Sequence record: PP496998.1 | Length of the DNA: 64,000 bases | Strand: one strand, 5' to 3' | From: Escherichia phage EC.W14-3 | Position numbers and translations under genes: made by a program | Notes under the pieces: generated by a model | What the model saw: only the letters and a program-made list of their open reading frames with translations | Told to the model about the DNA's origin: nothing | The model's database searches: none | In this document: one piece after another, positions 1 through 64,000 of the stretch | Layout: each line of letters begins with the position of its first letter | Numbering within the stretch: the stretch's first letter is position 1

Positions 1-8
1 GAGCGGAG

Positions 9-224
9 ATGCTCAGCGCCACCGTGCACGTCGCATCGTTGAAAAGCGCGATGGAAAAGCTGCTGTCAGAGGTAAAGACGTTGGACACAAACGAGCTGTC
101 AAGTCTGGAGGCTCTAATGCGTCAAGCAACTTACGTGTTGAATCAGTCAGCTCAAACCGTTCAAACGGCGGCAAAAGTGGTGATCGAGCTGGAAAAGCAA
201 ACGGAGCTAGGAAGGGGGCGTTGA
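9..224 (+). CDS. hypothetical protein; frame is open to the window start so it may be the 3' part of a longer gene
   Basis: ORF track; no stop between position 3 and 9 in frame; no recognisable motif. Confidence 0.3.
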   Translation: MLSATVHVASLKSAMEKLLSEVKTLDTNELSSLEALMRQATYVLNQSAQTVQTAAKVVIELEKQTELGRGR

Positions 225-716
225 GTGGTTCTTGATGACACCTTATCTTACGATGCGGTCACAGGTAACCTATATTACACAAAATCTCCTAGCAAAGGAG
301 TGATGTGGAACAAAAGCCACCCCGGAAAGATAGCTGGATGTATGATATCGAAAGGCTATATCGGTGTGTATTTCCAAGGAAGACGATGGAGAGCGCACCG
401 ACTTATAGCTACGCACTTTATACCAAACCCTAACAATTATCCAGAAGTCAACCACATCAATGGGATAAAAGACGATAATCGACTGGAGAATCTTGAATGG
501 GTATCCGCTTCTGAAAACATACAACATTCCTTTGATACAGGGTTGAATAAAGGGCACACTCGTGACAATAACGGAATGACCAAATTATCCTCTGGAGATG
601 TTGTAAAGATTAAACAGATGTATGTGAAGGGTTCTAGGGATTTTGGCTCTAGAGGTCTTGGTAAGTTGTTTGGCGTGAGCCATACAGCTATACTCCATGC
701 TTTAAAGGAGCTTTAA
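225..716 (+). CDS. HNH homing endonuclease (HNH_3-like)
   Basis: GTG start abutting upstream stop; motif HRLIATHFIPNPNNYPEVNHINGIKDDNRLENLEWVSASENIQHS typical of phage HNH homing endonucleases. Confidence 0.7.
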   Translation: MVLDDTLSYDAVTGNLYYTKSPSKGVMWNKSHPGKIAGCMISKGYIGVYFQGRRWRAHRLIATHFIPNPNNYPEVNHINGIKDDNRLENLEWVSASENIQHSFDTGLNKGHTRDNNGMTKLSSGDVVKIKQMYVKGSRDFGSRGLGKLFGVSHTAILHALKEL

Positions 717-724
717 GCTCATCG

Positions 725-750
725 TAATATGAGGCTACCCAAATGGGTGG
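725..750 (+). terminator. rho-independent terminator-like hairpin
   Basis: GGCTACCCA / TGGGTGGCC stem followed by TTTT. Confidence 0.45.
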
Positions 751-795
751 CCTTTTCTTTCATATAAACCAAAATAAACTTCTTAGGTAATAAAT

Positions 796-1050
796 ATGTC
801 TATTGTAAAAATCGTAAATATTTTTGATGTAACCAGAGATGGCAAGATTGTTAAGTGGACTTTCACTAACCACCACAACAAATCAAACAAGATCATCGAA
901 CGGATGATTGAGATTAACCCAAAAACAGCTCGCACTAACGTACTCCTTCGAGGAGCTGATGGAAAATTTATCTCTTATAAGAATAAGAACGTAGAAAAAT
1001 CTTTCCGTGTTGCAGTAGAAAATCTCATCCCATTCCCTAAAGGAGTTTAA
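796..1050 (+). CDS. hypothetical protein, tandem paralog of 1052..1336
   Basis: shared C-terminal block KTARTNVLLRGADGKFISYKN / KTARTNVMLRDSKGKFISYRD. Confidence 0.45.
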   Translation: MSIVKIVNIFDVTRDGKIVKWTFTNHHNKSNKIIERMIEINPKTARTNVLLRGADGKFISYKNKNVEKSFRVAVENLIPFPKGV

Positions 1051-1051
1051 T

Positions 1052-1336
1052 ATGAATAAGTTAGCTATGGTTCAGATTCGAGACACATACCCTAACCGCC
1101 CGGAGCAGAAACCGCGTACTTGGTCTTATCTGTTGGCTGAAAGTAAGACTATTGACAAATACGCTGTAGGGATTGATGCTATTCCAAATAGTGTCACATT
1201 ACTCCCTCACAAAACAGCCAGAACTAATGTAATGTTACGTGATAGCAAAGGTAAGTTTATCTCTTATCGTGATTCAAGAATCAATAATGAAATTAAATCT
1301 GCTGTGGAATTTTTGATGCCATTCCCAAGAGGTTGA
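1052..1336 (+). CDS. hypothetical protein, tandem paralog of 796..1050
   Basis: shared C-terminal block with preceding ORF; tight spacing. Confidence 0.45.
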   Translation: MNKLAMVQIRDTYPNRPEQKPRTWSYLLAESKTIDKYAVGIDAIPNSVTLLPHKTARTNVMLRDSKGKFISYRDSRINNEIKSAVEFLMPFPRG

Positions 1337-1339
1337 GTT

Positions 1340-1499
1340 ATGAAAGAGTATATTTACGTTGGTCAGCGGTGGTTCGGTGATGAATGGGAAGGTGGATACA
1401 GCGTTGTGAAAGCTTTTAAGTCTGAAGAAGATGCCAAGGCATGGGTCTTAAAAGATGACGTTGGCGAGAGAACTTACATTGAAGTAGAGGTGGAGTAGA
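1340..1499 (+). CDS. small hypothetical protein (about 52 aa)
   Basis: ATG found by eye overlapping previous stop; below ORF-track cutoff; coordinates approximate. Confidence 0.3.
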
Positions 1500-1922
1500 A
1501 TGCCATTACCAGCTAGACACCAAAACCGTTTCTTAGTTCTTAAGTGGGATGATATCGAAATGAATCTCACTGAACATGAACTTGATTTGTTCCATGAACT
1601 ACTGTCAGAGATTCGCTCTGGTATCCCTGAACGTCAGTATGTGGTTATCAGTGATAAGCACCCTCAAGAGTTTGAAGAAGCTTGGGGTATGAAGTTGGCT
1701 TACATTCAGAGAGCTATCCGAGAAAGAGAAGAAGTCGCTAACCAAAGGGTTGTGGCTCATTTAGTACGAGAGCAACCTCGTGAAGCTAGGGCTAACCATG
1801 CACCACCTCCACCTACTCCTCGGATAGTTGTTAACGGGGCGGTTAGGGCTTACAGTTATGAAGCTACCGCGTTAGATGTGATAGAAGATAACCAAGCATT
1901 TACAGATTTACTTTACCAATAA
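1500..1922 (+). CDS. hypothetical protein
   Basis: ORF track; co-oriented and tightly packed upstream of the polymerase. Confidence 0.4.
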   Translation: MPLPARHQNRFLVLKWDDIEMNLTEHELDLFHELLSEIRSGIPERQYVVISDKHPQEFEEAWGMKLAYIQRAIREREEVANQRVVAHLVREQPREARANHAPPPPTPRIVVNGAVRAYSYEATALDVIEDNQAFTDLLYQ

Positions 1923-1938
1923 TTTAAAGGAGTATAAA

Positions 1939-3783
1939 GTGAGCAACCCGGACGCTCTTCCATTTTTGACAGAGATGACTGTCGCTGATATAATCTCTAA
2001 GCAAGCAAAGCACGGAGTTAGTTTCAACCGAAGAAATGCTCGGTGGTATGTTCACCTCCTTAAAGAGATTATTGTTAATATTGACAGAGAGTTGATTCCT
2101 CTCTTACCTAAGATGAGATTAGATGGCTCTACTTATATGAAGCCGTTTAAGAAGTCTGGAGCTTTACAGAAGTGGCCTCAAGCTTATTGTGATAGGGTTG
2201 GGCTGAAAAGAGAAGACATTGGTGGAGCATTCACCTGTGTCGAATATGTAGACTTTGATCCATCGAAAGATGCACGAGTTAAAGAAGCTCTTATGGATGA
2301 GGGCTTTCTTCCTCCAGAGTTTAACGTATCTAAGAAGCCTTGGAATACTTTCGAAATTAAGAAAGATATGAGAAAGTATGGAACATACCAAGCATGGTAT
2401 ACTGCTTGGATGCGAGGTAATGCTAAACAGAAGCAGACAGCCGAGATGGTTGACGCTGATATTAGAAAGTTCTTAGAGAAGCATTTTCGGTTTAAAACTA
2501 AGAACTACATGAAGGCTTACGTATTTGGTTTGGGATTAAACCCTAATCGCCGTAATCCTGTAACGTTTGATGAGATTAAGAAAGCACTAGCCACATCAAA
2601 CAAGTGGCCTACAGCTCCTACAAACCTCGAGGAGACTCTTGAAGAAGGGTTAGGGGGTGAGCTAGGGAGTGTCGGAAGTTTGCTTAAGAGACGCGTTGTG
2701 GCGGCTCACAGGCTAGGTCTTATCAGTGGACTCATAGCAAAGGAACGCGAAGATGGTAAACTTTCGGCAGAAGCTAACAGCTGCGCTACGCCGACTTTTC
2801 GATTCAAACATCGTATCGTGGTTAATATTCCCTCCCGTGGTCTGTTTGGTCACGAGTGTCGCAGTTTGTTTGAGTCTGACTATAACTCAGACAGTGATCA
2901 CTCTCGTCCTTTCGTTATTACTAACGTTGTTCCTGATGGTTGTTATATACGAAAAGGTACTAACGTAATTTACGAGAAAGGTAAGCCGGGGAAGAAAGAC
3001 AAACCTGTAGGCGCTTACAAATATTACATACCCACTGGTAAAGAAGTATTCTTAGGGTATGATGGTTCTGGACTGGAACTTCGTATGCTCGCTCACTACC
3101 TCATTAAAGAGTGTAGGGATATGCTTGCTGAGGCAATTGAAGAGAACAACCCAGCTAAGAAAGCTCTGGCAGAACGTGGTTTAGCTTCTGCTATTATGTA
3201 TCGTGATATTCTCCTTGAAGGTGATATCCACTCCCACAACCAGAAACTTGCTGGTCTTCCTACTCGTGACAACGCTAAGACATTTATCTATGCATTCAAC
3301 TACGGTGCTGGCGATGCTAAGCTTGGTTCAATTGTAGGTGGTGGGGCTGACGAAGGTTCAGTGATGCGAGCACGTTTCTTAGCAGAGAACCCATGTATTG
3401 CAATCCTCATTGATCGTATGACAGAGAAAGCTGCTCAAGGATACTTGATTGGAGTTGATGGTCGTAAGATTACAATGAGACGGGATGCCACTGGTAAGGT
3501 TATGGTTCATAAAGCCCTTAACACACTCCTGCAATGTGCTGGTGCTGTTGTTATGAAATATGCTATGATGTTCCTTAACAAGTGGATTGAGAAAGATAAG
3601 GTTCGTTGTGCTAAGGTAATTGATATGCACGATGAAGGTCAATTCTCAGTAAACCGTAATGATGTACAGAAACTCAAAGAGCACACTGAGCTTTGTGTTA
3701 AGAAAGCTGGCGAGTATCTGAACATGGAATGTCCTCTGGCATCTGATTGTCAGATTGGACTTAACTGGATGCATACACACTAA
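1939..3783 (+). CDS. DNA polymerase, family A (T7-like), polymerase domain
   Basis: motif KTFIYAFNYGAGDAKLG and surrounding palm/fingers-like sequence; 614 aa; no 3'-5' exonuclease Exo motifs seen in the N-terminal region. Confidence 0.85.
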   Translation: MSNPDALPFLTEMTVADIISKQAKHGVSFNRRNARWYVHLLKEIIVNIDRELIPLLPKMRLDGSTYMKPFKKSGALQKWPQAYCDRVGLKREDIGGAFTCVEYVDFDPSKDARVKEALMDEGFLPPEFNVSKKPWNTFEIKKDMRKYGTYQAWYTAWMRGNAKQKQTAEMVDADIRKFLEKHFRFKTKNYMKAYVFGLGLNPNRRNPVTFDEIKKALATSNKWPTAPTNLEETLEEGLGGELGSVGSLLKRRVVAAHRLGLISGLIAKEREDGKLSAEANSCATPTFRFKHRIVVNIPSRGLFGHECRSLFESDYNSDSDHSRPFVITNVVPDGCYIRKGTNVIYEKGKPGKKDKPVGAYKYYIPTGKEVFLGYDGSGLELRMLAHYLIKECRDMLAEAIEENNPAKKALAERGLASAIMYRDILLEGDIHSHNQKLAGLPTRDNAKTFIYAFNYGAGDAKLGSIVGGGADEGSVMRARFLAENPCIAILIDRMTEKAAQGYLIGVDGRKITMRRDATGKVMVHKALNTLLQCAGAVVMKYAMMFLNKWIEKDKVRCAKVIDMHDEGQFSVNRNDVQKLKEHTELCVKKAGEYLNMECPLASDCQIGLNWMHTH

Positions 3784-3788
3784 GGTGA

Positions 3789-4157
3789 GTGATGAAAGAA
3801 ACCAATATCATCTACAGAACATTGAGATGTTTAGCTAAAGAGAGGGGGATGGAGGATTTCCTCCTCCAATATTATGAAATAACTAAGACTGGAATTTATC
3901 CAAAATGGTTTAGTGAAGATCACGGATTATGCTTCAACTTTCGCTGTTATAAGAGGTATTACTATTTCACAAAGCATTTAGATATTGACGACATGAAGAA
4001 TATGTTTAATCAAGAAAAGTTTTTGGACCCAACATACCCATTCGGATGTTATCAATATTTTAGAGATAGGGAAAACGGGGCACATCATAAGAATCCAAAA
4101 CGACGGGCTTGGATTAAAGATACACTGAAAACTCTGTACAGTATTGAGGTTGAGTGA
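3789..4157 (+). CDS. hypothetical protein
   Basis: ORF track; no motif recognised. Confidence 0.4.
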   Translation: MMKETNIIYRTLRCLAKERGMEDFLLQYYEITKTGIYPKWFSEDHGLCFNFRCYKRYYYFTKHLDIDDMKNMFNQEKFLDPTYPFGCYQYFRDRENGAHHKNPKRRAWIKDTLKTLYSIEVE

Positions 4158-4348
4158 TGAGTGTTCGTGGTTATTATGAATCTTGGGCCGTCTTCAGCGG
4201 TGGCTCCACTCTCGTAGCATTAAATGGTCAACTGTGTATCTTTGAGACAGAGAACTTAGCAATAACCAAAGCAGCAGAGCTAGTTCGAAAGTTTCCAAAC
4301 AAGACATTCACAGTTAAAAGGATAGAAGTACCTGCATTGGTAGAGTGA
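4154..4348 (+). CDS. hypothetical protein
   Basis: ORF track; ATGA overlap with upstream gene. Confidence 0.35.
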   Translation: MMSVRGYYESWAVFSGGSTLVALNGQLCIFETENLAITKAAELVRKFPNKTFTVKRIEVPALVE

Positions 4349-4531
4349 ATAAATAAGACGAATGAACTATTCTTATTGATTGGTTCGTAACAAGGAGATT
4401 GAAGTGGAAGAGATGCCATCGGATTGGTGTTATCGTCAGAGCGCCATCTGTAATGAACAAGGTCGTCCTGATGAGGCTGAGTTCTATCTAGAGCTAGCCG
4501 AACTGTGGAAAGAACGAGAGGAGAAAGAGTG

Positions 4532-4699
4532 ATGGAAGGTATTTACCGTAAACCGCCTCCAAAATATAACATCCTTTATACTGATGCAACAGGTGAGTTT
4601 AGAAGTGTGTTAGTTTACACGGATGAAGAACGAAACCAAATGGTTGCTGCTATTGAAGCCAATGGTGGTACAATCATGCGAATTTATAACATAACATAA
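4532..4699 (+). CDS. small hypothetical protein
   Basis: internal ATG (MEGIYRK) of ORF 4505..4699. Confidence 0.3.
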   Translation: MEGIYRKPPPKYNILYTDATGEFRSVLVYTDEERNQMVAAIEANGGTIMRIYNIT

Positions 4700-4708
4700 G
4701 GAATATCA

Positions 4709-4885
4709 ATGACTGCTTCTGAATTAAAAGAAACCCTATCCACTGAAGAAGGTAAAGCTTTCTTCTTATCTCAAGTACACTCTATGGGTAAAGATGCCCT
4801 TCGCCAAGCAGTCGTTGAGCTTACTGGTGTAGTGATTGACTTGAGTATTGAAAATGAAACACTTGAAGCTAAAGTGAACGGTTAA
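4709..4885 (+). CDS. small hypothetical protein (58 aa)
   Basis: ATG with upstream AAGGAA; below ORF-track cutoff. Confidence 0.3.
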   Translation: MTASELKETLSTEEGKAFFLSQVHSMGKDALRQAVVELTGVVIDLSIENETLEAKVNG

Positions 4886-4892
4886 ATAAGAA

Positions 4893-4914
4893 GCTGCCTT
4901 CGGGCGGCTTTTCT
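4893..4914 (+). terminator. rho-independent terminator-like hairpin
   Basis: GCTGCC-TTCG-GGCGGC followed by TTTT. Confidence 0.45.
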
Positions 4915-5324
4915 TGTCTAAAGGATTTGACATGAATATTGGTTTAGATTATGATGACACTTACACAGCAGATAGACGTCTGTGGAGAGATGTGATAGGA
5001 TTGATGAAAGGGTATGGACATGATGTAAGATTCGTGACTTTCCGTTTCTCAGAGCCTAATGGTTATGATAACGTGGATATCCTCTATGATGCAGAGACCC
5101 TGCAAATCCCTGTCATCTTTTGTAATGGTGTGCAGAAGGATGAGGTGTGTCGACAGTTAGGTTTCTTCGTCGATATCTGGATTGATGACTTCCCTGTTGG
5201 AATCCCCAAAAAGGACCACCTAGATGGTATGCTGAAGGGCGTAAGACTTAATGACCTTAGGGCAGCACCTCCTGTAGAAATAGCCGCTCCTGTGTACTCT
5301 GAAGAGCCTTTGGTGATTCGATGA
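4914..5324 (+). CDS. hypothetical protein with HAD-like DxD motif (possible phosphatase/nucleotidase)
   Basis: N-terminal IGLDYDDT and later WIDD resemble HAD motifs I and III; weak. Confidence 0.3.
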   Translation: MSKGFDMNIGLDYDDTYTADRRLWRDVIGLMKGYGHDVRFVTFRFSEPNGYDNVDILYDAETLQIPVIFCNGVQKDEVCRQLGFFVDIWIDDFPVGIPKKDHLDGMLKGVRLNDLRAAPPVEIAAPVYSEEPLVIR

Positions 5325-5485
5325 AGAAATATAGTGTATGGATTAACGAGGAAGAAGAAGGTTTTGATGAAGCTGGAGGGTGGGTGAATATCCTAAACAC
5401 CGACGACATAGAAGAGGCCGAGAAGTGCGCCCTAAACTATAACTCTGGATATTATGAAAGAAATTGGGAATATGGGGAAGAAGAA

Positions 5486-5706
5486 TGATTTGGGTTCACA
5501 CTTATAGAATTGGAAAGAAAGGGCTTACTACTATTCATACCTCTGAAGACAGTGCTAAAGCATCTCAGGCTGTACTGAAAGGGAAGATCACACCTTATGT
5601 AGTCGCTGAAGAAAAGAAGAGTCCTCCAGTTTTGGAATACTTAGGAACAGGTAAAGCTTATACAGCACTGGATGTTATTAACAACAAACAAGGAGATGTG
5701 GCATAA
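5486..5706 (+). CDS. hypothetical protein
   Basis: ORF 5464..5706, start chosen at ATGA overlap. Confidence 0.3.
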
Positions 5707-5708
5707 AA

Positions 5709-5924
5709 ATGGAATACATTGATAAATACTCAAGTGAAGACTCAACCAACGCTGAAGTTTTGTTCGTACTAAAAACAGACTGCCTCGAACATGGTCAGCT
5801 CATTAACTTTATGGAGTTGGCAAAACTTAAAGAAGAGATTGATCAACTATACAGCGATGAGCAATCCAGATTACTTTCCCTGTCCCTGCTAGGTGACTTA
5901 ACTTGTGATGGGTGTACTATCTAA
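5709..5924 (+). CDS. hypothetical protein
   Basis: ORF track. Confidence 0.35.
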   Translation: MEYIDKYSSEDSTNAEVLFVLKTDCLEHGQLINFMELAKLKEEIDQLYSDEQSRLLSLSLLGDLTCDGCTI

Positions 5925-5933
5925 GAGGTCTTT

Positions 5934-6437
5934 ATGGCTGAAGTTTATTTTGCAGGGGATGGTCACTTAGGCCATCGCAACATCTGTAGTTTTCGTAAGC
6001 AATTTAAAACCATCGAAGAACACGACAAAGTAATCCTAGCTGCATTTGATCATGTAACTAAGCGTGATAAAATCTTCTTTACCGGTGATTGGGTGTTTGA
6101 AAAGTATGCCCTTGATATCATCGCTGAAGTAAGAGGAGAGAAGCATCTAGTCTTAGGAAACCATGACAGGTTAGAACTTCTCCCTGATATGATGAAAGTC
6201 TTCCGTAGAATCTCTGGTGATTATAAATATAAAGAGTTTTGGGTAACTCATATTCCTATTCACACTGATGAGATGAGAGGAAAGTTTAACATTTATGCTC
6301 ATACACACAACCATGTAATTGATGATTGGAGATATTTCTGTACATCAATGGAGCAAATTGACTATAAAGCTGTTTCTCTGCAAGAGATTAGGAAGGTCTT
6401 TGATGAAAGAAGAAAAGAACAAGATCTCATTATTTAA
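5934..6437 (+). CDS. metallophosphoesterase (calcineurin-like phosphoesterase)
   Basis: ordered motifs GDGHLGH, FFTGDW, GNHD, THIPIH, AHTHNH. Confidence 0.6.
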   Translation: MAEVYFAGDGHLGHRNICSFRKQFKTIEEHDKVILAAFDHVTKRDKIFFTGDWVFEKYALDIIAEVRGEKHLVLGNHDRLELLPDMMKVFRRISGDYKYKEFWVTHIPIHTDEMRGKFNIYAHTHNHVIDDWRYFCTSMEQIDYKAVSLQEIRKVFDERRKEQDLII

Positions 6438-6915
6438 AGAACCTGTAGTACATAAAGATTCTATCAGAGATCAATATAATGAGATGTTAAAGAAACAAGC
6501 TGATTCTAATCTTCGTTATCAGAGGATAGTAGAACAATCTAACTTTAAAGGTTTACTTGAATGGTAACTTATATCCTTTACTTTTTAGCTTTCTTAGGAA
6601 TAGTCTTTTTATCTATTCTTATTGAATTTGGTTTAAGTAAGTTAGTTAATTATTTAGGTAATAAGTAATTAATATTCTTTTAAATAGAGAATCAAAGTCC
6701 CTAGGAGTCCCTACAACCTAAATCAAGGATTCCTTAATTCTCTATTTTTATCTCGCAGGTGGCTCCTGCCCTTCGGTACTTGCAAGGGATTCTGTGAATT
6801 GCCCAATATACAAGCCTGCAATAACTTTATCAGCTATACAATATATACATTACTAGTGTGATATATCTACTACCAAAGATACTTATATTATATAGTACTC
6901 TTATCGGTATAAGCG

Positions 6916-6924
6916 TAATGTATA
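6916..6924 (+). promoter_or_regulatory. TAATGTATA motif, candidate phage-sigma-dependent promoter element upstream of the SSB gene
   Basis: exact 9-mer also found upstream of two minus-strand structural genes (17095..17103 and 33925..33933 as reverse complement). Confidence 0.4.
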
Positions 6925-6983
6925 CTATACATAACCGCTCAAAGAGAGCAACAATCTTTCAAATTAAATAAGGAAATTAAAAT

Positions 6984-7730
6984 ATGTCTATGATTCCAAC
7001 TATCGCAACCGCTTCCCGTAAATCCAACTACGATGTAATCCCTGATGGTGAGTACGAAGCACGTATCGTTCGTGTAGTAGGTTTGGGTGTTCACAATCGT
7101 GACCCTTGGATTGACCCGAAGACCAAAGCAGTGACTCCTAAGAATCCGGCTTTCCGTATGGATTTAGCTTTCGAGCTGATTGGTGTTGATGCTACTGGTA
7201 AAGATTCCGATGGTAAGGCATTAGAACCACGTCCAGCTTGCCAGTTCAAGAGCTATGATGTAAACCCACGAGCTAAGAACTCTGGTATTCTTGATCTTTG
7301 CAAGATGATTGACCCAAGTATTCAAGCACTGAAAGGTGATCTATCTTGGTTCAAGGATGTTCTGTTAGGTCAGCCTGTTAACATTCTGGTTAACTCTTAT
7401 ACTAACAAAGCTGGTGAAGTTAAAAACTCCATCAAGACCATTTCTCCAATCCCAACCAAATATCGTGCAGCAGTTGGTGAAGCTCGTAGTCCTCTGGTAT
7501 TCTTCGAACCATATGCTGAAACCGACGAGAACGTAGCATCCTACCAACTGATGTTCCCGTTCCAGCGCAACCTGCTTACTCAAGCTAATGACGCTAAGAA
7601 CATGCCTCTGGCTGGTCGTGAAATTACTCGTGCTTCTGAAACAGAGCAGAAAGAAGCTACTCCTTCAATCCCTACGATTGATAAAGAGCCTGCTTCTACT
7701 TACGAAGACGACAACGATAGCCCATTCTAA
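6984..7730 (+). CDS. single-stranded DNA-binding protein, T7 gp2.5-like (putative)
   Basis: acidic C-terminus ending in Phe (YEDDNDSPF) as in gp2.5-type SSBs; preceded by AT-rich region; followed by terminator. Confidence 0.45.
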   Translation: MSMIPTIATASRKSNYDVIPDGEYEARIVRVVGLGVHNRDPWIDPKTKAVTPKNPAFRMDLAFELIGVDATGKDSDGKALEPRPACQFKSYDVNPRAKNSGILDLCKMIDPSIQALKGDLSWFKDVLLGQPVNILVNSYTNKAGEVKNSIKTISPIPTKYRAAVGEARSPLVFFEPYAETDENVASYQLMFPFQRNLLTQANDAKNMPLAGREITRASETEQKEATPSIPTIDKEPASTYEDDNDSPF

Positions 7731-7751
7731 TAACTCTCCTTGTTATAGCTT

Positions 7752-7776
7752 AGCCACCTCCGGGTGGCTTTTTTCG
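7752..7776 (+). terminator. rho-independent terminator
   Basis: AGCCACC-TCCG-GGTGGCT followed by TTTTTT. Confidence 0.6.
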
Positions 7777-7787
7777 TTGGAGACAAC

Positions 7788-8138
7788 ATGCAAAACACAT
7801 TAAGTGATAACTTAGGGTTTATCGTTTTCTCAGCTCTTGTATTCTTTGGTGGTATGAAGTTTAACGAATATCAAACAGACAGCAGTAATCTGGACAAAGA
7901 GAAGCACCAGCAAGAGTTAGAGATTGAAAGAAGTAGAGCAGCTGATGAAGTTGCTCAGAGAGTTCTTACCGGTTTATCTAACTGGAAGAAGAACACAGAA
8001 ACCGTTTATAAAGAGATGCATTATGAGAAAACTAAACCAGTTTTTTATGATGTCTGCGCTAGTGATGACTATGTCCGCATGTTCAATGATCGACAGCAGC
8101 AGGCAATCAATGCCCTTACCAACAAACCTAAAAGCTGA
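7788..8138 (+). CDS. i-spanin (Rz-like) candidate
   Basis: N-terminal TM helix LGFIVFSALVFFGG then coiled-coil-like periplasmic region; an embedded lipoprotein ORF in the +1 frame. Confidence 0.5.
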   Translation: MQNTLSDNLGFIVFSALVFFGGMKFNEYQTDSSNLDKEKHQQELEIERSRAADEVAQRVLTGLSNWKKNTETVYKEMHYEKTKPVFYDVCASDDYVRMFNDRQQQAINALTNKPKS

Positions 8139-8282
8139 ATGCAGGGTTGACTTACCTTTTTTAGAGAGTGCTCAAGGAAAAGCACTAGCCACTACGTTGG
8201 AGTGGTATCAGGACCAGTACACAGAATGTGCTGCCAATCACAATGGATTGTTAGAAGCTCTGAAAGAGCGTGGAATAGAATA

Positions 8283-8283
<1 letters not shown>
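8023..8283 (+). CDS. o-spanin (Rz1-like lipoprotein) candidate, overlapping the Rz frame
   Basis: ATG inside the Rz gene in another frame; signal peptide ending in lipobox-like MSAC; extends past the Rz stop. Confidence 0.45.
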
Positions 8284-9769
<1,486 letters not shown>

Positions 9770-9779
<10 letters not shown>

Positions 9780-10669
9780 ATGAAGAGGTAAAAGCTTTAA
9801 AGAAAGCTCTTGCAATTAAAATCAAACATTTAAATTTCGTCAGAGATGAGTTGGAGGAGCTATCCAACTTATCAGGATATGAGTTACAGAATGAGCTTGT
9901 AGAGTTTCAAATCAATATTGATGGCGGTAAATACGTAGAAACAACTAGAGCGATTTTACCTAAAGTTACTGGTAACAAAACTTCTCCAGTAGACTACTCA
10001 CATGACCACACGGAGCAATTAGAAATGGAATCTCAAGGCAATCCAGCACTGACCAATATGGTGGGAGATTCCCATTATAAGCCTTTAGTAGTAATTCTTA
10101 ATGGGCCTCCGGGTTGTGGTAAAGATACGATAGCCAATGCTTGGGTCAATGCCCATTCATACCATCACAATTATTCAACCAAATCCTTCAAGGAGCCAAT
10201 GTACAAGGTAGCTGCTGCTGCACTAGGCATACCTCTAGAAAACTTTCTAGCACGCTATGAAGACCGTGAATGGAAAGAAAAACCTAGACCAGAATGGGGA
10301 GGGAAGTCTGTAAGAGATTTGATGATTTCTACAAGTGAAGACTTCTTAAAACCTATGTTTGGCAACAGCCATATGGGGGATCTTGCTGTAAAAAGCATCA
10401 AACAAGAAGGGTTAGGTCAGGATGATATTGTCATGTTTACTGACGGAGGTTTTGATGCAGAGGTACGAGAACTAGAAAAGAATTTCCATGTCCAAGTTGT
10501 ACAAGTTCTTAGAGATGGTTGCTCTTTTGATGGAGACTCTCGCTCATATATTGAAGGCGAACAGAGAAAAACATATCTACTGTTTAATGACTCAACTATT
10601 GAATCAGCAGTATCAGATCTAGATTGGATTATTGCTCAAGCTCAGGATGATATTTATGGAAGAAGTTAA
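9770..10669 (+). CDS. P-loop nucleotide kinase (dNMP-kinase-like)
   Basis: Walker A LNGPPGCGKDT; N-terminal coiled-coil extension of about 100 aa. Confidence 0.5.
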
Positions 10670-11474
10670 GCTCCCTGAAGTTGCTATAGTGGACGCTGAC
10701 GTTCTTCGGTATGAAGTGGGCGCTCTTACTCAGGAGCATCCCTTTCTTGACACAGGACGTGTTCCAGTTGATTACAATTTCATGATTGAACGACTTCAGT
10801 ACAAGATCGATACAATCATAGCTCGCTCGGGTTGTAGTAAGGTTGTATTCTACTTCAGCGAAGGTGGTAACTTTCGTTTCGATGTTGCTAAGCAACAAGA
10901 CTACAAGGCAAATAGACCTCCCGGAGAAAGACCTTTTCACTGGCAAAACGTTGGCGATTACATTAAAGCCAAGTACGAATATGTTGAGGTCTTTGGGAGA
11001 GAAGCTGATGATGCATTAGCTGAAAGGCAACGTAGGGATAAGAATACTATCATCTGTACTAGAGACAAGGATTTGTTGATAACTCCCGGATGGCATTATC
11101 GCTGGGCTTGTGGAGAAAGACAGAAAGAAGTACCTCCTCATTATGTATCTGACTTGGTATCATGGCAAAATTTCTTCTATCAAATGTTGATTGGGGATGG
11201 GACAGATAACATTCCCGGATGTGGTGAACGTAAAGAAGTTATGTGGGGCGGTAAGCTCCAGCTACGACGTCAAGGTGTCGGGAAGAAAGCAGCAGCTAGT
11301 CTGTTGGCTGGTGTTGCAGATAAGTGGACCATGTATCATATAGTACGAATGGAATATTATAAGAAGTTCGATACTGAAGATGAAGAGAAGATGCTCGAGA
11401 ATGCTCGGCTTCTCTTTGTTGGTCAGACTCCGGAAGACCTGTTCGACTGGACATGGTTAGATAAATCTTGGTAA
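10656..11474 (+). CDS. 5'-3' exonuclease / flap endonuclease
   Basis: IGDGTDNIPG helix-3-turn-helix motif and acidic N-terminal block AIVDADVLRYE; start chosen at MEEVK. Confidence 0.65.
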   Translation: MEEVKLPEVAIVDADVLRYEVGALTQEHPFLDTGRVPVDYNFMIERLQYKIDTIIARSGCSKVVFYFSEGGNFRFDVAKQQDYKANRPPGERPFHWQNVGDYIKAKYEYVEVFGREADDALAERQRRDKNTIICTRDKDLLITPGWHYRWACGERQKEVPPHYVSDLVSWQNFFYQMLIGDGTDNIPGCGERKEVMWGGKLQLRRQGVGKKAAASLLAGVADKWTMYHIVRMEYYKKFDTEDEEKMLENARLLFVGQTPEDLFDWTWLDKSW

Positions 11475-11497
11475 TAAGGATATTATAATGGGTAAAT

Positions 11498-11677
11498 TTG
11501 ATTATCGTTCATATGATGAAAACTCCTCCAACCGTGAATCTCGTAAAGACCAAAAGATTAAACATCAACTGTTTGATCAGAGAACTGGTCGTATTCCTCG
11601 TGAGGGTAAGGTGAGCCATCGTGTAAACAAACGAGTTTGGGAAGAAGCTGATTATGGCGAAGTCTGAGAAGACTCGC
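11498..11677 (+). CDS. small hypothetical protein (59 aa)
   Basis: ATG found by eye; below ORF-track cutoff. Confidence 0.25.
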
Positions 11678-12055
11678 TGTAGTGGAATGTGGACTGAAGC
11701 TCGTTACAACTCTTTCATCAAGTCAGGGATTCGTTCTCTGACTAGAAAGTGGAAGCCCATGTTCGATGCACTAGCAGACGCCAAGACAGAGCAGAAGATT
11801 AATCCAAAGACAGGAAGACTGGCAATGCACTTTAAATGTGCCATGTGTGGTTCTGACCACCCTGTAAAGGATATGGCTATTGACCACATAGAGCCTATAG
11901 TTCCCTTAGATCATGAAGCAACTTGGGATGAAATCATCTCTCGTGCTCTGTGTGAGAAAGAAGGTTTTCAGGTTCTATGTAAAGACCCTTGTCATAAGAT
12001 TAAAACAAAAGAAGAGAATGATGCAAGAAAACAATTCAAAAAAGGAAATGAGTGA
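11654..12055 (+). CDS. HNH endonuclease
   Basis: CAMCGSDHPVKDMAIDHIEPIVP...LCKDPCHKIK: zinc-binding Cys pairs flanking the H-N-H core. Confidence 0.65.
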   Translation: MAKSEKTRCSGMWTEARYNSFIKSGIRSLTRKWKPMFDALADAKTEQKINPKTGRLAMHFKCAMCGSDHPVKDMAIDHIEPIVPLDHEATWDEIISRALCEKEGFQVLCKDPCHKIKTKEENDARKQFKKGNE

Positions 12056-12275
12056 TGATCAAAAATCTACGCAACAAGTGCTTCGCTTTCGCTATCGCAA
12101 TTGGAGAGGCGAGGTTGCTGACCGGTCCGTTATTCCACTCCGAACCTCCGTTGCTAGCTCCCGTTTTCATAACGGTGGCAAACCTTGTTGGATTATGACA
12201 GCGATAGATGTAGAGAAAGATGAGATTCGAGAGTTCAAACTCTCTGACATTATTCAGTATTACGATTTAATCTAG
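12048..12275 (+). CDS. hypothetical protein
   Basis: internal ATG of ORF 11913..12275, just after the HNH gene. Confidence 0.3.
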   Translation: MSDDQKSTQQVLRFRYRNWRGEVADRSVIPLRTSVASSRFHNGGKPCWIMTAIDVEKDEIREFKLSDIIQYYDLI

Positions 12276-12598
12276 GAACTGACATTATCACACAAGCAGA
12301 TAAAAATAAACTCTTCGACTTAATCCACGACCTATTAGAAGCTCAGAGCTTTATTGACAATGCCGATACTTGGGAGATGGAAGCAGCTGGAAAAGCTTTT
12401 GATGAAAGTGAAGAGAAACTTACTAATTTTATAAACACAATCTAGGAGGGTATATGAATGAAGAAGTTGTTATCCTTGGAAGTAAATCAGATTGGTTCTA
12501 TGGAGGCATCTCAGGATGCTTTGAAGATGAACATCCAGACTTCTGAAGAAAATTGGGATGTATGACGAATTTGATGGTTTTTAAAACTTAGAAACAAA

Positions 12599-12632
12599 TA
12601 AAGCCCCTTCCTTTCGGTTGGGGCTTTTCTTT
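12599..12632. terminator. bidirectional terminator between the convergent plus and minus gene blocks
   Basis: AAGCCCC...GGGGCTT hairpin flanked by A-run and T-run. Confidence 0.55.
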
Positions 12633-12634
12633 TA

Positions 12635-15600
12635 TCACTCCTTAGGTCGAACTCTTACACGGAGTCTCGATTGACGCTTACTGCGTTCAAGCTTCTCTGA
12701 CAATGAGCCACGTTTAATCTTAGGCTTCCCTTCGTCATTAAACTTCTCCAAGAACTGCAAGTACTCAGTACGATTTGTTGTCTTGTAAGAAGGAATCTTG
12801 ATATCAGGGTTCTCTTCAATCACACGTCTCATCTTCGCTACATCATCCCTACCAAGCAACTTACTCTTAGCCTGTTCAGCTGTAGAACCAAAGATCTTCT
12901 CCAGTGCTCTGGATTTGTTACCACCTGCGGAAGAAGCACCAAGTTTAGCAATGGCAGAGTAATCATCAGCACTAAACCAAGCTACTGGATTATCACCATA
13001 CTTCTTCTTGTTTTCAGCAGCAGTCTGCAATGCACGTACAAAGCGACGGTTGTTACCAGCCTTATCTGCACCATGAACCCTGTCTAAAACTTCAGCCACA
13101 CTAGCTAATTCATCCAAGCTCTTCCCGCTTAAGAAAGCTTTCTCTACTTTATCAGCAAAGACCTCTTCCTGTTGTTTAATGCTTTCCAAGATATCAGAAT
13201 TTGCTTGAGATTTTTCATCATCAGGTAGAGCAGAACGAATCTTCTCCATCTCCAATTCTTCCTCTTGCAGTTTCTTAATATCAGAGTCAACCTTCTGAGC
13301 CTCCTCAATAGCCTTCCTAGTATCCGCATCCAAGTTATCAAGCTTACCTTCAGTATCTCCAGTAACCTTAACAATCTCTTTCTCGATAGGAGTCATTGAT
13401 TCGTACTTCTTAGCAAACTTCTCAACATCAGCTTCGATACGAGAACGAGCATTCTGATGTTCAGTAGGAGTCATAGGTTTCTCAAGAAGTGCATAACGGT
13501 TGTCCATATAGGAACCAGCAAACGCTTCAGCATCCTCTCTAGATATGCCCTTATCTTCCATAGTACGCATCAGGCGGCGATGAATGTCATCACGTTGACG
13601 TTGTACTGCCATAAGATCATTCTCACGCTCTTGGGCCGCTTTAAGCTCTTCACTGCGCTTAACTCTCTTGTCCACATCAAACTTACGGTTCATCTCTTCC
13701 GCTTGCTCGTACATCTTGTTCCACTTGGCCTGACGAGCATCTTCCTCTGCATCAGTTAAACGACGCTGACGATCAAGGTAATCTGACTCGGCGTTGTGGA
13801 TACGTTCAATGTAACTACGGAACTTCTCTGGAGGAACTGGAGAGTTCTTGTCATGGTGAGCAGCCAACTGTTTCAATGTACGAGATTCCTGAGCCTCACG
13901 AACAGGTTTAGGTAAACCTTCCATCATCTTCTCAATCTCACTCTTCTGAGCTGCAATAGCCTCTAAAGTTTTACGTTCATTCTCAACAGCAGCCTTAGCA
14001 TCTGAACGAGCCTGAGCCTTTTTCCTGAGGGTAGCAAGACGTTCTTCACGAGCCTGTAAGTGCTTAGCAGCAGCTTCGTACTGAGAGTTCTTGTTAGCTT
14101 TGTTGAAGGCATTCACTTCTCTGTTGTAGGTGTTAATAAACCCATCCCAAATATCCTTCATCTGACCAACTTCCAAAGCCTCTTCCCTACCAGCCTTCTC
14201 TGAAGATTTAAACTTCCCATCTACAAAGTCATTCATCAGCTTACGCATAGCATCTTTCTGAGCAGGACGTAAAGGTTCTGAATCAATCAAAGCATCAATC
14301 TCAGACTGAAGCTCTTTCTTCTGATCAACCAGTTTAGGAGCATCTTTCTTATCGAAAGCTTTGTTCTCTTCTAGAGCTTGTTGGTACAGTCTATCAAACT
14401 CATCCTCACGCTGCTTCTGATACAACCTTTCAGCACGACGTTTCAGACTATCCAAGTTAGTTACGTTCCCACCTAAACCTTTCTCTTCAGCACGTAATGC
14501 CTTAGTAGCAATGTCTTCTGGCAGACCACGTTCTTTAACCCATTCAGCAAAATTAGTTCGTACAGTGTTGTTCTTAGCAGTAGCAATACCTTGCTGAGAG
14601 GCCAGCTGGTTACGAGCCATTTCTTCATGACGTTCAGTGTTGATAGCATTATCTTCCTGACGAATACGACGCATCAGTTCCTTAGGATCGCCTTTATAAG
14701 CCAAGAAGTTTTCAGCAGTAGCTTTAGCTTTAGCAGCCTTAGAGTACAGAGAACGAGCAAAGCGTTCTGCACGATCTTTAGTAGCCTGACGAGCAGCACT
14801 AGACATAGCAGCTAAACGTTCTACACCACTTGCCGGTTTAACGTCCTGTACAGCTTCCTTAGGAGCTTTAGGAGCACGAGCAGGTAACGGCTCAGCTTTG
14901 ACTGTTGGTTCCTCTACGGTTGGTTCTGGAGCCTGTGCGGCCTCTTCTTGAGCACGTTGCTGTTCCATTGCACGACGCTCCTCTAGAGGGTTACGAGCAG
15001 GGAGAGGTTCAGCCTGTGGAGCTTGTTCGACCGGAGCTTCTTGAGCTGCTGCTGCCTCTTCTTCAGCTCGACGCTGTTCAGCCTGACGGATAGCGCGTCT
15101 TTGCGCAACTAAATCACGAGCTGTGAGAGGGGTTTCTTGAGGAGTAGAAGAAGGAAGATTTTCTTCCGTCACAGTACTAGAAGAAGGCTCCCGAACCGGT
15201 TCGGTTTCCACGTCATTTTGCGTCTTAAATTTAATGTCATCAACAACTGGTTCTTCTTCCATCTTAGCACGAGCTTCATCAGCAGTAGATTTAGCACGAG
15301 CAACTTCCAAATCACCACGAGCCAGAGAGCGGATAGCTTCACTATTAGACTCTTGTTGCTTAACACGTTGAGAACGGGCACGCTGAGAAGAGAAGCGATT
15401 CAGAGCATATTTAGCAGCACCGAGAGTGTTCATCACCAGACTAGGAGAAGAAGCCTCACGGAATCCATCATCAGTCAAGGAAGTCCAACCACGATCTTGG
15501 TTGCTCATGAATTTAGCTGTATTGTTCAGAGTATAAGCATCTTGAATAGGATTAAAACCTTCAGGCATACCTTTCAGTTTCTTCAACCCACCAATAGCTT

Positions 15601-17056
15601 TCTTCATCTCTGGAGAAACATTATCAGCCATCTTCTGTAGTTCAGCAGCTTTCTCTACAAAGTTATTAAAGTCTTCGCCATCACGAGCTTTGAATCGATT
15701 TGCTTCATTGTAGAAAGTCTTGTAAGCATCAATGAAATCACGGTCGGCTTGTGTACGGTTCTTAATATCAATCGGACTACCAGTAAAATCACCAGAAGCT
15801 CGGAGAGAGGTTAATTCACGATCTAGATTATCTAGAACATCTGTAAGAGCTTTCGTGTTGTCTTTGGTGTAGTCAGCCATTGCATCCTTCATAGCAACAG
15901 CCTGCTTCTGGTTGTGCTCGTTATCAGCGAATGCTTTACCACGAGTCTTAGCAGGAGAAGCTAAAGGGTTGAGGCCCGGAATGTTGGAATGTTCTTTCTG
16001 AATGGAAGCAGCTTTCTCAGCACGAGCTTGGTCAGTATTAAGAATACGCTGAGCAGCAGGAGAGTCTACAGCAACAGCATCTGTAATACGGAATCCATTC
16101 TCATCCAGAAGGTTCAGAGCAGAAGCAGCGTTAGCAGTTTCAGCTTTAGAGTAAGCTTCTTTCAGTTCATCAATATTCTTAGCACTACGAATTAGTTCAT
16201 CATCAGCAGCAATATCAGTCTTCGCATACTCTGGAGTGTTCTTGAAGACAGTAGAATCCGGACGGTTAATCAAACCATGAACCCCACCAACTGCACCACC
16301 GAATGCAGCACCCATAGCACCTTCTTCGATAGCACCTTCTAATACATTAGCAAAGGTTGTATCATCTCCATGCTTGTTCTGAGCTTCAGCAGCACCTACA
16401 AGAGCGCCACCTTTAGCACCAGCCACTGCGTTAGTAGCAACGTTCTGACCAATACGTCCAAGTGTGGACTCAGCTGTACCAACAGCGCCCGGAAGGATTC
16501 TCTGAGCCGCATAGTTAGCACCACCAACTAAGGCTGCATCTAGAATAGATTTATCTTCCCCCTCTTCAGGGGTTTGGTCTGCATATGCACGACCTGTCTC
16601 ACGACCTGCGATGATAGCAGCAGCAGCCAATGGGTTAGCAACAGTCATACCAATATCACCAGCAACGCCAGCATACTGACCTACAGTTTTACCAATCCCA
16701 TCCTCAATCTTATCCATACGTTCTTTCAGAAGATTCTGAGAGTTCTCTTGGATACGCTTACCATAACTAGTTTGTGCTCCAGCTAGATTCTCACCAATCT
16801 CAACTAAACCACCAATACCTTTAGCAGCACTAGCTGCAATATTTGCACCACCAGATTGAAGAGCATTTGACACACCTTGAGCAAACTCACCTATAGCACC
16901 ACGTTCTTCTTGTTGTGGTTGTGCTACTGGCTGTTCCTCAGGAATAGAGCCACCTGCTGCCTTATATTGTTCTCTCATTTGAGCTTGTTGCTCCGGAGAG
17001 GCATTCAGATACGCAGGAGCTTTGGAAGCTTCTTCCCACGGTTTAATGTTAGCCAT
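12635..17056 (-). CDS. large internal virion / ejection protein (about 1473 aa)
   Basis: start placed at MANIK with AAGGAG upstream; Gly/Ala-rich N-terminus, long charged coiled-coil regions, internal repeats AEPLPAR; last gene of the structural block. Confidence 0.5.
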   Translation of the reverse strand: MANIKPWEEASKAPAYLNASPEQQAQMREQYKAAGGSIPEEQPVAQPQQEERGAIGEFAQGVSNALQSGGANIAASAAKGIGGLVEIGENLAGAQTSYGKRIQENSQNLLKERMDKIEDGIGKTVGQYAGVAGDIGMTVANPLAAAAIIAGRETGRAYADQTPEEGEDKSILDAALVGGANYAAQRILPGAVGTAESTLGRIGQNVATNAVAGAKGGALVGAAEAQNKHGDDTTFANVLEGAIEEGAMGAAFGGAVGGVHGLINRPDSTVFKNTPEYAKTDIAADDELIRSAKNIDELKEAYSKAETANAASALNLLDENGFRITDAVAVDSPAAQRILNTDQARAEKAASIQKEHSNIPGLNPLASPAKTRGKAFADNEHNQKQAVAMKDAMADYTKDNTKALTDVLDNLDRELTSLRASGDFTGSPIDIKNRTQADRDFIDAYKTFYNEANRFKARDGEDFNNFVEKAAELQKMADNVSPEMKKAIGGLKKLKGMPEGFNPIQDAYTLNNTAKFMSNQDRGWTSLTDDGFREASSPSLVMNTLGAAKYALNRFSSQRARSQRVKQQESNSEAIRSLARGDLEVARAKSTADEARAKMEEEPVVDDIKFKTQNDVETEPVREPSSSTVTEENLPSSTPQETPLTARDLVAQRRAIRQAEQRRAEEEAAAAQEAPVEQAPQAEPLPARNPLEERRAMEQQRAQEEAAQAPEPTVEEPTVKAEPLPARAPKAPKEAVQDVKPASGVERLAAMSSAARQATKDRAERFARSLYSKAAKAKATAENFLAYKGDPKELMRRIRQEDNAINTERHEEMARNQLASQQGIATAKNNTVRTNFAEWVKERGLPEDIATKALRAEEKGLGGNVTNLDSLKRRAERLYQKQREDEFDRLYQQALEENKAFDKKDAPKLVDQKKELQSEIDALIDSEPLRPAQKDAMRKLMNDFVDGKFKSSEKAGREEALEVGQMKDIWDGFINTYNREVNAFNKANKNSQYEAAAKHLQAREERLATLRKKAQARSDAKAAVENERKTLEAIAAQKSEIEKMMEGLPKPVREAQESRTLKQLAAHHDKNSPVPPEKFRSYIERIHNAESDYLDRQRRLTDAEEDARQAKWNKMYEQAEEMNRKFDVDKRVKRSEELKAAQERENDLMAVQRQRDDIHRRLMRTMEDKGISREDAEAFAGSYMDNRYALLEKPMTPTEHQNARSRIEADVEKFAKKYESMTPIEKEIVKVTGDTEGKLDNLDADTRKAIEEAQKVDSDIKKLQEEELEMEKIRSALPDDEKSQANSDILESIKQQEEVFADKVEKAFLSGKSLDELASVAEVLDRVHGADKAGNNRRFVRALQTAAENKKKYGDNPVAWFSADDYSAIAKLGASSAGGNKSRALEKIFGSTAEQAKSKLLGRDDVAKMRRVIEENPDIKIPSYKTTNRTEYLQFLEKFNDEGKPKIKRGSLSEKLERSKRQSRLRVRVRPKE

Positions 17057-17094
17057 AACGTCTCCTTTTATAAATAAAAATGTCCTACCCCCTA

Positions 17095-17103
17095 TATACA
17101 TTA
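17095..17103 (-). promoter_or_regulatory. TAATGTATA motif (reverse complement on plus strand), candidate phage-sigma promoter upstream of the 1473-aa gene
   Basis: exact 9-mer about 40 nt upstream of the start codon. Confidence 0.4.
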
Positions 17104-17123
17104 TAGAAGGCAGGACTTAGGTC

Positions 17124-18779
17124 TTATTGAGTAAACCAGCTAGTGTCTTCGACAGCTGATAAAGCACCATTGAGCTTAGGATTGGTTGCTGCACCACCAA
17201 CTGCTTCTTCTGCTTGTTCAGAGAAAACACCTAGAGGGTCATAGAAACCACCAGAAGGGATTGCACGGTTAACCAATGCAGTAGCTCTCTTCTTATCCAT
17301 ACCAGAACCGATGTAAGCTTCAATCGTAGCTCTCTTAGCATCAGCAACACCTTTCATTGCAGAGGTGTGACCAACGTTAGCTTGCTTACGAGCATAAGCA
17401 AGAGCAGAATCAGTAGGACGCCATCCAGATTTCAGTGCAAACTTGTTGCCAACACGAACGAAGATTGATGGGTCTTCTGCAAAGTGCCCCAAGTCTTCTT
17501 CGGTAAGAGAACGAGTAGCACCGATTTCAGCCCTTGCGGAGTTCATGATAGCCTGCATGTAAGCAGAACGAGCTGTCTGATAGTCTTTATCCTTAACAGC
17601 CTTATCAGCCAAATCCAAGTCTTTGTTAGACTGGTTAAACAGGCCACCTTTCTCTGCCCACTGCTTAGCAACCGTACCTTCAGCTGTATTCTGAGCAAGA
17701 CGAACTTCTTTCGGGTTAAAGTTAAAACTCTGAGCAGCTTGTTCAGCACGTTCAGCCTTAACCTTATCACGATAACCAATCAACTCTTTCTGACGTTCAA
17801 AGTTCATGTTAGCTCTTTCTTCAGCGGCACGACGAGTTTCATCAGCACGCTCACGCATAGTTTGCTCTTGAATCTGTTGACGTCTATCCCATTCAGCATT
17901 TTGTCGTTCTTCACGAGCAGCATACAACGCTTCTTTCTGAGCAGGGTCTACAGCTCTCATCTTCAGTAGAGATGGGTCTCCGTTAGCAATAGCAGCTGCA
18001 ATCGAGTCTTGAGAGAAGCCTTGTTCAATCAGAGCATCACGGTTAGCTTCCAGTTGCTTCTTAGTCTCATCTTGATTAGCCATTCCCTGACCAATCTGGA
18101 AAGCTTCAATAGGAGACTTACCTGACATAATGGAAAGACCTACACCCATCAAACCTGTGTAGAAACTAGAGTTCTGATAGAATGGTTCTTTCTGTAGCTT
18201 GTTCCAAGCTTCCGAAGGGTCTTTAGCTTTCGCAACTTGCAAGATATCATTGTTAACACGTTCCTGATCTTTAGCACGAGTAGCAGCAGCCATTCCATCA
18301 CCAGTATCTTGTCCTTGAGCAAGAGTATTAATCACACCTTGTGCCTGTTCCACCTGAGAAGGAGTAAACTCCATAGGACCAGCTTCTAACGGTTTAGTAG
18401 GAGGTGTTACCGGAAGAGGGTCACTAGGCATAAGCCCAGCATCCTGTAAACCTTGATCAGTGGATAGGTTAGGGTTAGACGCTACAGGGGCCGGTGCTCC
18501 AATATCAATACCTTGAAGACTTGTAGGAGTTCCTTGATTCTGCTGTTCCATAAGACGTTGCTGGAATCCCGGATTAACCATAGCAGTCTGATCTTCTTCT
18601 GCCTGAGAGACAAGACCCGCAAGAGATGAAGGTACAGCAGGACGTTGATACATAGAAATATCTGCTGTCTGAGTTGGTCTAGCCATATAAGGAGAGGCCG
18701 AAGCCGCTCCCGGATTAACACCATAGAAAGTATTTCTCGGGTCACGACTTCTGACCTGAGCGTAAGTTGTCTGTTGCAT
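17124..18779 (-). CDS. internal virion protein (putative)
   Basis: 551 aa; position among ejection-protein genes. Confidence 0.4.
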   Translation of the reverse strand: MQQTTYAQVRSRDPRNTFYGVNPGAASASPYMARPTQTADISMYQRPAVPSSLAGLVSQAEEDQTAMVNPGFQQRLMEQQNQGTPTSLQGIDIGAPAPVASNPNLSTDQGLQDAGLMPSDPLPVTPPTKPLEAGPMEFTPSQVEQAQGVINTLAQGQDTGDGMAAATRAKDQERVNNDILQVAKAKDPSEAWNKLQKEPFYQNSSFYTGLMGVGLSIMSGKSPIEAFQIGQGMANQDETKKQLEANRDALIEQGFSQDSIAAAIANGDPSLLKMRAVDPAQKEALYAAREERQNAEWDRRQQIQEQTMRERADETRRAAEERANMNFERQKELIGYRDKVKAERAEQAAQSFNFNPKEVRLAQNTAEGTVAKQWAEKGGLFNQSNKDLDLADKAVKDKDYQTARSAYMQAIMNSARAEIGATRSLTEEDLGHFAEDPSIFVRVGNKFALKSGWRPTDSALAYARKQANVGHTSAMKGVADAKRATIEAYIGSGMDKKRATALVNRAIPSGGFYDPLGVFSEQAEEAVGGAATNPKLNGALSAVEDTSWFTQ

Positions 18780-18792
18780 ATTTATCTCCTAA

Positions 18793-19761
18793 TTAAGTAC
18801 TAGCCAACCCACCGATTACACCCCCAGCTAATGCACCCCAAGGCCCAAAGGAAGAGCCAGCTGCTGCACCACTCATAGCTCCACCAAGGAAACCACCTTT
18901 GCCACCAGATGTTTTAGTAGTTGTAGTTTGTCCGAGAGCACCGTTAAGTACACCTGCTGCACCGAGTTGGTTATTGATATCTTGCCATCCCCAATTAGCT
19001 GCGTTCTGAGCATTCTGGTAGGCATTATCATATTCATTCTGTTGTTGCTGTTGTTGCTGCAACCCTGCATTCCATTGATTCATTATTTGCTGTTGAGACA
19101 AATTAGCACCCTGCTGACCTAGGTTAGAAAGGTTAGAACCAATATTAGAAAGACCAGAGAGAGCAGCTGCCTGATTCTGTCTATTACCAGAGAGGATGCT
19201 TTCAGCTTGGCTAATAGCCGAGTTATAGGCACTATTGGTAATATCTGTTGCTTGGCCTTGCATCTGATTCAGAGCATCACCTTGGGCAAAAGACTTAGCC
19301 ATACGAGCACCTGAACCTTGTTGACCAGCAAACTGTTGAGCTAACTGAGGAAGAGCATTACGTGCCAAGTTCTGTTGAACCTGTTCATTATTAGCTGTAA
19401 TGGCTGCTTGCACAGCGTCATCATCATACAGTTGACCAGCGAGAGCACCAATCTGCTCTCCAGTAATCCCACCTTGTCCAGAGAGGCTCTGATAACCTTT
19501 ATAGGCATTATCTAGATAACCCAAGCCTTGACCTGCTGCATCCATATACTGCTGTGAGAGAGTACCTAGAGCGCCAGATTGTGCTAGGTTGTTAAGTGCC
19601 TCTGTCTGATTGTTATTAAACCCTACATTGTCACGATAAACATAATCCCCTGAACTAGTATTACCAATCTGTTGGTTAAGCTGGTCAATATACTGTTGAA
19701 TGTATTCAGGGCGAATCATTTGGGAAGTAGTTTTACTACCCCCGCCTCCGAAAAGTCCCAT
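18793..19761 (-). CDS. Gln/Asn/Gly-rich virion protein, paralog of 19774..20826
   Basis: low-complexity Q/N-rich composition, N-terminal GLFGGGG and Gly-rich hydrophobic C-terminus shared with neighbour. Confidence 0.4.
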   Translation of the reverse strand: MGLFGGGGSKTTSQMIRPEYIQQYIDQLNQQIGNTSSGDYVYRDNVGFNNNQTEALNNLAQSGALGTLSQQYMDAAGQGLGYLDNAYKGYQSLSGQGGITGEQIGALAGQLYDDDAVQAAITANNEQVQQNLARNALPQLAQQFAGQQGSGARMAKSFAQGDALNQMQGQATDITNSAYNSAISQAESILSGNRQNQAAALSGLSNIGSNLSNLGQQGANLSQQQIMNQWNAGLQQQQQQQNEYDNAYQNAQNAANWGWQDINNQLGAAGVLNGALGQTTTTKTSGGKGGFLGGAMSGAAAGSSFGPWGALAGGVIGGLAST

Positions 19762-19773
19762 ATCAAATCTCCT

Positions 19774-20826
19774 TTAGTTTGCTCCAAATGCCCCTAAGAC
19801 ACCACCTAAGATATTACTACCTGCTGTGGATAACCAGTTAGACTGACCTTTCTGTTGAGAAAGATTAGAACCACCAATCATAGGACCAGCCATTCCAGAT
19901 TGCCCACCTGAGTTGTTATAGGAACTCCAAGCATTCTGAGTCTGTTGATTAGGAGAGAAAGCACCCATACGACCTGCAATACCTAATCCAGTGATACCAG
20001 CACCTAGGAGCTGTTGTCCAGTATTAACCCCCGGAGCAGCATTCTTAATCGTGTACCCAGCCATTGGGCTTACACTATTTAATACATTAAGTTGGTTGTT
20101 AAGCTGATTCCACCTATACTGTTGAGAGCCAATAGCGTTCTGCCAATTAATATCAGCTTGAGCTTGGGCTTGTTGCTGTTGTAGATTACCAGCCATGAGT
20201 TGATTCTGGATAGCTTGTTGAGTTGCCTGAACACCTTGAGCACCAAGATTGAGATTCTGTCCAGCCAATCCTGACTGAGCACCAAGTAAGCCCCTCTGGA
20301 AGTTTTGGTCTTGTTGAAGAGCACTGATTCCCATATTCTTGCCACTGATAGTACGAGCTAAGTTTGTATTAGCACTGTTCAGAGCAGCACCTTGAGCAGC
20401 AGCTCTACGGAGAGAGCCTGAATCAGAACCATTTCCGAGGGATACATTGGAAGCTGCCTTACTAGTCGCTTGAGCAAGAGCTGAGTTATTCAATCCTTTA
20501 CTAAAGTTATTAACACCATCAGCAGTTAGACCACCACCATTGACAATATTCTGATACTGCTGTGCAAGAGAGTTTAATTGGTCCAACCCTTGCTGTGTAC
20601 GAGGCGTGTACATATCAGCCAATTGCTTCTGAGTAGTAGAAGCTGCTAAGTTGTTCAGAGCACCCTGTTGGTTGCCATTAAACCCAGCCAGTTGTTGGGA
20701 GATGAATCCCGGATCGTTGTTCTGCATATTCTGAGCATTAGCAACAATCTGCTTCAGCAGGGCATCAACCTGAGAGGAAGGGGCCACTGTGGTTTTGCTA
20801 GAAGCTGATTTTCCAAATAAAGACAT
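19774..20826 (-). CDS. Gln/Asn/Gly-rich virion protein, paralog of 18793..19761
   Basis: same composition and termini as neighbour (MSLFGKSAS ... GVLGAFGAN). Confidence 0.4.
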   Translation of the reverse strand: MSLFGKSASSKTTVAPSSQVDALLKQIVANAQNMQNNDPGFISQQLAGFNGNQQGALNNLAASTTQKQLADMYTPRTQQGLDQLNSLAQQYQNIVNGGGLTADGVNNFSKGLNNSALAQATSKAASNVSLGNGSDSGSLRRAAAQGAALNSANTNLARTISGKNMGISALQQDQNFQRGLLGAQSGLAGQNLNLGAQGVQATQQAIQNQLMAGNLQQQQAQAQADINWQNAIGSQQYRWNQLNNQLNVLNSVSPMAGYTIKNAAPGVNTGQQLLGAGITGLGIAGRMGAFSPNQQTQNAWSSYNNSGGQSGMAGPMIGGSNLSQQKGQSNWLSTAGSNILGGVLGAFGAN

Positions 20827-20845
20827 AAGTCCTCCTTAAAGATTA

Positions 20846-21628
20846 TTACTTTACACCAATGCTAGCCAGACGTCTGAGCACTGCTTGTGTTTGTGGACTG
20901 TACTGAGAACCTGCTGCATGTGGTGCACTTGCCCTCTGAACTGTTTGAGAAGTGGGAGGTTTACCAGCAAGCATAGCAGCTACCCCTAATACTGCATTAC
21001 CAAAGTTCTGTTGAGGTTTCTGATTTTCGCCTTCCTGCACTTCATCAGAGTAAAACTCTACTGGATTTCCACCTAAAGCACCTGTCTTAGAAGCAGCAAT
21101 CTCTGCCTGAGTTGGAGCTTGTGCGGCCTTCTCTCTATCTAACAAGTCAGGACTAAACTGATTGACTGGTTGAACAGCTTGCAAAGCTCCAACAGGGTTA
21201 GCAATCTGAGAAGCTGCATCACCATAGAAAGGAAGAAAGTGTTTATTGTTCATGGAGTCAAGAGCTTGTGGAGTAAACCCCTTTTTACCAGCGAACATTT
21301 GCTTAGCTCCACCGATACCTTCTGAATAACCAACCATTGCTTTCTTAACATCACCATTAAAAGCTTTTAAGTTATCTCTTATGTAACGAGCGCCCATATC
21401 AATATTCTTTGCTGGGTCAAGTCTATCTTCTAGTTTGTAACCGTAATCTTTAGCCAACCCTTTACTGATCTGCATTAAACCTACAGGACCAGTTCCAGAG
21501 GCCACTGTAGGACGACCACTGGACTCTCTTTGGATGACAGCATGAATCAAAGCAGCAGGAATCCCATACTTCTTTGAAGCTTGCTGTACCATTGGGTCTA
21601 GTTCTTCGATACCCATTCTGATTGCCAT
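20846..21628 (-). CDS. lytic transglycosylase (SLT domain), virion-associated
   Basis: SLT motif QRESSGRP...GLMQIS with the catalytic Glu context; sits within the internal virion protein genes. Confidence 0.7.
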   Translation of the reverse strand: MAIRMGIEELDPMVQQASKKYGIPAALIHAVIQRESSGRPTVASGTGPVGLMQISKGLAKDYGYKLEDRLDPAKNIDMGARYIRDNLKAFNGDVKKAMVGYSEGIGGAKQMFAGKKGFTPQALDSMNNKHFLPFYGDAASQIANPVGALQAVQPVNQFSPDLLDREKAAQAPTQAEIAASKTGALGGNPVEFYSDEVQEGENQKPQQNFGNAVLGVAAMLAGKPPTSQTVQRASAPHAAGSQYSPQTQAVLRRLASIGVK

Positions 21629-21637
21629 AATATCTCC

Positions 21638-22672
21638 TTATTGTATACTCCTGAATATCTTTCTAGCATCTAATATTGGAATACTTAACCCGAGGGCACC
21701 ACCCCCTCCTAAATCATATTGACTACTCCAAGAGTAAATCATCCTTCCGAAACCTGTACCGAAAGAAGAGCCATTCATCATGTGAGATCTTGTGTGTTGA
21801 AAATACCAACCACTAGCCTTGCCTCTTATTGCTCCTGCTCCGTAAGATAGTGGTATCATTGGATAGGCCAGAGATGTGTTACCGCCACTCATAGGCATAA
21901 ATCCCTCAACACTAAAAGGGGTTCTATATGTAGAAAATACACACTGAGACCCATTTGGAGAGAAGATATTTAAACCACCATTGTGGGTTGGTACTCCAGA
22001 ACCATCACAGAAGACGGCAATTCTAACACCACCAATGTATCCTGTTTGGTTTGTGTTACCATTATCATGAGACCTGTTCTGGTACACATAAACAACCCTA
22101 TTGGATGGATTGTATAGCAGCCCTGCTCCACCGTTACTCCAATTCGCGTAGACAGTTGCTCGGCTCATATCAAAACCACCAATATCTGGTATTTGAAGAG
22201 AACCATTTATGTCACCCTCCCAAGCCCAAATACATTGACCAACAACCCCAGAATCGGATATTGAGAAATAGTCAGCAGAGTTGGAGAATGTGATTCCATA
22301 ATTCCTGTTAGCTCTAGGCCATATTTGATACACATTAAAAGCCATATCAAATACCCAACCGTTTACATTATAGTCCATAGTAACTCTGAAGGTTGAGTTA
22401 TTAATAACAGATATATCCGTTATCCAATACACATCAGACGTTACGTTAGGAGGTATGTATCTCTCCCAAACAACAGACCCTGTTGGAACTACAACTATCT
22501 GACCACTACCATCCCAACCACTTATAGGCAAGTCACAGGTATTTCCACTAAAAGAGAAATTCCCACTGACTCTATTTCTGAGTTGAGGGAATGTGCTACC
22601 ACTATCGATGTAAATATCAGCAGGTGCCGCTGGACCCGGACCAACCGGGCGTGTCCATATTCCATATGCCAT
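21638..22672 (-). CDS. virion structural protein (putative)
   Basis: 344 aa; position only. Confidence 0.35.
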   Translation of the reverse strand: MAYGIWTRPVGPGPAAPADIYIDSGSTFPQLRNRVSGNFSFSGNTCDLPISGWDGSGQIVVVPTGSVVWERYIPPNVTSDVYWITDISVINNSTFRVTMDYNVNGWVFDMAFNVYQIWPRANRNYGITFSNSADYFSISDSGVVGQCIWAWEGDINGSLQIPDIGGFDMSRATVYANWSNGGAGLLYNPSNRVVYVYQNRSHDNGNTNQTGYIGGVRIAVFCDGSGVPTHNGGLNIFSPNGSQCVFSTYRTPFSVEGFMPMSGGNTSLAYPMIPLSYGAGAIRGKASGWYFQHTRSHMMNGSSFGTGFGRMIYSWSSQYDLGGGGALGLSIPILDARKIFRSIQ

Positions 22673-22673
22673 G

Positions 22674-23708
22674 TTACCAACTCCCTATTCTTATGCGAAG
22701 AGTTCCACTCCCATCATAAAAATCTATTCTATTACCATTCATCCACAACTGAGAACCACCTGTACCACCCATAACAAAATCACCACCAACAGTAAGTCTC
22801 CAGTTAGAACCCCACATAGAACCAGCAGTGATTTTATCCGCTGATAAGTTCTGAATCTGAGCATTGGAGATAGATACGTTATCAATCTGTGCCCATTGGA
22901 TCCTAGCGTTGGCAATCTGAGCAGTTGTGATGTTGACGTTCTTTATGTCAGCGAATTCCATCCTAGCTCGCCCACCCTCAAATACGAAGGGGGTATTCCC
23001 AGAGCTGCCATCACCAACAATAAATTTGTTAGCTGTTACTTGGAATTGACTGTTTGTTCCGTTGTTAGTTAACTTGACCCCAGCATATCTTCCGTTGACT
23101 GTAGAGTTAACACCCCACGTAGCTTCATACTCAGAGAGTTTCATATACTGAGAAAGGCTTCCGTTGATATTTTGCAGTTCTGTCTGAACAAGAGCAATCT
23201 CTTGACCTTGATCGTTAACAATACCTTCTACTGTCTGAATTTTAGTTGTGTTACCTTCGATGCTGGTCTTAAAACCAGATACAGTGCTTTCTAGCTTCAC
23301 AGGGGGTTGAACAGAATTATCCCAAATGTCCTCAGTGGACAGGTTCCCCATCTGGGTTTGGATATCTGCAATAGCTGTTTCTATCTCTGTAGTAATTCTA
23401 TTCTCAAGCTCATCAAATTGTAGATTCATTGCATTAAGAGCTTTAATACGAACATCAATCTCTTCGTGAATTTCATCTATAGCTTGGAACATTTGGTTAG
23501 TAGCTGTGCTAACTTTTTGTAATTCATCATACACGGCTACGTTATATGTTTCTGTGTCCTGTACATTATTGAGAAACCCAACGTTGTACGGGAGTGTGGT
23601 GTTGTTGCGACCAGTGTTCTTACGAAAACCACCTGCACCCATAAGTTCCTCCAAAACAATAAAAGGGGCACGAAGCCCCTTGTTGTTATCTCCGCCCGCC
23701 AACAGCAA
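22674..23708 (-). CDS. tail fibre-like structural protein
   Basis: coiled-coil segment then repeat-like NVSISNAQIQNLSADKI stretch. Confidence 0.4.
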   Translation of the reverse strand: MLLAGGDNNKGLRAPFIVLEELMGAGGFRKNTGRNNTTLPYNVGFLNNVQDTETYNVAVYDELQKVSTATNQMFQAIDEIHEEIDVRIKALNAMNLQFDELENRITTEIETAIADIQTQMGNLSTEDIWDNSVQPPVKLESTVSGFKTSIEGNTTKIQTVEGIVNDQGQEIALVQTELQNINGSLSQYMKLSEYEATWGVNSTVNGRYAGVKLTNNGTNSQFQVTANKFIVGDGSSGNTPFVFEGGRARMEFADIKNVNITTAQIANARIQWAQIDNVSISNAQIQNLSADKITAGSMWGSNWRLTVGGDFVMGGTGGSQLWMNGNRIDFYDGSGTLRIRIGSW

Positions 23709-26703
23709 ACTCTATCGTTAAACCATTGATAGCAGCATTACTATTAACATCATTATCTATAACATTATAGAAAAGGTATGGATGGTTCAGTCTCACCGAG
23801 ACATGCCTGTCAACACCGATCGTATATGTCTTAGATGTGTGTGGGTGTCCATATTCATTTGAGAATTGACTACCACCAGCTTCAAATATGTAAGTACCTG
23901 AACCAGTTGTCTGAGGTCGGAACCTGTTAATATGCTTCTGATTCCACTCATTCGTCACATTATCAAAATCTATACCAGTCCTCTCCAACCTCATTTCCAG
24001 AGGCTTCTCTATAACAACATCATTTAGCCTGTCATAGAAGTAATCAAGAGCACCTACATCCACTTGATAGAATCCCTTCAAGAATGAACCTACTATCGTA
24101 ACCCTCTGTCTAAAGTTTGTTGCATCCTTTCTCCAAACGAGTTCTTTAATAGATGGGTCATCCCAAGTGATTTCTTGGAAGTCAGACCAGATTGGACCTC
24201 TTTCTAAAACAGGAGGATCAACCAGACCAATACACTGAGCATATGGGATAGTACGGAATGACCAAGTATCAAACTCGTAGTTCCATACAGCAGCTTTAGT
24301 ACAAGCGAAGCTTTCTTTTGGCTCTCCCGGACCTACGTACAGAACCCAAACTTCTTTCTTATCCTGATGCAAATGCACTCGAGTTGCTAGAGGGTTAACC
24401 AGACATACCTCGTTAATCAGCATATTCTTAACACGGTTAGATGCAATTGACTTCTTAGTTGCACCGTTGTGTAAGATTACATCGTTCTGAGTAACTACGA
24501 AGTGACTACCTTCTACTTCAACCACACACTCAGGAGCAAGGATACCAGAGTCGTTAAAGAGCTTCTTGAACATTAGAGGTTGGTACGTGTTATTAGTCGG
24601 AGAACCAATATACGTTTCAAACTCTGTATAAACGAACAAGTAATCTTTAAGAGGTAGGATATCAATCAAGCTACCATTAGAATCTGCTAAGTCAATGTAA
24701 CCAGCATACCCATTCTCTAGAGCCTGAGTCTGCCCTACGATGTTAGAAGCTAAGTCCGAAGACACAACTCGATCATAGGCAAAGTCATCCCACAGTGTAG
24801 GAGCCTTGTTCTCATTGGCAAAGTTAGACCAACGAAGACGAAGCGGGTAGTTAGTGGTAACACCAGAAGCATTAGCCTCTCTCATATTCAGAGCAAAAAG
24901 ACGGTTGTTAAAAGATCTTACTCTCTCACATTTCCAGTTAAACTTCTTGACTGAAGGGTTTCCATCACTATCCACCACTGTTTGCTCACCCCACCCCGGA
25001 AGGTCTACAAAGTATTCTGATTCGAATTCTTTTACCTGAGGAGTTTCATAGTGAGTTGTAGCAACTGCACAGTTAGAGATAACAGCGTGATACCAAGGGT
25101 AGTCATCAAAAGCATCGTAATCCTTCTGAGTCATCTGACTGACAGTACATGTTACGTTAATCTCTCCTTTACGAAGAGCAACCAGTTTGATAGATTTACC
25201 AGTGACTGAAGTTGTAGAAACATAACCAGTTTTATCAACAGACCACTGATAAGAGTACTCACCTTCTGGAGAAGCTGTGGCTGTAATGACAACCTCTTCA
25301 CCAACATCAAGAGAAGCGCTGACAATATCTAAGGTTACAGATGACAAAGGGGTTGCCAGTAAAGAAGCTCTTGCAAAACCTTCAATGTCATTCACGTTAG
25401 AGTAGTCATAGAAGTTATTACCTTCGTACATCCCTGACGTATCAATACCGGATGTAGGCTCAGCAAAATAAACCGTCTCTTCACTTTCAGGAGGAGTTAC
25501 TACTTCTTCCTCTTGAGTTTCTACTGACTCTGACACAGGAGCAGCAAATGCCATAGAACTTGTTCTCATTGTTCTTCCAGCTAAATCTACACGTACAGTA
25601 CAGACAGCAACCCTGTTGCCTTCTTCAGTGGTAGCTGTAATCTCAGTAAAGCCAGCAAGTAAAGCGTTGATCGTCCCTTGTGTGCTAGTCCCTGATACTG
25701 TTGCAATATTTGGATTAGAAGAGGTCCAAGTAATATTTTGATTAGGGGCGTTAGCAGGAGAAAGGGTAGCAGTTAAGATATACTGAGAACCTCTACTCAC
25801 AATAACATCTGACTGGCTTAAAGAGATACTATCAATCTGAGGGATGGAAACAACCTCACAAGAAGCAGTCTTAGTTCCGTTATCAGCAGTGATTGTTACA
25901 TTACCTTCTCCATTCGCTGTAATGACAGCAGTTAAAGAATTGGCGTTAGGGGTTACGGATACAATAGAAGCGTTATTGCTGGACCAAGTTACAGGAGTCT
26001 TGCCAGTAACAGCCGTGAGAGTAGTAGTCCCTCCTTTACGAATTGTAACAGTGTCTTGACTCAAGAAGATGCCTGAATCACCGTCGATGATATTAACAGC
26101 AATCTGAGCCACTACGGATTCGTTGGCAGTAGAGATAGTTACTACAAGATTACCTTCTTTCTCAAAAGATGTTAGAGTAGCAAGTTTAGAGTCACTAGGG
26201 TCTACCGTAATACTTCCATAGGATGAGTTACTAACCTCCCAAATAAGATCAGTATTGTTAGCATCAGCAGGGAGAAGAGAAACCTCTAGATTCTTGGTCT
26301 GATTGAAGTTCATTGAGATAGTTGATTCTTTAGGAACGATCTGAGAAACAACTGGATAAATCTTAATTGAGGCAGAAGCCTTCTTAGTGACTGTAGCAAC
26401 CTTACGGCTAATATCAGTCAAGCTTTCATCTGTCAGTTTATATAACTTCTTATCCGTACCTACAACAAGAAAGCTATTACCTGCGCTATAATAATCGAAA
26501 GGCATAGAAACGAAAGACAGAGGGGTTAAATCCTTATCTTCATCTACATAAGAAAGAGGGGCATTGCCCCCCGTCTTAAATACTCTCTGCTCAACAAATC
26601 GAGCATTTATAGCATTAGTGAAAGCATTAGGAGCTAAGTCTGTCGGAGCCTGATCAGCGATAATGCCTACAGCACCTAGTGACTTTATTGGATACAGCGC
26701 CAT
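23686..26703 (-). CDS. large tail/baseplate protein with bacterial Ig-like (Big_2-type) repeats
   Basis: several about 80-aa repeats of the form ...ITATTEEGNRVAVCTV... / ...TITADNGTKTASCEV... Confidence 0.5.
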   Translation of the reverse strand: MALYPIKSLGAVGIIADQAPTDLAPNAFTNAINARFVEQRVFKTGGNAPLSYVDEDKDLTPLSFVSMPFDYYSAGNSFLVVGTDKKLYKLTDESLTDISRKVATVTKKASASIKIYPVVSQIVPKESTISMNFNQTKNLEVSLLPADANNTDLIWEVSNSSYGSITVDPSDSKLATLTSFEKEGNLVVTISTANESVVAQIAVNIIDGDSGIFLSQDTVTIRKGGTTTLTAVTGKTPVTWSSNNASIVSVTPNANSLTAVITANGEGNVTITADNGTKTASCEVVSIPQIDSISLSQSDVIVSRGSQYILTATLSPANAPNQNITWTSSNPNIATVSGTSTQGTINALLAGFTEITATTEEGNRVAVCTVRVDLAGRTMRTSSMAFAAPVSESVETQEEEVVTPPESEETVYFAEPTSGIDTSGMYEGNNFYDYSNVNDIEGFARASLLATPLSSVTLDIVSASLDVGEEVVITATASPEGEYSYQWSVDKTGYVSTTSVTGKSIKLVALRKGEINVTCTVSQMTQKDYDAFDDYPWYHAVISNCAVATTHYETPQVKEFESEYFVDLPGWGEQTVVDSDGNPSVKKFNWKCERVRSFNNRLFALNMREANASGVTTNYPLRLRWSNFANENKAPTLWDDFAYDRVVSSDLASNIVGQTQALENGYAGYIDLADSNGSLIDILPLKDYLFVYTEFETYIGSPTNNTYQPLMFKKLFNDSGILAPECVVEVEGSHFVVTQNDVILHNGATKKSIASNRVKNMLINEVCLVNPLATRVHLHQDKKEVWVLYVGPGEPKESFACTKAAVWNYEFDTWSFRTIPYAQCIGLVDPPVLERGPIWSDFQEITWDDPSIKELVWRKDATNFRQRVTIVGSFLKGFYQVDVGALDYFYDRLNDVVIEKPLEMRLERTGIDFDNVTNEWNQKHINRFRPQTTGSGTYIFEAGGSQFSNEYGHPHTSKTYTIGVDRHVSVRLNHPYLFYNVIDNDVNSNAAINGLTIEFAVGGRR

Positions 26704-26712
26704 AATTCCTCC

Positions 26713-27516
26713 TTAGCTAATACGTCTCCAAATGTGAGCTGCTCTGAATGGTGGCAAAGTGTTAATAGGTTGACGAGAGATATCATCACGACCAAGACTT
26801 ACACTACCAGAGATTGTATGAGTGTGAGTATCATTATCAGTTCTCTGACTGTATCCACCACCCGGACTATACCAGTTTGGCGAGCTGTTATGACCACTAG
26901 CATCTCCACGACCAAATACCATGTTGTGACTGTGAGTATTACTGGATAGAGAGAAGCTGGAGCCATTAACTGTCATCAAAGGTACGTTCTCAGTTCGAAT
27001 AGTATTGAAGACACGACCACCAGTACCACCTGCTTGGAACTCAACTCTCTGAGCATTAGGGACAGAACCATCAGGGTTTACTACACCAGTACCCATGATA
27101 ACACCAGTCACTTTAGCCCAAGAGCCAAACCCTAAGGAGATGGAATCACCGGGGTTAATATCTTCTTCAGTGATGTAGTAAGAACCAATTCGATAGAGCT
27201 TATTCTCCATCCAGTTCTTCATGAACGCTTCCATCTGGCCTTTAGTAACAACATCCTTGTCACCAGTTCCCGGAGTAACGTTCTTGATCATAAGACCACC
27301 AACATCCATTGAATCACCAGTAAACTTGAGCTTCTCTGACATAATCTTAAAGGTGTCAGAATCTATATCAACTGGTTCTGTAACATTGGGGAATGTGTTC
27401 TGTAACGTTTGTTTAATGAGGCGGATTTGAGCCGCCCCTTCGTAGATGTAATCCCTGTCTCTAGGATAGAGCGGGTTTAAGTCGGTAATAACTACCGCAT
27501 TAGTTTCGATAGCCAA
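26713..27516 (-). CDS. tail-associated structural protein (putative)
   Basis: 267 aa, Gly/Ser-rich; position between the Ig-repeat protein and lysozyme. Confidence 0.35.
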   Translation of the reverse strand: MAIETNAVVITDLNPLYPRDRDYIYEGAAQIRLIKQTLQNTFPNVTEPVDIDSDTFKIMSEKLKFTGDSMDVGGLMIKNVTPGTGDKDVVTKGQMEAFMKNWMENKLYRIGSYYITEEDINPGDSISLGFGSWAKVTGVIMGTGVVNPDGSVPNAQRVEFQAGGTGGRVFNTIRTENVPLMTVNGSSFSLSSNTHSHNMVFGRGDASGHNSSPNWYSPGGGYSQRTDNDTHTHTISGSVSLGRDDISRQPINTLPPFRAAHIWRRIS

Positions 27517-27528
27517 AAGGCACCTCCA

Positions 27529-28020
27529 TTAATATTTACCTTCGGTGTAAAGATTAGCTTCTGCAACTCTTCTATTATGAAGACCCTGACTTCTCTGCTT
27601 CTCTCCCTTGACCGTTATTTTATCCCAACGAAGAAATTCGGAATAAACATCCCCCTTAACATCTCCATTGATTACCTTCCTTAACTTAGATGTGCTCAAA
27701 GCCCCACTGCCAACATTGAAGTTGAAAGAAGTGAGTGCATCAAACTCATGAACTAGTAAAGGAACCTTTATGTTCTTCTGAGTAGCACGAACAGAGTCTT
27801 GTGTGTCTCTATCTAGCAGAGCTAGACAATCCTCTATAGAATACGTTAATCCTTGTCTAACCGGATAACCATTCATATCGCGCGTAGCCCCTACACATAT
27901 AGTCCAGATACCTGCGGAATCTTTATAAGCCTTGGTTCTCATACCCTCATGCTTCATGATGAATTCCATTCCAGCTGGGCTTAAGTTTAATTGTACAGGT
28001 GGCAATGCGGCGTTATCCAT
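27529..28020 (-). CDS. lysozyme, glycoside hydrolase family 24 (T4/lambda-R-like)
   Basis: KHEGMRTKAYKDSAGIWTICVGAT catalytic region; no signal or SAR sequence. Confidence 0.75.
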   Translation of the reverse strand: MDNAALPPVQLNLSPAGMEFIMKHEGMRTKAYKDSAGIWTICVGATRDMNGYPVRQGLTYSIEDCLALLDRDTQDSVRATQKNIKVPLLVHEFDALTSFNFNVGSGALSTSKLRKVINGDVKGDVYSEFLRWDKITVKGEKQRSQGLHNRRVAEANLYTEGKY

Positions 28021-28049
28021 TTCTAACCTCCTTTTGTAGTCCCTTTAAA

Positions 28050-28268
28050 TTAAGGTAGTATCTTTCTCAGAGCGTTAGATTCAGCATCAGGGCAAATAAC
28101 AACTAAGTTATTTTGAATTGTTCTCTGCTTGCATTGAGAGCTAAGCTTCTCTACTGGAGCAGGGACAGTTACTAATGGATGAACTGCGCCTACAGGAACT
28201 GCGGTGGATACCACAACACCTGCGCCTAAACATATTAAACCATATGCAGCTTGTTTCATCATTTTCAT
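28050..28268 (-). CDS. small membrane or secreted protein upstream of lysozyme (holin candidate, weak)
   Basis: single N-terminal hydrophobic segment AAYGLICLGAGVVVSTAVPVGAV. Confidence 0.3.
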   Translation of the reverse strand: MKMMKQAAYGLICLGAGVVVSTAVPVGAVHPLVTVPAPVEKLSSQCKQRTIQNNLVVICPDAESNALRKILP

Positions 28269-28361
28269 TTGAGTGTCTCCTATATATTAACCTCTTGGGA
28301 TATAGTAGTTTCATTACTTATTCACCAGTTTTACTCCTAAAAGCCCCCGAAGGGGCTTATC

Positions 28362-30530
28362 TCACTTCTCTGCTAACTTCGCTTCTAGAACTTCAATACG
28401 CTTCAGCAGATCTTGAACAACCTGCATGGTATCTAAAAGCATTGGAGTTGCATCCAACTCTTTCTGTTCCTGCTCTACCCCATCGTTGTCATGGAATTTA
28501 CGAGTTTTAACATAAAGAGGTTCAACTTTCTCTGCCTGCTGTGCAATGATACCACGACGAGTTCTTCCTTGATTATCATTGTTGTACACAAACGATTTGA
28601 AATCCAAACCTTTTATCGCACGAATTGCTTCATCAGGAGAGATATCTTGGATGTTATGTTTCAACTTTTCATCAGATACAGGATTCATAGCAAGAGTATA
28701 AGTTCCGGTTGAACTTGGCTGCCAAGTGTAGTAGTAAATCTCGTTCCTGTTTGGTCGGAGAGTTAAACGACAACCATATTTGTTGTCTTCATCTCCCGAA
28801 ACATGCCAACAGGAATCAGCAAAAGATCCAGCATCATTGTGAATCATCCCTACATGGGTAGTAGTTTTGTATCCACCTTGGGATGCTTGGGAAGCACTCA
28901 GTATAGAGTTAAAAGAGTAGTTAGCACCAACCCCTTGGTTGTCTATAGAAAACGTCCCTCTGCGACTTCCTGTTTCACTCCAAGACATCAATGTTCTAGA
29001 CCGAGCAACATATCTATCAGAGTTCAGGGTTCCAGAATCGTCAAAAGCTAATTGCTTGGTAACTCCTTTGGTTTTATTATAAACATTGATAATCCCATAA
29101 TAAGCTCCGTCGATATAAGCATCAGTTTGGAGCGTAGTAGAGGCTTCTACTTCTGAACCTATTTTATATTCAGAAACAACTGAACCGCTAGTTACCCTAG
29201 TTCCACCAGCAGGACGGTTTGCATCACTGTTAATAACTGACCAAGAGGTGTTAGCAGCAGTAAAACCTCCATGAGCACGAATAGTCCAAACACCTACAAA
29301 GTTACGGGTCAGAATCTCCTCAGTGGAGCGACCATAAATAGGACTGGAACGCGATGCGTCAAAGTTTGTGGATATGTATTTACCTCCAGCCCCCACTGGA
29401 GCCACATCGTCTGTAGAGGTGATTGATTGAATTGCCCCGTTAGTCGCCACCTGCCCCGGAGCGGAGGCTAGTGTTACCATTGTGTGAGGGGACGCATATG
29501 TGATATTCGGTGCAGCAGAATCAAACACTTGGCCATTTGCAGCAGAATTACCACCATCACCACGGCCATATAAAGCTCTCAGTGACCCCTCTTGGATACC
29601 ATTTCGGTCAGGAACACGGAAAGTTGTTGTACCATTTCCGGTAGAATACCTACCCCTCTGATAGATATTAGACAACCAAAGAGAGTCTTCAATTGGGGAT
29701 AGCAGTTGTGCATAAGCCCATAAATCTGGGTAGTCAGCACGATTCAAAAGCTGCCCATCCGACACAACCTCAAAAGCTGGGATGAAAGCTCGACTGTCAC
29801 GTAAATGGAAATCACCAATACCAAAGTTAGAGATACCGCTCATCGTAGGACCACCAGAGCCACCACCACTGTTTCGAAGCTGTCTCAAAGTAACCGCATC
29901 ATAATCACCAACTGCATCAGGGACAGTTACTGGTTGAGTGAAAGTAACTTTCTGTGTGAGCTGTTTGATATCAGAGTTAATCCCTGTACGAGTAACACCT
30001 ACCGTACGACCTTTAGAGTCTTTAACATAAGAACCAATTGCAGCAAAAGGCAAATCCTCAATCTCAGGACGGTAACGTTTAGAATAAACTGGATACTTAG
30101 TTTCTACCCCAGAGTCATTCTGGTCAACAACCTGAAGACGACCAGCAGAATGAATCTCTACACCTTGAACTGAAGAGGCATAACTACCAATCTTGATTGA
30201 GTTATCAGTAGTAACTTTCATCATATCAACTGATTCTACACCATTAGCTCCAGTAGAACGGAATGGGGTATCATTAACAACCCAAGGGTCTTCTCGGAAC
30301 AGCGCACCAGACATAATAGGTTGAATCGAATCCAGCACAAAATCTTTAGATGCACCCTCTGTTTTAGTTTGATAGGTAGCAGCTGCGTCGGTTTTCTGTA
30401 AATATTTTCCGGTGAGGTTAATAGCTCCAGTCTGTCCATCTACAGTAGAAACCCCAACAACAGCCGCGTCTCTGGTTACAACCACATGAGGCATCATTAT
30501 ACCAGATTTGGGCATTAATTCTCTAGACAT
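28362..30530 (-). CDS. tail fibre/spike with tail-collar-like domain and C-terminal intramolecular chaperone (S74-like) domain
   Basis: YPDLWAYAQLL...TTFRVPDRNG collar-like motif; C-terminus ...GLDFKSFVYNN...LEAKLAEK typical of self-cleaving chaperone domains. Confidence 0.55.
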   Translation of the reverse strand: MSRELMPKSGIMMPHVVVTRDAAVVGVSTVDGQTGAINLTGKYLQKTDAAATYQTKTEGASKDFVLDSIQPIMSGALFREDPWVVNDTPFRSTGANGVESVDMMKVTTDNSIKIGSYASSVQGVEIHSAGRLQVVDQNDSGVETKYPVYSKRYRPEIEDLPFAAIGSYVKDSKGRTVGVTRTGINSDIKQLTQKVTFTQPVTVPDAVGDYDAVTLRQLRNSGGGSGGPTMSGISNFGIGDFHLRDSRAFIPAFEVVSDGQLLNRADYPDLWAYAQLLSPIEDSLWLSNIYQRGRYSTGNGTTTFRVPDRNGIQEGSLRALYGRGDGGNSAANGQVFDSAAPNITYASPHTMVTLASAPGQVATNGAIQSITSTDDVAPVGAGGKYISTNFDASRSSPIYGRSTEEILTRNFVGVWTIRAHGGFTAANTSWSVINSDANRPAGGTRVTSGSVVSEYKIGSEVEASTTLQTDAYIDGAYYGIINVYNKTKGVTKQLAFDDSGTLNSDRYVARSRTLMSWSETGSRRGTFSIDNQGVGANYSFNSILSASQASQGGYKTTTHVGMIHNDAGSFADSCWHVSGDEDNKYGCRLTLRPNRNEIYYYTWQPSSTGTYTLAMNPVSDEKLKHNIQDISPDEAIRAIKGLDFKSFVYNNDNQGRTRRGIIAQQAEKVEPLYVKTRKFHDNDGVEQEQKELDATPMLLDTMQVVQDLLKRIEVLEAKLAEK

Positions 30531-30570
30531 TTAAATCTCCTTAAAGCCCCCCGAAGGGAGCATTGTTAAA

Positions 30571-33129
30571 TTACTCAGAAGGCATTTCAACACGAACTGA
30601 AATAAAAGCATCACTCGGGATATCAATAGGATCACCGTCAGAAAAACCTTCTATCTCATTTCTAGAAAAAACCGGAGAGGTTGGATGGGTTCTGTGATAG
30701 GTTTTAACTAAAATAGAACCATCTTCTTTAATCTCATAGTCCAGCCAAACCCTAGGTTGTTTGTTGCGGTCAGTAGGGATTTCAAAGCCGCCGTCAATGC
30801 CTCCCCATTTTGCATCTGCGTTTAAGCCAAGGCAACCGGTAATCAAGTACTCACCAACACCTTGCCGAATGACATTAACCCCCTCAGATTCCTCGTTCGT
30901 CTCATATCGACCGTCGGAGTAAATATGAACTACCGGAGATGCCGCTTTGATAAATCCGTTTACATCAACAGTGGTGTTTTTGTTTGTAAGACAATGGACA
31001 TATTTTATTGTTCCGTCTGCAATCTTTATTGCGTAAGATATGCGACCGTATTGTGAGGCTTCGCCACCAGACCCTGCATATGACACACCGTGGGCAATCC
31101 AGAAGTTAGTATCCTCTGGCTGCATATACCAGTAGCAGTTAAACAAGTCTAAAGTAAACAGGCCGTTCCCGGAGGCATGTTGGACACGATCCCCAGTACC
31201 ACCTACGCCTGAATTTGCTGGGGTGTTACTTAGCGCTCCAATATTGAACCTTGCACCAGCAGCATCTCCAGCCCCTGTCCCACCATTAGCAATAGGTACA
31301 TTATCCAGAGTAGAAACACTTCCCAACCCTAGATTAGAACGAGCACTAGCAGCATTTTTAGCTCCAGTGCCTCCTCTTTCAACACCTAGAGCCAAATCGC
31401 CAACTCTTCCAGGCGAGGTACTGTAACATCCCCACCCATTATTATCCACAAAGAGGTAGGTTTCTTTGTTAGGAGATAGTAATCTACTCTCCCCAGAGGC
31501 TTGATCAACTCTATCTATAGATAAATTGGAACGAGCAGCATCAACAGTAGTTGCCCCTGTACCACCATTAGCTATAGGAATTGTGTTGAGTGTAGCTATG
31601 GAGCTTAGACCTAGATTAGAACGAGCACTAGCAGCGTCTTTAGCTCCAGTGCCTCCTTGTGTGACAGACAGTGCTGTAGTGAGTCCCGTGAGGGATGTTA
31701 TATCAGAGTTTGTACCAGAAGCGGCAGCACCTAAAATTGATCTGGAGATGTTCACATTACCAGTAATCTCATCAGGAGCTTGGTTATTTACAGTAACAAC
31801 ATAAGGTTTCTGAGCCTGTACAGACCCATTGTACTGAGAGTCTTTATCAGAATCTGGTGCTCTTATTGCCTCCCCTCCAGTCCAATCAGGAAGTCGAATG
31901 TTGATAAAATTAGTAGAATCTGCATCGGTAATACCATCTGCCAATTTACCCCAAGAGAAGTATTGTTTAGCCCCTGCTTGCCATTCAGTTTCAGAAACAA
32001 CAGGAAGTTGTCCACTGACAAGGGATGGGCCTAAATCTGAAGCAGACTCTTTAGACACTAGACGACCATCGGCTGGAAGAACGCCCGGATAGGAGATATT
32101 CTTTGTTGGGTCATAAGGGAACATTACCATCTCACCAAGATATAGAGAAGGGTTTCCTGTTGGAATGGTAATGTCAATATTACCACTGGAGTCTGGAGAA
32201 CGGGAATTAACAGTAAGAATTCTACCTTCAGTTTTAACAGGAGTTAATGTTTTGTTAGCAGCAACAGTATAAAATTCATACTTAGTAGCTTCCCAAACTA
32301 AGACCTTCTCACCAACTTGGCGATACTGAGCGTCAGCATCAGCTTCTGCTTTAGATTGATATGTCTTGGTGGTTTTATCAAACTTGTCATTAATCTCTTG
32401 ACGACTGTACTGAGCAACGTTCAGAACATTTCCTAAACCTACCGTCTCTTTGTTAAGCGTTAGAGCAACCTCTCCATCAAGAGCTGGACCGCCGTTAATA
32501 GAGACAGAACGGACAGATGGGATTAAGTTAGCAATGTTATCTAGAGTAGTTTTGTGGACGGTGTTGTCATCTTTGTCAACATAGAAACCTAAATCACCTA
32601 GCTCTGGAACACCTGTAGGTGCTGTATCCAAATCCTTAACAGAACCATCTTTTCCGGGATCACCTTCTGGAATACCTAAAGAGATTACACCAGTGTTAGG
32701 ATTAAAAGAGCCAGTAGCTGGAGTTCCCGGAGGGAGAGTTGTTACATCAACAGACATTCCTAACAGAACATCAAGCTGATTCTGGACTTCAATAAGTTTT
32801 TGGTTAATGAGAGCAACGGCATTATTAGCATCCGATACTGCTGCGTTGGTTTGGGCAATCAGAGTCATCAAACGAGCATCTTGATCCTTAAAATCCTGCT
32901 TAAGATCTTCAATATCCTGCTTCATCAGAACACCCTGTTGATATAGACGCTCTACTTCAGCGATTAAATCATCAATTGTACCAAACTTAGATTCTGCTAG
33001 CAGTGCCCAATATTTGGAGTCAGCTGCATATTCTGCTGCTTGCTTGTAAGCTCCGATAGAGCCTTCAGTAGCACCAAACTGCCCAACGTTATTCACTGCA
33101 TCAGGTGCTTGGTTATTATAAACGATCAT
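30571..33129 (-). CDS. tail fibre protein
   Basis: N-terminal coiled coil; repeated GGTGAKDAASARSNLGL / ANGGTGA blocks. Confidence 0.55.
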   Translation of the reverse strand: MIVYNNQAPDAVNNVGQFGATEGSIGAYKQAAEYAADSKYWALLAESKFGTIDDLIAEVERLYQQGVLMKQDIEDLKQDFKDQDARLMTLIAQTNAAVSDANNAVALINQKLIEVQNQLDVLLGMSVDVTTLPPGTPATGSFNPNTGVISLGIPEGDPGKDGSVKDLDTAPTGVPELGDLGFYVDKDDNTVHKTTLDNIANLIPSVRSVSINGGPALDGEVALTLNKETVGLGNVLNVAQYSRQEINDKFDKTTKTYQSKAEADADAQYRQVGEKVLVWEATKYEFYTVAANKTLTPVKTEGRILTVNSRSPDSSGNIDITIPTGNPSLYLGEMVMFPYDPTKNISYPGVLPADGRLVSKESASDLGPSLVSGQLPVVSETEWQAGAKQYFSWGKLADGITDADSTNFINIRLPDWTGGEAIRAPDSDKDSQYNGSVQAQKPYVVTVNNQAPDEITGNVNISRSILGAAASGTNSDITSLTGLTTALSVTQGGTGAKDAASARSNLGLSSIATLNTIPIANGGTGATTVDAARSNLSIDRVDQASGESRLLSPNKETYLFVDNNGWGCYSTSPGRVGDLALGVERGGTGAKNAASARSNLGLGSVSTLDNVPIANGGTGAGDAAGARFNIGALSNTPANSGVGGTGDRVQHASGNGLFTLDLFNCYWYMQPEDTNFWIAHGVSYAGSGGEASQYGRISYAIKIADGTIKYVHCLTNKNTTVDVNGFIKAASPVVHIYSDGRYETNEESEGVNVIRQGVGEYLITGCLGLNADAKWGGIDGGFEIPTDRNKQPRVWLDYEIKEDGSILVKTYHRTHPTSPVFSRNEIEGFSDGDPIDIPSDAFISVRVEMPSE

Positions 33130-33138
33130 ATTATCTCC

Positions 33139-33891
33139 TTATACACGAGAAGTACGAATACCATAAATATCAGGCAAGCTGCTCTGAAGCCGAGTCATGT
33201 TATTCGGAATTGCGATAGGTGAACCTGAGTACTCTTGTTTCTTATTCTGCTCTACCATTTCATCAAGGATAGCTTTTCCTAATGCTGACCATTTCTGAAC
33301 ACCGTTATCATCTTGAACAAAGAGACAAGCATGACGTAGGGTGAAGTACAGAAGAAGTTCTGGTGCGATAGTAAGAATAGCACTGGTATCTGTATCTTCG
33401 TGGAATTCCGGTGGGTCTGCATAATAGCTAAGAATCACTGAGTTTTCTGCTGGAATTAAAGGGCTTCCATCATCAGGATAAACAGGAGTATCTGCTTCAA
33501 TACTAGGGTAGAAAATGAAACGACTCCCGAAACGAGCAAAGTTAACAGGTTGGTTATTCCAGTGAGATGGATTAATTGTTCCATGCTGTCTACGATAGCT
33601 AATCTCCTCAGGAGAGGTTACTTGGAAGATTGTACCATCTTTGGCTCTCATCATCCATTGAGCTTCTAAGTAATCAGGAGGAATATAAGCTACTCCATCT
33701 TTGATATCTAAATACACTTCTTTTTCCAGAGGAGGAATACGTAAGTTACGATAAATCTCTTTCTCTGCAAAGTTAATAAAGTTTGGAATTTGATTAACAA
33801 ATTCATCGTCGTCCCTATCTGCCCAGAGGGCCACGGCCTTCTTTAGCCACCCATAGGTATTGATGGGGTATTGAACATCTGGCATTGCCAT
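33139..33891 (-). CDS. virion protein (head-tail adaptor or tail protein, putative)
   Basis: 250 aa; position after capsid genes; preceded by terminator and TAATGTATA motif. Confidence 0.35.
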   Translation of the reverse strand: MAMPDVQYPINTYGWLKKAVALWADRDDDEFVNQIPNFINFAEKEIYRNLRIPPLEKEVYLDIKDGVAYIPPDYLEAQWMMRAKDGTIFQVTSPEEISYRRQHGTINPSHWNNQPVNFARFGSRFIFYPSIEADTPVYPDDGSPLIPAENSVILSYYADPPEFHEDTDTSAILTIAPELLLYFTLRHACLFVQDDNGVQKWSALGKAILDEMVEQNKKQEYSGSPIAIPNNMTRLQSSLPDIYGIRTSRV

Positions 33892-33924
33892 AGGTTGTCC
33901 TCCTTGTTATATGTAGACAAAGAA

Positions 33925-33933
33925 TATACATTA
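33925..33933 (-). promoter_or_regulatory. TAATGTATA motif, candidate phage-sigma promoter upstream of 33139..33891
   Basis: exact 9-mer (as reverse complement) about 35 nt upstream of the ATG, just after a terminator hairpin. Confidence 0.4.
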
Positions 33934-33961
33934 CACACTAGCTTGTATAGGTCTTAAAACG

Positions 33962-33990
33962 AAAAAACCCCGCCCGAAGGCAGGGTCTGA
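33962..33990 (-). terminator. rho-independent terminator after the capsid genes
   Basis: CCCTGCC-TTCG-GGCGGGG hairpin followed by TTTTTT on the minus strand. Confidence 0.55.
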
Positions 33991-33992
33991 TT

Positions 33993-34535
33993 TTAAGCAG
34001 GTGTTACACCAGTAAAAGTGCATGTTGCATTGATGGACGGGTCAGCTGTCAAACTTGCTTGAACAGTAACTTCGCCACTTGCAGCAGCATCTAAGGTTAA
34101 CGCACCAGCGGCGCTTACTGTACCGGCTTCTGTAGGAGTTACAACAAACGTGTAATCCGCAGCAGCAGAGTTAGTTACAGTAAACATGGTAGTGAAATTA
34201 GTGGAAGAACCACCAGTTTTACCCGTAATTGGACCCTTAGCTACAATAGTAGGAGCAGGAGCAACAATTTCAGAAATGGTTGCTGTACCAGAAACACCTT
34301 CTAAAGTTGCAGTAATGGATACATCAGTGGATTGAGACGCACTCGGAGCAGTATACAAACCAGACTGAGTGATAGAACCACCTCCTGTCACTGACCAAGT
34401 AAAGCCAGTTGTTTCGGTAGAACCATCACTTTTCTCCGCGCTTGCAGTGAACTGCCGAGTAGCCCCTGTCTCTAGACTTGCTAAAGACGCAGGGCTAACA
34501 GTCACACTGTCTACTGTTACGCCGCCACCTTTCCC
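33993..34535 (-). CDS. Ig-like (Big_2-type) domain ORF in the -1 frame of the capsid gene; likely expressed as a frameshift extension
   Basis: no SD upstream of its GTG; frame open back across the capsid stop; slippery heptamer GGGAAAG at 34529..34535; Thr/Ser/Gly-rich beta-sandwich-like sequence. Confidence 0.45.
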   Translation of the reverse strand, partial: GKGGGVTVDSVTVSPASLASLETGATRQFTASAEKSDGSTETTGFTWSVTGGGSITQSGLYTAPSASQSTDVSITATLEGVSGTATISEIVAPAPTIVAKGPITGKTGGSSTNFTTMFTVTNSAAADYTFVVTPTEAGTVSAAGALTLDAAASGEVTVQASLTADPSINATCTFTGVTPA

Positions 34536-35575
34536 GCAGCAGTGAACAGAACGCCGGAAGCATACGGGTTGCGGTGACGCAGACCAACTTCCATTTCAAT
34601 CATCCACTTCTCGTAAGAACCGTCTTTAGCCAGTTCAGTACGTTTCGGAGCACGCAGAACCATCTGAGTCCAGTCAGCGCTACGGAAGAAGTAAACTGCA
34701 TCGGTAGGCATCCAACGGTTAACGATGATTTTGTAGCTCTGGCCCAGCGGGTCAGTGATGCTGTTAACTTCGTAGATGAACTGCTTGGTGTTCTCAAAGA
34801 TACGCTTACGTGAACCCTGAGTATTTTCTTGCAGACCAGCAAAGATCTTAGCATGAGCCGGGTTAATCATGATGATATCTGCTTCAGAACCAGCGGTATA
34901 CAGTTGCAGAGTCATATCAAAGATATCAGCTTCGTCGAAACCAATGTTAGTGGTCGGGTTAGAAGCATTCTGTGCAACTTTAACAGTTACTGCACCAGTG
35001 TCCGGGTCAGCAGGACCATTCTTGGTCTTGTCAACAACGCCACCAGCCAGACCACCGTGAGCACACAGGAACTGGAATGCACCAGTCTTACGAGCTGCAT
35101 GGGTGTCATTCAGACCAACAACAGCAGGATCAGTTGCAGAGTTAGTCAGATACTGGTCAGCCAGAACGTCGGTACGAGCCTGACCGGACAGAAGGATTTT
35201 CTCGAGGTCACGCTTGATCTCTTTACCTTTCTTCTCCAGCTGATACATCAGTTCACGACCACGACCGTAGTTAGCGGTGGTGTTAGCAGTATCAGAAACA
35301 CGAACAACCTTACGCAGAATCTGAGTAACGTTAGATTTGATAACAGTCGGTTTCATTTCACCGTCTTCAGCACGAGAGCCTTCGACGTGTGCGTTATTAC
35401 CGTCAACGCTTGCCAGTGCATCGGTCTGCCAGCTAAAGATAGTCTGGTTGATAGACTCTTTACCGGTCATAGATACGAACGGGGTATCCTGAGGGGACAG
35501 AACAGAAATCCAGTTAGCAAAAGAAAGTTTTTTACCATTCTGGTCATACGATACAAATAAAGTTGGATTAGCCAT
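34517..35575 (-). CDS. major capsid protein (putative)
   Basis: 352 aa; directly after scaffold-like gene, followed by Ig-like extension and strong terminator; TAGGAG SD. Confidence 0.6.
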   Translation of the reverse strand: MANPTLFVSYDQNGKKLSFANWISVLSPQDTPFVSMTGKESINQTIFSWQTDALASVDGNNAHVEGSRAEDGEMKPTVIKSNVTQILRKVVRVSDTANTTANYGRGRELMYQLEKKGKEIKRDLEKILLSGQARTDVLADQYLTNSATDPAVVGLNDTHAARKTGAFQFLCAHGGLAGGVVDKTKNGPADPDTGAVTVKVAQNASNPTTNIGFDEADIFDMTLQLYTAGSEADIIMINPAHAKIFAGLQENTQGSRKRIFENTKQFIYEVNSITDPLGQSYKIIVNRWMPTDAVYFFRSADWTQMVLRAPKRTELAKDGSYEKWMIEMEVGLRHRNPYASGVLFTAAGKVAA

Positions 35576-35616
35576 GTTATGTTAGCTCCTATACTATTAA
35601 TAATTTAATTTGTCGA

Positions 35617-36693
35617 TTAATCTACGAGGAATTTGAATGCGTCTTCGTGACTAACGCGACCCTCTGCGAATGCCTTGGCAACCTTAGCGTTGTCGGGCTT
35701 ATTGGAAGTGCGAGACTTTGCAGCATCAGACTTCACAACCTTGCGTGGAGCACCGGGACGTTTAATCTTAGCCATCACCTGTTGCTTACCTTTATCAAAT
35801 TGGTATGCTTTGTGGAGAGCTAGGAAAATAGACGGACGGTTTTCCTTCAATACTTCTTCTTCAGTAGCACCTAAGTCAATTGCGTATTGCATTAAGTTTT
35901 GATATAAGTTTTCATCCCAATTTGGAATCTCACGTTTCAGAATATTAACACATTCAATACTCTTGGCTTGGAAAGCTTCCTGCTCTTTAGCTGCTGCTTC
36001 CTGCTTAATACGGACCTGAGCCTGTTCAAGCTGTTGACGGCGAGCTGTGTACTTCTCTAGGAAACGTTTGTTTTCAACATATGCTTGAGGATCTTCTACT
36101 GCAAGCTTGTCCCAATCAAAACCGTTATAATCTTCAATTACTCGGTCTGCTTCTAAAGACGCTAGTTCTAATACATCCTTCAAACCTACTACACGTTCCT
36201 CGAATGCTTCCATATGACGCTGAAGAGTTGATTCTCGTTCTGTCATATCAGCACCAGTAAGATAGCCATTAGAAAGTTCTTCAATAGTCATCTCACGTCC
36301 ATCAGGAAGGGTGATAACGGTTTCGTAGTCTACATCAAAGACTTCACCTTCACCGTCAGCAGAATCATCTTCATACTCTGCATCGCTTGAATCTTCTTCC
36401 TCTTGTTCTTCTGCTTCAGAGGATTCGTCTTCATCTTCTTCGACTTCGCCTTCCTCTTCACGATCTTCCCAACCATCTTCATCTTCGAACTTAAGCTCAT
36501 CGCTTTCACCGAGAAGGTCGGTATCAAAGTCGAAATCGTCACCGTCTTTTTCCGGGAACTCATCGTCAATGTCCACTTCTGGTTCTTGTTCAGATTCTAA
36601 TCGACCGAGTTCTTCTTTGAAAGAACCTTTCAGGTCATCCAGTTGGAGGAAAGATTTAAAATCGTTCGGGTCAATATAATTATCTTGTGGCAT
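35617..36693 (-). CDS. scaffolding protein (putative)
   Basis: highly acidic N-terminal half (runs of E/D) and helical C-terminal half; between portal and capsid. Confidence 0.5.
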   Translation of the reverse strand: MPQDNYIDPNDFKSFLQLDDLKGSFKEELGRLESEQEPEVDIDDEFPEKDGDDFDFDTDLLGESDELKFEDEDGWEDREEEGEVEEDEDESSEAEEQEEEDSSDAEYEDDSADGEGEVFDVDYETVITLPDGREMTIEELSNGYLTGADMTERESTLQRHMEAFEERVVGLKDVLELASLEADRVIEDYNGFDWDKLAVEDPQAYVENKRFLEKYTARRQQLEQAQVRIKQEAAAKEQEAFQAKSIECVNILKREIPNWDENLYQNLMQYAIDLGATEEEVLKENRPSIFLALHKAYQFDKGKQQVMAKIKRPGAPRKVVKSDAAKSRTSNKPDNAKVAKAFAEGRVSHEDAFKFLVD

Positions 36694-36929
36694 TATGAAA
36701 CATCTCCTGCACTATTGATAGCAGCTTTTATGACCTCTTTTAAGCTACCAACCATTTTATACTTTTGATAACAATCTTCGCGTTTCTTATTCTCATGAGG
36801 TTCTGTTTGAACTATCTCTGTCATGAGTCTTTCTTTCAATGCCTCTAATGCTGCGTCAAGACTGCCGTTAAGGTTGAGAGCCGCCAAAGCGGCGGCGTGC
36901 TCTTTATTAAATTGATGTCTAATGTTCAT
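36693..36929 (-). CDS. hypothetical protein
   Basis: ORF track; between portal and scaffold. Confidence 0.35.
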   Translation of the reverse strand: MNIRHQFNKEHAAALAALNLNGSLDAALEALKERLMTEIVQTEPHENKKREDCYQKYKMVGSLKEVIKAAINSAGDVS

Positions 36930-36938
36930 TCGACGTCC

Positions 36939-39182
36939 TTAGTTTTTACTTCCAAGACGTTTGCCTGGAATCCGTGAATCTTTGAGAGAAGCTTGTTGCT
37001 CTTTCTTAGTTACATTAGCTTCTTTCTTTTGGAGTTCCAAAGTTTTATCCTGAACACGAGCTTGCTGAACAATCTTCTCTTGGTCTACCTGATGCTCCAT
37101 AACCATCTGCAATTCTTTCAGTACAGACTCATACTGACGGACCTGCTGTTGCATAAGAGCTAACTTGTGCTTAGCTTGTTCCAGAGTAGCATTGTTATCC
37201 TCTTTACGGTTTTCCAGAGTCATAGCATCTGCTGCATTTTCTTGCTTGAACTGCAACTCTTCCTGACGCAGACTTAATTCATCCGCAGCTTTCTGCTGTT
37301 CGAATGTAGTACGTTCACGTTGGTCGAATGCATCAGCAATCATCTTCTGAGAAGAAGCCTGTACGTTCTCAACCTGTGCTTTAGTCATCTCGAGTTGGAG
37401 GATTTCCATTGGAGACGGCTCAGGAGGCTGATACTGTTCCAGAGGCAGTAAGTATTTATGAGTGTCCTTAATACCCATCAACTCAAAGATCTGTGCAGTC
37501 ATGTAACGGTCTTGCTCCAAACCGAAGAGAGGTGCTAACTGTGCATCTGCTGCAATCAGCTGTTTCAAGCTAATCAGTTTCTGTGCACGTTCTGCTTTCT
37601 CATTAGGAGAGATAGCTACAACAACTTGAAGATTGTGACGAGCTGGCAATTGTTTCGGATTTACCTGAACCATACCACGAGGGGTTTGTACCTCAATAGG
37701 AACTTCACCATTTTCTCTGATAAGGCTGTAAATACCACGCATCAATTCAACCATACCATTGTGAGCAATGTTACGACATACCATACGGAGACGGTTCTGT
37801 GCAGCATTCATCATCAAGCCTACAGTTGCATAAGCGTTATCATTCTTAAACACATCAGGGTTGATACCCATGCCTAGTTTGGTTACACCTGTACGTGTCT
37901 CTTTAAGCTCCTCAGACATGCCTAGGAGGCCGTCAATACCTTGAGGTAGGTTATGGTATGGGAACAGGTCAATAGCGTCCTGACGTTCCATTTCAACCAC
38001 TCCACCGGGACGGTTATCAAGCAGAGAGCGACGGTCGTATGCACCAACAAGAGCTTTGTATCGACCATAGTTAGCATTGTTGACGTTATCAATATAACCA
38101 CGAACTAACGCGGTACGTAAATCTTGAATATCTTTCGTAATGTCATAGACCGATTGACCATAGAAGGAACCCGGAATCGGATATGGGCAGAAGGTTACAA
38201 ACGGAATGTGAGTTACTTCTTCAGTGTGAAGGATATGCTCACCAGCTTGGATAACCTGATAGAGTTTAGACTCTTTATTCTTATCTAGAACACCAGTACG
38301 AATGTAGTGCTCGTAAACCCAAACCATAGAAGCGATATCTTCGGTATCTGTACCAATATCAGCATCAATATCTTGACGCCAGTCAGTACGAGACCAAGCA
38401 ACTGTAGATTGAGTAGTATCCATCGTGTCTGTCCAGTCGTTGAATGCTTCAATCTCATCTTTAGGGAAGCCCATAGCAACCAGATCTTCTTTAGAACGAC
38501 GTACACGATGACAGAAGTATTGTGCATCTGCAAAAGAGGTAGCATGTTCATCAACAAAGATTTGCTCTGAAGGAACATATTCAACTTTCACACGTTTAAC
38601 AGTTTGTTCGTAAGTAACTTTAACATCGACTGTACCGTCTTCATTTTCTTCAGTGAAGACTTCCAGATTCTTGAGTCCACCAGCTTCTAATCCCTGAACA
38701 TATGCAGCCAATGCTTCCGGTGGTACACCTTCAGCTTCTTCAGTTTGAGTAGAAGTTTGTTCATCCCAATAATACTTGATAAAAGAGTTACGAGTAACTA
38801 GACATTCTTGTGCAGCAGAAGAGATAATATTGTATCCCGGATTATCACGCAGAAGAATTTGGTTAACTAATTTAGTTGCTACATCAGCAGCATCAGAATC
38901 CTGTTGGTTGTCAGCTACGAAAGTAACTGCTTCATCACCAGAACAGAATACGTTAATAATATCTTGCAATGTACCGTTAACAGATTCCCAAACAGTACGA
39001 TCTACCCAACTAGAGCTGCCAGCAGTTACTGGTGCAGGTAAGTTACCATAGAAATATTCCCAAGCTTCACGAGCATAGCCCTTAACAGCCATGTCCACGT
39101 AACCTTGAGCGTAATTAAAACGACGTTGAAGGTCAACACGTAACTCGTCCAACACCTCTTCACTATATTTTTGCTTAGCCAT
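36939..39182 (-). CDS. portal protein (putative)
   Basis: 747 aa directly after the large terminase; C-terminal coiled coil. Confidence 0.6.
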   Translation of the reverse strand: MAKQKYSEEVLDELRVDLQRRFNYAQGYVDMAVKGYAREAWEYFYGNLPAPVTAGSSSWVDRTVWESVNGTLQDIINVFCSGDEAVTFVADNQQDSDAADVATKLVNQILLRDNPGYNIISSAAQECLVTRNSFIKYYWDEQTSTQTEEAEGVPPEALAAYVQGLEAGGLKNLEVFTEENEDGTVDVKVTYEQTVKRVKVEYVPSEQIFVDEHATSFADAQYFCHRVRRSKEDLVAMGFPKDEIEAFNDWTDTMDTTQSTVAWSRTDWRQDIDADIGTDTEDIASMVWVYEHYIRTGVLDKNKESKLYQVIQAGEHILHTEEVTHIPFVTFCPYPIPGSFYGQSVYDITKDIQDLRTALVRGYIDNVNNANYGRYKALVGAYDRRSLLDNRPGGVVEMERQDAIDLFPYHNLPQGIDGLLGMSEELKETRTGVTKLGMGINPDVFKNDNAYATVGLMMNAAQNRLRMVCRNIAHNGMVELMRGIYSLIRENGEVPIEVQTPRGMVQVNPKQLPARHNLQVVVAISPNEKAERAQKLISLKQLIAADAQLAPLFGLEQDRYMTAQIFELMGIKDTHKYLLPLEQYQPPEPSPMEILQLEMTKAQVENVQASSQKMIADAFDQRERTTFEQQKAADELSLRQEELQFKQENAADAMTLENRKEDNNATLEQAKHKLALMQQQVRQYESVLKELQMVMEHQVDQEKIVQQARVQDKTLELQKKEANVTKKEQQASLKDSRIPGKRLGSKN

Positions 39183-39243
39183 CTATTCTCTCCCTCGGTT
39201 GATAGCTTAAATAAAAGAAGGGAGGACAAACCTCCCCCTTACT

Positions 39244-40785
39244 TTAGTAACTCTGATTCCATCTGCTTACGTTTGCCTCATACAGAGAAGCACTTCCGTA
39301 GCTAACGTCATGCTTAGAGCGACCACGATGTGTAACAGAGCACGCTGAATAGCGCATTGCATCCATTAAGTCATCATGTTCTTTAATAATCTTACCAACC
39401 TTACGGTGATATCTAGCTTTCTCTTCGAATAGCTTAGCATTAGCGGCTGTGTTAAAGATTTTAAAGCGTCCACTCATCATTCTTTCTCGGATATCTGTGA
39501 TTCCCGGTTCTACAAAGAAGTTCTTTTTACCATCCATTCCAATTTTGTTGTAGAAGGTCTCACTCTGTACGTTAACTCCTGCATTCTTATAGAATTGAGC
39601 AACAGATGAGCCACTACCTTTCTCAATATTGTCCGCATCGTGCGGTAGGATGACAGGAATCCACTGACCACGACCATTAATAGCTGGAGCATGATACACT
39701 GGAGTAAAGCCACCTTCTTTATATGAGTCGTAAACATAGATAGTATCCGTGTTTGCATCGTAAGCTGTCCAAACAGCAGCAGTTGGGTGATCAATACCAA
39801 TATCAATTGCACAGACACGTTTCCACGTATCAGGAATTTCGAATGGTTCACATTTAATTGTGTCATCCGATACATCATAAATCAAACCACTTCCTAACAA
39901 TGGCATACCTTTCGAACGCATCTCTAACTGCCACGCTGGAATACCTTCAGTCATATCTTTTATATCTTGGTCAGTGATATGTCCACCTAGGTCTGCATGA
40001 GCATCCCACCAAGAAGCGTTCTGGAAATATAGAGAACCTGTGTTCTCATCCCCTTCGCCTTTCATAAATTTATCTACCAGTTCAGTTAAACCGTTCTCTG
40101 GTGTAGCTGTAATTGTAACTAGACCTTTAGTTGTGAGTGTACGTGTGACGCACTGTGCGAATATAGCCATAGACTCGTATGGATCTTCTTCGTCTAACCA
40201 AATGTAGTCAACTGTTGCACCCATCAATGTGTGTTCACCCTGTTGGGTTGAACGGAATTCTAATGTACTTAAACCGTCAAACTCCCCTCTCTCATTTTGA
40301 TGTTTGATTTGTACGATTTGAAGTTTGTTACCATCTCGTTCTATCGTGTCAATGACGATAGCATCACGAGGAATGACACCTGTCCCCAATAAGTTTGTAT
40401 CCTTTCCGATAGGTGTACCAAACAATTCCTTTTGCAATACTTTCCTTGTGGAATCCCCTGTAATACCAACTGCCCATGCTAAGATAGGTCTTTTAAATTT
40501 ATATCCTGTCCACCAAGTTGGGTAGCGACCTGTGACATGACAAGCAAACTCGTATGCCTCGCTATAAGATTTACCAACACGGTTCGCTGCACACAAGAAT
40601 CTAAAGCGATGCTTCAATCCTGCTGCATAAAATTTCTTTTGGAAGTCATACGCCTTGAAAGACAAAATCTTATTATACTTCCTCCATTGGTCACGCTCTT
40701 TCAACATATTCAATAGTGCTTTCTTTTCCTCTACACTAAGATTGTTACCAGTTAGAGCTTCATAAATTTGTTTATCTAATGACAT
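39244..40785 (-). CDS. terminase large subunit
   Basis: Walker A-like CAANRVGKSY, Walker B-like IWLDEED, C-terminal nuclease-like region; 513 aa. Confidence 0.75.
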   Translation of the reverse strand: MSLDKQIYEALTGNNLSVEEKKALLNMLKERDQWRKYNKILSFKAYDFQKKFYAAGLKHRFRFLCAANRVGKSYSEAYEFACHVTGRYPTWWTGYKFKRPILAWAVGITGDSTRKVLQKELFGTPIGKDTNLLGTGVIPRDAIVIDTIERDGNKLQIVQIKHQNERGEFDGLSTLEFRSTQQGEHTLMGATVDYIWLDEEDPYESMAIFAQCVTRTLTTKGLVTITATPENGLTELVDKFMKGEGDENTGSLYFQNASWWDAHADLGGHITDQDIKDMTEGIPAWQLEMRSKGMPLLGSGLIYDVSDDTIKCEPFEIPDTWKRVCAIDIGIDHPTAAVWTAYDANTDTIYVYDSYKEGGFTPVYHAPAINGRGQWIPVILPHDADNIEKGSGSSVAQFYKNAGVNVQSETFYNKIGMDGKKNFFVEPGITDIRERMMSGRFKIFNTAANAKLFEEKARYHRKVGKIIKEHDDLMDAMRYSACSVTHRGRSKHDVSYGSASLYEANVSRWNQSY

Positions 40786-40854
40786 ACTTCCTCCAGTTTA
40801 AAAATAGAAAAGGGAAAGTCCCTTCGTCAAAGAACCTCCCCTTCTTTCCTTTAC

Positions 40855-41328
40855 TTAACTCTCGTCCGCTTCCTCCCCCTTTTCAGCGTCCTCAGAGTTG
40901 TCTTCTTCTGGAGGCATAACGTCGATACCAAGTGCTCCAGTCAAGAAGTCCTTGATTTGTGCATTCAATGATTCTTCGTTGATTACATTCTCTTCCTCAA
41001 TCTTAACTTCAACAGAGGCCGCCTTAGGATATACCAGATCTGCAACTTTTGATGCAGCCTTGAATCTAAGATCAGGTGGAATATTAGGATCTTCGTAAAT
41101 TTGAATTAACACTTCATCAGGAGACAAATGACTTGCAGCAACACGGTCCAACATTAATTGTGTCAGTTTACCTCTACTACCTCTGGGTCGTCCGAATTTA
41201 TTTCCCTTTTGAAACTTCCCATTGCTTGGGTTCATACCACGGCCTTCAAGTTCTTCCGTTACTCCGGGTAATCTTCCTGTAATCTCAGCTACCTGTGCAG
41301 GCGTGAGTTCTCCGTTTTCTCCAAACAT
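40855..41328 (-). CDS. terminase small subunit (putative)
   Basis: 157 aa immediately upstream of the large terminase; basic central region, acidic tail. Confidence 0.4.
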   Translation of the reverse strand: MFGENGELTPAQVAEITGRLPGVTEELEGRGMNPSNGKFQKGNKFGRPRGSRGKLTQLMLDRVAASHLSPDEVLIQIYEDPNIPPDLRFKAASKVADLVYPKAASVEVKIEEENVINEESLNAQIKDFLTGALGIDVMPPEEDNSEDAEKGEEADES

Positions 41329-41384
41329 TTTATACTCCTTCTACATTATCAACAACACAAAAAGCCTCCCAACGGAGGCAAATA

Positions 41385-42017
41385 TTACTTACAATCACCA
41401 ACGGACAGGTTAAACATCTTACCTAGAGCAATCGTCTCACCTTCCCACGGAAGTTCTGCACCCTTCTCTTCCTCTAAAAGAATAGAGCCGTCGACCAAAA
41501 ATTTTTCGTAGTCTCGCAGTGCGTCGTCTACTAGCTCACTCTTGTGAATCCATGTAATTGTTTCTGTACCATCCTCTTCGATTCTAACATCACGATGCCA
41601 TTCATCTTTGGAGGTAATATAATCATGGAGCATTTCGTATTCAGCTTCTTCAATCATCTCAATCATTGCACGAGCATAGTCAGGGAGGTGATCATGTTTA
41701 GTAGATTCGTATTCAACTACTTCCAGAGTAGAAGGCTTAGCCCGTGCAACTTCTTCAAGTACTTTTGAGCGATCTTTGTAGTAGTTCTCATATTTATCAC
41801 CAATAGTACCGACTTGAAGTCCACGGTATTGTTCTACTAAACTCATCATATCTTTCTTCTCCGTAATAGTTGGTTTAAGAATACTTCCACTATATAAATC
41901 TTGTACAGCCAATCCTGAAACATTTCCCATAGTTTCTAAATGCTGTAAGCTACAACCAGATCGACATAGCTGTGAATTGTAATCGTTAAGGTCCATCGCT
42001 TGGATTAAATTATTCAT
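41385..42017 (-). CDS. hypothetical protein
   Basis: start at MNNLIQ in an ATGAATAA overlap with the upstream gene. Confidence 0.4.
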   Translation of the reverse strand: MNNLIQAMDLNDYNSQLCRSGCSLQHLETMGNVSGLAVQDLYSGSILKPTITEKKDMMSLVEQYRGLQVGTIGDKYENYYKDRSKVLEEVARAKPSTLEVVEYESTKHDHLPDYARAMIEMIEEAEYEMLHDYITSKDEWHRDVRIEEDGTETITWIHKSELVDDALRDYEKFLVDGSILLEEEKGAELPWEGETIALGKMFNLSVGDCK

Positions 42018-42264
42018 TTGTATCTCCCTTGCTGTAATCTTTGTATGTTTCTTTTCTGTAAGTGCGGAATGCTCTGAAGAAGAGCCAACCAAAACTACTT
42101 ACATCAATTGTAATATCGAAATCTGTTTCATCATCTAAATCAACAAGACGGCCTAAGCAAGTAGCTTCCATCCCTTCTTCAGAGTCACTGTTGACCACGA
42201 AAGCGTATGTCTCCGTTCTGAACCGAGGCACCATCTCTGATAAAAAGTCTAGTACTAAATTCAT
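42010..42264 (-). CDS. small acidic hypothetical protein, first gene of the minus-strand block
   Basis: GAGGAG SD upstream of ATG; translationally coupled to the next gene. Confidence 0.35.
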   Translation of the reverse strand: MNLVLDFLSEMVPRFRTETYAFVVNSDSEEGMEATCLGRLVDLDDETDFDITIDVSSFGWLFFRAFRTYRKETYKDYSKGDTNE

Positions 42265-42269
42265 AATTC

Positions 42270-43500
42270 TTCTCCTCTGAATAAGAGTATAAAGGGCACA
42301 TCATAAGACCTACCCGTAAAGGCCACCTCACATTAACACCCGTGAGAATACCTGTATTCATTTTCGTAGTCTTCTTCAGAGAAGCTACCGTATTCATCTT
42401 CTGTCATACATCCCTCTGATAAAGTTAAGACATAAAGGGGACGTCATCTTTGATGACTACTTCACATTAAGGCACCCCCATAAAGGCCATGTCACGTTAA
42501 GGCCTATCCATCCATGTGCTGTGTTTAAGCTTACCACATTTACTACATCTCCAAGTGGACTTATAAAGGGTGTGAACTCTTTCATCCCCGTAAGCTTTGC
42601 GTATCCGATAGTACTCATGATCACATTTGAATTGCTTAATGATTAACTTAATTTTCCACATAAGTTCTCTTTCAACCTTATATATAAGAGTTTAAAATAC
42701 AGATTTATAAAAAATAAAGATGTATATATCTGTTTAAAATTCTGATTTGACCGAGTGGGGCTAGCCGCTCGCCGCGCGTTTCCTAAAAGGGGGGAGTCCT
42801 CATTTAAAAAAGGGTTATTGGCAATGCCTTTACACCTCCTTCCACGTTCCAACCTTTCCCCGTGCCTACTCCCCGTTATTCTTTCCCCGTGTATACCATC
42901 CTATTCATTAGCTACCCGTTTATTTAGTACCCCTTTAGAGAGTGAGAGAAAGGCTATACTCTGATAAGGCACAATCATAACAGGTCTAATAATACCGTAT
43001 TGTTACCGTTCAGCTCCCCATAGTTTGAATGTAAATAGTTTCAATAGTAATGATTATGAGTGCAATAATGATGTATGTATTAATTAAGTGGATGATTGTA
43101 ATTCTTTTAATAATTGCTTTTATTCTTTTCTTTTTCAGCGTGCCTTTGTGAGCGTAGCGAACGTCTTTGATGTTTGAGTTATACAATTATTTAAGTGGTA
43201 TATTATTACCGCACTATCTTGCTATGTTTCCCCGTGGTCTACCCTGCGGTTGTATGCTCCCCGTGTCCTGGTCTGTTGGTCTGCTACCCGTAGCACCAGC
43301 GTAACACCCGTAGGATTAGTGTTATAAAGTAACAATAGCTAGTAAGCTGATTCTCTGAGTATGGAAGGTTTAGTAAATTAAATTCCTTTAGTTTTCAGTG
43401 AGTTATAAGAAAGTTAGAAAATAAATGGTTGACAGGTTTTTCCTTTATTATATAGTTGCGATTGTAATTTGTAGTTTTCATCAACCATAAGGAATATCAA
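42270..43500. promoter_or_regulatory. ORF-free divergent control region with two families of short direct repeats
   Basis: three repeats of TAAAGGCCAC..CACATTAA and about eight CCCCGT(G)/ACCCGT motifs; divergent genes on both sides. Confidence 0.45.
43429..43457 (+). promoter_or_regulatory. sigma70-type promoter
   Basis: TTGACA, 16-17 nt spacer, TATAGT, about 45 nt upstream of the first early ORF. Confidence 0.5.
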
Positions 43501-44373
43501 ATGTCTAAAGTAGCAATTAACCACTTGAACAAAGCAAACGAAAGCCTTTCCTCTTTAGGCTTAACCGTTGGTAGTCCTGATGCGTGGATGGAAAACGAAA
43601 GCGCACGTAAAGGATTCAAAAACTCTGTAATGCTGGCTTGCTTGATCATTAATTCTACTGCGAACGCCTTACAGTGTGAAGATGAAAGCACGTTCAAAGA
43701 GAATGGCTTTACCGATATACAGGACGCTATCAACTGTTACATTCAGGCAAATTTGGATAGCTGGAATCAGAAAGATTGGCCTGAGTCATGCCGTGATGTG
43801 AAAGCTGAATTATCCCGCTTGTCTGTCATGGTTGAAGCATGGAACAAGAAAAACAAGAAACAACCAATCAAGCCTACTGTTGCAAGTAAGATTATGAAGT
43901 CTGTTAATCTGGCAAGTTATGCACTGGTTGCAGCTATCGGTGTTAGTGCACTGGTCACGTCTCTTTCTGATAAGGCTATCGCTAGTCCTGCTCCTGCAAC
44001 TGATGCGGCTAGTGTCTTCTCTAGTTCCATCAATAAGGGTTGGATGATTTGCAACGGTGCGGATAGTGACGGCAATAATATCGTGCTAAAGATGAAATTT
44101 AGCAACGTAACAAATGATGGAGTTCTCTTTCAATCTAAAACGTTAGATAATCAGCCTAACAGTGATCTAGTTCTCAAGCGTACTGATAACGATGCGGATA
44201 TGGTGACATTTGGCACTGTACAACGTTATGAAGACGTTAAAGCTGTAACCAACCTAGTGAGCTATGGCCCGATCAATGAGTCGATGATCGCCACCACGGT
44301 TTACAATAACGCTGATAATGCTGTTTATACTGTTCACGTTAATTTAGCCAACTGCATTAAGGCTAGTAAGTAA
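43501..44373 (+). CDS. early protein with one central TM segment
   Basis: 290 aa; hydrophobic SVNLASYALVAAIGVSALVTSL. Confidence 0.45.
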   Translation: MSKVAINHLNKANESLSSLGLTVGSPDAWMENESARKGFKNSVMLACLIINSTANALQCEDESTFKENGFTDIQDAINCYIQANLDSWNQKDWPESCRDVKAELSRLSVMVEAWNKKNKKQPIKPTVASKIMKSVNLASYALVAAIGVSALVTSLSDKAIASPAPATDAASVFSSSINKGWMICNGADSDGNNIVLKMKFSNVTNDGVLFQSKTLDNQPNSDLVLKRTDNDADMVTFGTVQRYEDVKAVTNLVSYGPINESMIATTVYNNADNAVYTVHVNLANCIKASK

Positions 44374-44397
44374 ATAACCTATTTTGGGAGTGTAAAA

Positions 44398-44661
44398 ATG
44401 GCTATCAAAGAAATTAAGTTATCTAATGGCTTTTCTTGTTTTGTTGGTGGAAGCTCTATCCTGTTTAATACACTTGATGGTCAGATAACGTTACCTGTTA
44501 TCACTTTTTGCAGGATGGAATATCAGCCTCTTAAAGATTGGCTAGCCTTTGCTGATTTTGAAATTACCCGTGAAGACTTCAAATCAATCTATATTGACGG
44601 TGATTTATCACTGGCTAACCTGCTCAATCATGGACTAATTAAGGGTGATATTAATGGGTAA
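44398..44661 (+). CDS. hypothetical early protein
   Basis: ORF track. Confidence 0.4.
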   Translation: MAIKEIKLSNGFSCFVGGSSILFNTLDGQITLPVITFCRMEYQPLKDWLAFADFEITREDFKSIYIDGDLSLANLLNHGLIKGDING

Positions 44662-44908
44662 TGAAACAATCGCACTGATTGACACGCACAATTACGGTGG
44701 CGTTACGCTCTCCTTTGATGAGTCAATCGACTACACTTATTTGTCCTTTCTAACTAAGGGTGAAATAAAAACTATTAGCTTTCCTGCGGTCTATTTAGTA
44801 CAGGATTATCTCACTATTGGGAAGTATTTAGCCCAACGCGGGATTCTTCTGTCGCTGGAAGAAGTGGAACAGGTTAGCGTAGCATTTTTTGGCGAGGATA
44901 GCAACTAG
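44645..44908 (+). CDS. hypothetical early protein
   Basis: ORF track; overlaps previous stop. Confidence 0.4.
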   Translation: MILMGNETIALIDTHNYGGVTLSFDESIDYTYLSFLTKGEIKTISFPAVYLVQDYLTIGKYLAQRGILLSLEEVEQVSVAFFGEDSN

Positions 44909-45000
44909 TGATTCATGATTATTTTTGGCGTTGCTTGTTCGTTGTTACAGTGGCGTTATTCGTCGCTGATATGCTTTATTCTTATATTCTCTAACTATAG

Positions 45001-45378
45001 GTGATTATTATCATGGGTATTATCAAATTTGTAGTAAAAGTATTCGTGGGCTTCTTCCTTGTCGTTCTCCTGCTGGGTGTGCTCCTATCGGCTATGGGTA
45101 GCGTTAAGGCTGCAACATTCTCCCCTGCTACGGTGGAAGGTTTACAGTGCACCTATTTGATAGAAAATTATGATACCGGTAAAAAGTCACCTAAAGTTAT
45201 TATTTTGCATGTAAATGATTTCGATCATGTGCAATCAGATAGTAAAACTATTCTACTGGTAAATGAAACTACTGGTAAACAAATCACGGTCGATCACTTG
45301 ATGCGCTCATCGTTAACGCTCTTTGATGAGTCCATGAATGAAATGGCATCCGGTAATGGTCAATGTGTAAATCCATAG
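45001..45378 (+). CDS. secreted or membrane early protein
   Basis: N-terminal signal/TM FVVKVFVGFFLVVLLLGVLLSAMG. Confidence 0.4.
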   Translation: MIIIMGIIKFVVKVFVGFFLVVLLLGVLLSAMGSVKAATFSPATVEGLQCTYLIENYDTGKKSPKVIILHVNDFDHVQSDSKTILLVNETTGKQITVDHLMRSSLTLFDESMNEMASGNGQCVNP

Positions 45379-45682
45379 GCTTAATCTTTCTCCTGTATTG
45401 TGCCGTAGTCATGCCTATGGTCATAATTTATCTGATGCTTTAAATCCTTCCTGTAAGCCTCCTAGTGAGGCTTTTCTCTTTTATGAGGTGATTGTATGCC
45501 TTACTCCCTTTTAGCTCGTTGTGGTGCGTTACAGGCCGCTTATTATTGCTTTACAAGCCGTTTTCTATGATGTATCACGCGCCCCCGCTCTTTTACCTCC
45601 TGATTTCTTCCGGTGTCCTACCGACAATAAAATAAATTCCTTTATAAAACAGTGAGATGAAAAATAATTTGAAAAAAGGGTA

Positions 45683-45710
45683 TTGACATGATTTTCCTTT
45701 ATAGTAATAT
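45683..45710 (+). promoter_or_regulatory. sigma70-type promoter
   Basis: TTGACA, 16 nt spacer, TAATAT. Confidence 0.5.
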
Positions 45711-45839
45711 GAATCCCGTAGTAAGCAGTAAGTAACAACAAGTAGTAAAAACTCCTCGATAGGTGATTAGCATCACGGTAAAAGGCTTCAACGGGGAGCG
45801 GTAGGAATACCGACAGTAAGACGCACAATGAAGGTGCTA

Positions 45840-45849
45840 CGCTCTTTAA
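45840..45849 (+). repeat. CGCTCTTTAA motif, copy 1 of 4
   Basis: further exact copies at 45950, 46078 and 46311, each followed by an A-rich run. Confidence 0.5.
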
Positions 45850-45888
45850 AAATCAGGCTAGAAAGTGAAAATATTCTTAAAAAGAGTA

Positions 45889-45917
45889 TTGACACCGAAA
45901 ACAGCCTGATTCATAAT
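45889..45917 (+). promoter_or_regulatory. sigma70-type promoter (duplicate of the promoter at 46192)
   Basis: TTGACA, 17 nt spacer, CATAAT; about 50 bp near-identical to 46180..46240. Confidence 0.55.
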
Positions 45918-45949
45918 AAGCACTCAGTCAGCGATGACTTAAAAAATCC

Positions 45950-45959
45950 CGCTCTTTAA
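45950..45959 (+). repeat. CGCTCTTTAA motif, copy 2
   Basis: exact 10-mer. Confidence 0.5.
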
Positions 45960-46077
45960 AAACTTATCATCTTGCCTTTTCGCATAGATTCACGCGAGAT
46001 AAGGGAAAAGAATAAAAGAAGATGATAAAAAAGAGATTGACAAGCTAACACGATGTGTTAAGCTGTAAATGCTACAC

Positions 46078-46087
46078 CGCTCTTTAA
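46078..46087 (+). repeat. CGCTCTTTAA motif, copy 3
   Basis: exact 10-mer. Confidence 0.5.
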
Positions 46088-46191
46088 CAATATGAATCAT
46101 AAGTTAAGCATCACCGCTTAATCTTCAATCAAATAAAGCTGATTGATATATCCTCCCAATAGCGGGAACGACGAAAAAGATTAAAAAGTGG

Positions 46192-46220
46192 TTGACAGCG
46201 AAAACAACATGATTCATAAT
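46192..46220 (+). promoter_or_regulatory. sigma70-type promoter (duplicate of the promoter at 45889)
   Basis: TTGACA, 17 nt spacer, CATAAT. Confidence 0.55.
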
Positions 46221-46310
46221 GAGCACTCACTAAGCAAATCACCGCTTCAGTGAAAAGCGTAACAACGGCTAACAGTTGCATAGTGTGAGAAAGCACACTG
46301 ATAGATTTAC

Positions 46311-46320
46311 CGCTCTTTAA
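46311..46320 (+). repeat. CGCTCTTTAA motif, copy 4
   Basis: exact 10-mer. Confidence 0.5.
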
Positions 46321-47141
46321 TAATTTAAACATTCTCCTATATCGGTTGAATATGTTAGATGATAATAACCATCGGATAACATACCAGATAAAACGGTGTA
46401 AGATTCTCTAAACTATCAGAGAAAACAATCTTATAATCCCTTGCTGGAAACGTCACCACTGATAAACGGATTCATTGAGTGTACGCAAAGATTTAAGCTA
46501 ATCGCCCACGGTTAAGGGTAGCGGCGGTCATCGCTAACAAGGCGCTACAGTGAAAGAAGTTAATCAGGGTAGGCAAGCCCGAAGAATTAACGCTCAATTG
46601 AGAGCGGCGGGGAGTGGTTAAAAAGTGGCAAATTGCTATTTAACAATAAGGTTTAGTGTGAACGTTTACGATGTGAATGATTTGAGGCCACTATTGATGG
46701 CGTACATAGTCAGTTTATGTAGTAAACTTGCCGAAAGATATAAAACGTCAGAACATTAGACGGTCAATGACTCTTTCACAATAGCATCCCGTTGTGGGCG
46801 ATGGCTAGTGATTGAGAGTTGATACAAAAGGATAGGCGAGAGCGAAAGCAAAGTAGACGATATTGCCGACGGTTACAATAAACGTAACTAATTAGAGTCG
46901 GACGCACTGCCTTATTGTGATGATTGATCATCGCTATCAGGTCGGCTTCGTTTATAGCGACTAATTAAAGATACCAGATGAAACATCACGGATAAGGGGG
47001 CGGCAAGGTTAACTCCTGATAAGACCGCCCCGCTTACCTATAACTACTTAACAACGAGTGGTTATAGTTAAGTTAATAGTGACTTAAACAAGCTCATAGA
47101 GAGCGGGGCAATAGCGCCCTTACAAGTGAAAGGTGAATATC

Positions 47142-48041
47142 ATGGCTAAAATCTTTACTCTGGTTAACGAATCCGGTTTTAATGCTCTGGCTAACAACAT
47201 TCGCAGTAATAACGCGGCGATCAAACAAGATGTTTCTAACTTCCTGTTAGGGCACTTACAGCACTTCCGCAGTAATGGTAAGAAGCTGGACGTATTGCAG
47301 TCGGCGGTTGACTTTCTGTTAACTGAACGTTTCCGTGATATGGATGTTATTGCCACTGCAATTACTTTCTTAACTCCTATCAAGTTTAACACCGATGCGG
47401 CAAATGGTCGTAAAAAGTGGATTAATCTGGAAGGTGAGGCGAAAGCTAAAGAAGACGCGAAAGAAGCGCAAATTAAAACCAAAATGGAACAAAACCGCGC
47501 TCGCTGGTCAAATGCTTTCGAGAATTTTGCTTTAGGCCGTGAAATTGAAGTTGATAATCCTAACTTTTACAAGGGTTGCAATGACAACGTGGCGGCACAC
47601 CTGCAAATCCCGGCGAAAAACAAGGAAGATTTTAATCAGGATATTTACGCTTTAGTTGAACGCTTGAATGCAATCCGTATTGAAGCCAAATTATTGGCTG
47701 ATGAGCGCAATGGTGCTACCAGCGATAACACTATCGCCTTAAGTGAAGAAGTGGGCAAAGTTAAGAAGTCATTCGACTCGCTCATCAAGAAAGTCACGGC
47801 CTCAACGGTAGCGATCTCTGATAACTACCTGATGAACGCATCAAGCAAGGAATTAGAATCACTCGATTCATACGCTGATGAAATGGAAAAGACTGTTGCA
47901 GCTATGCAGGAGAAGTTAGAAAGTCTGCGCGGTCGTATCTCTTCAACGGTTGCTACCCGTACCGAACAAGCTGCGAAAGCAGAAGAGGAAGAAGTATTGC
48001 GTAAAGCGGCTGAAATTATGGCGGCACGTCAAGCGGCATAA
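47142..48041 (+). CDS. hypothetical early protein (300 aa, helical)
   Basis: ATG with AAAGGTGA SD; first long ORF after the 1.7 kb ORF-free stretch. Confidence 0.5.
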   Translation: MAKIFTLVNESGFNALANNIRSNNAAIKQDVSNFLLGHLQHFRSNGKKLDVLQSAVDFLLTERFRDMDVIATAITFLTPIKFNTDAANGRKKWINLEGEAKAKEDAKEAQIKTKMEQNRARWSNAFENFALGREIEVDNPNFYKGCNDNVAAHLQIPAKNKEDFNQDIYALVERLNAIRIEAKLLADERNGATSDNTIALSEEVGKVKKSFDSLIKKVTASTVAISDNYLMNASSKELESLDSYADEMEKTVAAMQEKLESLRGRISSTVATRTEQAAKAEEEEVLRKAAEIMAARQAA

Positions 48042-48143
48042 GTAAGACAATTTAAATAAACATAAGGTGCTATCTTAACGGGTAGCGCCTTTTCTTTTAT
48101 CAGTGCATTGATTCAGTGCATTAATCAAAGAATTTAATCAAAG

Positions 48144-48371
48144 GTGATGATCATGTTAATTACGCATACCACGATTTATAGGAATCTTGTCAACGGTCAA
48201 CATTACCGCCTATCTAAAAAATATGGCGTTGAATGTAAATGTATTATTACCGGTGAATGGTATCCGTCACCAATGAAGATTGAAACATTGGAACGTGAAG
48301 CGATCAGCTATATTATCACGCAAGAAACAACGTTAGGCCGTATCTTAAGAAAGTTGGGATTGAGAAAATGA
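48144..48371 (+). CDS. hypothetical protein
   Basis: ORF track. Confidence 0.35.
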   Translation: MMIMLITHTTIYRNLVNGQHYRLSKKYGVECKCIITGEWYPSPMKIETLEREAISYIITQETTLGRILRKLGLRK

Positions 48372-48592
48372 TATTCAGTAATAATTTTGGCAAGTGTCCT
48401 ATTTGTGAGAAACATCGCAGCACGGGAAACCATCGCAAATGTAGTAAGATATTACAGCGCCAACGTGATAACAACCATTGGGATACTGTACACGCTAATC
48501 AGCGTAAAGAAGAAGTTAAAGAAATGGCTGTTAAAGCATCCTTTGCCCAATCCACCCGTATTGAACACATCCAAAGGTATCAAGCATTATGA
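48368..48592 (+). CDS. small zinc-finger-like protein
   Basis: CPICEKH...HRKC Cys/His cluster. Confidence 0.35.
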   Translation: MIFSNNFGKCPICEKHRSTGNHRKCSKILQRQRDNNHWDTVHANQRKEEVKEMAVKASFAQSTRIEHIQRYQAL

Positions 48593-48798
48593 TCACTAAT
48601 ATTTCAGAGTTTAAGAAAGCGCCTTCTCGTCTGTTAGGTCGTCGTGTTGTGTATCTTTATAGCAATAAAGGTAAAGCTACAACTGGACGAATTACAACAG
48701 TAAGTAGTGTTACTAAAGGTTTGCTCAAGTTATGTGTAGCTATGGACGATGGTACAATCCTGCTACGCAGTTGGAAGTCATTTAGTTTACTCGATTAA
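48589..48798 (+). CDS. hypothetical protein
   Basis: ORF track; ATGA overlap. Confidence 0.35.
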   Translation: MITNISEFKKAPSRLLGRRVVYLYSNKGKATTGRITTVSSVTKGLLKLCVAMDDGTILLRSWKSFSLLD

Positions 48799-48867
48799 GT
48801 TATTTGTTCAAGCCTGTCACCTTGATGGGCTTGCCCGATATAATTTATCACTAAAAGGAATAAGGTT

Positions 48868-49311
48868 GTGGCTAAATCTAAAATCAGCATGAAGGGCGGG
48901 CGTTGTTTTTCTATATCTGAACTGGAGAAAGAGAATCCAAAGGCAACCAATCACGTCAGCAAGCGTAGTTTAAAACGTCGTGCTGCAAAGGCTGAAGCTG
49001 AATCCCATATCCCTTCTAGTGTGGCAAAACGTGTAGGCCATCGTGTCCATCGTGCTGATGCGTTATTGTTAGCCGATCATAAACGTTCTTTGTTAAAGAG
49101 CGGGGGAGCAAAAACAGAAGAGGAGAAGAAGTTAGAAATCTTCTGTAATGGTCGCACCCGTGGTAAACAGAAGTTTAAGGGTAGCACGAAAGACCCGCAG
49201 GCTTTTCCTAAGACAAGCCAGTGCGCACCTGATGTTTTCTACGCAGACAGTAAACACAAGTGGGGCGTTGAAAAATACATTGATCCCATCAAAGAGGCGA
49301 GGGTAAAATGA
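48868..49311 (+). CDS. basic hypothetical protein
   Basis: ORF track; Lys/Arg-rich. Confidence 0.4.
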   Translation: MAKSKISMKGGRCFSISELEKENPKATNHVSKRSLKRRAAKAEAESHIPSSVAKRVGHRVHRADALLLADHKRSLLKSGGAKTEEEKKLEIFCNGRTRGKQKFKGSTKDPQAFPKTSQCAPDVFYADSKHKWGVEKYIDPIKEARVK

Positions 49312-49481
49312 TTTATTCAGAGATTCTAAATAAAGTCAGAGAGATGCGGCAAGGTGATGCAGTAGTTGATGTTCTGGTCCATCTGGTAGCATCCTTGCAA
49401 GAAGAAAACGAATTGGTTAAACAAGAAAACAAGGCATTAAGGAAGGCAATAAGTAACCTCTCCAATAGCCTCTCTTTTTAG
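49308..49481 (+). CDS. small hypothetical protein (57 aa)
   Basis: ATGA overlap with previous gene; translation checked by hand. Confidence 0.35.
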   Translation: MIYSEILNKVREMRQGDAVVDVLVHLVASLQEENELVKQENKALRKAISNLSNSLSF

Positions 49482-49536
49482 TACTATGACGCTCTTTCTG
49501 TCGCGTCGTGCCCTCTCCCCATTTGAAGCTTCCGCA

Positions 49537-49560
49537 TAGCCGCCTTTGAGCGGCTTTTTG
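49537..49560 (+). terminator. rho-independent terminator
   Basis: AGCCGCC-TTTGA-GCGGCT followed by TTTTT. Confidence 0.55.
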
Positions 49561-49622
49561 CGTTGCTGTAAGTGCATTTGCGAGTGTATTTATAGCAACG
49601 GTCATGTGTTGCTTTCAGGTTT

Positions 49623-49648
49623 GCCCCGGCTACGGCTGGGGCTTTTTT
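49623..49648 (+). terminator. rho-independent terminator
   Basis: GCCCCGGC-TAC-GGCTGGGGC followed by TTTTTT. Confidence 0.6.
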
Positions 49649-49697
49649 ATGCCCGTAAAACAGGAGGTATCAAGTTCTGATAACAACGGCACAGCTA

Positions 49698-50087
49698 ATG
49701 TTGACATTGACTATTTATTATGAGGCAGGGAATCAGCCAACCGCATGTAAGGCTTTAGTTGCGGATACCGTGATAAATAGAATGGCCCAACGAAAACTGA
49801 CCGCTGAACAGGTGATAAGACAAAAGAACCAGTTTGAGTGGATTCCGGTACTATTAAAACAGGAGAAACCTTATAAACGTTATGTAAAGCTGATTCGTGA
49901 TAAAAATCCGATGACTAAGCAAGCCATTGGAGAAAGCGAGCGGCTGGCTAAACGTGCCCTTAAGAAGAATTATGTTCCGCTGTACAGTGGGACTTACTTT
50001 CAGAGTAAGAGCGAAGGGGTGCCAAAATGGTATGCCAATCCTATGTATTGTGGTGATTTAGTATTTGATAATAGCTCTAGGGAATAA
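49698..50087 (+). CDS. cell-wall hydrolase, SleB/CwlJ-like (Hydrolase_2) domain
   Basis: TIYYEAGNQPTACKALVADTVINRM resembles the conserved N-terminal block of SleB-type hydrolases. Confidence 0.45.
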   Translation: MLTLTIYYEAGNQPTACKALVADTVINRMAQRKLTAEQVIRQKNQFEWIPVLLKQEKPYKRYVKLIRDKNPMTKQAIGESERLAKRALKKNYVPLYSGTYFQSKSEGVPKWYANPMYCGDLVFDNSSRE

Positions 50088-50286
50088 TCACTAGTGCCAG
50101 ATTTGACAAACTAAATTCCTTTATAAACCAACCACTTAGTAAATTTATTGAAAAAGATGGTAGTATTCTGGGACTATGGGTAATGCTCTGTATATAGACC
50201 CTTTGAAAATTTCTTAGAAAATAAGTTTACTAAATATAACTTACTTAAATAATATTACTTTTAATCTCTGATAAAGGGTAAATAAT

Positions 50287-50583
50287 ATGACTTTAGAAGT
50301 ATATAAATTCCTTTTTGTAAGCTGTTTAACTATCAGCGTTCTAGGATTTATTGTTCTAAGAAACAAAGCAGCAAGCTGGGAAAGAATGTATAAATCCCTA
50401 GTCCGAGTGGATGAGATGTATAATGAGAAGGTTAAAGTAACACTCAACGATCTTATTATGCAAGTTGAGGACAGAAACAAGCGTCTTCAGAACCTCAATC
50501 ACGAAGTGTTACGCCTTGCTCGTGCTAATGAAGACTTGCGAATAGCTATTGCTAAGCAGCAGGAGATTAACAGTGATAATTGA
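50287..50583 (+). CDS. membrane protein with N-terminal TM and coiled coil
   Basis: FLFVSCLTISVLGFIVL then heptad-like region. Confidence 0.4.
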   Translation: MTLEVYKFLFVSCLTISVLGFIVLRNKAASWERMYKSLVRVDEMYNEKVKVTLNDLIMQVEDRNKRLQNLNHEVLRLARANEDLRIAIAKQQEINSDN

Positions 50584-50584
50584 T

Positions 50585-50809
50585 ATGAACAACGCCCCAA
50601 AGGTTTTAACTCTTGGGGATTTAGAATCAGGTGATGTATTCCAGTTCCCTCTGGATGGGGAGAATTACTATATGTTATCTAGTCAGAAGTTTGGGACAAC
50701 AGACAAGAGAAGTTATATCAATCTTTCCTGTGGCGTTATTGCAACGGATGAAGGTAATACAGTCATCAAGAAGGTCAGCAATGCTCGGCTTACCAATAAG
50801 GTGGATTAA
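50585..50809 (+). CDS. GDVF-family small protein, paralog A
   Basis: shared pattern L.LGDL..GDVF ... YYM ... G with seven other ORFs. Confidence 0.45.
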   Translation: MNNAPKVLTLGDLESGDVFQFPLDGENYYMLSSQKFGTTDKRSYINLSCGVIATDEGNTVIKKVSNARLTNKVD

Positions 50810-50811
50810 CA

Positions 50812-51048
50812 GTGAAAGTTAATATTAAATCCGATCGTACAATGCTTCGCTTAAACAACATGAAGCCGGGCGTTCTATTTGAGCGTAAAGAATCCCTTTA
50901 CATTAGAACCGACACATTGTACGCAGACAATTATGTCAACTGTGTTGATGTGGTAACTGGAAAGCTCATTCCTTTTAAACGGGATGAAGTCTGCCAAGTA
51001 CGCAGCGATCTCCACATAACTAACATAGAGGCTAAAGATGAAGATTGA
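50812..51048 (+). CDS. GDVF-family small protein, paralog B (divergent)
   Basis: PGVLF ... YI ... VNCVDVVTG pattern; tandem position. Confidence 0.4.
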   Translation: MKVNIKSDRTMLRLNNMKPGVLFERKESLYIRTDTLYADNYVNCVDVVTGKLIPFKRDEVCQVRSDLHITNIEAKDED

Positions 51049-51295
51049 TTTGAAGGTAAATGAACCATCTTTGTGTGTTGGTGATCTCAAACTTGGAGAT
51101 GTATTCCAAATCAGGGAAACACGAGCAGATTTCTACATGGTTGTTCAGCTATTTACCTCACAGATTGAAGAGACCAAGCCTTCTGATGGGGGTTGTGTCG
51201 TCCTTAGTCTGACAAATAAGCAAGTCCTTAAGCTTAGCTCGAAAAGCAAGGTTGTTCTTCTTCATGATGTTGTTATTACTAACAAGGGCAAGTAG
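51038..51295 (+). CDS. GDVF-family small protein, paralog C
   Basis: VGDLKLGDVFQ ... FYMVV. Confidence 0.45.
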   Translation: MKIDLKVNEPSLCVGDLKLGDVFQIRETRADFYMVVQLFTSQIEETKPSDGGCVVLSLTNKQVLKLSSKSKVVLLHDVVITNKGK

Positions 51296-51514
51296 ATGGA
51301 AATTAAAGTAGTTGATTATCCTAAATATGCAAATGCAGAAGATGTTAAAGGTGGTGATGTTTTCTCTTACGACAGACGTTTCTGGCTGATGTTAGAAGAT
51401 AAAACTCCCGATGGTTTATGTAAGGCCGCCAATCTGAACAGCGGTTCTGTTGAAGTCTTCGGTCTATCAACCACTGTTATGCCACGCCCTGATCTGTGTT
51501 TATCCCAAAAGTAA
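51296..51514 (+). CDS. GDVF-family small protein, paralog D
   Basis: VKGGDVFSY ... FWLML ... ANLNSGSV. Confidence 0.45.
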   Translation: MEIKVVDYPKYANAEDVKGGDVFSYDRRFWLMLEDKTPDGLCKAANLNSGSVEVFGLSTTVMPRPDLCLSQK

Positions 51515-51522
51515 CATCGACT

Positions 51523-51609
51523 TATAGCCCTTGTGTTTATCAGAGGGCTATGTGAGGGTGTTCCTCATTAACTTATTAATTCAGGCATATGCCACACCGC
51601 TAGGGAGAG
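51523..51609 (+). repeat. conserved intergenic element, copy A (hairpin ATAGCCCT..AGGGCTAT + GTGAG; GCTAGGGAGAG box)
   Basis: same components recur at 56671..56760. Confidence 0.45.
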
Positions 51610-51872
51610 CTTGCTCGAACATCCGGTGTTAGACTAAAACCTGTTCAATTTCGGTAGACTTTCCACTACGTAGGGGTACGTATTGGTTTGGGATTCAGGA
51701 GATCTCCTAGGGGTAGGAGGTCTTCACCAGTTGGGATAAGAGATAGCTCTAGAACCTGAACTCTTAGGCAGAGAGGGTCGGCAATGAGTACGAGGTCAGA
51801 ATTAGCCTCCTGACTAGGGCTATCCCTTATATCAACTGGCAATAATGCCTCCACTAATAAAGAGAGAACGTT

Positions 51873-52013
51873 ATGAAGAAGTCAACCAAGAGTATGAACC
51901 GTCCTGAGCGTATGGATGCAGTAGCAAATGGTGCACTGAAGATCGAGTCTGCCATGCTGCGTCTGATGGGTAACATCCGTAAGCGTCAAGGTGGTTGGGT
52001 TTACAATAACTGA
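51873..52013 (+). CDS. small basic protein (46 aa)
   Basis: ATG after AGAGAGAA; translation checked by hand; below ORF-track cutoff. Confidence 0.3.
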   Translation: MKKSTKSMNRPERMDAVANGALKIESAMLRLMGNIRKRQGGWVYNN

Positions 52014-52226
52014 TTTAATAAAAGGCTGCCTAGAAATAGGTGGCCTTTGTTGTTTTAATTAAGGGTCAACTCTTACTTAAACTAACAACGGGTGTATGGT
52101 ATTGACAGGCATCGGCACGGAACTTGTTACCAACAAGGTTGGCGAATCAAGACCTCTGTGAAGCTCCGAAGAAATCAAGGCAGGTTCGACTCCTGCTCCC
52201 CGACCAAATCAGCAAGAGGTGCTTAT

Positions 52227-52580
52227 ATGAGAAGCATGGTTAAAGATTGGGTAACTAAATCAGGTCTTCGTGCTGTGATTATGCACATGAACGACTCCCA
52301 CTTTTGTGGATATGTAGAGCTACCAGACAGCTTAAAACATAAAAACTTCACCGGATATAACGGGAATGAAGAAGTTTGTTATGTAAGTGTTCATGGTGGT
52401 GTCACATGGCAAGATACCCTTGAAGAGATGGATGGTTTAGATACAATCGGATTTGATTGTGCCCATGCAGGTGATAAGACACGGTTCAACCCTAACGGGG
52501 TTCCAAGAACAGAAACGTTCTGCATCAACGAATGCGAACAAATGGCTGAACAACTAAGAGATCTCGAATCAAATGTCTAA
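52227..52580 (+). CDS. hypothetical protein
   Basis: internal ATG (MRSMVKDW) with AAGAGGTG SD; the upstream part of ORF 52092..52580 is probably promoter/leader. Confidence 0.4.
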   Translation: MRSMVKDWVTKSGLRAVIMHMNDSHFCGYVELPDSLKHKNFTGYNGNEEVCYVSVHGGVTWQDTLEEMDGLDTIGFDCAHAGDKTRFNPNGVPRTETFCINECEQMAEQLRDLESNV

Positions 52581-52745
52581 GCAAACAATCAAACATACGC
52601 AAGCTGGTTACTCTTATATCAACTCTCCTTGTTGTGGTGCTCGTGTGAATCTGGTTAAGGAAGAGGTTCGTATCGTTCAGCGTGGCGCTACTGTTGTTCG
52701 TTCATGCTGTGTCTGTGGTAATGACATTTTTATCAAAGGTAAAGT

Positions 52746-52997
52746 ATGAAAAACTTCCAAGCTGCACCAATAACTAAAGTGATCGAAGTTGACGGTGTAA
52801 TGATGACTGTTCCTCTGAACACTCGTTACATTGCAATTGACAAGATGGGCTATGTATGGGCTTGGAAGATCAAGCCTAGTTATAACGCACTGTTTGATGA
52901 GTTTGTTTGTACTGGTACTTACAGTCCTACATTCTTGGGTTTATTTGGAGAGTTTGATGGTAAGCATAAAATCATCACTCTCCCTGCTTGTGCTTGA
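52746..52997 (+). CDS. hypothetical protein
   Basis: ORF track. Confidence 0.35.
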   Translation: MKNFQAAPITKVIEVDGVMMTVPLNTRYIAIDKMGYVWAWKIKPSYNALFDEFVCTGTYSPTFLGLFGEFDGKHKIITLPACA

Positions 52998-53177
52998 GGT
53001 TATTATGTTCAAGTGGTTTAAACGTTTCTTCCATCTCCATGATTGGGAGACAATAAAAGAAATTCGTTTACACATATATAATGAGATTGGTCAAATAGAA
53101 GACACAGGTACTCGTTATATACTTCGATGTAAAACATGTGGTCATATCACCAAGCGAGATATGATCTAAATAATTCT

Positions 53178-53253
53178 GCGCTCTTAGCTCAATGGATAGA
53201 GCAGTAGCCTTCTAAGCTATTGGTTACAGGTTCGAGTCCTGTAGGGCGCACCA
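53178..53253 (+). tRNA. tRNA-Arg, anticodon UCU
   Basis: hand-folded cloverleaf: 7-bp acceptor stem (one G-U), D-arm GCTC/GAGC, anticodon loop CTTCTAA, T-arm ACAGG-TTCGAGT-CCTGT, discriminator A and encoded CCA. Confidence 0.8.
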
Positions 53254-53393
53254 CATTTAGGGCTAGTATGGGTGCGGCACCAGAGTTAGTGTATCCCTGT
53301 TGAGGCAAGTGCTTTTATAACAGTGGGAATTACTTTCTTAGTGAGCTTCTGGTTCGATTCCAGATAGTCCACCAAATCTAATAGGAGGTAATT

Positions 53394-53693
53394 ATGAGTT
53401 GGGGTGGTGTAATATCCTTAATCTGTATCTTCCTTGTCTGTATAGCCCTTACAGGCTGCGTACAGAGTCGTCCTGATGGATGGTGTGCAGTAGCAGTGGA
53501 AGGTGTTTGTGTTTCTCGCTGGCATAAAGGTAAGAAGGTTCCTTCTGGTGAAATTGATATGCGCTGGAACGGAGCAACCTGCTCTAATGCTAACCCTTCT
53601 ATCAACGAAGAGAAATCTACACCGGATAATGTTGTGATTGATACAGCGTTGTGGTGTGGTGGCTCTGTAACAACAACCGGTAAGGAGTGGTAA
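53394..53693 (+). CDS. lipoprotein (candidate envelope-modifying / superinfection-exclusion protein)
   Basis: signal peptide with lipobox LTGC (ICIFLVCIALTGC); Cys-rich mature part. Confidence 0.45.
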   Translation: MSWGGVISLICIFLVCIALTGCVQSRPDGWCAVAVEGVCVSRWHKGKKVPSGEIDMRWNGATCSNANPSINEEKSTPDNVVIDTALWCGGSVTTTGKEW

Positions 53694-53694
53694 T

Positions 53695-53943
53695 ATGACA
53701 GCTCATTATTGGAATACAAAGAAGCTTCTTGAGGAGATGGCTGGGGGTAGTAGAGTACAGCTAATCTCTATGCTTCGAATGGATGCTCGCTCTTTACGCT
53801 TTCAAGTGAAGATTGGTAACTTCAGCGATGGTCTTTATTATACCTTGAAGGAAAGAATTAAGAAAACTCACTTCATCATGTACGGAATCAAACCGAGAAC
53901 GTACGTTAACTACATGTATTGGGATACATGCTACGATAGTTGA
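53695..53943 (+). CDS. hypothetical protein
   Basis: ORF track. Confidence 0.35.
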   Translation: MTAHYWNTKKLLEEMAGGSRVQLISMLRMDARSLRFQVKIGNFSDGLYYTLKERIKKTHFIMYGIKPRTYVNYMYWDTCYDS

Positions 53944-53950
53944 GGCTATT

Positions 53951-54172
53951 ATGAAATTAGATTCTAAACAATCACTTAAAACTGTTGAACTATCCACCCT
54001 TCCAAATGGAAGTATTTTTGGTCATGATAAACACTTCTGGATTAAAACAGACTACTTGAACGATGGGTATATCACCTGTGTCAATCTTTGGAATGGCTCA
54101 GTGGATGGCTACCGCCCTAGTGCAAAAGTAGTCCCTCAGCCTGATGCAAAAGCTATAGGTTTGGTCTACTAA
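53951..54172 (+). CDS. GDVF-family small protein, paralog E
   Basis: LPNGSIFGHDKHFWIK ... CVNLWNGSV. Confidence 0.45.
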   Translation: MKLDSKQSLKTVELSTLPNGSIFGHDKHFWIKTDYLNDGYITCVNLWNGSVDGYRPSAKVVPQPDAKAIGLVY

Positions 54173-54181
54173 GGAGTTCAT

Positions 54182-54355
54182 ATGAGCTGTTATGGTGGAG
54201 GTGAAGTTTATGATGACGATGATATGGAATCTAATGGGGAATGCCCTGATTGCGGGTGTGAGACGTTTGATGGTGTATCAGTATATCCTGCCTGTAGTTA
54301 CTCACCAGTGATCTGTAAAACATGTGGTGATCAGCCATGTGACCAATCTTGTTAA
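54182..54355 (+). CDS. small Cys-rich protein (57 aa, zinc-ribbon-like)
   Basis: CPDCGC ... CKTCGDQPCDQSC; below ORF-track cutoff. Confidence 0.3.
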   Translation: MSCYGGGEVYDDDDMESNGECPDCGCETFDGVSVYPACSYSPVICKTCGDQPCDQSC

Positions 54356-54364
54356 GAGGTTAAT

Positions 54365-54622
54365 ATGGACGGAGAAATGGTTTCATATATAGCCATGACC
54401 TACTTGGTAGGTTGGTGGGTTGCAGTGTTGGTGGTGAAGTGGTGCTTCAAGAGAGGGAAGTTTAAAACTTTCCTACATACTCCTTGGGGGAACCCTGACG
54501 AAACTGCAATGTGGGTTGTGATCTTCTTCTGGCCTGTTATCTTATTATTCTTTATCATCTTCCCAATCCTACTACTATTTGACACTGTATTATGTAGGCT
54601 TACTAATTTTATAGTAAAGTAA
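54365..54622 (+). CDS. small membrane protein with two TM helices
   Basis: two hydrophobic segments separated by a basic loop. Confidence 0.4.
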   Translation: MDGEMVSYIAMTYLVGWWVAVLVVKWCFKRGKFKTFLHTPWGNPDETAMWVVIFFWPVILLFFIIFPILLLFDTVLCRLTNFIVK

Positions 54623-54912
54623 TATCGTGAAGGACTCTTACGAGAGTCCTTTGAGATAGGACTTCAGATCTCCTATCAAACTAACATTCATGTAACTAGC
54701 CCATAAGGGCGTTACCCTTTAATAACCCAGCCCACTAAGGGGGCGGGAGTTTAGTGCTGGATGAGCATAACGCTTATTCCTACAAAGGCAACCGATTGTT
54801 AGATCTTACATGCAATATTAATTAATAGGATAAGGGAGGATTCGTCCCCTCCCCCTATTTTATTGAATCTTTATCTAAGCAAGTCTTATATAAACATTTA
54901 ATCGGAGGGTAT

Positions 54913-55134
54913 ATGACAAAATGTGAAACACTTATCAAACATAGTCCGTATCCTTTCAGAAGGGTAACTCTTAGTCAGATAGAGGAAGAAGCCAAAAAGC
55001 ACTACACTAATTGGGAGGATATGAACTTCCTTCAGTGGAATAGCGCTCATGGAGATCTGTCTTCAGACATGATAAGGCATTCGCATTATCTGATAATTGA
55101 TGGTGTGTTAGTTAAAAGTCGACATGGGTGGTAA
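54913..55134 (+). CDS. hypothetical protein
   Basis: ORF track. Confidence 0.35.
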   Translation: MTKCETLIKHSPYPFRRVTLSQIEEEAKKHYTNWEDMNFLQWNSAHGDLSSDMIRHSHYLIIDGVLVKSRHGW

Positions 55135-55447
55135 AATGAAAGCTCGAAGAACTATATGGACTCCGATGCAGATTGAAAACCTTCGGAGACTAATCAAAGA
55201 GTACTCTGTCCAAGAGGTTGCTCAGATTATGAATGTAACGGAGAATGCAGTTAATACAGCTTGCACTAAGTTCGGTATATCAAGAGCTGTAATCCGAGTT
55301 AAGTGGTCTAAAGAAGAAGATCAGTTCCTTATCCGTAATGCTGGGTTCATGTCTATTCAGAGAATGGCTGACATGCTCGGTAGAAGTTATGCTGCTGTAC
55401 AGAACAGGGCATGTATGCACCTTAACATTAGCCTCAAACTTAAATAG
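55124..55447 (+). CDS. DNA-binding protein with two HTH-like repeats (putative)
   Basis: internal duplication SVQEVAQIMNVTENAVNTACTKFGI / SIQRMADMLGRSYAAVQNRACMHLNI. Confidence 0.35.
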   Translation: MGGKMKARRTIWTPMQIENLRRLIKEYSVQEVAQIMNVTENAVNTACTKFGISRAVIRVKWSKEEDQFLIRNAGFMSIQRMADMLGRSYAAVQNRACMHLNISLKLK

Positions 55448-55455
55448 GAATCAAT

Positions 55456-55701
55456 ATGAAGATCATCCCAAAGAAAAAGGATAATACGGTACGATTGGAA
55501 ACGATCATTCCCGGAAACCCCTTTGTGGTACAGCACGGAAGTGTCTCTCCTCAATATTATATGAGGGTTGAAAATGCTTCTGGTAATATCCGTATAGCCA
55601 GTGGCTGGGTTCCTGTGGTAAACCTTTCCACAGGTGTACTATCTGTTAAAGGTCTTGATGATCAGGTAGAAATGATTCGTATGTCAGTGGTTCAGGAGTA
55701 A
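55456..55701 (+). CDS. GDVF-family small protein, paralog F
   Basis: IIPGNPFVV ... YYMRV ... VNLSTG. Confidence 0.45.
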   Translation: MKIIPKKKDNTVRLETIIPGNPFVVQHGSVSPQYYMRVENASGNIRIASGWVPVVNLSTGVLSVKGLDDQVEMIRMSVVQE

Positions 55702-55703
55702 TT

Positions 55704-55952
55704 ATGGGCACTATTCATATTAAAGTTAAGAGCAAAGAGGAAACAGTCCTCCGTGTTAAAGATCTAAATATGTCAGATGTGTTCACTCTCCAAGAGTGCC
55801 ATCTTCAAAAGATTTATATGCTTACAGCTAAGAGCAGGGGCTGTCAACCTGCTGGAGCTGTTAACTTAGGCACTGGAGAACTGCGTGTCATCTCTGGTGA
55901 TATGGTTGTTGGTGAGAAGTTTAGTAAGGCTGAAATTATCTTAACTCCATAG
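55704..55952 (+). CDS. GDVF-family small protein, paralog G
   Basis: VKDLNMSDVFTL ... IYML ... VNLGTG. Confidence 0.45.
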   Translation: MGTIHIKVKSKEETVLRVKDLNMSDVFTLQECHLQKIYMLTAKSRGCQPAGAVNLGTGELRVISGDMVVGEKFSKAEIILTP

Positions 55953-56183
55953 GAAAACAAATGAGACGTAAAGCATATTCTTATGACGATATGATTAACC
56001 AGAAAGGCTTTGGTCAACGGCAGCCTGACGGTTCAATTATCTGGTTCGTAAACGGACAGAAAAAGGTAGCTAAATAAGCCCTCTTCTCTCCCCCTTTTAG
56101 TACTATGACGCCTCTCTGTGGGCGGCCCAATTTGCGTAGGGAATTCCCTCTACGCAGCCATGACTTTTTAAGGAATTTCCCCT

Positions 56184-56417
56184 ATGTCTAAAGTAAGCGC
56201 AATCGATGCAATCCGTCAACCGTTCCAGTTCCAATCCAAATCAACCCAAACCTTCAGTGAGCCTAAGCAAATTCGCTTGGGTGGCACAGAGAAGACTGTG
56301 TTTGATCTGGCTAAAAACAAGAGCGTTACCGTAGTTGATGGTGGCACTCTGGTTAACGTTTCCCATCGTATCCGCACTGGCAAAACTGCCAAAGATCGTG
56401 CTAAGAAAGGTGAGTGA
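56184..56417 (+). CDS. hypothetical protein
   Basis: ORF track. Confidence 0.35.
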   Translation: MSKVSAIDAIRQPFQFQSKSTQTFSEPKQIRLGGTEKTVFDLAKNKSVTVVDGGTLVNVSHRIRTGKTAKDRAKKGE

Positions 56418-56659
56418 TGAAAATAGGGAAACCAGCTAAGGATGTTCTAGCGAAGATTGGTGATATCTCTATTGGGGAAGTTTTCTCAGCTGAGCACTTT
56501 TCAAGTTACTACATGAGAATCCCTGACACTAAAGTTGAGGGTTGCATCATCCCTGCCAACGCAGTTAACCTGAACACAGGACACCTGTCTGCATTCAAAC
56601 CTGATTCACAGGTTACTGAAATCAAAGATGCCTACCTCGCCTTTGGTGGGGATAAGTAG
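56414..56659 (+). CDS. GDVF-family small protein, paralog H
   Basis: IGDISIGEVFS ... YYMRI ... VNLNTG. Confidence 0.45.
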   Translation: MMKIGKPAKDVLAKIGDISIGEVFSAEHFSSYYMRIPDTKVEGCIIPANAVNLNTGHLSAFKPDSQVTEIKDAYLAFGGDK

Positions 56660-56670
56660 AGTAACATCTA

Positions 56671-56760
56671 TAGCCTTCTTCTGAGGGCTATGTGAGTTAT
56701 TCTGACTCAACTAACCTAATCTTAATATATTTCCCGTATGGGGCCGATGCTAGGGAGAGG
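56671..56760 (+). repeat. conserved intergenic element, copy B
   Basis: hairpin ATAGCC..GGCTAT + GTGAG, GCTAGGGAGAG, GTTCCTCA and ACATCCG boxes shared with copy A. Confidence 0.45.
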
Positions 56761-57045
56761 AGTGTTCCTCAAACATCCGTCGGATAGATATTTTAAGAGC
56801 AGGTTATCCACAGATATTGGGTAATATCTTTTTGGATTTAAAGCTTGGCTCTTTTCGGAGAGTCCTTTTTTAAATTCAATGAGAGGAAATATGTCTAAAT
56901 TAGATTTAAAACTGCTAGCAGCAGCGGTAGTGATTTGTGCACTAGCACTGGTAACGCAGAGAACATCTGGATTTATTCAGTGTTTCTTTTCTGGGCAATC
57001 CACTTATCAGTGGGTTATTGACGAGTGTAAACAACAGGAGTAAGT

Positions 57046-57408
57046 ATGAATACACGTCCCATTAAGGGCAACGTTAATATTGAAACTCTGAACAAGGTTG
57101 CATCAAATCTCGGTGGAATGTCCAACGATGAGCTTGAGCAAGAACTTGCTTGGATTGCAAATGGTATCAAAGTTGCTAAAGGTAAGATTGCTCGTGAGCA
57201 AAGCAACATGAAAGCTCACAAGTATATCATCCGTCGTGCAAACATGTTACCAGAGCGGGTTGTACATCTTGCCCGTAAAAACTACTCAGAAGCAAAGAAA
57301 GCTCTGGAAGAAGCTACTTTCCAGAAGCACCAATTTATGAACAACTATCGAAACTTCCGAGATATTTTTTATATCCGTAAGTCGATTGAGTTGATTAAAA
57401 ACCAATAG
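57046..57408 (+). CDS. hypothetical protein
   Basis: ORF track. Confidence 0.4.
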   Translation: MNTRPIKGNVNIETLNKVASNLGGMSNDELEQELAWIANGIKVAKGKIAREQSNMKAHKYIIRRANMLPERVVHLARKNYSEAKKALEEATFQKHQFMNNYRNFRDIFYIRKSIELIKNQ

Positions 57409-57419
57409 AGGTTGGTATA

Positions 57420-58619
57420 ATGTTTCCAGTAACATTAGAAGATACTGAAGGTAATGTTTTAACGGTCAACCCTCCTTGTTATGGGTTCCTTCAGCTTCGC
57501 AACTATAACGGTGGCGTTGATGAAGACGGTGACGAAGATGATGACTACTTCGACCCTAACATGTATGAGGCAACTCATGGATGGAATATGCACGTTCGAG
57601 TATGGCATGAAGAAGCCAACGTTCGTAGCGCTGACGGAGAAGAGTTCTTGTTAAGCCGAGAGATGGGTATGTGTAAAATCAAGCATATCTGGAACTCTGG
57701 AACTCATATGAAGATGTTAGGTTTTAGACGTTGGCGTGATGAAAAGCATGTAGCTGAAGCTTTAAGTTGGTGTTCGTATGAAGATGAAGACACGCCTCCT
57801 AAGAATAACATTGAACGTTGGAACGACAAAAACCCTGAACATCGAACCACACCTCGTGCTGTACTGGAAGCTATGGAAGCATTTGTGGACAAAGACCGTC
57901 CCTCCTGTTTACGCTGGCACGATAAAGGTTTTATGGGGGTAGCAACTGAGAACATCCCTGCTGATCGTTGTCTGTTCTATTTGATGTTAGACCGAACCTT
58001 CTATTGTGAAGATGAAGAGAGTCAAGTTGAAACCTTCCTCCATAAATGGTTGGTTGAAGGCTGGACAATCCTTCAGGCTTATGTTTACTCACGAATGGTT
58101 AGCACTTACACTAACCTCTTGGGCGAAAAGAAAGCAACTCTGGTTGGTAACGATTGGGATGCTTGTATCTTCCCAGCGTCGCTGTTTACAGTCGGCATGG
58201 CTGATAAATACGCTGAAGCATTTCAAGTTCCTTGGCGTCAACAGTCATACAGAGATGGATGCGGTCACTTCCGTGATGAAGACTTTAAGTGGATTCATTA
58301 TGAGAATAACGAAACAGCAGAATTGCGAGTTAATAACTCGATGTTCTTGCCGGTGATGCATCCTGATTTAGTAAAAGATGAGTCAGAAATACTCAAAGGT
58401 GACAACCTTCTGGTTACCTTTGCTCGTCGAGTATCTAAAGATGAAAGAACAGCTGACAGATTAGTCTACGCTTATCGCGCTGAGACTAAAGATATGTTCA
58501 ATATTTATAATATTGTTCAGCGATTCAGTAGCGGAACTCTGGACCAAAGTTCGGAGTATTCAGTGATTCCGTCCTCTGAGTGGGATGGTATTATGAGCGG
58601 ATTATTTTTAGGAAAATAA
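57420..58619 (+). CDS. hypothetical protein (399 aa), first gene of the amidoligase-containing cluster
   Basis: ORF track; co-oriented and tightly packed with downstream enzymes; no motif recognised. Confidence 0.4.
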   Translation: MFPVTLEDTEGNVLTVNPPCYGFLQLRNYNGGVDEDGDEDDDYFDPNMYEATHGWNMHVRVWHEEANVRSADGEEFLLSREMGMCKIKHIWNSGTHMKMLGFRRWRDEKHVAEALSWCSYEDEDTPPKNNIERWNDKNPEHRTTPRAVLEAMEAFVDKDRPSCLRWHDKGFMGVATENIPADRCLFYLMLDRTFYCEDEESQVETFLHKWLVEGWTILQAYVYSRMVSTYTNLLGEKKATLVGNDWDACIFPASLFTVGMADKYAEAFQVPWRQQSYRDGCGHFRDEDFKWIHYENNETAELRVNNSMFLPVMHPDLVKDESEILKGDNLLVTFARRVSKDERTADRLVYAYRAETKDMFNIYNIVQRFSSGTLDQSSEYSVIPSSEWDGIMSGLFLGK

Positions 58620-58629
58620 AAGGTTAGTT

Positions 58630-59601
58630 ATGTCAATCTCCACAACGATCGTACCTCTTAATCTTCAACAGGATTTAGGGGAACAAAAGTTCTTAGGTCG
58701 TGGGTGCTTCGGTATCCACAACTACATGCAAGGCCAGTGTGTAAATGACATTAATGGTGAAGTTATCTCGGAAGAAGGGCGTTATCGTCGCTTCAACCGT
58801 GATATCAACTTGCAACTGGAGATGTTGAATTACTGGACTCACTCTTTTCACGGTCATGTTGCATCTGATATTGAAAAGAACTTGGTTGAAACAGCAGACA
58901 TTATGAACTCCATGTCTTGCTATCGTGACGTATTTACGATCACTTCAGCAAATAGTGTTGCTGTCAACCTTCGTGAGCATCCAGCAGATCAGATCTTCAC
59001 AGGACTTATGCTCTTTCGTAGTATTCTGGAAGGGCAATATCGTGGAATGGATTTCCTAGCAGAAGGAATTGAAGACAGGGAAGAGTGGCTGAAGCGTAAA
59101 CGCATCGGCATCGCTCTAGTGTTAGCTGGGTTGGGTCGTGACTTCTTCGGTGGATGGTCTCAACGAGGAAGAGCTAATGGGAGTAGCGAAAGCACCTCTA
59201 TTGTTATTAACAACAATATGTCAGCAGCAGCATTCCTTCCTTTGGTTGTAGACTCTGATGAATACACGAAGCAAGTATGGGTTCAAAACCCCTTCGGTGT
59301 TGGCGACAACGAGAATGGTTATGTTCGTAACCATAACCAAGATGCCTTACGAAGATTTGCTCGTGCTAAAGATCAAGACCCGGACGAGTATGAAACAATG
59401 TCAGAGTGGTTAAGACTCTGGTCCAACTGTTATGGTCACAAACGTGAATCAATAGACGACAAGTTGGGAAACATTACAGTACAAAACTTTACATCCCGAC
59501 TGATTCAAAGAACTGGAGCAGATTCCGGTCTTACTCTTGAAGAAGTTGGTAACACAATCTCATCTCTCTTTTCTGAACTAGTGGAGTATTACAATGACTA
59601 A
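58630..59601 (+). CDS. hypothetical protein (323 aa)
   Basis: ORF track; overlaps next gene start. Confidence 0.4.
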   Translation: MSISTTIVPLNLQQDLGEQKFLGRGCFGIHNYMQGQCVNDINGEVISEEGRYRRFNRDINLQLEMLNYWTHSFHGHVASDIEKNLVETADIMNSMSCYRDVFTITSANSVAVNLREHPADQIFTGLMLFRSILEGQYRGMDFLAEGIEDREEWLKRKRIGIALVLAGLGRDFFGGWSQRGRANGSSESTSIVINNNMSAAAFLPLVVDSDEYTKQVWVQNPFGVGDNENGYVRNHNQDALRRFARAKDQDPDEYETMSEWLRLWSNCYGHKRESIDDKLGNITVQNFTSRLIQRTGADSGLTLEEVGNTISSLFSELVEYYND

Positions 59602-60400
59602 GCGCAAATTCCTCATCGGCTCTGACCCTGAAATGTTCGTTCGTACTAGCAACGGTATCATCACCTCTGTAGCTGGTCTATTAGGCTGTTCTAAGGACGA
59701 TAAGATCACTCTGGCTAAGGATGTTCGTCTTCAAGAGGACAATGTATTGGCTGAGTTTGATATCGACCCACAGAGCGGTTTTGAAGCGTTTAACGATAAC
59801 ATGCAACGTGGTATTGATCTCACCAATAATGTCCTGAACAAACTGGACATGGAAACAGCTCCGGGTGTTAGCTCTCACATCTTCACTGAAGAAGAGATGA
59901 AGACCTTTAATGAATCAGCGTTCATCTTCGGGTGCACTCCTGATTTCAACGCCTTCACTGGTCAGAAAAACCCATCCCCGACTTCTCAGAATAAGGGACT
60001 TCGTACTGCCGGTGGTCACGTACATCTTGGCGTAGTTGGTGCTTTGGATATCACTCTGCAAACTCAGATGATGCTGGGTGTGTTGTGTGACTACTTCCTG
60101 TCTCTTCCAGCAGTAATTATGGACAAAGATACTCGCCGTAAAGAACTCTACGGTAAAGCATCTGCAATCCGTTATAAAGACTACGGTATCGAATACCGTT
60201 CGCTGTCTAACTTCTGGATTAGTGATCGTGAAAACCGTAAGTTTGTTTACGATCAGGTTGACAAGGTTGTTCAGCAGTGTGATATGTCCACTCTGATGGC
60301 ATTGCACTCTCGCCTTCCGATTGAGAAGCTTCATGAAATCATTAACGGGAACAACGTTAAAGAAGCTGACCAGCAGATCAAACTCCTTCAGGTAGCATAA
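59594..60400 (+). CDS. amidoligase-like protein (GCS2/YbdK-type carboxylate-amine ligase fold), putative
   Basis: N-terminal FLIGSDPEMF (G-x-D-x-E variant of the GxExE strand) and GGHVHLG His motif; paralogous pattern to 61024..62127. Confidence 0.4.
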   Translation: MTKRKFLIGSDPEMFVRTSNGIITSVAGLLGCSKDDKITLAKDVRLQEDNVLAEFDIDPQSGFEAFNDNMQRGIDLTNNVLNKLDMETAPGVSSHIFTEEEMKTFNESAFIFGCTPDFNAFTGQKNPSPTSQNKGLRTAGGHVHLGVVGALDITLQTQMMLGVLCDYFLSLPAVIMDKDTRRKELYGKASAIRYKDYGIEYRSLSNFWISDRENRKFVYDQVDKVVQQCDMSTLMALHSRLPIEKLHEIINGNNVKEADQQIKLLQVA

Positions 60401-60409
60401 GAGGTTATC

Positions 60410-61027
60410 GTGAGCTTAGTAGCTGATTTTTCTCATTACTATAATGGTACATGGATTGCTAAACGAGCAGGCAATGTCAACCTTCCGTGTTTTGTGATTG
60501 GTGTTGAGCAGAGCGGTAACTTCCGCAGCGATGACTTCTCGCATGAAGCAGAACAGGCTCTGTATTTTGTTGTAGAGCAGTGGTACAAGAACGAGCATGG
60601 GAATCTCCGAAACACTACGATGAATATTCCAGTGTTCGACCCAACCTTGATTCTTGAATCACCTGATGTTGGTTATCTGTTCCATAACGGTAACACTGTA
60701 AGCTGGACTCATATCAACCCTGTTCGTCAGAGAGCGAAGGGTTTGATGGGTAACAAGATTCGAAACGCTCCGGGAATTGGTCGTTCGATCTCTGGTGAAA
60801 TGGTTTACAGTCTGTTCAATCCTGAATTTGATGGATTGGTTACTCGTTATATTTACATCAATCCTACAGATGGTAAAGTGCATTATAAAGGTGCACTGGT
60901 AGGTCAGGTAGATCTGGAAGCGCCTCGTGACTCTTACGGTCAACAACCGATGCGACTTCTAGAGCATTTTCATCACATCTCTGAAAACCTTAGCAATTAT
61001 AATATTACGTTGGTGGATTCGTTATGA
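60410..61027 (+). CDS. hypothetical protein (205 aa) between the two amidoligase-like genes
   Basis: GTG start with GAGG SD; no motif recognised. Confidence 0.35.
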   Translation: MSLVADFSHYYNGTWIAKRAGNVNLPCFVIGVEQSGNFRSDDFSHEAEQALYFVVEQWYKNEHGNLRNTTMNIPVFDPTLILESPDVGYLFHNGNTVSWTHINPVRQRAKGLMGNKIRNAPGIGRSISGEMVYSLFNPEFDGLVTRYIYINPTDGKVHYKGALVGQVDLEAPRDSYGQQPMRLLEHFHHISENLSNYNITLVDSL

Positions 61028-62127
61028 CAACTGTAGCGCAAACTTTTGGATATCGAGAAGGTCGTTTAACTGAGGCGCATAGTTCAATTGCACTTCAGTG
61101 CGGTGTCGGTATTGAACTTGAACTCGAAGGTTCTGAACATATCGAAGCAGATATGTGGGATTGCACAGAGGATGGTTCCCTGCGTAACGGTTGTGAAATG
61201 GTATGTTCACGACCTTACAACGGACAGGAGTTGTTAGACGCTATCAACAACCTGAGTGAAGCAGTAGCTGAATCGCACGCCGAGGGGACTTGGCGTTGCT
61301 CTACTCACGTTCATATGGATATGAGGGATGCTGATAGTAATATCCTCAAGAAAACCATTCTCGCTTGGACCTTCTATGAAAAGATGTTGTTCAAGTGTTC
61401 AGGCTATCATCGTTACCGTAGCAACTTCTGCCCTGCTTTCGCAGTAGTACAAGCACAGGTAATGAATGCCTCTGACGCATTTAACTACGACGATGAAGAG
61501 TTCTTCAACCGTCTGGTTCGTTCATGGGATAAATATACATCTCTGAACCTTCTGCCACTTTCCCAATACGGTTCGATTGAGTTCCGTATCAGTGAGCCTA
61601 AGTGGAAACGTGGTCAACTTCTCAATCTGGTTAACCGCTTCTTGATGTTGAAGAAGCTGGCTTTAGATAACGCAGAGATGAGCAATGATCAGTTTATCGA
61701 GCATTTAAATACTGTACGATTTGCCCCAATGCTTCCTTACCTTCCTCTGGATTACAATCTGGACGAATCGGATTTGCATTCAGGGTATTGTATGGCCCGT
61801 GATGTTTTGTATTGCCGTTCTCATGGAGTAGAGCAGTCTGGTCGTATTCGTTTACGTCGAACCAACTCCAACGGAGAAGTTCTTGTTGACTTACGTCTTA
61901 TCTCAAACTTCTACGGATTCCTTGGATATGTACGAGGGAACGCTAACAACTTGTACCAAGAGATTCTGGTTATGCTTCGTACAACTGACCTATCTCAAGT
62001 AAGACACGCTCCAGAACAACGTATTCGTGCTATTTTTGACTTACTACGTGAGTCTGGTCATAGTGATAGCAATATCACAGGGTACATTCCAGACCATCTG
62101 GAAAATCAGTTAGAGCAAGCGCTGTAA
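61024..62127 (+). CDS. amidoligase (GCS2/YbdK-type carboxylate-amine ligase, glutamine-synthetase-like fold), putative
   Basis: N-terminal VGIELELEG, DGSLRNGCEMV and STHVHMD motifs. Confidence 0.5.
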   Translation: MTTVAQTFGYREGRLTEAHSSIALQCGVGIELELEGSEHIEADMWDCTEDGSLRNGCEMVCSRPYNGQELLDAINNLSEAVAESHAEGTWRCSTHVHMDMRDADSNILKKTILAWTFYEKMLFKCSGYHRYRSNFCPAFAVVQAQVMNASDAFNYDDEEFFNRLVRSWDKYTSLNLLPLSQYGSIEFRISEPKWKRGQLLNLVNRFLMLKKLALDNAEMSNDQFIEHLNTVRFAPMLPYLPLDYNLDESDLHSGYCMARDVLYCRSHGVEQSGRIRLRRTNSNGEVLVDLRLISNFYGFLGYVRGNANNLYQEILVMLRTTDLSQVRHAPEQRIRAIFDLLRESGHSDSNITGYIPDHLENQLEQAL

Positions 62128-62206
62128 TCAATGGGTGCCTCTGATAAAGGGGCACAATTTAAAGGTTAATTAGATGAAAGGGTTTACCCTTCAGGTGGAT
62201 TAGAAA

Positions 62207-64000
62207 ATTTGTGGCATCGTATTAGCTGGCGGTAATCTGTCAAGCACTGATTTAGACGTATTTAACCAACTCTTTTATGCTGGAGTATTCCGAGGACAAC
62301 ATTCCTCCGGTATCTTTGGTCAGCGTAAAAGTACTAAGGAAGTCTTCACTTATAAAGAAGCTCTTCCTTCTTTCGCATTCATCCTACAAGATGAGTACAA
62401 GAAGCACACCACTGGTGAAACAGCTTACACTGTAGCACCTTCATGGATTGTTGGTCACAGCCGTCATGCAACGAAAGGTGCAGTTAACGCCAAGAACGCC
62501 CATCCTTTCCAACATGGTAACATCACTCTGGTTCATAACGGAACCTTGATGGACCAAGATCTGTTACCTGACAGCAAAAACTTCGAGGTAGACAGTGAGA
62601 ACATCTGCCACTCTATTAACACTATTGGTGCAGCAGAAACTATTCAAAAGCTGGATGGTGCTTTCACCTTAATCTGGCATGATGCTTCTGATAACCGTCT
62701 TCATATTATCCGTAACGAAGAGCGTCCATTCCACCTCGCACGTTGTAACAGAGATTGGTTTGGTGCTTCTGAAGAAGACATGTTGATGTGGATTCTGAAG
62801 CGTTCTAGATCTCACAAGAACCGTATTGATGAGCATTTTGAATGTAAAGTTGGTACAGAGTATATCTTTGACATGTCAAACAACAGCATGACTCTGGTTG
62901 AAGAGGTCGCCCACGAGCTTCCGGTTTTTACGGTAATCAATCGTTGGGGCAATTACTACTCGAACAACTACAGCCAAAGCAATTATCAAAGTTCCTCAAA
63001 AAGCAGTACAAGCAATCCTTACGACACGAAGCCGGGAGTGACAGCGGCAGACGTTCGTCGAAGAAACGCAGTGGTAAGTCAAAACAAAATCGCAAGCGAT
63101 CGAAACATTGATATTCGCCGCGATATGACTGTGGAAATCACTCCGCATGAGTTTGTTCCTTATGCAACTGCTGGTGCTGTTCCTTCTCGTGGTAAGATGA
63201 TTGGCTATATCTACGATGAGAAGTCTCAAGAGTACATCGAAGGTGATGTTCATAACGTAGACATTAAGGCTTATCAGGATGCACTGAAAGACCCTAAAAT
63301 TGTTTACCGTGGGACAGTATCCTGCATCTCCGAAGTCAATGCTATGGTCCGTTTAGTGATCACAGCAGGTCGTTTTGTTGACCCATCTCTGGAGAAAAAG
63401 GAGCCTGAGTCAACTACTGCTGACTTCGATGATGATATCCCTTTTGATATGAATGATAGTTTCGTCAACAAGAATGGCGTTACTATCACTCGTAAATTCT
63501 GGGAAGCACACTCTCATGGTGATTGTGGTGGTTGTGACAAGCACATTGATTGGAAGGATGCACCTAAAGCAGTCTTCGCATATCAGTGCTATTGGCATCC
63601 TGAATGTCTGGAAGGTTTGACTAAACCTAAAGAGGAAGAGGAGGAGGAAACTCCTATTGGTGTTTGTGAAATCTGCGGTGAAGTTAAAACAGAAAATGAG
63701 TTCGATGATGAACTTAGTCGTCTTCGTGGTGAAGATATCTGTAAAACCTGCGCTGTAGAAGTAAAGAAGAAAGTATCTAATGCTACAATCAAAGATGGTT
63801 ATGTCTGGATTAAAGCAACAGATACAACAAACGCCCGTCGTCCTGAGTTTGCTTTACGTGTAACTGAAGAAATGATCGGTCGTATGACTGTATTACCTTC
63901 CTCAGCGAAACAGACAGGCATCACTCTGGAGGATGTTGTTGATGCTTATGTTGAGAAACGTAGCAACAGTATTTTTGCAATCTCAACTAAGCCAAAAAAG
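62207..64000 (+). CDS. class-II (Ntn) glutamine amidotransferase domain protein with Cys-rich C-terminal region; partial, runs off window end
   Basis: open frame from 62204 to the window end; CGIVLAGG at the N-terminus, GHSRHATKGAVNAKNAHPF, LVHNGTL, later four CxxC pairs; putative ATT start with AGGTGG SD 8 nt upstream. Confidence 0.5.
   Translation, partial: MCGIVLAGGNLSSTDLDVFNQLFYAGVFRGQHSSGIFGQRKSTKEVFTYKEALPSFAFILQDEYKKHTTGETAYTVAPSWIVGHSRHATKGAVNAKNAHPFQHGNITLVHNGTLMDQDLLPDSKNFEVDSENICHSINTIGAAETIQKLDGAFTLIWHDASDNRLHIIRNEERPFHLARCNRDWFGASEEDMLMWILKRSRSHKNRIDEHFECKVGTEYIFDMSNNSMTLVEEVAHELPVFTVINRWGNYYSNNYSQSNYQSSSKSSTSNPYDTKPGVTAADVRRRNAVVSQNKIASDRNIDIRRDMTVEITPHEFVPYATAGAVPSRGKMIGYIYDEKSQEYIEGDVHNVDIKAYQDALKDPKIVYRGTVSCISEVNAMVRLVITAGRFVDPSLEKKEPESTTADFDDDIPFDMNDSFVNKNGVTITRKFWEAHSHGDCGGCDKHIDWKDAPKAVFAYQCYWHPECLEGLTKPKEEEEEETPIGVCEICGEVKTENEFDDELSRLRGEDICKTCAVEVKKKVSNATIKDGYVWIKATDTTNARRPEFALRVTEEMIGRMTVLPSSAKQTGITLEDVVDAYVEKRSNSIFAISTKPKK

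What the first reader, a model, noticed from the sequence alone, without database searches (positions are those of the whole stretch)
49471..49500. Conserved 17-mer TTTTAGTACTATGACGC at two gene ends
The exact string TTTTAGTACTATGACGC, preceded by a CT-rich run, occurs at 49476..49492 and 56095..56111, each just downstream of a small gene; the second copy is followed by a near-palindrome TGCGTAGGGAATTCCCTCTACGCA. It could be a promoter for a distinct transcription class or a regulatory protein site.
Basis: seen in the sequence. Interest (0 to 1): 0.4.

Follow-up and report, generated by a model that had tools for sequence, protein, structure and literature searches.

The report
Conserved phage DNA nick-site motif
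The repeated 17-mer contains the sequence at which related Pseudomonas phages carry programmed single-strand nicks in their packaged DNA, so this E. coli phage probably has three such nicks, which would give a tractable system for asking why phages nick their own genomes.

Summary
TTTTAGTACTATGACGC occurs exactly at 49476-49492 and 56095-56111 (+). Each copy follows a CT-rich run at the end of a small gene.

The window is Escherichia phage EC.W8-1, a phiEco32-like Kuravirus. The motif is not a sigma-70 promoter, a gp36 promoter (tAATGTAtA) or a terminator.

Its invariant core across three genera is TACT[A/G]TGACG. This equals the mapped nick consensus 5'-TACT/RTGMC-3' of Pseudomonas phage tf (WACTRTGAC in phage Rembedalsseter).

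A third, diverged copy lies inside a late structural gene on the other strand (15182-15166). EC.W8-1, ECBP2 and KBNP1711, and the 94% of phiEco32 that was scanned, each hold exactly these three orthologous sites and no others.

These phages share replication and morphogenesis genes with tf. A closer relative, Salmonella phage pSal-SNUABM-01, has 13 sites on one strand against about 1.4 expected.

A 105-aa HNH-like protein, about 60% identical across the motif-bearing lineages compared (including tf and LUZ24), is a candidate nickase.

Best reading: these are strand-specific nick sites of the tf/LUZ24 type (confidence about 0.55). A physical nick in kuravirus DNA has not been shown.

The parts
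49476..49492 (+). 17-mer copy 1 (site 1). The nick-consensus core TACTATGAC is at 49482-49490. The predicted nick is between T49485 and A49486.
   Evidence: The core is invariant in 6 phages of 3 genera while the upstream flank is unalignable. Consensus taken from PMC3517423.
49467..49479 (+). AGCC plus pyrimidine tract preceding site 1. Similarity to many other kuraviruses begins here or at the motif itself, which marks a mosaic junction.
   Evidence: (BLAST matches start at query positions 26, 37 or 43).
49488..49507 (+). Short inverted repeat GACGC-N10-GCGTC overlapping the 3' half of the core. It is weak and of uncertain significance.
   Evidence: -4.3 kcal/mol, z = -1.6. The 3' arm is conserved in Kuravirus and Suseptimavirus.
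49538..49560 (+). First terminator-like hairpin plus T run, 46 nt downstream of site 1. It is conserved across genera.
   Evidence: It is annotated as a terminator in phage WFI101126.
49623..49648 (+). Second terminator-like hairpin plus T run downstream of site 1.
   Evidence: It is annotated as a terminator in phages Paul and WFI101126.
56095..56111 (+). 17-mer copy 2 (site 2). The core TACTATGAC is at 56101-56109. The predicted nick is between T56104 and A56105.
   Evidence: Conserved in Kuravirus, Suseptimavirus and Nieuwekanaalvirus. TACTATGACGCC is identical to tf site sci1.
56077..56098 (+). AGCC plus 20-nt pyrimidine tract preceding site 2.
56109..56124 (+). Short inverted repeat CGCC-N8-GGCG. 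In phage WFI101126 it is a full GACGCC/GGCGTC pair. It is weak.
   Evidence: -4.5 kcal/mol, z = -0.5..
56133..56156 (+). It is a separate hairpin upstream of gene 56184..56417. It is conserved in Kuravirus and Nieuwekanaalvirus but not recognisably in ECBP2, where a gene follows site 2 in its place.
15166..15182 (-). Third copy (site 3), TTCTAGTACTGTGACGG. The core TACTGTGAC runs 15176->15168. The predicted nick is between 15173 and 15172 on the - strand. It lies inside the 1488-aa late ORF and is preceded by AGCCTTCTTC (15189->15180).
   Evidence: The 9-mer is invariant in 5 phages, including three synonymous or variable codon positions. Orthologous sites exist in phiEco32, KBNP1711 and ECBP2.
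1..235 (+). C-terminal 77 codons of a 105-aa HNH-like ORF (record 12326..12643; the first 28 codons lie before the window). This is the candidate nickase.
42763..42955 (-). Single copy of the 193-bp terminal repeat. It starts with AGCCTTTCTCTC and carries CTCCCCCCTTTTAG (42796->42783) about 20 nt before its right end. It may share the pyrimidine/TTTTAG box of sites 1 and 2. Including it as a part is tentative.
   Evidence: [CT]{6}TTTTAG occurs only 4 times in the whole genome.

Best explanation
The 17-mer is the kuravirus form of the nick-site motif of the tf/LUZ24 phage lineage.

Proposed mechanism:
- Late in infection a phage-encoded, sequence- and strand-specific nicking activity cuts one strand between TACT and RTGACG.
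- Packaged genomes would then carry three ligatable single-strand interruptions.
- Two would lie on the sense strand of the early genes: window + strand at 49485|49486 and 56104|56105. In phiEco32 these are about 7.0 and 14.5 kb from the right genome end.
- One would lie on the sense strand of a late gene: window - strand at 15173|15172.

What is shown and what is inferred:
- Shown here: the sequence identity with the mapped consensus, the conservation of three orthologous sites, the absence of any other site, the relatedness of the phages, and the strand-biased excess of the motif in a closer relative.
- Inferred: that the DNA is physically nicked in kuraviruses.
- Also inferred: that the enzyme is the conserved 105-aa HNH-like protein (phiEco32 gp58; window <1..235).

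The added pyrimidine tract and TTTTAG, the weak hairpins and the neighbouring terminators are specific to this subfamily. The nick model does not explain them.
For: 1. Motif match. The core invariant across Kuravirus, Suseptimavirus and Nieuwekanaalvirus is TACT[A/G]TGACG. Phage tf has 14 mapped nicks at 5'-TACT/RTGMC-3'; the two quantified were present in >90% of genomes (PMC3517423). Phage Rembedalsseter has 13 strand breaks at WACTRTGAC (PMC11780129). The one position that varies among kuraviruses is the R position of that consensus. A G follows the 9-mer in 12 of 14 tf sites and 8 of 9 LUZ24 sites, as it does here. By my own calculation, a given 17-mer would contain this 16-bit consensus by chance about 3e-4 of the time.

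2. Site count. The complete genomes of EC.W8-1, KBNP1711 and ECBP2, and 94% of phiEco32, each contain exactly three matches, all orthologous. Dinucleotide shuffles give about 2.35 matches per genome, and only 10-13% of shuffles give none. This fits conservation at three places and avoidance elsewhere.

3. Site 3. It is a conserved island in a variable stretch of a coding region. The 9-mer keeps three synonymous or variable codon positions in 5 phages, and the first position just outside it varies.

4. Relatedness. tf shares these proteins with EC.W8-1: primase-helicase (47%), DNA polymerase (40%), its separate exonuclease subunit, FEN, terminase (37%), portal, capsid, scaffold and the amidoligase module (phylogeny in PMC4281155).

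5. A closer relative. Salmonella phage pSal-SNUABM-01 (TerL 60% identical) has 13 sites on the early-gene sense strand and 1 on the other, against about 1.4 expected per strand.

6. Candidate enzyme. The small HNH-like protein is present in all motif-bearing lineages tested and absent from motif-less Vibrio phage Phriendly.
Against: - No physical evidence of nicks exists for any Gordonclarkvirinae phage. None was found in the literature searched.
- The total number of sites (3) equals the chance expectation, so there is no enrichment. The sites are on both strands, unlike the strict one-strand pattern of tf and LUZ24.
- Sites 1 and 2 carry about 50 nt of shared flank (pyrimidine tract, TTTTAG, Y-rich segment, weak inverted repeat). 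Site 1 is followed by terminators. This would also fit an RNA-level or regulatory role.
- Conservation at site 3 is partly explained by the conserved peptide TVTE.
- Cronobacter phage A24 has the HNH homologue but only 2 sites.
Confidence: 0.55

Rival explanations
1. Promoter of a separate transcription class, or operator for an early regulator. TACTAT or TACTGT would serve as a -10-like element read by modified host RNA polymerase, starting delayed-early transcripts.
For: TACTAT and TACTGT keep the critical T-A...T positions of a -10 hexamer. Both intergenic copies lie on the sense strand upstream of gene blocks. A D5-like 'transcriptional regulator' gene lies 650 bp upstream of copy 2.
Against: There is no -35, no TGn extension and no hit in the promoter scan. 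It is not the gp36 consensus (PMC4281155). Copy 1 is followed within 46 nt by a terminator and has no gene before it. A conserved third copy lies inside a late gene. In tf, LUZ24 and pSal-SNUABM-01 the same 9-mer lies mostly inside coding sequence.
Confidence: 0.1
2. RNA-level element of the early operon. The pyrimidine tract plus short hairpin would act in the transcript as a processing or stability signal, a pause or attenuation signal, or an antitermination signal at boundaries between early gene blocks.
For: Sites 1 and 2 lie on the transcribed sense strand at gene ends. Site 1 precedes two terminators, and its GACGCTCTTTC resembles boxA. Genuine boxA-like elements follow the early promoters. 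In KBNP1711 the hairpin at site 2 is followed by TTTTT.
Against: The hairpins are weak and no better than shuffled sequence. The loops and 3' arms are not what is conserved; the unpaired TACTRTG is. The boxA resemblance is absent at sites 2 and 3. There is no Rfam match. Site 3 is in a different transcription unit and within coding sequence.
Confidence: 0.12
3. Recombination or module-exchange sequence. It would be a conserved intergenic repeat that serves as a crossover point for swapping early gene cassettes, comparable to the promoter-stem-loop cassettes of T4-type phages (recalled from memory).
For: Similarity between phages breaks exactly at the motif. The gene upstream of site 1 differs between kuraviruses. 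phiEco32 has extra genes after site 1 and ECBP2 has an extra gene right after site 2.
Against: This does not explain the site 3 copy inside a gene, the identity with the nick consensus, or the absence of other copies. No flanking repeats surround the phiEco32 insertion. It is compatible with the nick model, since nicks stimulate recombination, and is not truly an alternative to it.
Confidence: 0.08
4. Secondary recognition site of the genome-end or packaging machinery. The pyrimidine/TTTTAG box shared with the terminal repeat would be bound by the terminase or end-processing complex.
For: The terminal repeat begins with AGCC plus a pyrimidine run. It contains CTCCCCCCTTTTAG about 20 nt from its right end, in the block best conserved between genera. 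[CT]{6}TTTTAG occurs only 4 times in the genome.
Against: AGCC plus a pyrimidine run occurs 15 times in the genome, and pyrimidine runs are common. AGCC is not kept at the repeat boundaries of KBNP1711. The invariant core TACTRTGACG is absent from the terminal repeat. The box is missing from Nieuwekanaalvirus site 1.
Confidence: 0.05

Closest known systems
Localized single-strand interruptions of Pseudomonas phages tf, LUZ24/PaP3 (Bruynoghevirus and relatives) and Rembedalsseter: 5'-TACT/RTGMC-3' or WACTRTGAC (PMC3517423, PMC11780129)
   Same: The 9-10 nt core is identical, including the permitted A/G position and the following G. Sites 1 and 2 lie on the sense strand of the early genes. The phages share replication and morphogenesis genes and a convergent early/late genome layout.
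   Different: There are only 3 sites per genome, against 8-14. The count equals chance, and one site is on the other strand. The sites carry extra conserved flanks (AGCC-pyrimidine tract, TTTTAG). Nicking has not been demonstrated for this subfamily.
Localized nicks of coliphage T5 (R/GCGCRGG) and of phiKMV-like phages (CGACNNNNNCCTA/CTCCGG), as quoted in PMC3517423
   Same: The concept is the same: a few fixed, strand-specific nicks in virion DNA, of unknown function.
   Different: The consensus sequences are unrelated and the phage lineages are unrelated. Neither motif is the one here.
phiEco32 gp36-dependent middle/late promoters (tAATGTAtA) and sigma-70 early promoters (PMC4281155, PMC12276001)
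   Same: These are short conserved elements in the same genomes. Exact TAATGTATA copies are at 6852-6844, 6916-6924, 17103-17095 and 33933-33925, and strong sigma-70 promoters are at 45683-46220.
   Different: The 17-mer matches neither consensus and lies in the early region, where gp36 promoters are not found.
Small stand-alone HNH nicking endonucleases (Gme HNH 4h9d, phage GVE2 HNH 5h0o, I-HmuI 1u3e), for the candidate enzyme
   Same: These are the best structural matches of the modelled 105-aa protein family. The family has a DH...N...NL...N signature.

Membership tests
tf/LUZ24-type nick sites (TACT/RTGMC) | The sequence matches the consensus 5'-TACTRTGMC-3'. | tested here: met
   All three sites match: TACTATGAC at 49482 and 56101, and TACTGTGAC at 15176-15168. 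Orthologues in the other genera also match.
tf/LUZ24-type nick sites (TACT/RTGMC) | The host phage belongs to the lineage that carries the system. | tested here: met
   tf proteins hit EC.W8-1 at 26-47% identity across the replication, packaging and capsid genes. The intermediate relative pSal-SNUABM-01 shows 13:1 strand-biased enrichment.
tf/LUZ24-type nick sites (TACT/RTGMC) | The motif is over-represented and all copies are on one strand. | tested here: not met
   There are 3 sites against about 2.35 expected, split 2 on one strand and 1 on the other. This lowers the membership claim. It does not bear on whether the individual sites are cut.
tf/LUZ24-type nick sites (TACT/RTGMC) | No unused copies of the motif elsewhere in the genome. 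In tf every copy of the consensus is nicked, and all copies and single-substitution variants lie on one strand. | tested here: met
   There are no non-orthologous matches in three complete genomes of three genera. P(0) is about 0.10-0.13 per genome in shuffles.
tf/LUZ24-type nick sites (TACT/RTGMC) | A physical, ligatable nick after position 4 in most virion DNA molecules. | not testable with these tools
   This needs native DNA: ONT strand coverage, primer extension, or an alkaline gel with and without ligase.
Sigma-70 promoter | A -35 and a -10 hexamer at 16-18 bp spacing, or an extended -10 (TGn). | tested here: not met
   The scan of 45000-64000 lists no site at either copy. By eye, the -35 positions read TCTCCA and CCTCTT, and TAG (not TGn) precedes TACTAT.
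gp36 (phage sigma) promoter | The single element tAATGTAtA, 6-8 nt upstream of the start. | tested here: not met
   No match within 1 mismatch at either copy. Consensus from PMC4281155 and PMC12276001.
Intrinsic terminator | A stable GC-rich hairpin followed directly by a T run. | tested here: not met
   The hairpins at the motif are -4.3 to -4.5 kcal/mol, with no T run in kuraviruses. True terminator-like sites lie downstream at 49538 and 49623.
boxA/nut antitermination site | boxA, (C/T)GCTCTT(T)A, conserved at all copies. | tested here: not met
   Only site 1 reads CGCTCTTTC. Site 2 reads CGCCTCTCT and site 3 reads CGGAAGAA. Real boxA-like elements are elsewhere.
Known RNA families (Rfam 15) | A covariance-model match. 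| tested here: not met
   Only the tRNA at 53178-53250 scores. Nothing is found at either copy.

The most novel reading that the evidence does not exclude
Gordonclarkvirinae have reduced an ancestral multi-site nicking system to exactly three protected sites and purge all other copies.

- The two early-strand nicks, 7 and 14.5 kb from the genome end that carries the early promoters, would mark boundaries of early transcription or stepwise genome entry. Site 1 sits directly before a double terminator.
- These nicks share a pyrimidine/TTTTAG box with the terminal repeat.
- The about 100-aa HNH-like protein, about 60% identical from Pseudomonas to E. coli phages and mis-annotated or unannotated in tf and LUZ24, would be the unidentified nickase of the TACTRTGAC family.
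Probability: 0.15. Interest if true: 0.75.

Novelty: new member of a known kind. Interest (0 to 1): 0.55.

Why it matters
Programmed nicks in phage genomes (T5, phiKMV-like, tf/LUZ24-like) have been known for about 50 years. Their function is unexplained, and the papers read here name no nickase for the TACTRTGAC family.

If kuraviruses are nicked at these sites, the question becomes testable in E. coli phages, some of which now grow on K-12 derivatives (BASEL Bas86-94):
- Only three sites need to be mutated, and one of them can be changed synonymously.
- There is a single small candidate gene to delete or purify.

It would also show that the motif spans at least three phage taxa: Bruynoghevirus-like phages, Grimontviridae and Gordonclarkvirinae. 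Finally, it would warn annotators that this conserved intergenic element is not a promoter.

Tried and rejected
- **Sigma-70 promoter.** No -35 or extended -10, and nothing in the scan.
- **gp36 promoter.** Different consensus.
- **Terminator or structured RNA.** The adjacent hairpins are weak and no better than shuffles. There is no Rfam hit.
- **Lambda-type boxA.** It appears at site 1 only, so it was rejected as the common feature. Real boxA-like elements were found elsewhere.
- **Palindrome TAGTACTA as a dimer-binding site.** It is not conserved in the other genera, which read CAACTACT or AGCTACT.
- **Small ORFs starting at the motif ATG (17 and 28 codons).** There is no Shine-Dalgarno sequence, and the frame is not conserved. 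Not pursued.
- **IMG/VR pattern scans with gapped patterns.** They returned mostly chance matches and were uninformative. The exact 15-mer scan recovered only the known kuravirus contigs plus chance hits.
- **Locus search with the downstream 77-aa protein.** It gave few loci. Its distant homologues are in unrelated phages of about 121-172 kb that lack the motif.
- **Primary literature.** Pavlova 2012 and Savalia 2008 (phiEco32 transcription and genome papers) are not held, so I could not check whether they mapped anything at these sites.
- **Record start positions as a proxy for breaks.** There is no correspondence.
- **Flanking repeats around the phiEco32 gp119 insertion.** None were found.
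- **Similarity of tf genome ends to the nick motif.** None was found.
- **Strict co-occurrence of the HNH gene with motif enrichment.** It fails for Cronobacter phage A24, which has 2 sites, and is unclear for Vibrio phage VP41s3.
- **PDB sequence search for the HNH family.** It found nothing.

Full report
**1. What the window is**

The window is 100% identical to Escherichia phage EC.W8-1 (PQ030848.1, Kuravirus, Gordonclarkvirinae). Window position equals record position minus 12408. This is a phiEco32-like podovirus.

Early genes run on the + strand from a cluster of strong sigma-70 promoters at 45683-46220. Late genes are on the - strand. Both copies of the 17-mer lie in the early region, which consists of many small ORFs.

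**2. The observation**

TTTTAGTACTATGACGC is present exactly at 49476-49492 and 56095-56111.

- Copy 1 overlaps the stop codon of the 57-aa ORF 49308..49481.
- Copy 2 lies 18 nt after the 38-aa CDS 55961..56077.
- Both follow a pyrimidine run that starts with AGCC.

An exact 17-mer repeat alone is not decisive, because another unrelated exact 17-mer pair exists in the window. The rest of the genome (record 1-12408) has no further copy.

One search also found a third, diverged copy, TTCTAGTACTGTGACGG, at 15182-15166 on the - strand. It lies inside the 1488-aa late ORF 12635..17101.

**3. What is conserved**

I fetched the two intergenic regions from phiEco32, Paul, WFI101126, NJ01, one metagenomic contig, EP335, KBNP1711 (Nieuwekanaalvirus) and ECBP2 (Suseptimavirus).

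- Upstream genes differ between phages, and alignments begin at or just before the motif.
- In the multi-genus alignments, the only invariant block apart from the downstream terminator is A-TACT-TGACG.
- The bases before it vary: TTTAGT, GTCAAC, TTTAGC and TTCAAC.
- The fifth base of the core is A or G.

So the functional core is TACT[A/G]TGACG, not the whole 17-mer.

**4. What it is not**

- The sigma-70 scan finds nothing at either copy. There is no -35 and no TGn.
- The phage sigma factor gp36 uses tAATGTAtA (PMC4281155; PMC12276001). Exact copies of that element are elsewhere in the window.
- The short inverted repeats next to the core (GACGC-N10-GCGTC; CGCC-N8-GGCG; GGAAGA-AAA-TCTTCC at site 3) fold at only -4.3 to -4.5 kcal/mol, with z-scores of -0.5 to -1.6.
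- Rfam has no match.
- The SU10 paper's table of promoters and terminators does not list these sites.

**5. What it matches**

Phage tf of Pseudomonas putida carries 14 nicks, all on one strand. The two that were quantified were present in >90% of virion DNA molecules. All map to 5'-TACT/RTGMC-3'. LUZ24, PaP3 and MR299-2 have 8-9 copies, mainly TACTATGAC (PMC3517423; read). Nanopore data show 13 strand breaks at WACTRTGAC in phage Rembedalsseter, and the motif is enriched in 60 related phages (PMC11780129).

- The kuravirus core is an exact match, and its only variable position is the R of that consensus.
- In the tf and LUZ24 sequences a G follows the 9-mer in 12/14 and 8/9 sites, as it does here.
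- tf sci1 reads TACTATGACGCC, identical to site 2.
- By my own arithmetic, the chance that a given 17-mer contains this consensus on either strand is about 18/65536.

**6. Three sites, no more**

TACTRTGMC occurs exactly three times in each genome examined:

| Phage | Sites |
|---|---|
| EC.W8-1 | 49482 +, 56101 +, 15176 - |
| KBNP1711 | 28225 +, 70091 -, 63768 - |
| ECBP2 | 28211 +, 71816 -, 65098 - |
| phiEco32 (94% of genome) | 27941 +, 70592 -, 63070 - |

The three places are always orthologous. Dinucleotide shuffles give about 2.35 occurrences per genome, and only 10-13% of shuffles have none. The pattern is therefore conservation at three places with no stray copies. That is what one expects of a nuclease target.

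At site 3 the flanking coding sequence is poorly conserved. The 9-mer is invariant in five phages, including the third positions of three codons. One of those codons changes amino acid (S/A/T) yet keeps its T. The peptide TVTE is also conserved, so this argument is suggestive but not proof.

**7. Relatedness and a bridging case**

tf proteins match EC.W8-1 across primase-helicase (47%), DNA polymerase (40%), its separate exonuclease subunit, FEN, terminase (37%), portal, capsid, scaffold and the amidoligase module. The SU10 paper already groups the two lineages by capsid and scaffold phylogeny.

Counts of TACTRTGMC in other relatives:

| Phage | Relation | Sites |
|---|---|---|
| Salmonella pSal-SNUABM-01 (Grimontviridae) | TerL 60% identical | 13 on the early/middle sense strand, 1 on the other; about 1.4 expected per strand |
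| Vibrio phage Phriendly | TerL 42% identical | 0 |
| Cronobacter phage A24 | Grimontviridae | 2 |

The motif system is therefore widespread in this group of phages, with high-copy and low-copy lineages. Gordonclarkvirinae are a low-copy lineage.

**8. A candidate enzyme**

I compared all EC.W8-1 ORFs with pSal-SNUABM-01, LUZ24, tf and Phriendly. One small protein stood out: record 12326..12643, 105 aa. Its last 77 codons are window 2-232.

- It is 58-62% identical to ORFs in tf (16141-16386) and LUZ24 (15655-15924), where it lies in a frame different from the annotated gene. It is similarly close to pSal-SNUABM-01 gene 072, which its authors annotated as PacI-like HNH.
- That is better conserved than the polymerase or the terminase.
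- It is absent from Phriendly.
- 247 phage records encode it: Pseudomonas 105, Escherichia 94, then Aeromonas, Proteus, Salmonella, Cronobacter and Vibrio.
- The family alignment shows a DH...GG.N..SNLRV...N signature.
- 15 of 31 members hit Pfam HNH (best E 3.9e-4) and 8 hit HNH_3 (best E 7.5e-5).

These scores are weak, and A24 has the gene but few sites. This is a lead, not a result.

**9. Features the nick model leaves open**

- Sites 1 and 2 share about 50 nt: AGCC, pyrimidine tract, TTTTAG, core and a Y-rich segment.
- Site 1 is followed by two conserved terminators (49538 and 49623).
- Gene content changes right at these sites in different phages. This fits nick-stimulated recombination, or simply flexible intergenic DNA.
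- The terminal repeat (window 42955-42763, - strand) begins with AGCC plus pyrimidines. It contains CTCCCCCCTTTTAG near its right end, in its best-conserved block. [CT]{6}TTTTAG occurs only four times in the genome. However, pyrimidine runs are common and the core is absent from the repeat. I treat a link to end processing as speculative.

**10. Verdict**

The motif is real and conserved. It is most likely a DNA-level target: the Gordonclarkvirinae version of the tf/LUZ24 nick site (confidence about 0.55). The promoter reading is unlikely.

Nothing in the held literature reports nicks in these phages. The BASEL paper calls their molecular biology poorly studied. The claim can be tested directly with native DNA.

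Noticed in passing
window 45840-45852, 45950-45962, 46078-46090, 46311-46323 (+); 49090-49102 (-): Five boxA-like elements, CGCTCTTTAA(A/C)AA, against 0.18 expected. The four on the + strand each lie about 100-130 nt downstream of one of the strong early sigma-70 promoters. This suggests Nus-factor (rrn- or lambda-type) antitermination of early transcripts, which must pass several terminator-like hairpins. The boxA consensus is recalled from memory.
   Followed up: partly
window <1..235 (+); record PQ030848.1 12326..12643: A 105-aa HNH-like ORF, cut by the window start. It is about 60% identical to ORFs in tf and LUZ24 that lie in a different frame from the annotated genes there. It appears to be mis-annotated in those reference genomes.
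   Followed up: yes
window 42763-42955 (- strand): A single copy of the 193-bp terminal repeat of phiEco32-type genomes (92% identical). Both repeat boundaries are followed by AGCC in EC.W8-1, and a block near the right end is highly conserved between genera.
   Followed up: partly
L271+L272 (Salmonella phage pSal-SNUABM-01, MW296032.1): There are 13 TACTRTGMC sites on the - strand and 1 on the +, against about 1.4 expected per strand. The extended consensus is acTACTGTGACg. I found no report of nicks or of this motif for Grimontviridae in the papers searched.
   Followed up: partly
L264 (tf) 2099, 5264, 20791; L272 (pSal-SNUABM-01, record 83542): In several phages the RTG of the nick motif is the annotated start codon of the next gene (tf_04, tf_15, tf_41; pSal-SNUABM-01 gene 145). 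In those cases the nick would fall exactly at a gene start.
   Followed up: no
window 50750-50766 (+) and 63900-63884 (-): Another exact 17-mer, GAAGGTAATACAGTCAT, is present once on each strand. It is probably chance and was not examined.
   Followed up: no
window 53178-53250 (+): A tRNA gene in the early region (Rfam tRNA, 72 bits). Related phages annotate a tRNA-Arg in the corresponding part of their early region. The EC.W8-1 record lists no feature here.
   Followed up: no
L277 (Vibrio phage VP41s3, MZ073369.1): The genome is strongly enriched in 8-mers of the form CCTTGTGG, CCCTGCGG and GGACCTTG (up to 45-fold over expectation). This is an unrelated repeated motif of unknown meaning.
   Followed up: no

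What the first reader, a model, noticed from the sequence alone, without database searches (positions are those of the whole stretch)
50585..56659. Eight-member family of about 80-aa 'GDVF' proteins, four in tandem and four dispersed
ORFs at 50585, 50812, 51038, 51296, 53951, 55456, 55704 and 56414 share a pattern: a hydrophobic/Leu position, then (G)D.(F), an aromatic-aromatic-Met/Leu triplet about 12 residues later, and VNL..G / ANL..G, with otherwise divergent sequence. So many diverged paralogs in an early/accessory region suggests diversifying selection, such as host-takeover or anti-defence binders with different targets, or a small beta-barrel scaffold. No function can be read from the sequence.
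Basis: seen in the sequence. Interest (0 to 1): 0.55.

Follow-up and report, generated by a model that had tools for sequence, protein, structure and literature searches.

The report
Eight-copy small beta-barrel phage gene family
Eight small early genes of this phiEco32-like coliphage are real, anciently diverged copies of one uncharacterised SH3-like beta-barrel protein that many unrelated phages also carry in tandem arrays, but its function is still unknown.

Summary

An exhaustive search finds about 1,490 clusters. These include N4 gp21, two-domain fusions, and tandem arrays of 2-15 copies in unrelated phage contigs (GC 29-61%). Relatives carry 4-11 copies. The family slots are lost or swapped for roughly 50%-identical alleles more often than neighbouring genes are. 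True orthologues, however, are under strong purifying selection (dN/dS 0.09).

"Diversifying selection" holds only as gene and allele turnover. The host-takeover or anti-defence binder role remains an inference.

The parts
   Evidence: GTG start preceded by GGAG. It is annotated as XDJ04183. Leave-one-out HMM 20.1 bits against a shuffle maximum of 10.0. phrog_9955 E 4.6e-27.
50812..51048 (+). m2, 78 aa; phrog_16423; most degenerate motif (PGVLF)
   Evidence: Leave-one-out HMM 28.5 bits. AlphaFold model pLDDT 83.8, all-beta. phrog_16423 E 1.4e-48, with cross-hits to PHROGs 6570, 7832 and 7431.
51038..51295 (+). m3, 85 aa, overlaps m2 by 11 nt; phrog_9955; carries an insertion in the beta3-beta4 loop
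   Evidence: Leave-one-out HMM 24.8 bits. Only 54-59% identical to its counterpart in all five relatives compared.
51296..51514 (+). m4, 72 aa; phrog_6570; last gene before a structured 358-nt gap
   Evidence: Leave-one-out HMM 31.0 bits. dN/dS 0.01-0.06 against four relatives.
53951..54172 (+). m5, 73 aa; phrog_6570; stands alone
   Evidence: Leave-one-out HMM 30.6 bits. dN/dS 0.08-0.15. Replaced by 40-42%-identical alleles in Ptacy1479 and IMEP8.
55456..55701 (+). m6, 81 aa; phrog_7431; directly after the sigma-70 region-4-like regulator gene
   Evidence: Leave-one-out HMM 31.1 bits. dN/dS 0.06-0.10. Regulator identified.
55704..55952 (+). m7, 82 aa; phrog_12612
   Evidence: Leave-one-out HMM 28.1 bits. 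51-55% identical alleles in four relatives and 85% in phiEco32.
   Evidence: Leave-one-out HMM 40.1 bits. AlphaFold model pLDDT 81.2. Absent from phiEco32, NJ01, Ptacy1479 and IMEP8, and 92% identical in EP335.

Best explanation
SHOWN. The eight genes are translated, selectively maintained early genes of a Kuravirus. They encode eight anciently diverged copies (14-37% identity) of one small domain of about 75 residues with a six- to seven-stranded SH3-like beta-barrel. The domain belongs to a very large, uncurated, phage-borne superfamily. That superfamily repeatedly forms tandem gene arrays and two-domain fusions. The copy set turns over between closely related phages.

INFERRED (most likely mechanism). 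The barrel is a stable scaffold. Its strongly conserved residues are mostly hydrophobic or turn glycines, which I infer to be core and turn positions; no solvent-accessibility calculation was made on the models. Its variable strands and loops would form different binding surfaces. Each paralogue would then bind a different partner, most likely a host protein, soon after infection. The array would act as a toolkit of small stoichiometric inhibitors or adaptors for host takeover and/or neutralising host defences. Gain, loss and allele swapping of individual copies would adapt the toolkit to different host strains.
For: Real genes:
- Every copy has a Shine-Dalgarno sequence, and the packing is tight or overlapping.
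- dN/dS is 0.09 over 16 orthologue pairs.

One family: leave-one-out HMMs, PHROG cross-hits, and exactly eight hits in the whole genome.

Fold:
- The two AlphaFold models (pLDDT 81 and 84, pTM 0.69) have the same strand order.

Scaffold and surface pattern:
- Across 129 diverse members, the low-entropy columns are I4, L15, L18, G21, V23, F24, Y33, M34, V51, L53, G56, L58, F61, V67 and L75.
- Almost all other columns exceed 3 bits of entropy.
- There is no conserved catalytic-type residue set.
- pI ranges from 4.9 to 9.2, so there is no uniform nucleic-acid-like or DNA-mimic charge.

Early timing: sigma-70 promoters lie upstream, and the SU10 and phiEco32 counterparts are in the early class.

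Turnover:
- The five Gordonclarkvirinae relatives (phiEco32, NJ01, EP335, Ptacy1479, IMEP8) carry 7-11 copies.
- 24 of 40 family gene-by-genome cells are absent or below 75% identity, against 29 of 110 for neighbouring genes. Fisher p is 2e-4, but the cells are not independent.

Generality:
- 1,492 clusters at E of 1e-3 or better.
- N4 gp21 scores 60.7 bits.
- Arrays of 2-15 deeply diverged copies occur in unrelated contigs.

Circumstantial:
- In other phages, members lie within 1-5 kb of an Acb2/Tad1-hairpin gene, a Lar restriction-alleviation gene and a NADAR gene.
- Gordonclarkvirinae are reported as highly resistant to tested defence systems with no known inhibitor (PMC11990801).
- The phiEco32 early cluster is described as likely host-takeover genes (PMC8948821).
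Against: - No member has any experimental characterisation, and no partner is known.
- There is no detectable homology to any known inhibitor or anti-defence family in Pfam or NCBIfam.
- The SU10 proteomics table lists no product of family size among the early proteins detected.
- Low dN/dS in orthologues is not the classic arms-race signature.
- Some polar positions are semi-conserved (D17, D/E22, N52, T55, D64). They could form one shared site, which would argue for a common ligand rather than different targets.
- The anti-defence neighbours come from 3 of about 11 sampled contexts, with no background control.
- The window's own early region contains no recognisable anti-defence gene.
Confidence: 0.4

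Rival explanations
1. The proteins are nucleic-acid-, ribosome- or RNA-polymerase-binding regulators. They would use the barrel as KOW, Tudor or CarD-type domains do, modulating host or phage transcription or translation. The paralogues would tune different steps.
For: - The best structural neighbours are the ribosomal L2 C-terminal domain, the eIF5A/EF-P KOW-like domain, Spt5 KOW, CarD and the UvrD C-terminal Tudor domain bound to RNA polymerase.
- The best Foldseek PDB hits are eIF5A and EF-P.
- EFP_N appears as a sub-threshold Pfam hit for 2 of 129 members.
- m6 sits directly after a sigma-70 region-4-like regulator gene.
Against: - No member has a significant KOW or EFP_N match.
- Net charge at pH 7 runs from -2.5 to +1.7, and no conserved basic residues are seen.
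- The gp79 homologue, the known phiEco32 sigma-70 inhibitor, is unrelated (hhalign probability 0.4%).
Confidence: 0.2
2. Adjacent paralogues are subunits of one hetero-oligomeric assembly and not independent binders. The arrays would encode parts of a single multi-barrel complex, and the two-domain fusions would be the covalent version.
For: - About 20 of the top 150 representatives are two-domain fusions of 125-184 aa.
- Genes in the arrays are translationally coupled or overlapping.
- Arrays recur in unrelated phages.
- A 3,223-aa phage protein carries many weak copies of the motif.
Against: - Copy number varies freely, from 1 in the first 30 kb of N4 to 15 in one contig and 7-11 within one subfamily.
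- Single copies are lost or swapped without loss of their neighbours. That fits poorly with obligate stoichiometric subunits.
- m5 and m8 stand alone.
Confidence: 0.15
3. The copies are dispensable, largely redundant accessory genes carried along in a recombination-prone early region, with no distinct targets.
For: There is high presence/absence variation between near-identical genomes. No phenotype or function is known.
Against: - Each copy is under purifying selection as strong as its neighbours (dN/dS 0.09 against 0.10).
- The paralogues have stayed distinct at 14-37% identity and have not been homogenised or lost.
- The same array architecture is kept in phages of very different GC content and type.
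Confidence: 0.1
4. The similarity is chance, or the ORFs are not genes.
For: None beyond the low pairwise identity (17-28% to the first sequence).
Against: Leave-one-out HMM scores lie far above all shuffles. PHROG hits reach E 1e-27 to 1e-48. Every copy has a Shine-Dalgarno site. Orthologues are under purifying selection. Both AlphaFold models are confident.
Confidence: 0.01

Closest known systems
phiEco32 early proteins phi32_95-98, 104, 109 and 113-115, and their SU10, NJ01 and EP335 counterparts
   Same: They are orthologues or co-paralogues in the same early-region slots. The family HMM finds 9 copies in phiEco32, 10 in NJ01 and 11 in EP335. All are annotated as hypothetical.
   Different: The set differs between genomes. 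phiEco32 lacks m1 and m8 but has three extra copies (phi32_97, 98, 109). The m3 and m7 slots hold alleles only 51-59% identical in most relatives. None has been studied, and no paper found describes them as a family.
Bacteriophage N4 gp21 (74 aa, in the segment after RNAP II genes gp15-16; I recall these as middle genes)
   Same: It is a clear member of the same domain family (60.7 bits, full length), with a similar predicted structure in BFVD.
   Different: It is a single copy in the first 30 kb of N4 examined, not an array. Detectable close relatives are limited to N4-like coliphages (16 records). It is also uncharacterised.
SH3-like small beta-barrels of the translation and chromatin machinery (ribosomal L2 C-terminal domain, eIF5A/EF-P N-terminal KOW-like domain, Tudor, PWWP, FeoA, CarD)
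Anti-defence and host-takeover gene islands of phages (such as Acr/Aca loci and early-region inhibitor clusters) and viral 'gene accordion' expansions
   Same: Shared features are small size, early expression, an accessory character, strain-to-strain turnover, clustering, and occasional proximity to known anti-defence genes in other phages.
   Different: Those islands usually hold unrelated proteins. Here one fold is multiplied. Unlike an accordion of recent duplicates, all copies are old (maximum 37-47% identity within arrays). No inhibitory activity has been shown.

Membership tests
PHROG families 9955, 16423, 6570, 7431, 12612 (all 'unknown function') | Full-length match to the family HMM | tested here: met
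   E-values run from 4.6e-27 to 1.4e-48 with full-length coverage. Cross-hits between the five PHROGs, and to 7832 and 8365, link them into one superfamily.
SH3-like small beta-barrel fold class | Five or six antiparallel strands forming a small closed barrel, with structural similarity to known SH3-like domains | tested here: inconclusive
KOW / EF-P N-terminal domain (Pfam KOW, EFP_N) | Significant match to the Pfam profile, including the KOW glycine motif | tested here: not met
   None of the eight has a hit. Among 129 diverse members, EFP_N appears only twice, at E 0.095 or worse.
Known anti-defence or anti-restriction protein families represented in Pfam (Acb2/Tad1, Lar, NADAR and similar) | Profile match to the family | tested here: not met
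   No Pfam or NCBIfam family is matched by the eight or by 129 relatives. The association is by neighbourhood only, in 3 sampled contigs. No dedicated anti-defence library was available.
phiEco32 gp79 (inhibitor of sigma-70-dependent transcription, about 82 aa, same phage group) | Sequence or profile similarity to gp79 | tested here: not met
   The EC.W8-1 gp79 homologue (L002 1896-2135) against the family profile gives hhalign probability 0.4%. The family HMM gives no hit on it.
Host-takeover or anti-defence binder (functional class) | Demonstrated binding to, or inhibition of, a host factor, or a phenotype on deletion or expression | not testable with these tools
   This needs pull-downs, toxicity assays, deletion mutants or multimer modelling against host proteins. 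None could be run here.

The most novel reading that the evidence does not exclude
The 'GDVF' barrel would be a previously unrecognised, phage-wide modular binder scaffold. It has about 1,490 or more sequence clusters and no Pfam or NCBIfam model. It occurs as arrays of up to 15 copies, as two-domain fusions and possibly as giant multi-repeat proteins. On this reading phages diversify it, as cells diversify ankyrin or SH3 modules, to neutralise many different host factors, including immune systems. In Gordonclarkvirinae these arrays would be the missing explanation for the reported broad resistance to defence systems without any known inhibitor.
Probability: 0.2. Interest if true: 0.75.

Novelty: new member of a known kind. 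Interest (0 to 1): 0.5.

Why it matters
Phage early regions are the main reservoir of undiscovered host-takeover and anti-defence proteins, and most of their genes are orphans that cannot be compared with anything. Here one recognisable fold accounts for eight genes, about 6% of the 123 annotated features of this genome. It also accounts for arrays of up to 15 genes in unrelated phages, yet it has no entry in the curated domain libraries.

That makes it a tractable handle. One profile HMM now marks thousands of candidate effector genes. The natural variation in copy set between near-identical Kuraviruses, some of them in the BASEL collection on E. coli K-12, gives ready-made material for linking individual copies to host range or defence evasion.

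If the proteins turn out to be ordinary redundant accessory genes, the practical gain is only better annotation.

Tried and rejected
- Back-translating the 129-sequence alignment to scan viral contigs failed because no stretch was conserved enough.
- The AlphaFold-database Foldseek library was not available.
- A genome-contig scan with a temperate-phage member found no relative.
- tblastn with m5 or N4 gp21 reaches only close relatives, Kuravirus-like or N4-like. Wider distribution therefore had to come from the exhaustive profile search and from contig look-ups.
- A PDB sequence-profile search gave only chance-level hits, the best being E 0.035 to rotavirus VP4.
- P0124, a 1,315-aa cadherin-repeat protein, was rejected as a false positive driven by repeats.
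- The gp79 homologue and four other early proteins of 69-83 aa were tested as possible hidden members and rejected.
- The weak HMM hit at window 40040-40207 (10.5 bits, partial) was rejected.
- Literature searches for any description of the family, of N4 gp21, or of Kuravirus early paralogues found nothing.
- Cluster look-ups gave no source names for ten distant members.
- Rfam found only the tRNA in 44-58 kb.
- A DNA-mimic idea was dropped because the proteins are not uniformly acidic.
- A recent 'gene accordion' was dropped because no pair exceeds 37% identity.
Full report
**Identity of the window**

Region 50000-57000 is 100% identical to Escherichia phage EC.W8-1 (PQ030848.1, 76,408 bp). 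This phage belongs to Kuravirus, subfamily Gordonclarkvirinae, the phiEco32-like podoviruses with C3 morphology. About 145 related records match at lower identity. Window position equals record position minus 12,408. All eight ORFs are annotated there as hypothetical proteins.

**Checking the observation**

The eight ORFs are present on the + strand. Pairwise identity is low, at 14-37%, so I tested significance directly.
- An HMM built from seven members scored the eighth at 20.1-40.1 bits. For 1000 shuffles of that member the mean was about -1 and the maximum 10.0 or less. No shuffle reached the real score for any member.
- An HMM of all eight scored exactly those eight at 80-95 bits among 367 six-frame ORFs of the window. 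The next ORF scored 10.5 bits on a partial match.
- The remaining 12.4 kb of the genome has no hit.
- Profile-profile comparison rejected five other early proteins of similar size, including the homologue of the known phiEco32 inhibitor gp79 (probability below 1%).
- Independently, the eight fall into five PHROG families (9955, 16423, 6570, 7431, 12612) at E 1e-27 to 1e-48, with cross-hits that link them.

Two starts need correcting.
- m1 most likely begins at GTG 50573 (78 aa). This is the annotated start, 78-aa homologues begin MIIDMN, and the 25-nt RBS and start context is repeated in front of m2.
- m8 begins at ATG 56417, overlapping the upstream stop codon.

**Are they genes?**

Each has a Shine-Dalgarno sequence 5-10 nt upstream. 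The clustered copies are separated by 2, -11, 0 and 2 nt. Nei-Gojobori dN/dS between EC.W8-1 and five relatives, for orthologue pairs of at least 70% identity, is 0.09 for family members (16 pairs) and 0.10 for neighbouring genes (80 pairs). They are protein-coding and under strong purifying selection.

**Timing**

Three near-consensus sigma-70 promoters lie at 45683-46220 on the same strand. This matches the three early promoters described for SU10 and phiEco32. SU10 CDS 69-125 are classed as early genes, and that range includes the m1 orthologue SU10_0114 (PMC4281155). The phiEco32 early cluster is described as the most diverse part of the genome and as likely host-takeover genes (PMC8948821). 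Early expression of these particular genes in EC.W8-1 is inferred, not shown. The SU10 proteomics table lists none of them.

**Structure**

AlphaFold2 was run with family alignments.
- m8: pLDDT 81.2, pTM 0.69.
- m2, the member with the weakest motif: pLDDT 83.8, pTM 0.69.

**A much larger family**

Pfam and NCBIfam have no model for the eight or for 129 diverse relatives.

An exhaustive profile search of 1.84 billion representatives found 1,492 clusters at E of 1e-3 or better.
- Most are single-domain proteins of 66-87 aa with the consensus MKI...L.dL..GDvF....YYmkTd....cVNL.TG.l..f..d..V.pv.a.l.i.
- About 20 of the top 150 are two-domain fusions.
- One repeat protein is a false positive.
- Two giant phage proteins carry many weak copies.

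N4 gp21 is a strong member (60.7 bits). BFVD structure matches include uncharacterised proteins of 7-11, GAP52, Vp_R1, Morganella MP2, Proteus Myduc, Erwinia TropicalSun and others.

Contig look-ups for twelve distant members show that tandem multiplication is typical of the family.
- Runs of 2-5 adjacent copies occur in contigs with 29-58% GC. One of these is a temperate siphovirus with an integrase and an S24 repressor. Another is a 103-kb phage contig with topoisomerase, ligase and gp59-like genes.
- A 61-kb contig has 14-15 copies within 5.6 kb.
- Within every array examined the copies are old, with median identity 28-34% and maximum 37-47%.

**Variation among close relatives**

The family HMM finds these copy numbers.

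| Phage | Copies |
|---|---|
| phiEco32 | 9 |
| NJ01 | 10 |
| EP335 | 11 |
| Ptacy1479 | 10 |
| IMEP8 | 7 |
| Salmonella phage PKM.Hi.22.6 | 6 |
| Salmonella phage 7-11 (right 45 kb) | 4 |

Gene-by-gene comparison shows a bimodal pattern for family slots. A copy is either at least 84% identical, or about 31-71% identical, or absent. Examples:
- m3 is 54-59% identical in all five relatives.
- m7 is 51-55% in four of them.
- m8 is absent from four.
- m4 and m5 are replaced in Ptacy1479.

In total 24 of 40 family cells are absent or below 75% identity, against 29 of 110 for neighbouring genes. Fisher p is 2e-4, but this is descriptive because the cells are not independent. The array between the regulator gene (55124-55447) and m7 holds 2 genes here and 3-5 in the five Gordonclarkvirinae relatives. 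Diversity therefore arises by gene and allele turnover, not by elevated substitution within an allele.

**What the sequence says about mechanism**

Across 129 members the low-entropy columns are hydrophobic positions and two glycines (G21 and G56, each at least 97%), plus F24 and V67. Nearly all other columns exceed 3 bits of entropy. I infer that the conserved positions form the barrel core and its turns; I could not compute burial from the models.

No conserved Cys, His, Ser, Lys or Arg positions suggest catalysis or metal binding. A few polar positions are semi-conserved (D17, D/E22, N52, T55, D64). They may be turn caps or a small common site, and I could not map them in three dimensions. 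pI ranges from 4.9 to 9.2, which argues against a uniform DNA-mimic or nucleic-acid-binding role.

The best-supported reading is a stable scaffold with variable binding surfaces, multiplied so that different copies bind different partners early in infection. Circumstantial support:
- Members in other phages lie near an Acb2/Tad1-hairpin gene, a Lar gene and a NADAR gene.
- Gordonclarkvirinae are reported as highly resistant to tested defence systems without known inhibitors (PMC11990801).

None of this is a test. I put the mechanism at about 0.4.

**Rivals**

- A KOW/Tudor-like role on RNA, ribosome or RNA polymerase (0.2). It rests on weak fold neighbours and is weakened by the charge and motif data.
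- A hetero-oligomer of neighbouring copies (0.15). It is suggested by the fusions and weakened by free copy-number variation.
- Redundant accessory genes (0.1). This is weakened by purifying selection and the long-term maintenance of distinct copies.
- Chance or non-genes. Excluded.

**Comparison with what is known, and verdict**

The family is catalogued only as unknown-function PHROGs. I found no paper that describes it, its expansion in Kuraviruses, or N4 gp21. It is a member of the SH3-like fold class at the level of predicted structure. It is not a member of KOW/EFP_N, of any Pfam anti-defence family, or of the gp79 family.

I rate it a new member of a known kind: a multi-copy family of small early phage proteins on a common fold. 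Interest is moderate at 0.5. The function is unknown, but the family is unexpectedly large, forms arrays, and is absent from curated libraries.

Noticed in passing
window 51515-51872 and 56660-56890: The two non-coding gaps that follow m4 and m8 share a hairpin (TATAGCC(C/T)T...AGGGCTATGTGAG; the exact 14-mer occurs at 51543 and 56683 only) and a second block (GCTAGGGAGAG...AACATCCG). Both gaps fold much better than shuffles (z -3.8 and -4.4). The second gap ends in a terminator-like hairpin at 56847-56864. Rfam has no match. They may be processing or termination elements that close the two gene clusters.
   Followed up: partly
L027 8838-14421 (ENA ERZ16268292 scaffold_2832, 61-kb contig, GC 32%): This is an array of 14-15 family members within 5.6 kb, interrupted by one 305-aa gene. 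It is the largest array seen. The copies are 17-47% identical to one another.
   Followed up: partly
L024 6481-16152 (Logan SRR29078269_4801); also P0247: A 3,223-aa protein in a phage-like contig scores 71.5 bits in total against the family HMM, through many weak 'PGD.F...Y.V....V.nL.TGe' repeats. These follow an N-terminal region that looks GNAT-like by eye. A 1,920-aa relative (P0247) has the same build. They may be giant multi-repeat versions of the domain.
   Followed up: partly
window 45683-46220: Three near-consensus sigma-70 promoters lie within 540 nt on the + strand (TTGACA-16/17-TAATAT or CATAAT; 10-11 of 12 matches). They correspond to the early promoter cluster described for phiEco32 and SU10.
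   Followed up: partly
window 52573-52749, 53005-53169, 54182-54355: Three small Cys-rich ORFs have CxxC pairs. Two of them share an 18-nt repeat that encodes CKTCG(H/D), at 53128 and 54314. They may be a second small paralogous family, zinc-ribbon-like, in the same early region.
   Followed up: no
window 55124-55447: This 107-aa protein has a sigma-70 region-4-type helix-turn-helix (Pfam Sigma70_r4_2, E 3.6e-7) and is annotated 'transcriptional regulator, D5-like' in relatives. It sits directly upstream of the m6-m7 array, whose length varies from 2 to 5 genes among EC.W8-1 and the five Gordonclarkvirinae relatives.
   Followed up: partly
window 50287-50583 and other small ORFs of PQ030848.1: Several tiny ORFs in the GenBank record carry implausible names ('DNA helicase' for a 98-aa protein, and 'terminase', 'DNA polymerase B region' and 'integrase' for ORFs of 87-187 aa). 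The 98-aa 'helicase' has no Pfam match. These are probably annotation carry-over errors.
   Followed up: partly
window 53178-53253, 53394-53693, 49698-50087: The early region also holds a tRNA-Arg(TCT), a Pfam Phage_lipoprotein family member (E 9e-36) and a cell-wall hydrolase (Hydrolase_2) gene.
   Followed up: no

What the first reader, a model, noticed from the sequence alone, without database searches (positions are those of the whole stretch)
51515..51650. Two copies of a conserved intergenic element with a perfect hairpin plus GTGAG and a GCTAGGGAGAG box
After the gene ending at 51514 and again after the gene ending at 56659 (copy at 56665..56790) there is a hairpin (ATAGCCCT-N12-AGGGCTAT in copy A; ATAGCC-N10-GGCTAT in copy B) followed directly by GTGAG, then GTTCCTCA, GCTAGGGAGAG and ACATCCG boxes in slightly different order. 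There is no T-run, so these are not standard intrinsic terminators; they could be RNA processing sites, protein-binding sites or a small mobile/repeated element.
Basis: seen in the sequence. Interest (0 to 1): 0.45.

Follow-up and report, generated by a model that had tools for sequence, protein, structure and literature searches.

The report
Conserved structured RNA in phage operon
Two copies of a ~125-base folded RNA element sit at the ends of early gene blocks in phiEco32-like coliphages, just upstream of transcription stop signals; the element is conserved across these phages, matches no catalogued RNA family, and probably controls or processes the phage's long early transcript.

Summary
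The window is a Kuravirus, 100% identical to Escherichia phage EC.W8-1. The two copies are paralogues of one structured module on the sense strand, each starting at a stop codon.

P1 and P1b are abutting hairpins. An A/U-rich linker follows. Mini-hairpin P1c then stacks on P2, which encloses an invariant 7x7 internal loop (CUAGGGN / RAACAUC) capped by P3.

- **Model test:** a covariance model built without copy A finds it at E=2e-9.
- **Covariation:** all 342 pair cells are standard pairs, and 7 of 13 pairs show compensatory changes.
- **Strand:** G-U pairs point to the + strand.
- **Distribution:** about 100 Kuravirus/Suseptimavirus genomes carry two copies each. Salmonella phage 7-11 and one unrelated podophage contig carry one each.
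- **Conservation:** the cores are better conserved than the flanking genes.
- **Databases and papers:** no Rfam hit, and no mention in the papers I could read.

Function is inferred only. I favour a cis-acting, factor-recognised RNA that governs read-through at the intrinsic terminator 50-400 nt downstream (confidence 0.3). The rivals are a processing/stability site and a stable trans-acting RNA.

Copy B also carries a near-copy of the DnaA double box that is bound in vivo upstream of host nrdD.

The parts
51510..51522 (+). Copy A 5' lead AGUAACAUCGACU. It overlaps the stop codon of the upstream gene (51512-51514).
   Evidence: AGU(A/G)AC is present in all 14 aligned Kuravirus/7-11 sequences. 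The upstream gene differs among strains, and the junction falls exactly here.
51523..51552 (+). Copy A helix P1 (UAUAGCCCU...AGGGCUAUG)
   Evidence: Predicted in every lineage. 9 pairs in the RNAalifold consensus. L049 has a hairpin of wholly different sequence at the same place.
51553..51567 (+). Copy A helix P1b (UGAGG-GUGUU-CCUCA), abutting P1
   Evidence: In the B-type copies the GAGU/ACUC stem changes to GAGC/GCUC in SU7, a compensatory change.
51568..51583 (+). Copy A A/U-rich single-stranded linker
   Evidence: A/U-rich in all lineages. Its sequence is not conserved between A, B and L049.
51584..51593 (+). Copy A mini-hairpin P1c (GGC-AUAU-GCC), stacked on P2
   Evidence: 2 of 3 pairs covary (CG:15/GC:12 and CG:20/GC:7).
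51594..51629 (+). Copy A P2 (ACACCG/CGGUGU), enclosing the invariant internal loop CUAGGGA (51600-51606) / GAACAUC (51617-51623) and P3 (GAG-CUUG-CUC, 51607-51616)
   Evidence: 4 of 6 P2 pairs have changes on both sides and 100% of cells are paired. Covariance-model match at E=2e-9, although copy A was not in the training set.
51663..51686 (+). Copy A hairpin H4: 10-bp stem with GGGG loop (CCACUACGUA-GGGG-UACGUAUUGG)
   Evidence: 7 distinct sequences; 69 of 70 cells paired. Pairs 3 and 7 vary (A-U/G-C/G-U and C-G/U-A/U-G).
51698..51725 (+). Copy A hairpin H5: 12-bp stem with GGGG loop (GGAGAUCUCCUA-GGGG-UAGGAGGUCUUC)
   Evidence: Compensatory changes at several pairs across 6 related sequences.
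51727..51839 (+). Copy A distal stem (CCAGUUGG.../...CAACUGG) enclosing a strain-variable insert
   Evidence: Inverted repeat I1, 26 nt, 85% complementary. The insert is replaced by other hairpins in NJ01 and SU7.
52021..52058 (+). Terminator-like hairpin plus U-rich tail downstream of copy A, after the 46-aa gene at 51873-52013
56660..56668 (+). Copy B 5' lead AGUAACAUC, directly after the stop codon at 56657-56659
   Evidence: The upstream cassette is swapped or absent in other strains, with the junction here.
56669..56692 (+). Copy B helix P1 (UAUAGCCUUC-UUCU-GAGGGCUAUG)
56693..56709 (+). Copy B helix P1b (UGAGU-UAUUCUG-ACUCA)
   Evidence: U-A changes to C-G in SU7.
56710..56732 (+). Copy B A/U-rich linker (ACUAACCUAAUCUUAAUAUAUUU). 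It can pair with 56790-56806 (P0).
   Evidence: ACUAACCUAAUCUU is identical in Kuravirus and 7-11. The P0 pairing is predicted in all B-type folds.
56733..56742 (+). Copy B mini-hairpin P1c (CCC-GUAU-GGG)
56744..56783 (+). Copy B P2 (CCGAUG/CGUCGG), internal loop CUAGGGA (56750-56756) / AAACAUC (56771-56777), and P3 (GAGGA-GUGU-UCCUC, 56757-56770)
56793..56812 (.). DnaA double box TTAAGAGCA-gg-TTATCCACA in the 3' extension of copy B. It is part of a 42-nt match to the E. coli nrdD upstream region.
   Evidence: 36 of 42 nt match 5326 of 5426 E. coli genomes at one place, 14-55 nt upstream of the nrdD ATG on the opposite strand. The host site tTTAAGAACAggTTATCCACAg is DnaA-bound in ChIP-seq (PMC11317965).
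56813..56828 (+). Copy B hairpin GAUAUU-GGGU-AAUAUC (counterpart of H4)
56847..56872 (+). Intrinsic terminator GGCUCUUUUCGGAGAGUCC plus U6, 64 nt after the copy B core. The next gene starts at 56891.
   Evidence: The stem and U-tract are conserved in SU7 and 7-11, where they are annotated as a terminator.
54617..54870 (+). Region C, a third and partial paralogue. It has AGUAAUAUCG, two hairpins and a CAAACUAAC linker like the 5' half of A/B. It lacks the P2/internal-loop/P3 domain and ends in a terminator at 54834-54862.
   Evidence: Alignment. Fold z-score = -5.06. Conserved in SU7. Not matched by model R1.

Best explanation
Shown:
- The two copies are paralogous instances of a ~125-nt structured module carried on the sense (+) strand of the phage's early polycistronic transcript.
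- Each copy begins at the stop codon of the preceding gene.
- The module consists of two abutting hairpins (P1, P1b), an A/U-rich linker, and a mini-hairpin (P1c) stacked on P2.
- P2 encloses an invariant 7x7 internal loop (CUAGGGN opposite RAACAUC), which is capped by P3.
- The helices covary while the internal loop stays invariant across three phage lineages.

Inferred:
- It acts as RNA, in cis.
- The invariant internal loop is the docking site for a factor, which could be RNA polymerase itself, a host or phage protein, or a ligand.
- The bound module decides whether polymerase passes the intrinsic terminator 50-400 nt downstream. This would gate expression of the next gene block, working like a put or nut site placed just before a terminator.
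- The extra hairpins with G-rich loops would be auxiliary binding or folding elements. The same would hold for the DnaA double box in copy B.
For: Structure:
- 100% of 342 pair cells are standard pairs. 7 of 13 pairs have changes on both sides. 0 of 500 shuffles reach the observed covariation score, and register-shifted controls collapse.
- P1 and P1b fold in every lineage, including L049, which has unrelated stem sequences.
- H4 and H5 covary.

Strand: U-G pairs are frequent (17 sequences in P2, many in H4). No A-C pairs are seen, so folding is specific to the + strand. Both copies are flanked only by + strand genes.

Selection: between Kuravirus and Suseptimavirus the cores are 88% (A) and 83.5% (B) identical, against 62-65% for the flanking genes. 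B against 7-11 is 72%, against 66.5% for the COOH-NH2 ligase gene. The 399-aa protein downstream of B is only about 42% identical between the two genera.

Link to terminators:
- B is followed after 64 nt by a canonical terminator, which is conserved in SU7 and 7-11.
- In 7-11 this is the only terminator annotated in the 40-90 kb stretch that holds the early region.
- L049 has a terminator-like hairpin about 55 nt after its core.
- A is followed by one at 52021.
- The partial paralogue C ends in one at 54834.

Need for read-through:
- The strong sigma-70 promoters lie only at 43429-46220.
- No phage-sigma motif was found on the + strand after 46 kb, apart from one 1-mismatch match at 50384.
- Only weak 9/12 sigma-70 matches lie downstream of 56872.
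- The 7-11 study states that early transcripts cover almost half the genome and that an antitermination strategy 'remains to be defined' (PMC8948821).
Against: - No transcript data exist, and nothing here shows an effect on termination.
- The copies lie 5.3 and 10.4 kb from the strong promoters, unlike put or nut.
- Terminator-like hairpins at 48064 and 49623 have no such module upstream.
- Four rrn/lambda-type boxA motifs sit just downstream of the early promoters. These already offer a Nus-dependent antitermination route.
- Copy A is separated from its terminator by a 46-aa gene.
- A conserved terminator/antiterminator alternative pairing was not found in B-type copies.
- Privateervirus, Libingvirus and Crifsvirus relatives, which have similar operons, lack the module.
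Confidence: 0.3

Rival explanations
1. RNA processing and stability punctuation. The A/U-rich linker would be an RNase E (or RNase III) entry site flanked by protective structures. P1/P1b would become the 3' stabiliser of the upstream mRNA. P1c/P2/P3 would become a 5' cap-like structure for the downstream RNA. This would cut the long early transcript into stable units, as the RNase III sites do in the T7 early region.
For: - The modules sit exactly at cistron boundaries and start at a stop codon.
- The early RNA is a long polycistron (PMC8948821) that contains a tRNA gene needing excision.
- The layout is hairpins, then an A/U-rich single strand, then hairpins, in all lineages.
- The 5' half alone recurs a third time in region C.
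- The upstream gene can be swapped while the module is kept, as expected of a generic 3' stabiliser.
- P1c+P2+loop+P3 would stack to about 21 layers.
Against: - Generic RNase E/III recognition does not explain 14 invariant loop nucleotides across deep divergence.
- There are only 2-3 sites among dozens of cistron boundaries.
- The Watson-Crick helices (6 and 4-5 bp) are short for RNase III.
Confidence: 0.25
2. Source of a stable trans-acting non-coding RNA. Copy B would be a 3'-UTR-derived RNA ending at the terminator. It would act as a decoy or sponge for a protein that binds the UAGGG-type loops, or as an antisense regulator of the host nrdD leader.
For: - B has a defined terminator 3' end and is 95-99% identical in most of the 108 matching phage records.
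- The UAGGG(G) motif recurs in the internal loop and in hairpin loops.
- Window 56791-56832 is antisense to the nrdD 5' leader. The predicted duplex is -55.9 kcal/mol, against -26.0 +/- 3.8 for shuffles.
Against: - Copy A has no terminator of its own and no match in E. coli.
- No conserved promoter lies upstream, because the upstream genes vary.
- The nrdD match coincides with a DnaA double box bound in vivo, which explains the similarity at the DNA level.
- The complementarity between 7-11 and Salmonella nrdD is weak, with z about -2.7.
Confidence: 0.15
3. DNA-level element. The options are single-stranded DNA hairpins plus a DnaA box acting as a priming or replication signal, a DnaA sink or roadblock, or a conserved anchor for homologous recombination that shuffles the gene cassettes upstream.
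For: - B carries a perfect R1/R4-type DnaA box within a double box that differs at one base from the nrdD site bound by DnaA.
- The 13-mer AGGTTATCCACAG is invariant in all B-type copies.
- At least 6 different upstream genes abut copy A, and at least 4 arrangements abut copy B, all joined at AGTAAC.
Against: - Copy A and L049 have the core but no DnaA box.
- DnaA boxes in the window occur at chance frequency (7 found, 6.8 expected).
- The pattern of covariation with G-U pairs fits one strand only, and that strand is the transcribed sense strand.
- Recombination anchoring would explain the mosaic edges but not the compensatory changes.
Confidence: 0.1
4. Small-molecule riboswitch whose aptamer is the P1c/P2/P3 domain. 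It would switch the downstream terminator (B, 7-11, L049) or the ribosome-binding site (A).
For: - Invariant unpaired nucleotides sit in a frame of covarying helices.
- In three lineages the order is aptamer, terminator, ribosome-binding site.
Against: - No conserved antiterminator alternative was found. AAGAGC:GCUCUU is possible only in Kuravirus B.
- The downstream genes are unrelated: a 46-aa protein, a 50-aa membrane protein, an endolysin, and small ORFs.
- No Rfam riboswitch match.
Confidence: 0.07
5. Functionless remnant of a segmental duplication that copied a gene together with its downstream spacer.
For: In this window the genes upstream of A and B are paralogues. The protein upstream of B matches phrog_6570 at 3.6e-8.
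Against: - The modules persist where the upstream gene is replaced.
- They are better conserved than coding neighbours.
- They show compensatory substitutions.
- They occur in a distant phage with different stems and an identical internal loop.
Confidence: 0.03

Closest known systems
HK022 put RNAs (putL, putR). Definition recalled from King et al. 1996, not re-read here.
   Same: - Cis-encoded RNA in phage early operons, in two copies per genome.
- Two stem-loops with at most 1 nt between them, like P1/P1b.
- Proposed to act on terminators downstream.
   Different: - No sequence comparison was possible.
- This module has a second, larger domain that carries the invariant loop.
- It lies 5-10 kb from the strong promoters rather than promoter-proximal.
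- No functional data.
Lambda nut sites (boxA + boxB)
   Same: - Two copies in the early transcription units.
- nutR lies after the first gene, just upstream of terminator tR1, as copy B lies just upstream of its terminator.
- Recognition of an RNA structure by a factor.
   Different: - No boxA inside the modules. The boxA motifs lie at 45840-46311, next to the promoters.
- No 5-bp boxB hairpin with a GNRA-like pentaloop.
- No N-like protein identified.
T7 early RNase III processing sites (R0.3-R1.3). From general knowledge.
   Same: - Conserved irregular hairpins with an internal loop at cistron boundaries.
- They sit in a long early transcript driven by tandem strong sigma-70 promoters.
- One of them lies just before the early terminator.
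   Different: - The helices here are short, and the element has several domains.
- Only 2-3 sites per genome.
- Cleavage was not tested.
3'-UTR-derived enterobacterial sRNAs (for example CpxQ, SroC) and phage-encoded sRNAs
   Same: - Copy B is a highly conserved 3' region ending in an intrinsic terminator.
- It is complementary to a host leader (nrdD).
   Different: - Copy A has no terminator.
- The complementarity coincides with a DnaA double box.
- No evidence of a processed stable species.
DnaA 'double box' upstream of E. coli nrdD (PMC11317965)
   Same: Window 56792-56813, tTTAAGAGCAggTTATCCACAg, differs at one base from the host site tTTAAGAACAggTTATCCACAg, which is bound in ChIP-seq. The similarity continues into ATTGGG-AA.
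   Different: - It applies only to the 3' extension of copy B, not to the shared core.
- Binding to phage DNA is untested.
- In the phage it lies inside a transcribed spacer, next to a terminator.
T4-type PeSL modules (promoter-early stem-loop repeats). From general knowledge.
   Same: Conserved intergenic stem-loop sequences at the edges of variable gene cassettes in a phage early region.
   Different: - No promoter in the module.
- Compensatory changes indicate selection on structure, not merely on sequence homology for recombination.

Membership tests
Intrinsic (Rho-independent) terminator | G+C-rich hairpin immediately followed by a U-tract | tested here: not met
   The P1 hairpins (51523-51552, 56669-56692) are followed by UGAGG/UGAGU, not by U-runs. 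The terminator scan does not list them. It does list separate sites at 52021 and 56847.
Any Rfam 15 family | cmscan match at the gathering score, or at least E<=10 in a local search | tested here: not met
   Whole window: only tRNA. 51450-51900: no match at E<=10. 56600-56920: four sub-threshold chance matches, all far below their gathering scores.
tRNA / tmRNA | Cloverleaf detected by ARAGORN | tested here: not met
   Only tRNA-Arg(UCU) at 53178-53253.
HK022 put RNA | Two stem-loops separated by at most one unpaired nucleotide | tested here: met
   P1 and P1b abut (0-1 nt between them) in most lineages (two unpaired nt in the 7-11-type folds). The definition of the feature is from memory.
HK022 put RNA | Promoter-proximal position in the early operon | tested here: not met
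   The strong promoters end at 46220. The copies start at 51510 and 56660.
HK022 put RNA | Confers factor-independent terminator read-through in cis; similarity to putL/putR | not tested
Lambda-type nut site | boxA motif (CGCUCUUA-like) next to a boxB hairpin, within the element | tested here: not met
   No + strand YGCTCTTWA within 51505-51875 or 56655-56890. The exact motifs lie at 45840, 45950, 46078 and 46311.
T7-type RNase III site | Irregular hairpin of about two helical turns with an internal loop | tested here: inconclusive
   P1c (3 bp), P2 (6), the 7x7 loop and P3 (4-5) could stack to about 21 layers, but only 13-15 are Watson-Crick or G-U pairs.
T7-type RNase III site | Cleavage by RNase III | not testable with these tools
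   Needs an in vitro cleavage assay or end mapping in an rnc mutant.
Riboswitch / attenuator | Aptamer-like core: invariant unpaired nucleotides framed by covarying helices | tested here: met
   The loops CUAGGGN / RAACAUC are invariant in 27 distinct sequences.
Riboswitch / attenuator | Conserved, mutually exclusive terminator and antiterminator pairings | tested here: not met
   AAGAGC:GCUCUU is possible in Kuravirus B only. It is degraded in 7-11. Copy A has no adjacent terminator.
Riboswitch / attenuator | Consistent functional class of downstream genes | tested here: not met
   Downstream genes are a 46-aa protein, a 50-aa membrane protein, an endolysin (7-11) and small ORFs (L049).
Small mobile element (MITE-like) | Multiple dispersed copies with terminal inverted repeats or target duplications | tested here: not met
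   Two full copies, at fixed syntenic sites in 98-108 phage records. No third copy by motif or model search. The inverted repeats found are internal helices.
DnaA double box (3' extension of copy B only) | Consensus 9-mer TTATCCACA with a second box 2-3 bp upstream | tested here: met
   56793-56801 TTAAGAGCA, gg, 56804-56812 TTATCCACA. One base differs from the nrdD double box listed in PMC11317965.
DnaA double box (3' extension of copy B only) | Bound by DnaA | not testable with these tools
   Binding has been shown only for the host nrdD site.
3'-UTR-derived sRNA | Ends at an intrinsic terminator; discrete stable species | tested here: inconclusive
   A terminator is present for B and absent for A. 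No transcript data are available.

The most novel reading that the evidence does not exclude
The module is a new class of cis-acting RNA that reprogrammes host RNA polymerase, alone or with a phage or host factor bound to the invariant CUAGGGN/RAACAUC loop, to pass intrinsic terminators. This would supply the antitermination strategy that the 7-11 study left undefined. In copy B the module would be coupled to a captured host DnaA double box, so that read-through into the delayed-early genes (or nrdD expression, through antisense pairing) would respond to the host's replication state.
Probability: 0.12. Interest if true: 0.8.

Novelty: new variant of a known kind. Interest (0 to 1): 0.55.

Why it matters
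- **Transcription model.** phiEco32-like phages are a model for phage control of host transcription (own sigma factor, gp79). How their very long sigma-70-driven early operons pass internal terminators is an acknowledged open point (PMC8948821).
- **A concrete candidate.** A strongly conserved, covarying RNA module sits immediately before those terminators. It is cheap to test with loop and compensatory mutants, in vitro transcription and Term-seq.
- **Value regardless of mechanism.** It is a well-supported new structured RNA family, with 27 distinct sequences, three lineages and an invariant 14-nt loop. None of the roughly 100 deposited genomes I looked at annotates it.
- **A link to the host.** The near-copy of the DnaA-bound nrdD site points to a possible link between this phage group and host replication and dNTP control.

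Tried and rejected
- **Rfam, whole window and local E<=10 searches**: nothing.
- **ARAGORN**: only tRNA-Arg.
- **Phage-sigma promoter motif TAATGTATA and the 7-11 late motif GTAATG-N16-ACTA**: absent from the modules.
- **Sigma-70 promoter just upstream of the modules**: the upstream sequence is not conserved.
- **Mobile-element reading**: rejected on copy number and synteny.
- **Pattern scans.** Three viral-contig scans, one metagenome scan and one genome scan. Every hit outside Kuravirus, Suseptimavirus, 7-11-like contigs and L049 lacked P2 pairing and was judged chance.
- **Covariance-model searches of relatives**: negative in Citrobacter CVT22, Erwinia Pecta, Klebsiella Klyazma and phage T2S1. 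Also negative in Cronobacter 009, Proteus 3H10_20, Aeromonas BUCT695 and Escherichia ECO319P1.
- **7-11**: only one copy in 40-90 kb.
- **More L049-like contigs**: the search found only CVT22.
- **Plasmid collection**: only mislabelled E. coli chromosomes.
- **Classical terminator/antiterminator switch**: not conserved.
- **GNRA-receptor, kink-turn and loop-E readings of the internal loop**: considered from memory and dropped, because the sequences do not fit.
- **Long P1 extension (GUAAC:GUUAU) in copy B**: disfavoured, because the SU7 changes compensate in P1b and not in that extension.
- **Pavlova 2012 and Savalia 2008**: could not be read.
Full report
**Identity of the window.** The region is 100% identical to Escherichia phage EC.W8-1 (Kuravirus, Gordonclarkvirinae; record coordinate = window + 12408). 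Positions 43-64 kb form the early region, which consists of dozens of small + strand genes.

**Check of the observation.**
- The 14-mer GAGGGCTATGTGAG and the 11-mer GCTAGGGAGAG occur exactly twice in 64 kb, only at these two loci.
- A pairwise alignment also shows shared GTAACATC before the hairpin, and similarity continuing downstream.
- A covariance model (R1) was built from B-type, 7-11 and L049 sequences only. It finds copy A at 51580-51635 (E=2e-9) and copy B at 56729-56790 (E=3e-22), and nothing else below E=1 in the window.

**Anatomy.** Comparison of 27 distinct sequences resolves the 'boxes' into helices.
- P1 is A 51523-51552 and B 56669-56692.
- P1b abuts P1.
- An A/U-rich linker follows.
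- The 3-bp hairpin P1c has an RUAU loop and stacks on P2 (A: ACACCG/CGGUGU; B: CCGAUG/CGUCGG).
- P2 encloses a symmetric 7x7 internal loop, CUAGGGN opposite RAACAUC, which is capped by P3 (GAG...CUC).
- GTTCCTCA is the 3' arm of P1b in copy A and of P3 in copy B. This explains the 'different order' of boxes.

RNAalifold recovers P1, P1c, P2 and P3. On the model-guided alignment:
- All 342 pair cells are standard pairs.
- 7 of 13 pairs have changes on both sides.
- No shuffle out of 500 reaches the observed covariation score.
- Sliding the 3' partners by 1-3 columns lowers pairing to 32-49%.

That alignment was fitted to the structure, so the pairing percentage leans towards it. However, copy A and its 12 variants were not used to build the model.

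Downstream hairpins also covary. H4 has a 10-bp stem with a GGGG loop, and H5 has a 12-bp stem with a GGGG loop.

G-U pairs are common and A-C pairs are not seen, so the fold belongs to the + strand. Both copies are flanked only by + strand genes, so this is the transcribed sense strand.

**Distribution.**
- Copy A is in 98 phage records at 86-100% identity.
- The copy B region matched 108 records; 105 are Kuravirus, Suseptimavirus or 7-11-group phages, and three weak short matches are unrelated.
- Salmonella phage 7-11 and related metagenomic contigs carry one B-type copy. The 40-90 kb half of 7-11, which holds the whole early region, has only that one.
- One distant homologue turned up in a 48.7-kb contig binned as Flavobacterium. 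It is really a Citrovirus-like podophage, whose 446-aa protein is 41% identical to one of CVT22. Its stems are entirely different (P1 GUUAAGCGU/GCGCUUAAC; P2 AAUAGCG/CGCUAUU), but its internal loops are identical.
- Relatives of both groups lack the module.
- Relaxed pattern scans gave only chance hits.

**Selection.**
- Between Kuravirus and Suseptimavirus the cores are 88% (A) and 83.5% (B) identical, against 62-65% for neighbouring genes.
- The 399-aa protein just downstream of B is about 42% identical between the two genera.
- B against 7-11 is 72%, against 66.5% for the conserved ligase gene.
- The gene upstream of either copy differs among strains. For B it is a membrane protein in NJ01, an 81-aa protein here, and absent in L027. 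At least six different genes precede A. The junction is always at AGTAAC.
- In this window the two upstream genes happen to be paralogues of phrog_6570.

**Context.**
- Strong sigma-70 promoters lie at 43429, 45683, 45889 and 46192.
- Terminator-like hairpins on the + strand lie at 48064, 49623, 52021, 54834 and 56847.
- Copy B's core ends 64 nt before the canonical terminator at 56847-56872. The next gene starts 19 nt after that terminator, which leaves no room for a promoter in between.
- Copy A is followed by a 46-aa gene and then the hairpin at 52021.
- A third non-coding stretch, region C (54617-54870, fold z = -5.06), shares the 5' half of the module: AGUAAUAUCG, two hairpins, and a CAAACUAAC linker. 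It lacks P2/loop/P3 and ends in the 54834 terminator. It is conserved in SU7.
- In 7-11 the terminator after the module is the only one annotated in the stretch that holds the early region.
- In L049 a terminator-like hairpin follows the core by about 55 nt.
- No phage-sigma motif was found on the + strand after 46 kb, apart from one 1-mismatch match at 50384. No strong sigma-70 promoter lies after 56872.
- The 7-11 paper reports early transcripts covering almost half the genome. It states that an antitermination strategy 'remains to be defined'.

**What is known.** There is no Rfam match. The element is not mentioned in the phiEco32-group papers I could read. Pavlova 2012 and Savalia 2008 were not available.

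**Mechanism.**

Shown: a conserved, strand-specific, multi-helix structure with an invariant internal loop. It is embedded in early operons and associated with downstream terminators.

Inferred: it acts as RNA in cis, the loop binds a factor, and the outcome is control of read-through at the next terminator. I put this at 0.3.

Arguments against the favoured model:
- The modules are far from the promoters.
- Two terminator-like sites (48064, 49623) have no module upstream.
- Four rrn/lambda-type boxA motifs lie just after the early promoters. One of them, CGCTCTTTAACAATA, matches 12 of 13 positions of rrn boxA as I recall it. These give an independent Nus-based antitermination route.

Rivals:
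- *Processing and stability site (0.25).* It is favoured by the hairpins/AU-linker/hairpins layout and by the third copy of the 5' half.
- *Stable trans-acting RNA (0.15).*
- *DNA-level role (0.1).*
- *Small-molecule riboswitch (0.07).*
- *Inert duplication remnant (0.03).*

**Side finding tied to copy B.**
- Window 56791-56832 matches one place in 5326 of 5426 E. coli genomes (36 of 42 nt). That place is 14-55 nt upstream of the nrdD start codon, on the opposite strand. Salmonella has the same core there.
- The host site, tTTAAGAACAggTTATCCACAg, is a DnaA 'double box' bound in ChIP-seq (PMC11317965). The phage has tTTAAGAGCAggTTATCCACAg.
- Two readings are possible. Either DnaA binds the phage DNA here, or the B transcript pairs with the nrdD leader. 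The predicted duplex is -55.9 kcal/mol, against -26.0 +/- 3.8 for shuffles.
- Copy A has no such match, so this feature is an add-on to copy B and not part of the shared core.

**Verdict.** This is a real, well-supported and apparently undescribed structured RNA module. Its mechanism is unproven. Interest is moderate to fairly high, because it gives a testable candidate for an open question in this phage group.

Noticed in passing
window 56791-56832 (double box at 56793-56812): There is a near-copy (36 of 42 nt) of the E. coli nrdD upstream region. It includes the DnaA double box tTTAAGAACAggTTATCCACAg, which is bound by DnaA in ChIP-seq. The match is present at one place in 5326 of 5426 E. 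coli genomes. In the phage the + strand is antisense to the nrdD leader. The 13-mer AGGTTATCCACAG is invariant in all B-type copies, including 7-11.
   Followed up: partly
window 45840, 45950, 46078, 46311 (+ strand); also L049:350 and L055:1281: Four exact boxA motifs of the rrn/lambda type (CGCTCTTTA...; 46078 reads CGCTCTTTAACAATA) lie on the + strand. Each lies some 30-130 nt downstream of a sigma-70 early promoter or promoter-like TTGACA site. About 2 exact matches are expected in the window; 10 were found, with 4 clustered within 470 nt. An exact rrn boxA also heads the early region of the L049 phage. This suggests Nus-factor antitermination of early transcripts. No paper linking boxA with phiEco32 was found.
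   Followed up: partly
window 54617-54870: Region C is a third structured non-coding stretch (fold z = -5.06). It shares AGUAAUAUCG, two hairpins and a CAAACUAAC linker with the 5' half of copies A and B. It lacks the invariant-loop domain and ends in a terminator at 54834. It is conserved in SU7.
   Followed up: partly
window 50549-51514 and 56414-56659: There is a tandem family of small paralogous proteins (72-86 aa, with a shared G-D/E-V-F motif; phrog_6570 and relatives). Four are in a row upstream of copy A and one is upstream of copy B. Their function is unknown.
   Followed up: partly
junctions at window 51510 and 56660; loci L002, L027, L028, L031, L041, L043, L016, L042: The gene immediately upstream of each module is a hot spot of cassette exchange among strains. 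Genes there are different, absent or swapped, and the break is always at (A/G)AGTAAC.
   Followed up: partly
window 51727-51839: The distal stem of copy A (CCAGUUGG/CAACUGG) encloses a ~100-nt insert. The insert has its own 11-bp stem (GAUAGCUCUAG/CUAGGGCUAUC). In NJ01 and SU7 it is replaced by unrelated shorter hairpins.
   Followed up: no
window 43374-43448, 45628-45702, 50108-50155; 45889-45932 and 46192-46235: Promoter-region modules are repeated in two families. One is AAATTCCTTTA...TTGACA. The other is TTGACA-N17-CATAAT at 86% identity. They mark tandem strong early promoters, as in the T7 early region.
   Followed up: no
L049 1900-5700: In the Citrovirus-like contig many small early proteins end in ...(D/E)EENE. 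Their stop codons overlap the next start codon (GAGGAGAATGAGTGA), a regular translational-coupling signature.
   Followed up: no
window 53178-53253: tRNA-Arg(UCU) is embedded in the early operon between copies A and B, so the early transcript must be processed at least there.
   Followed up: no
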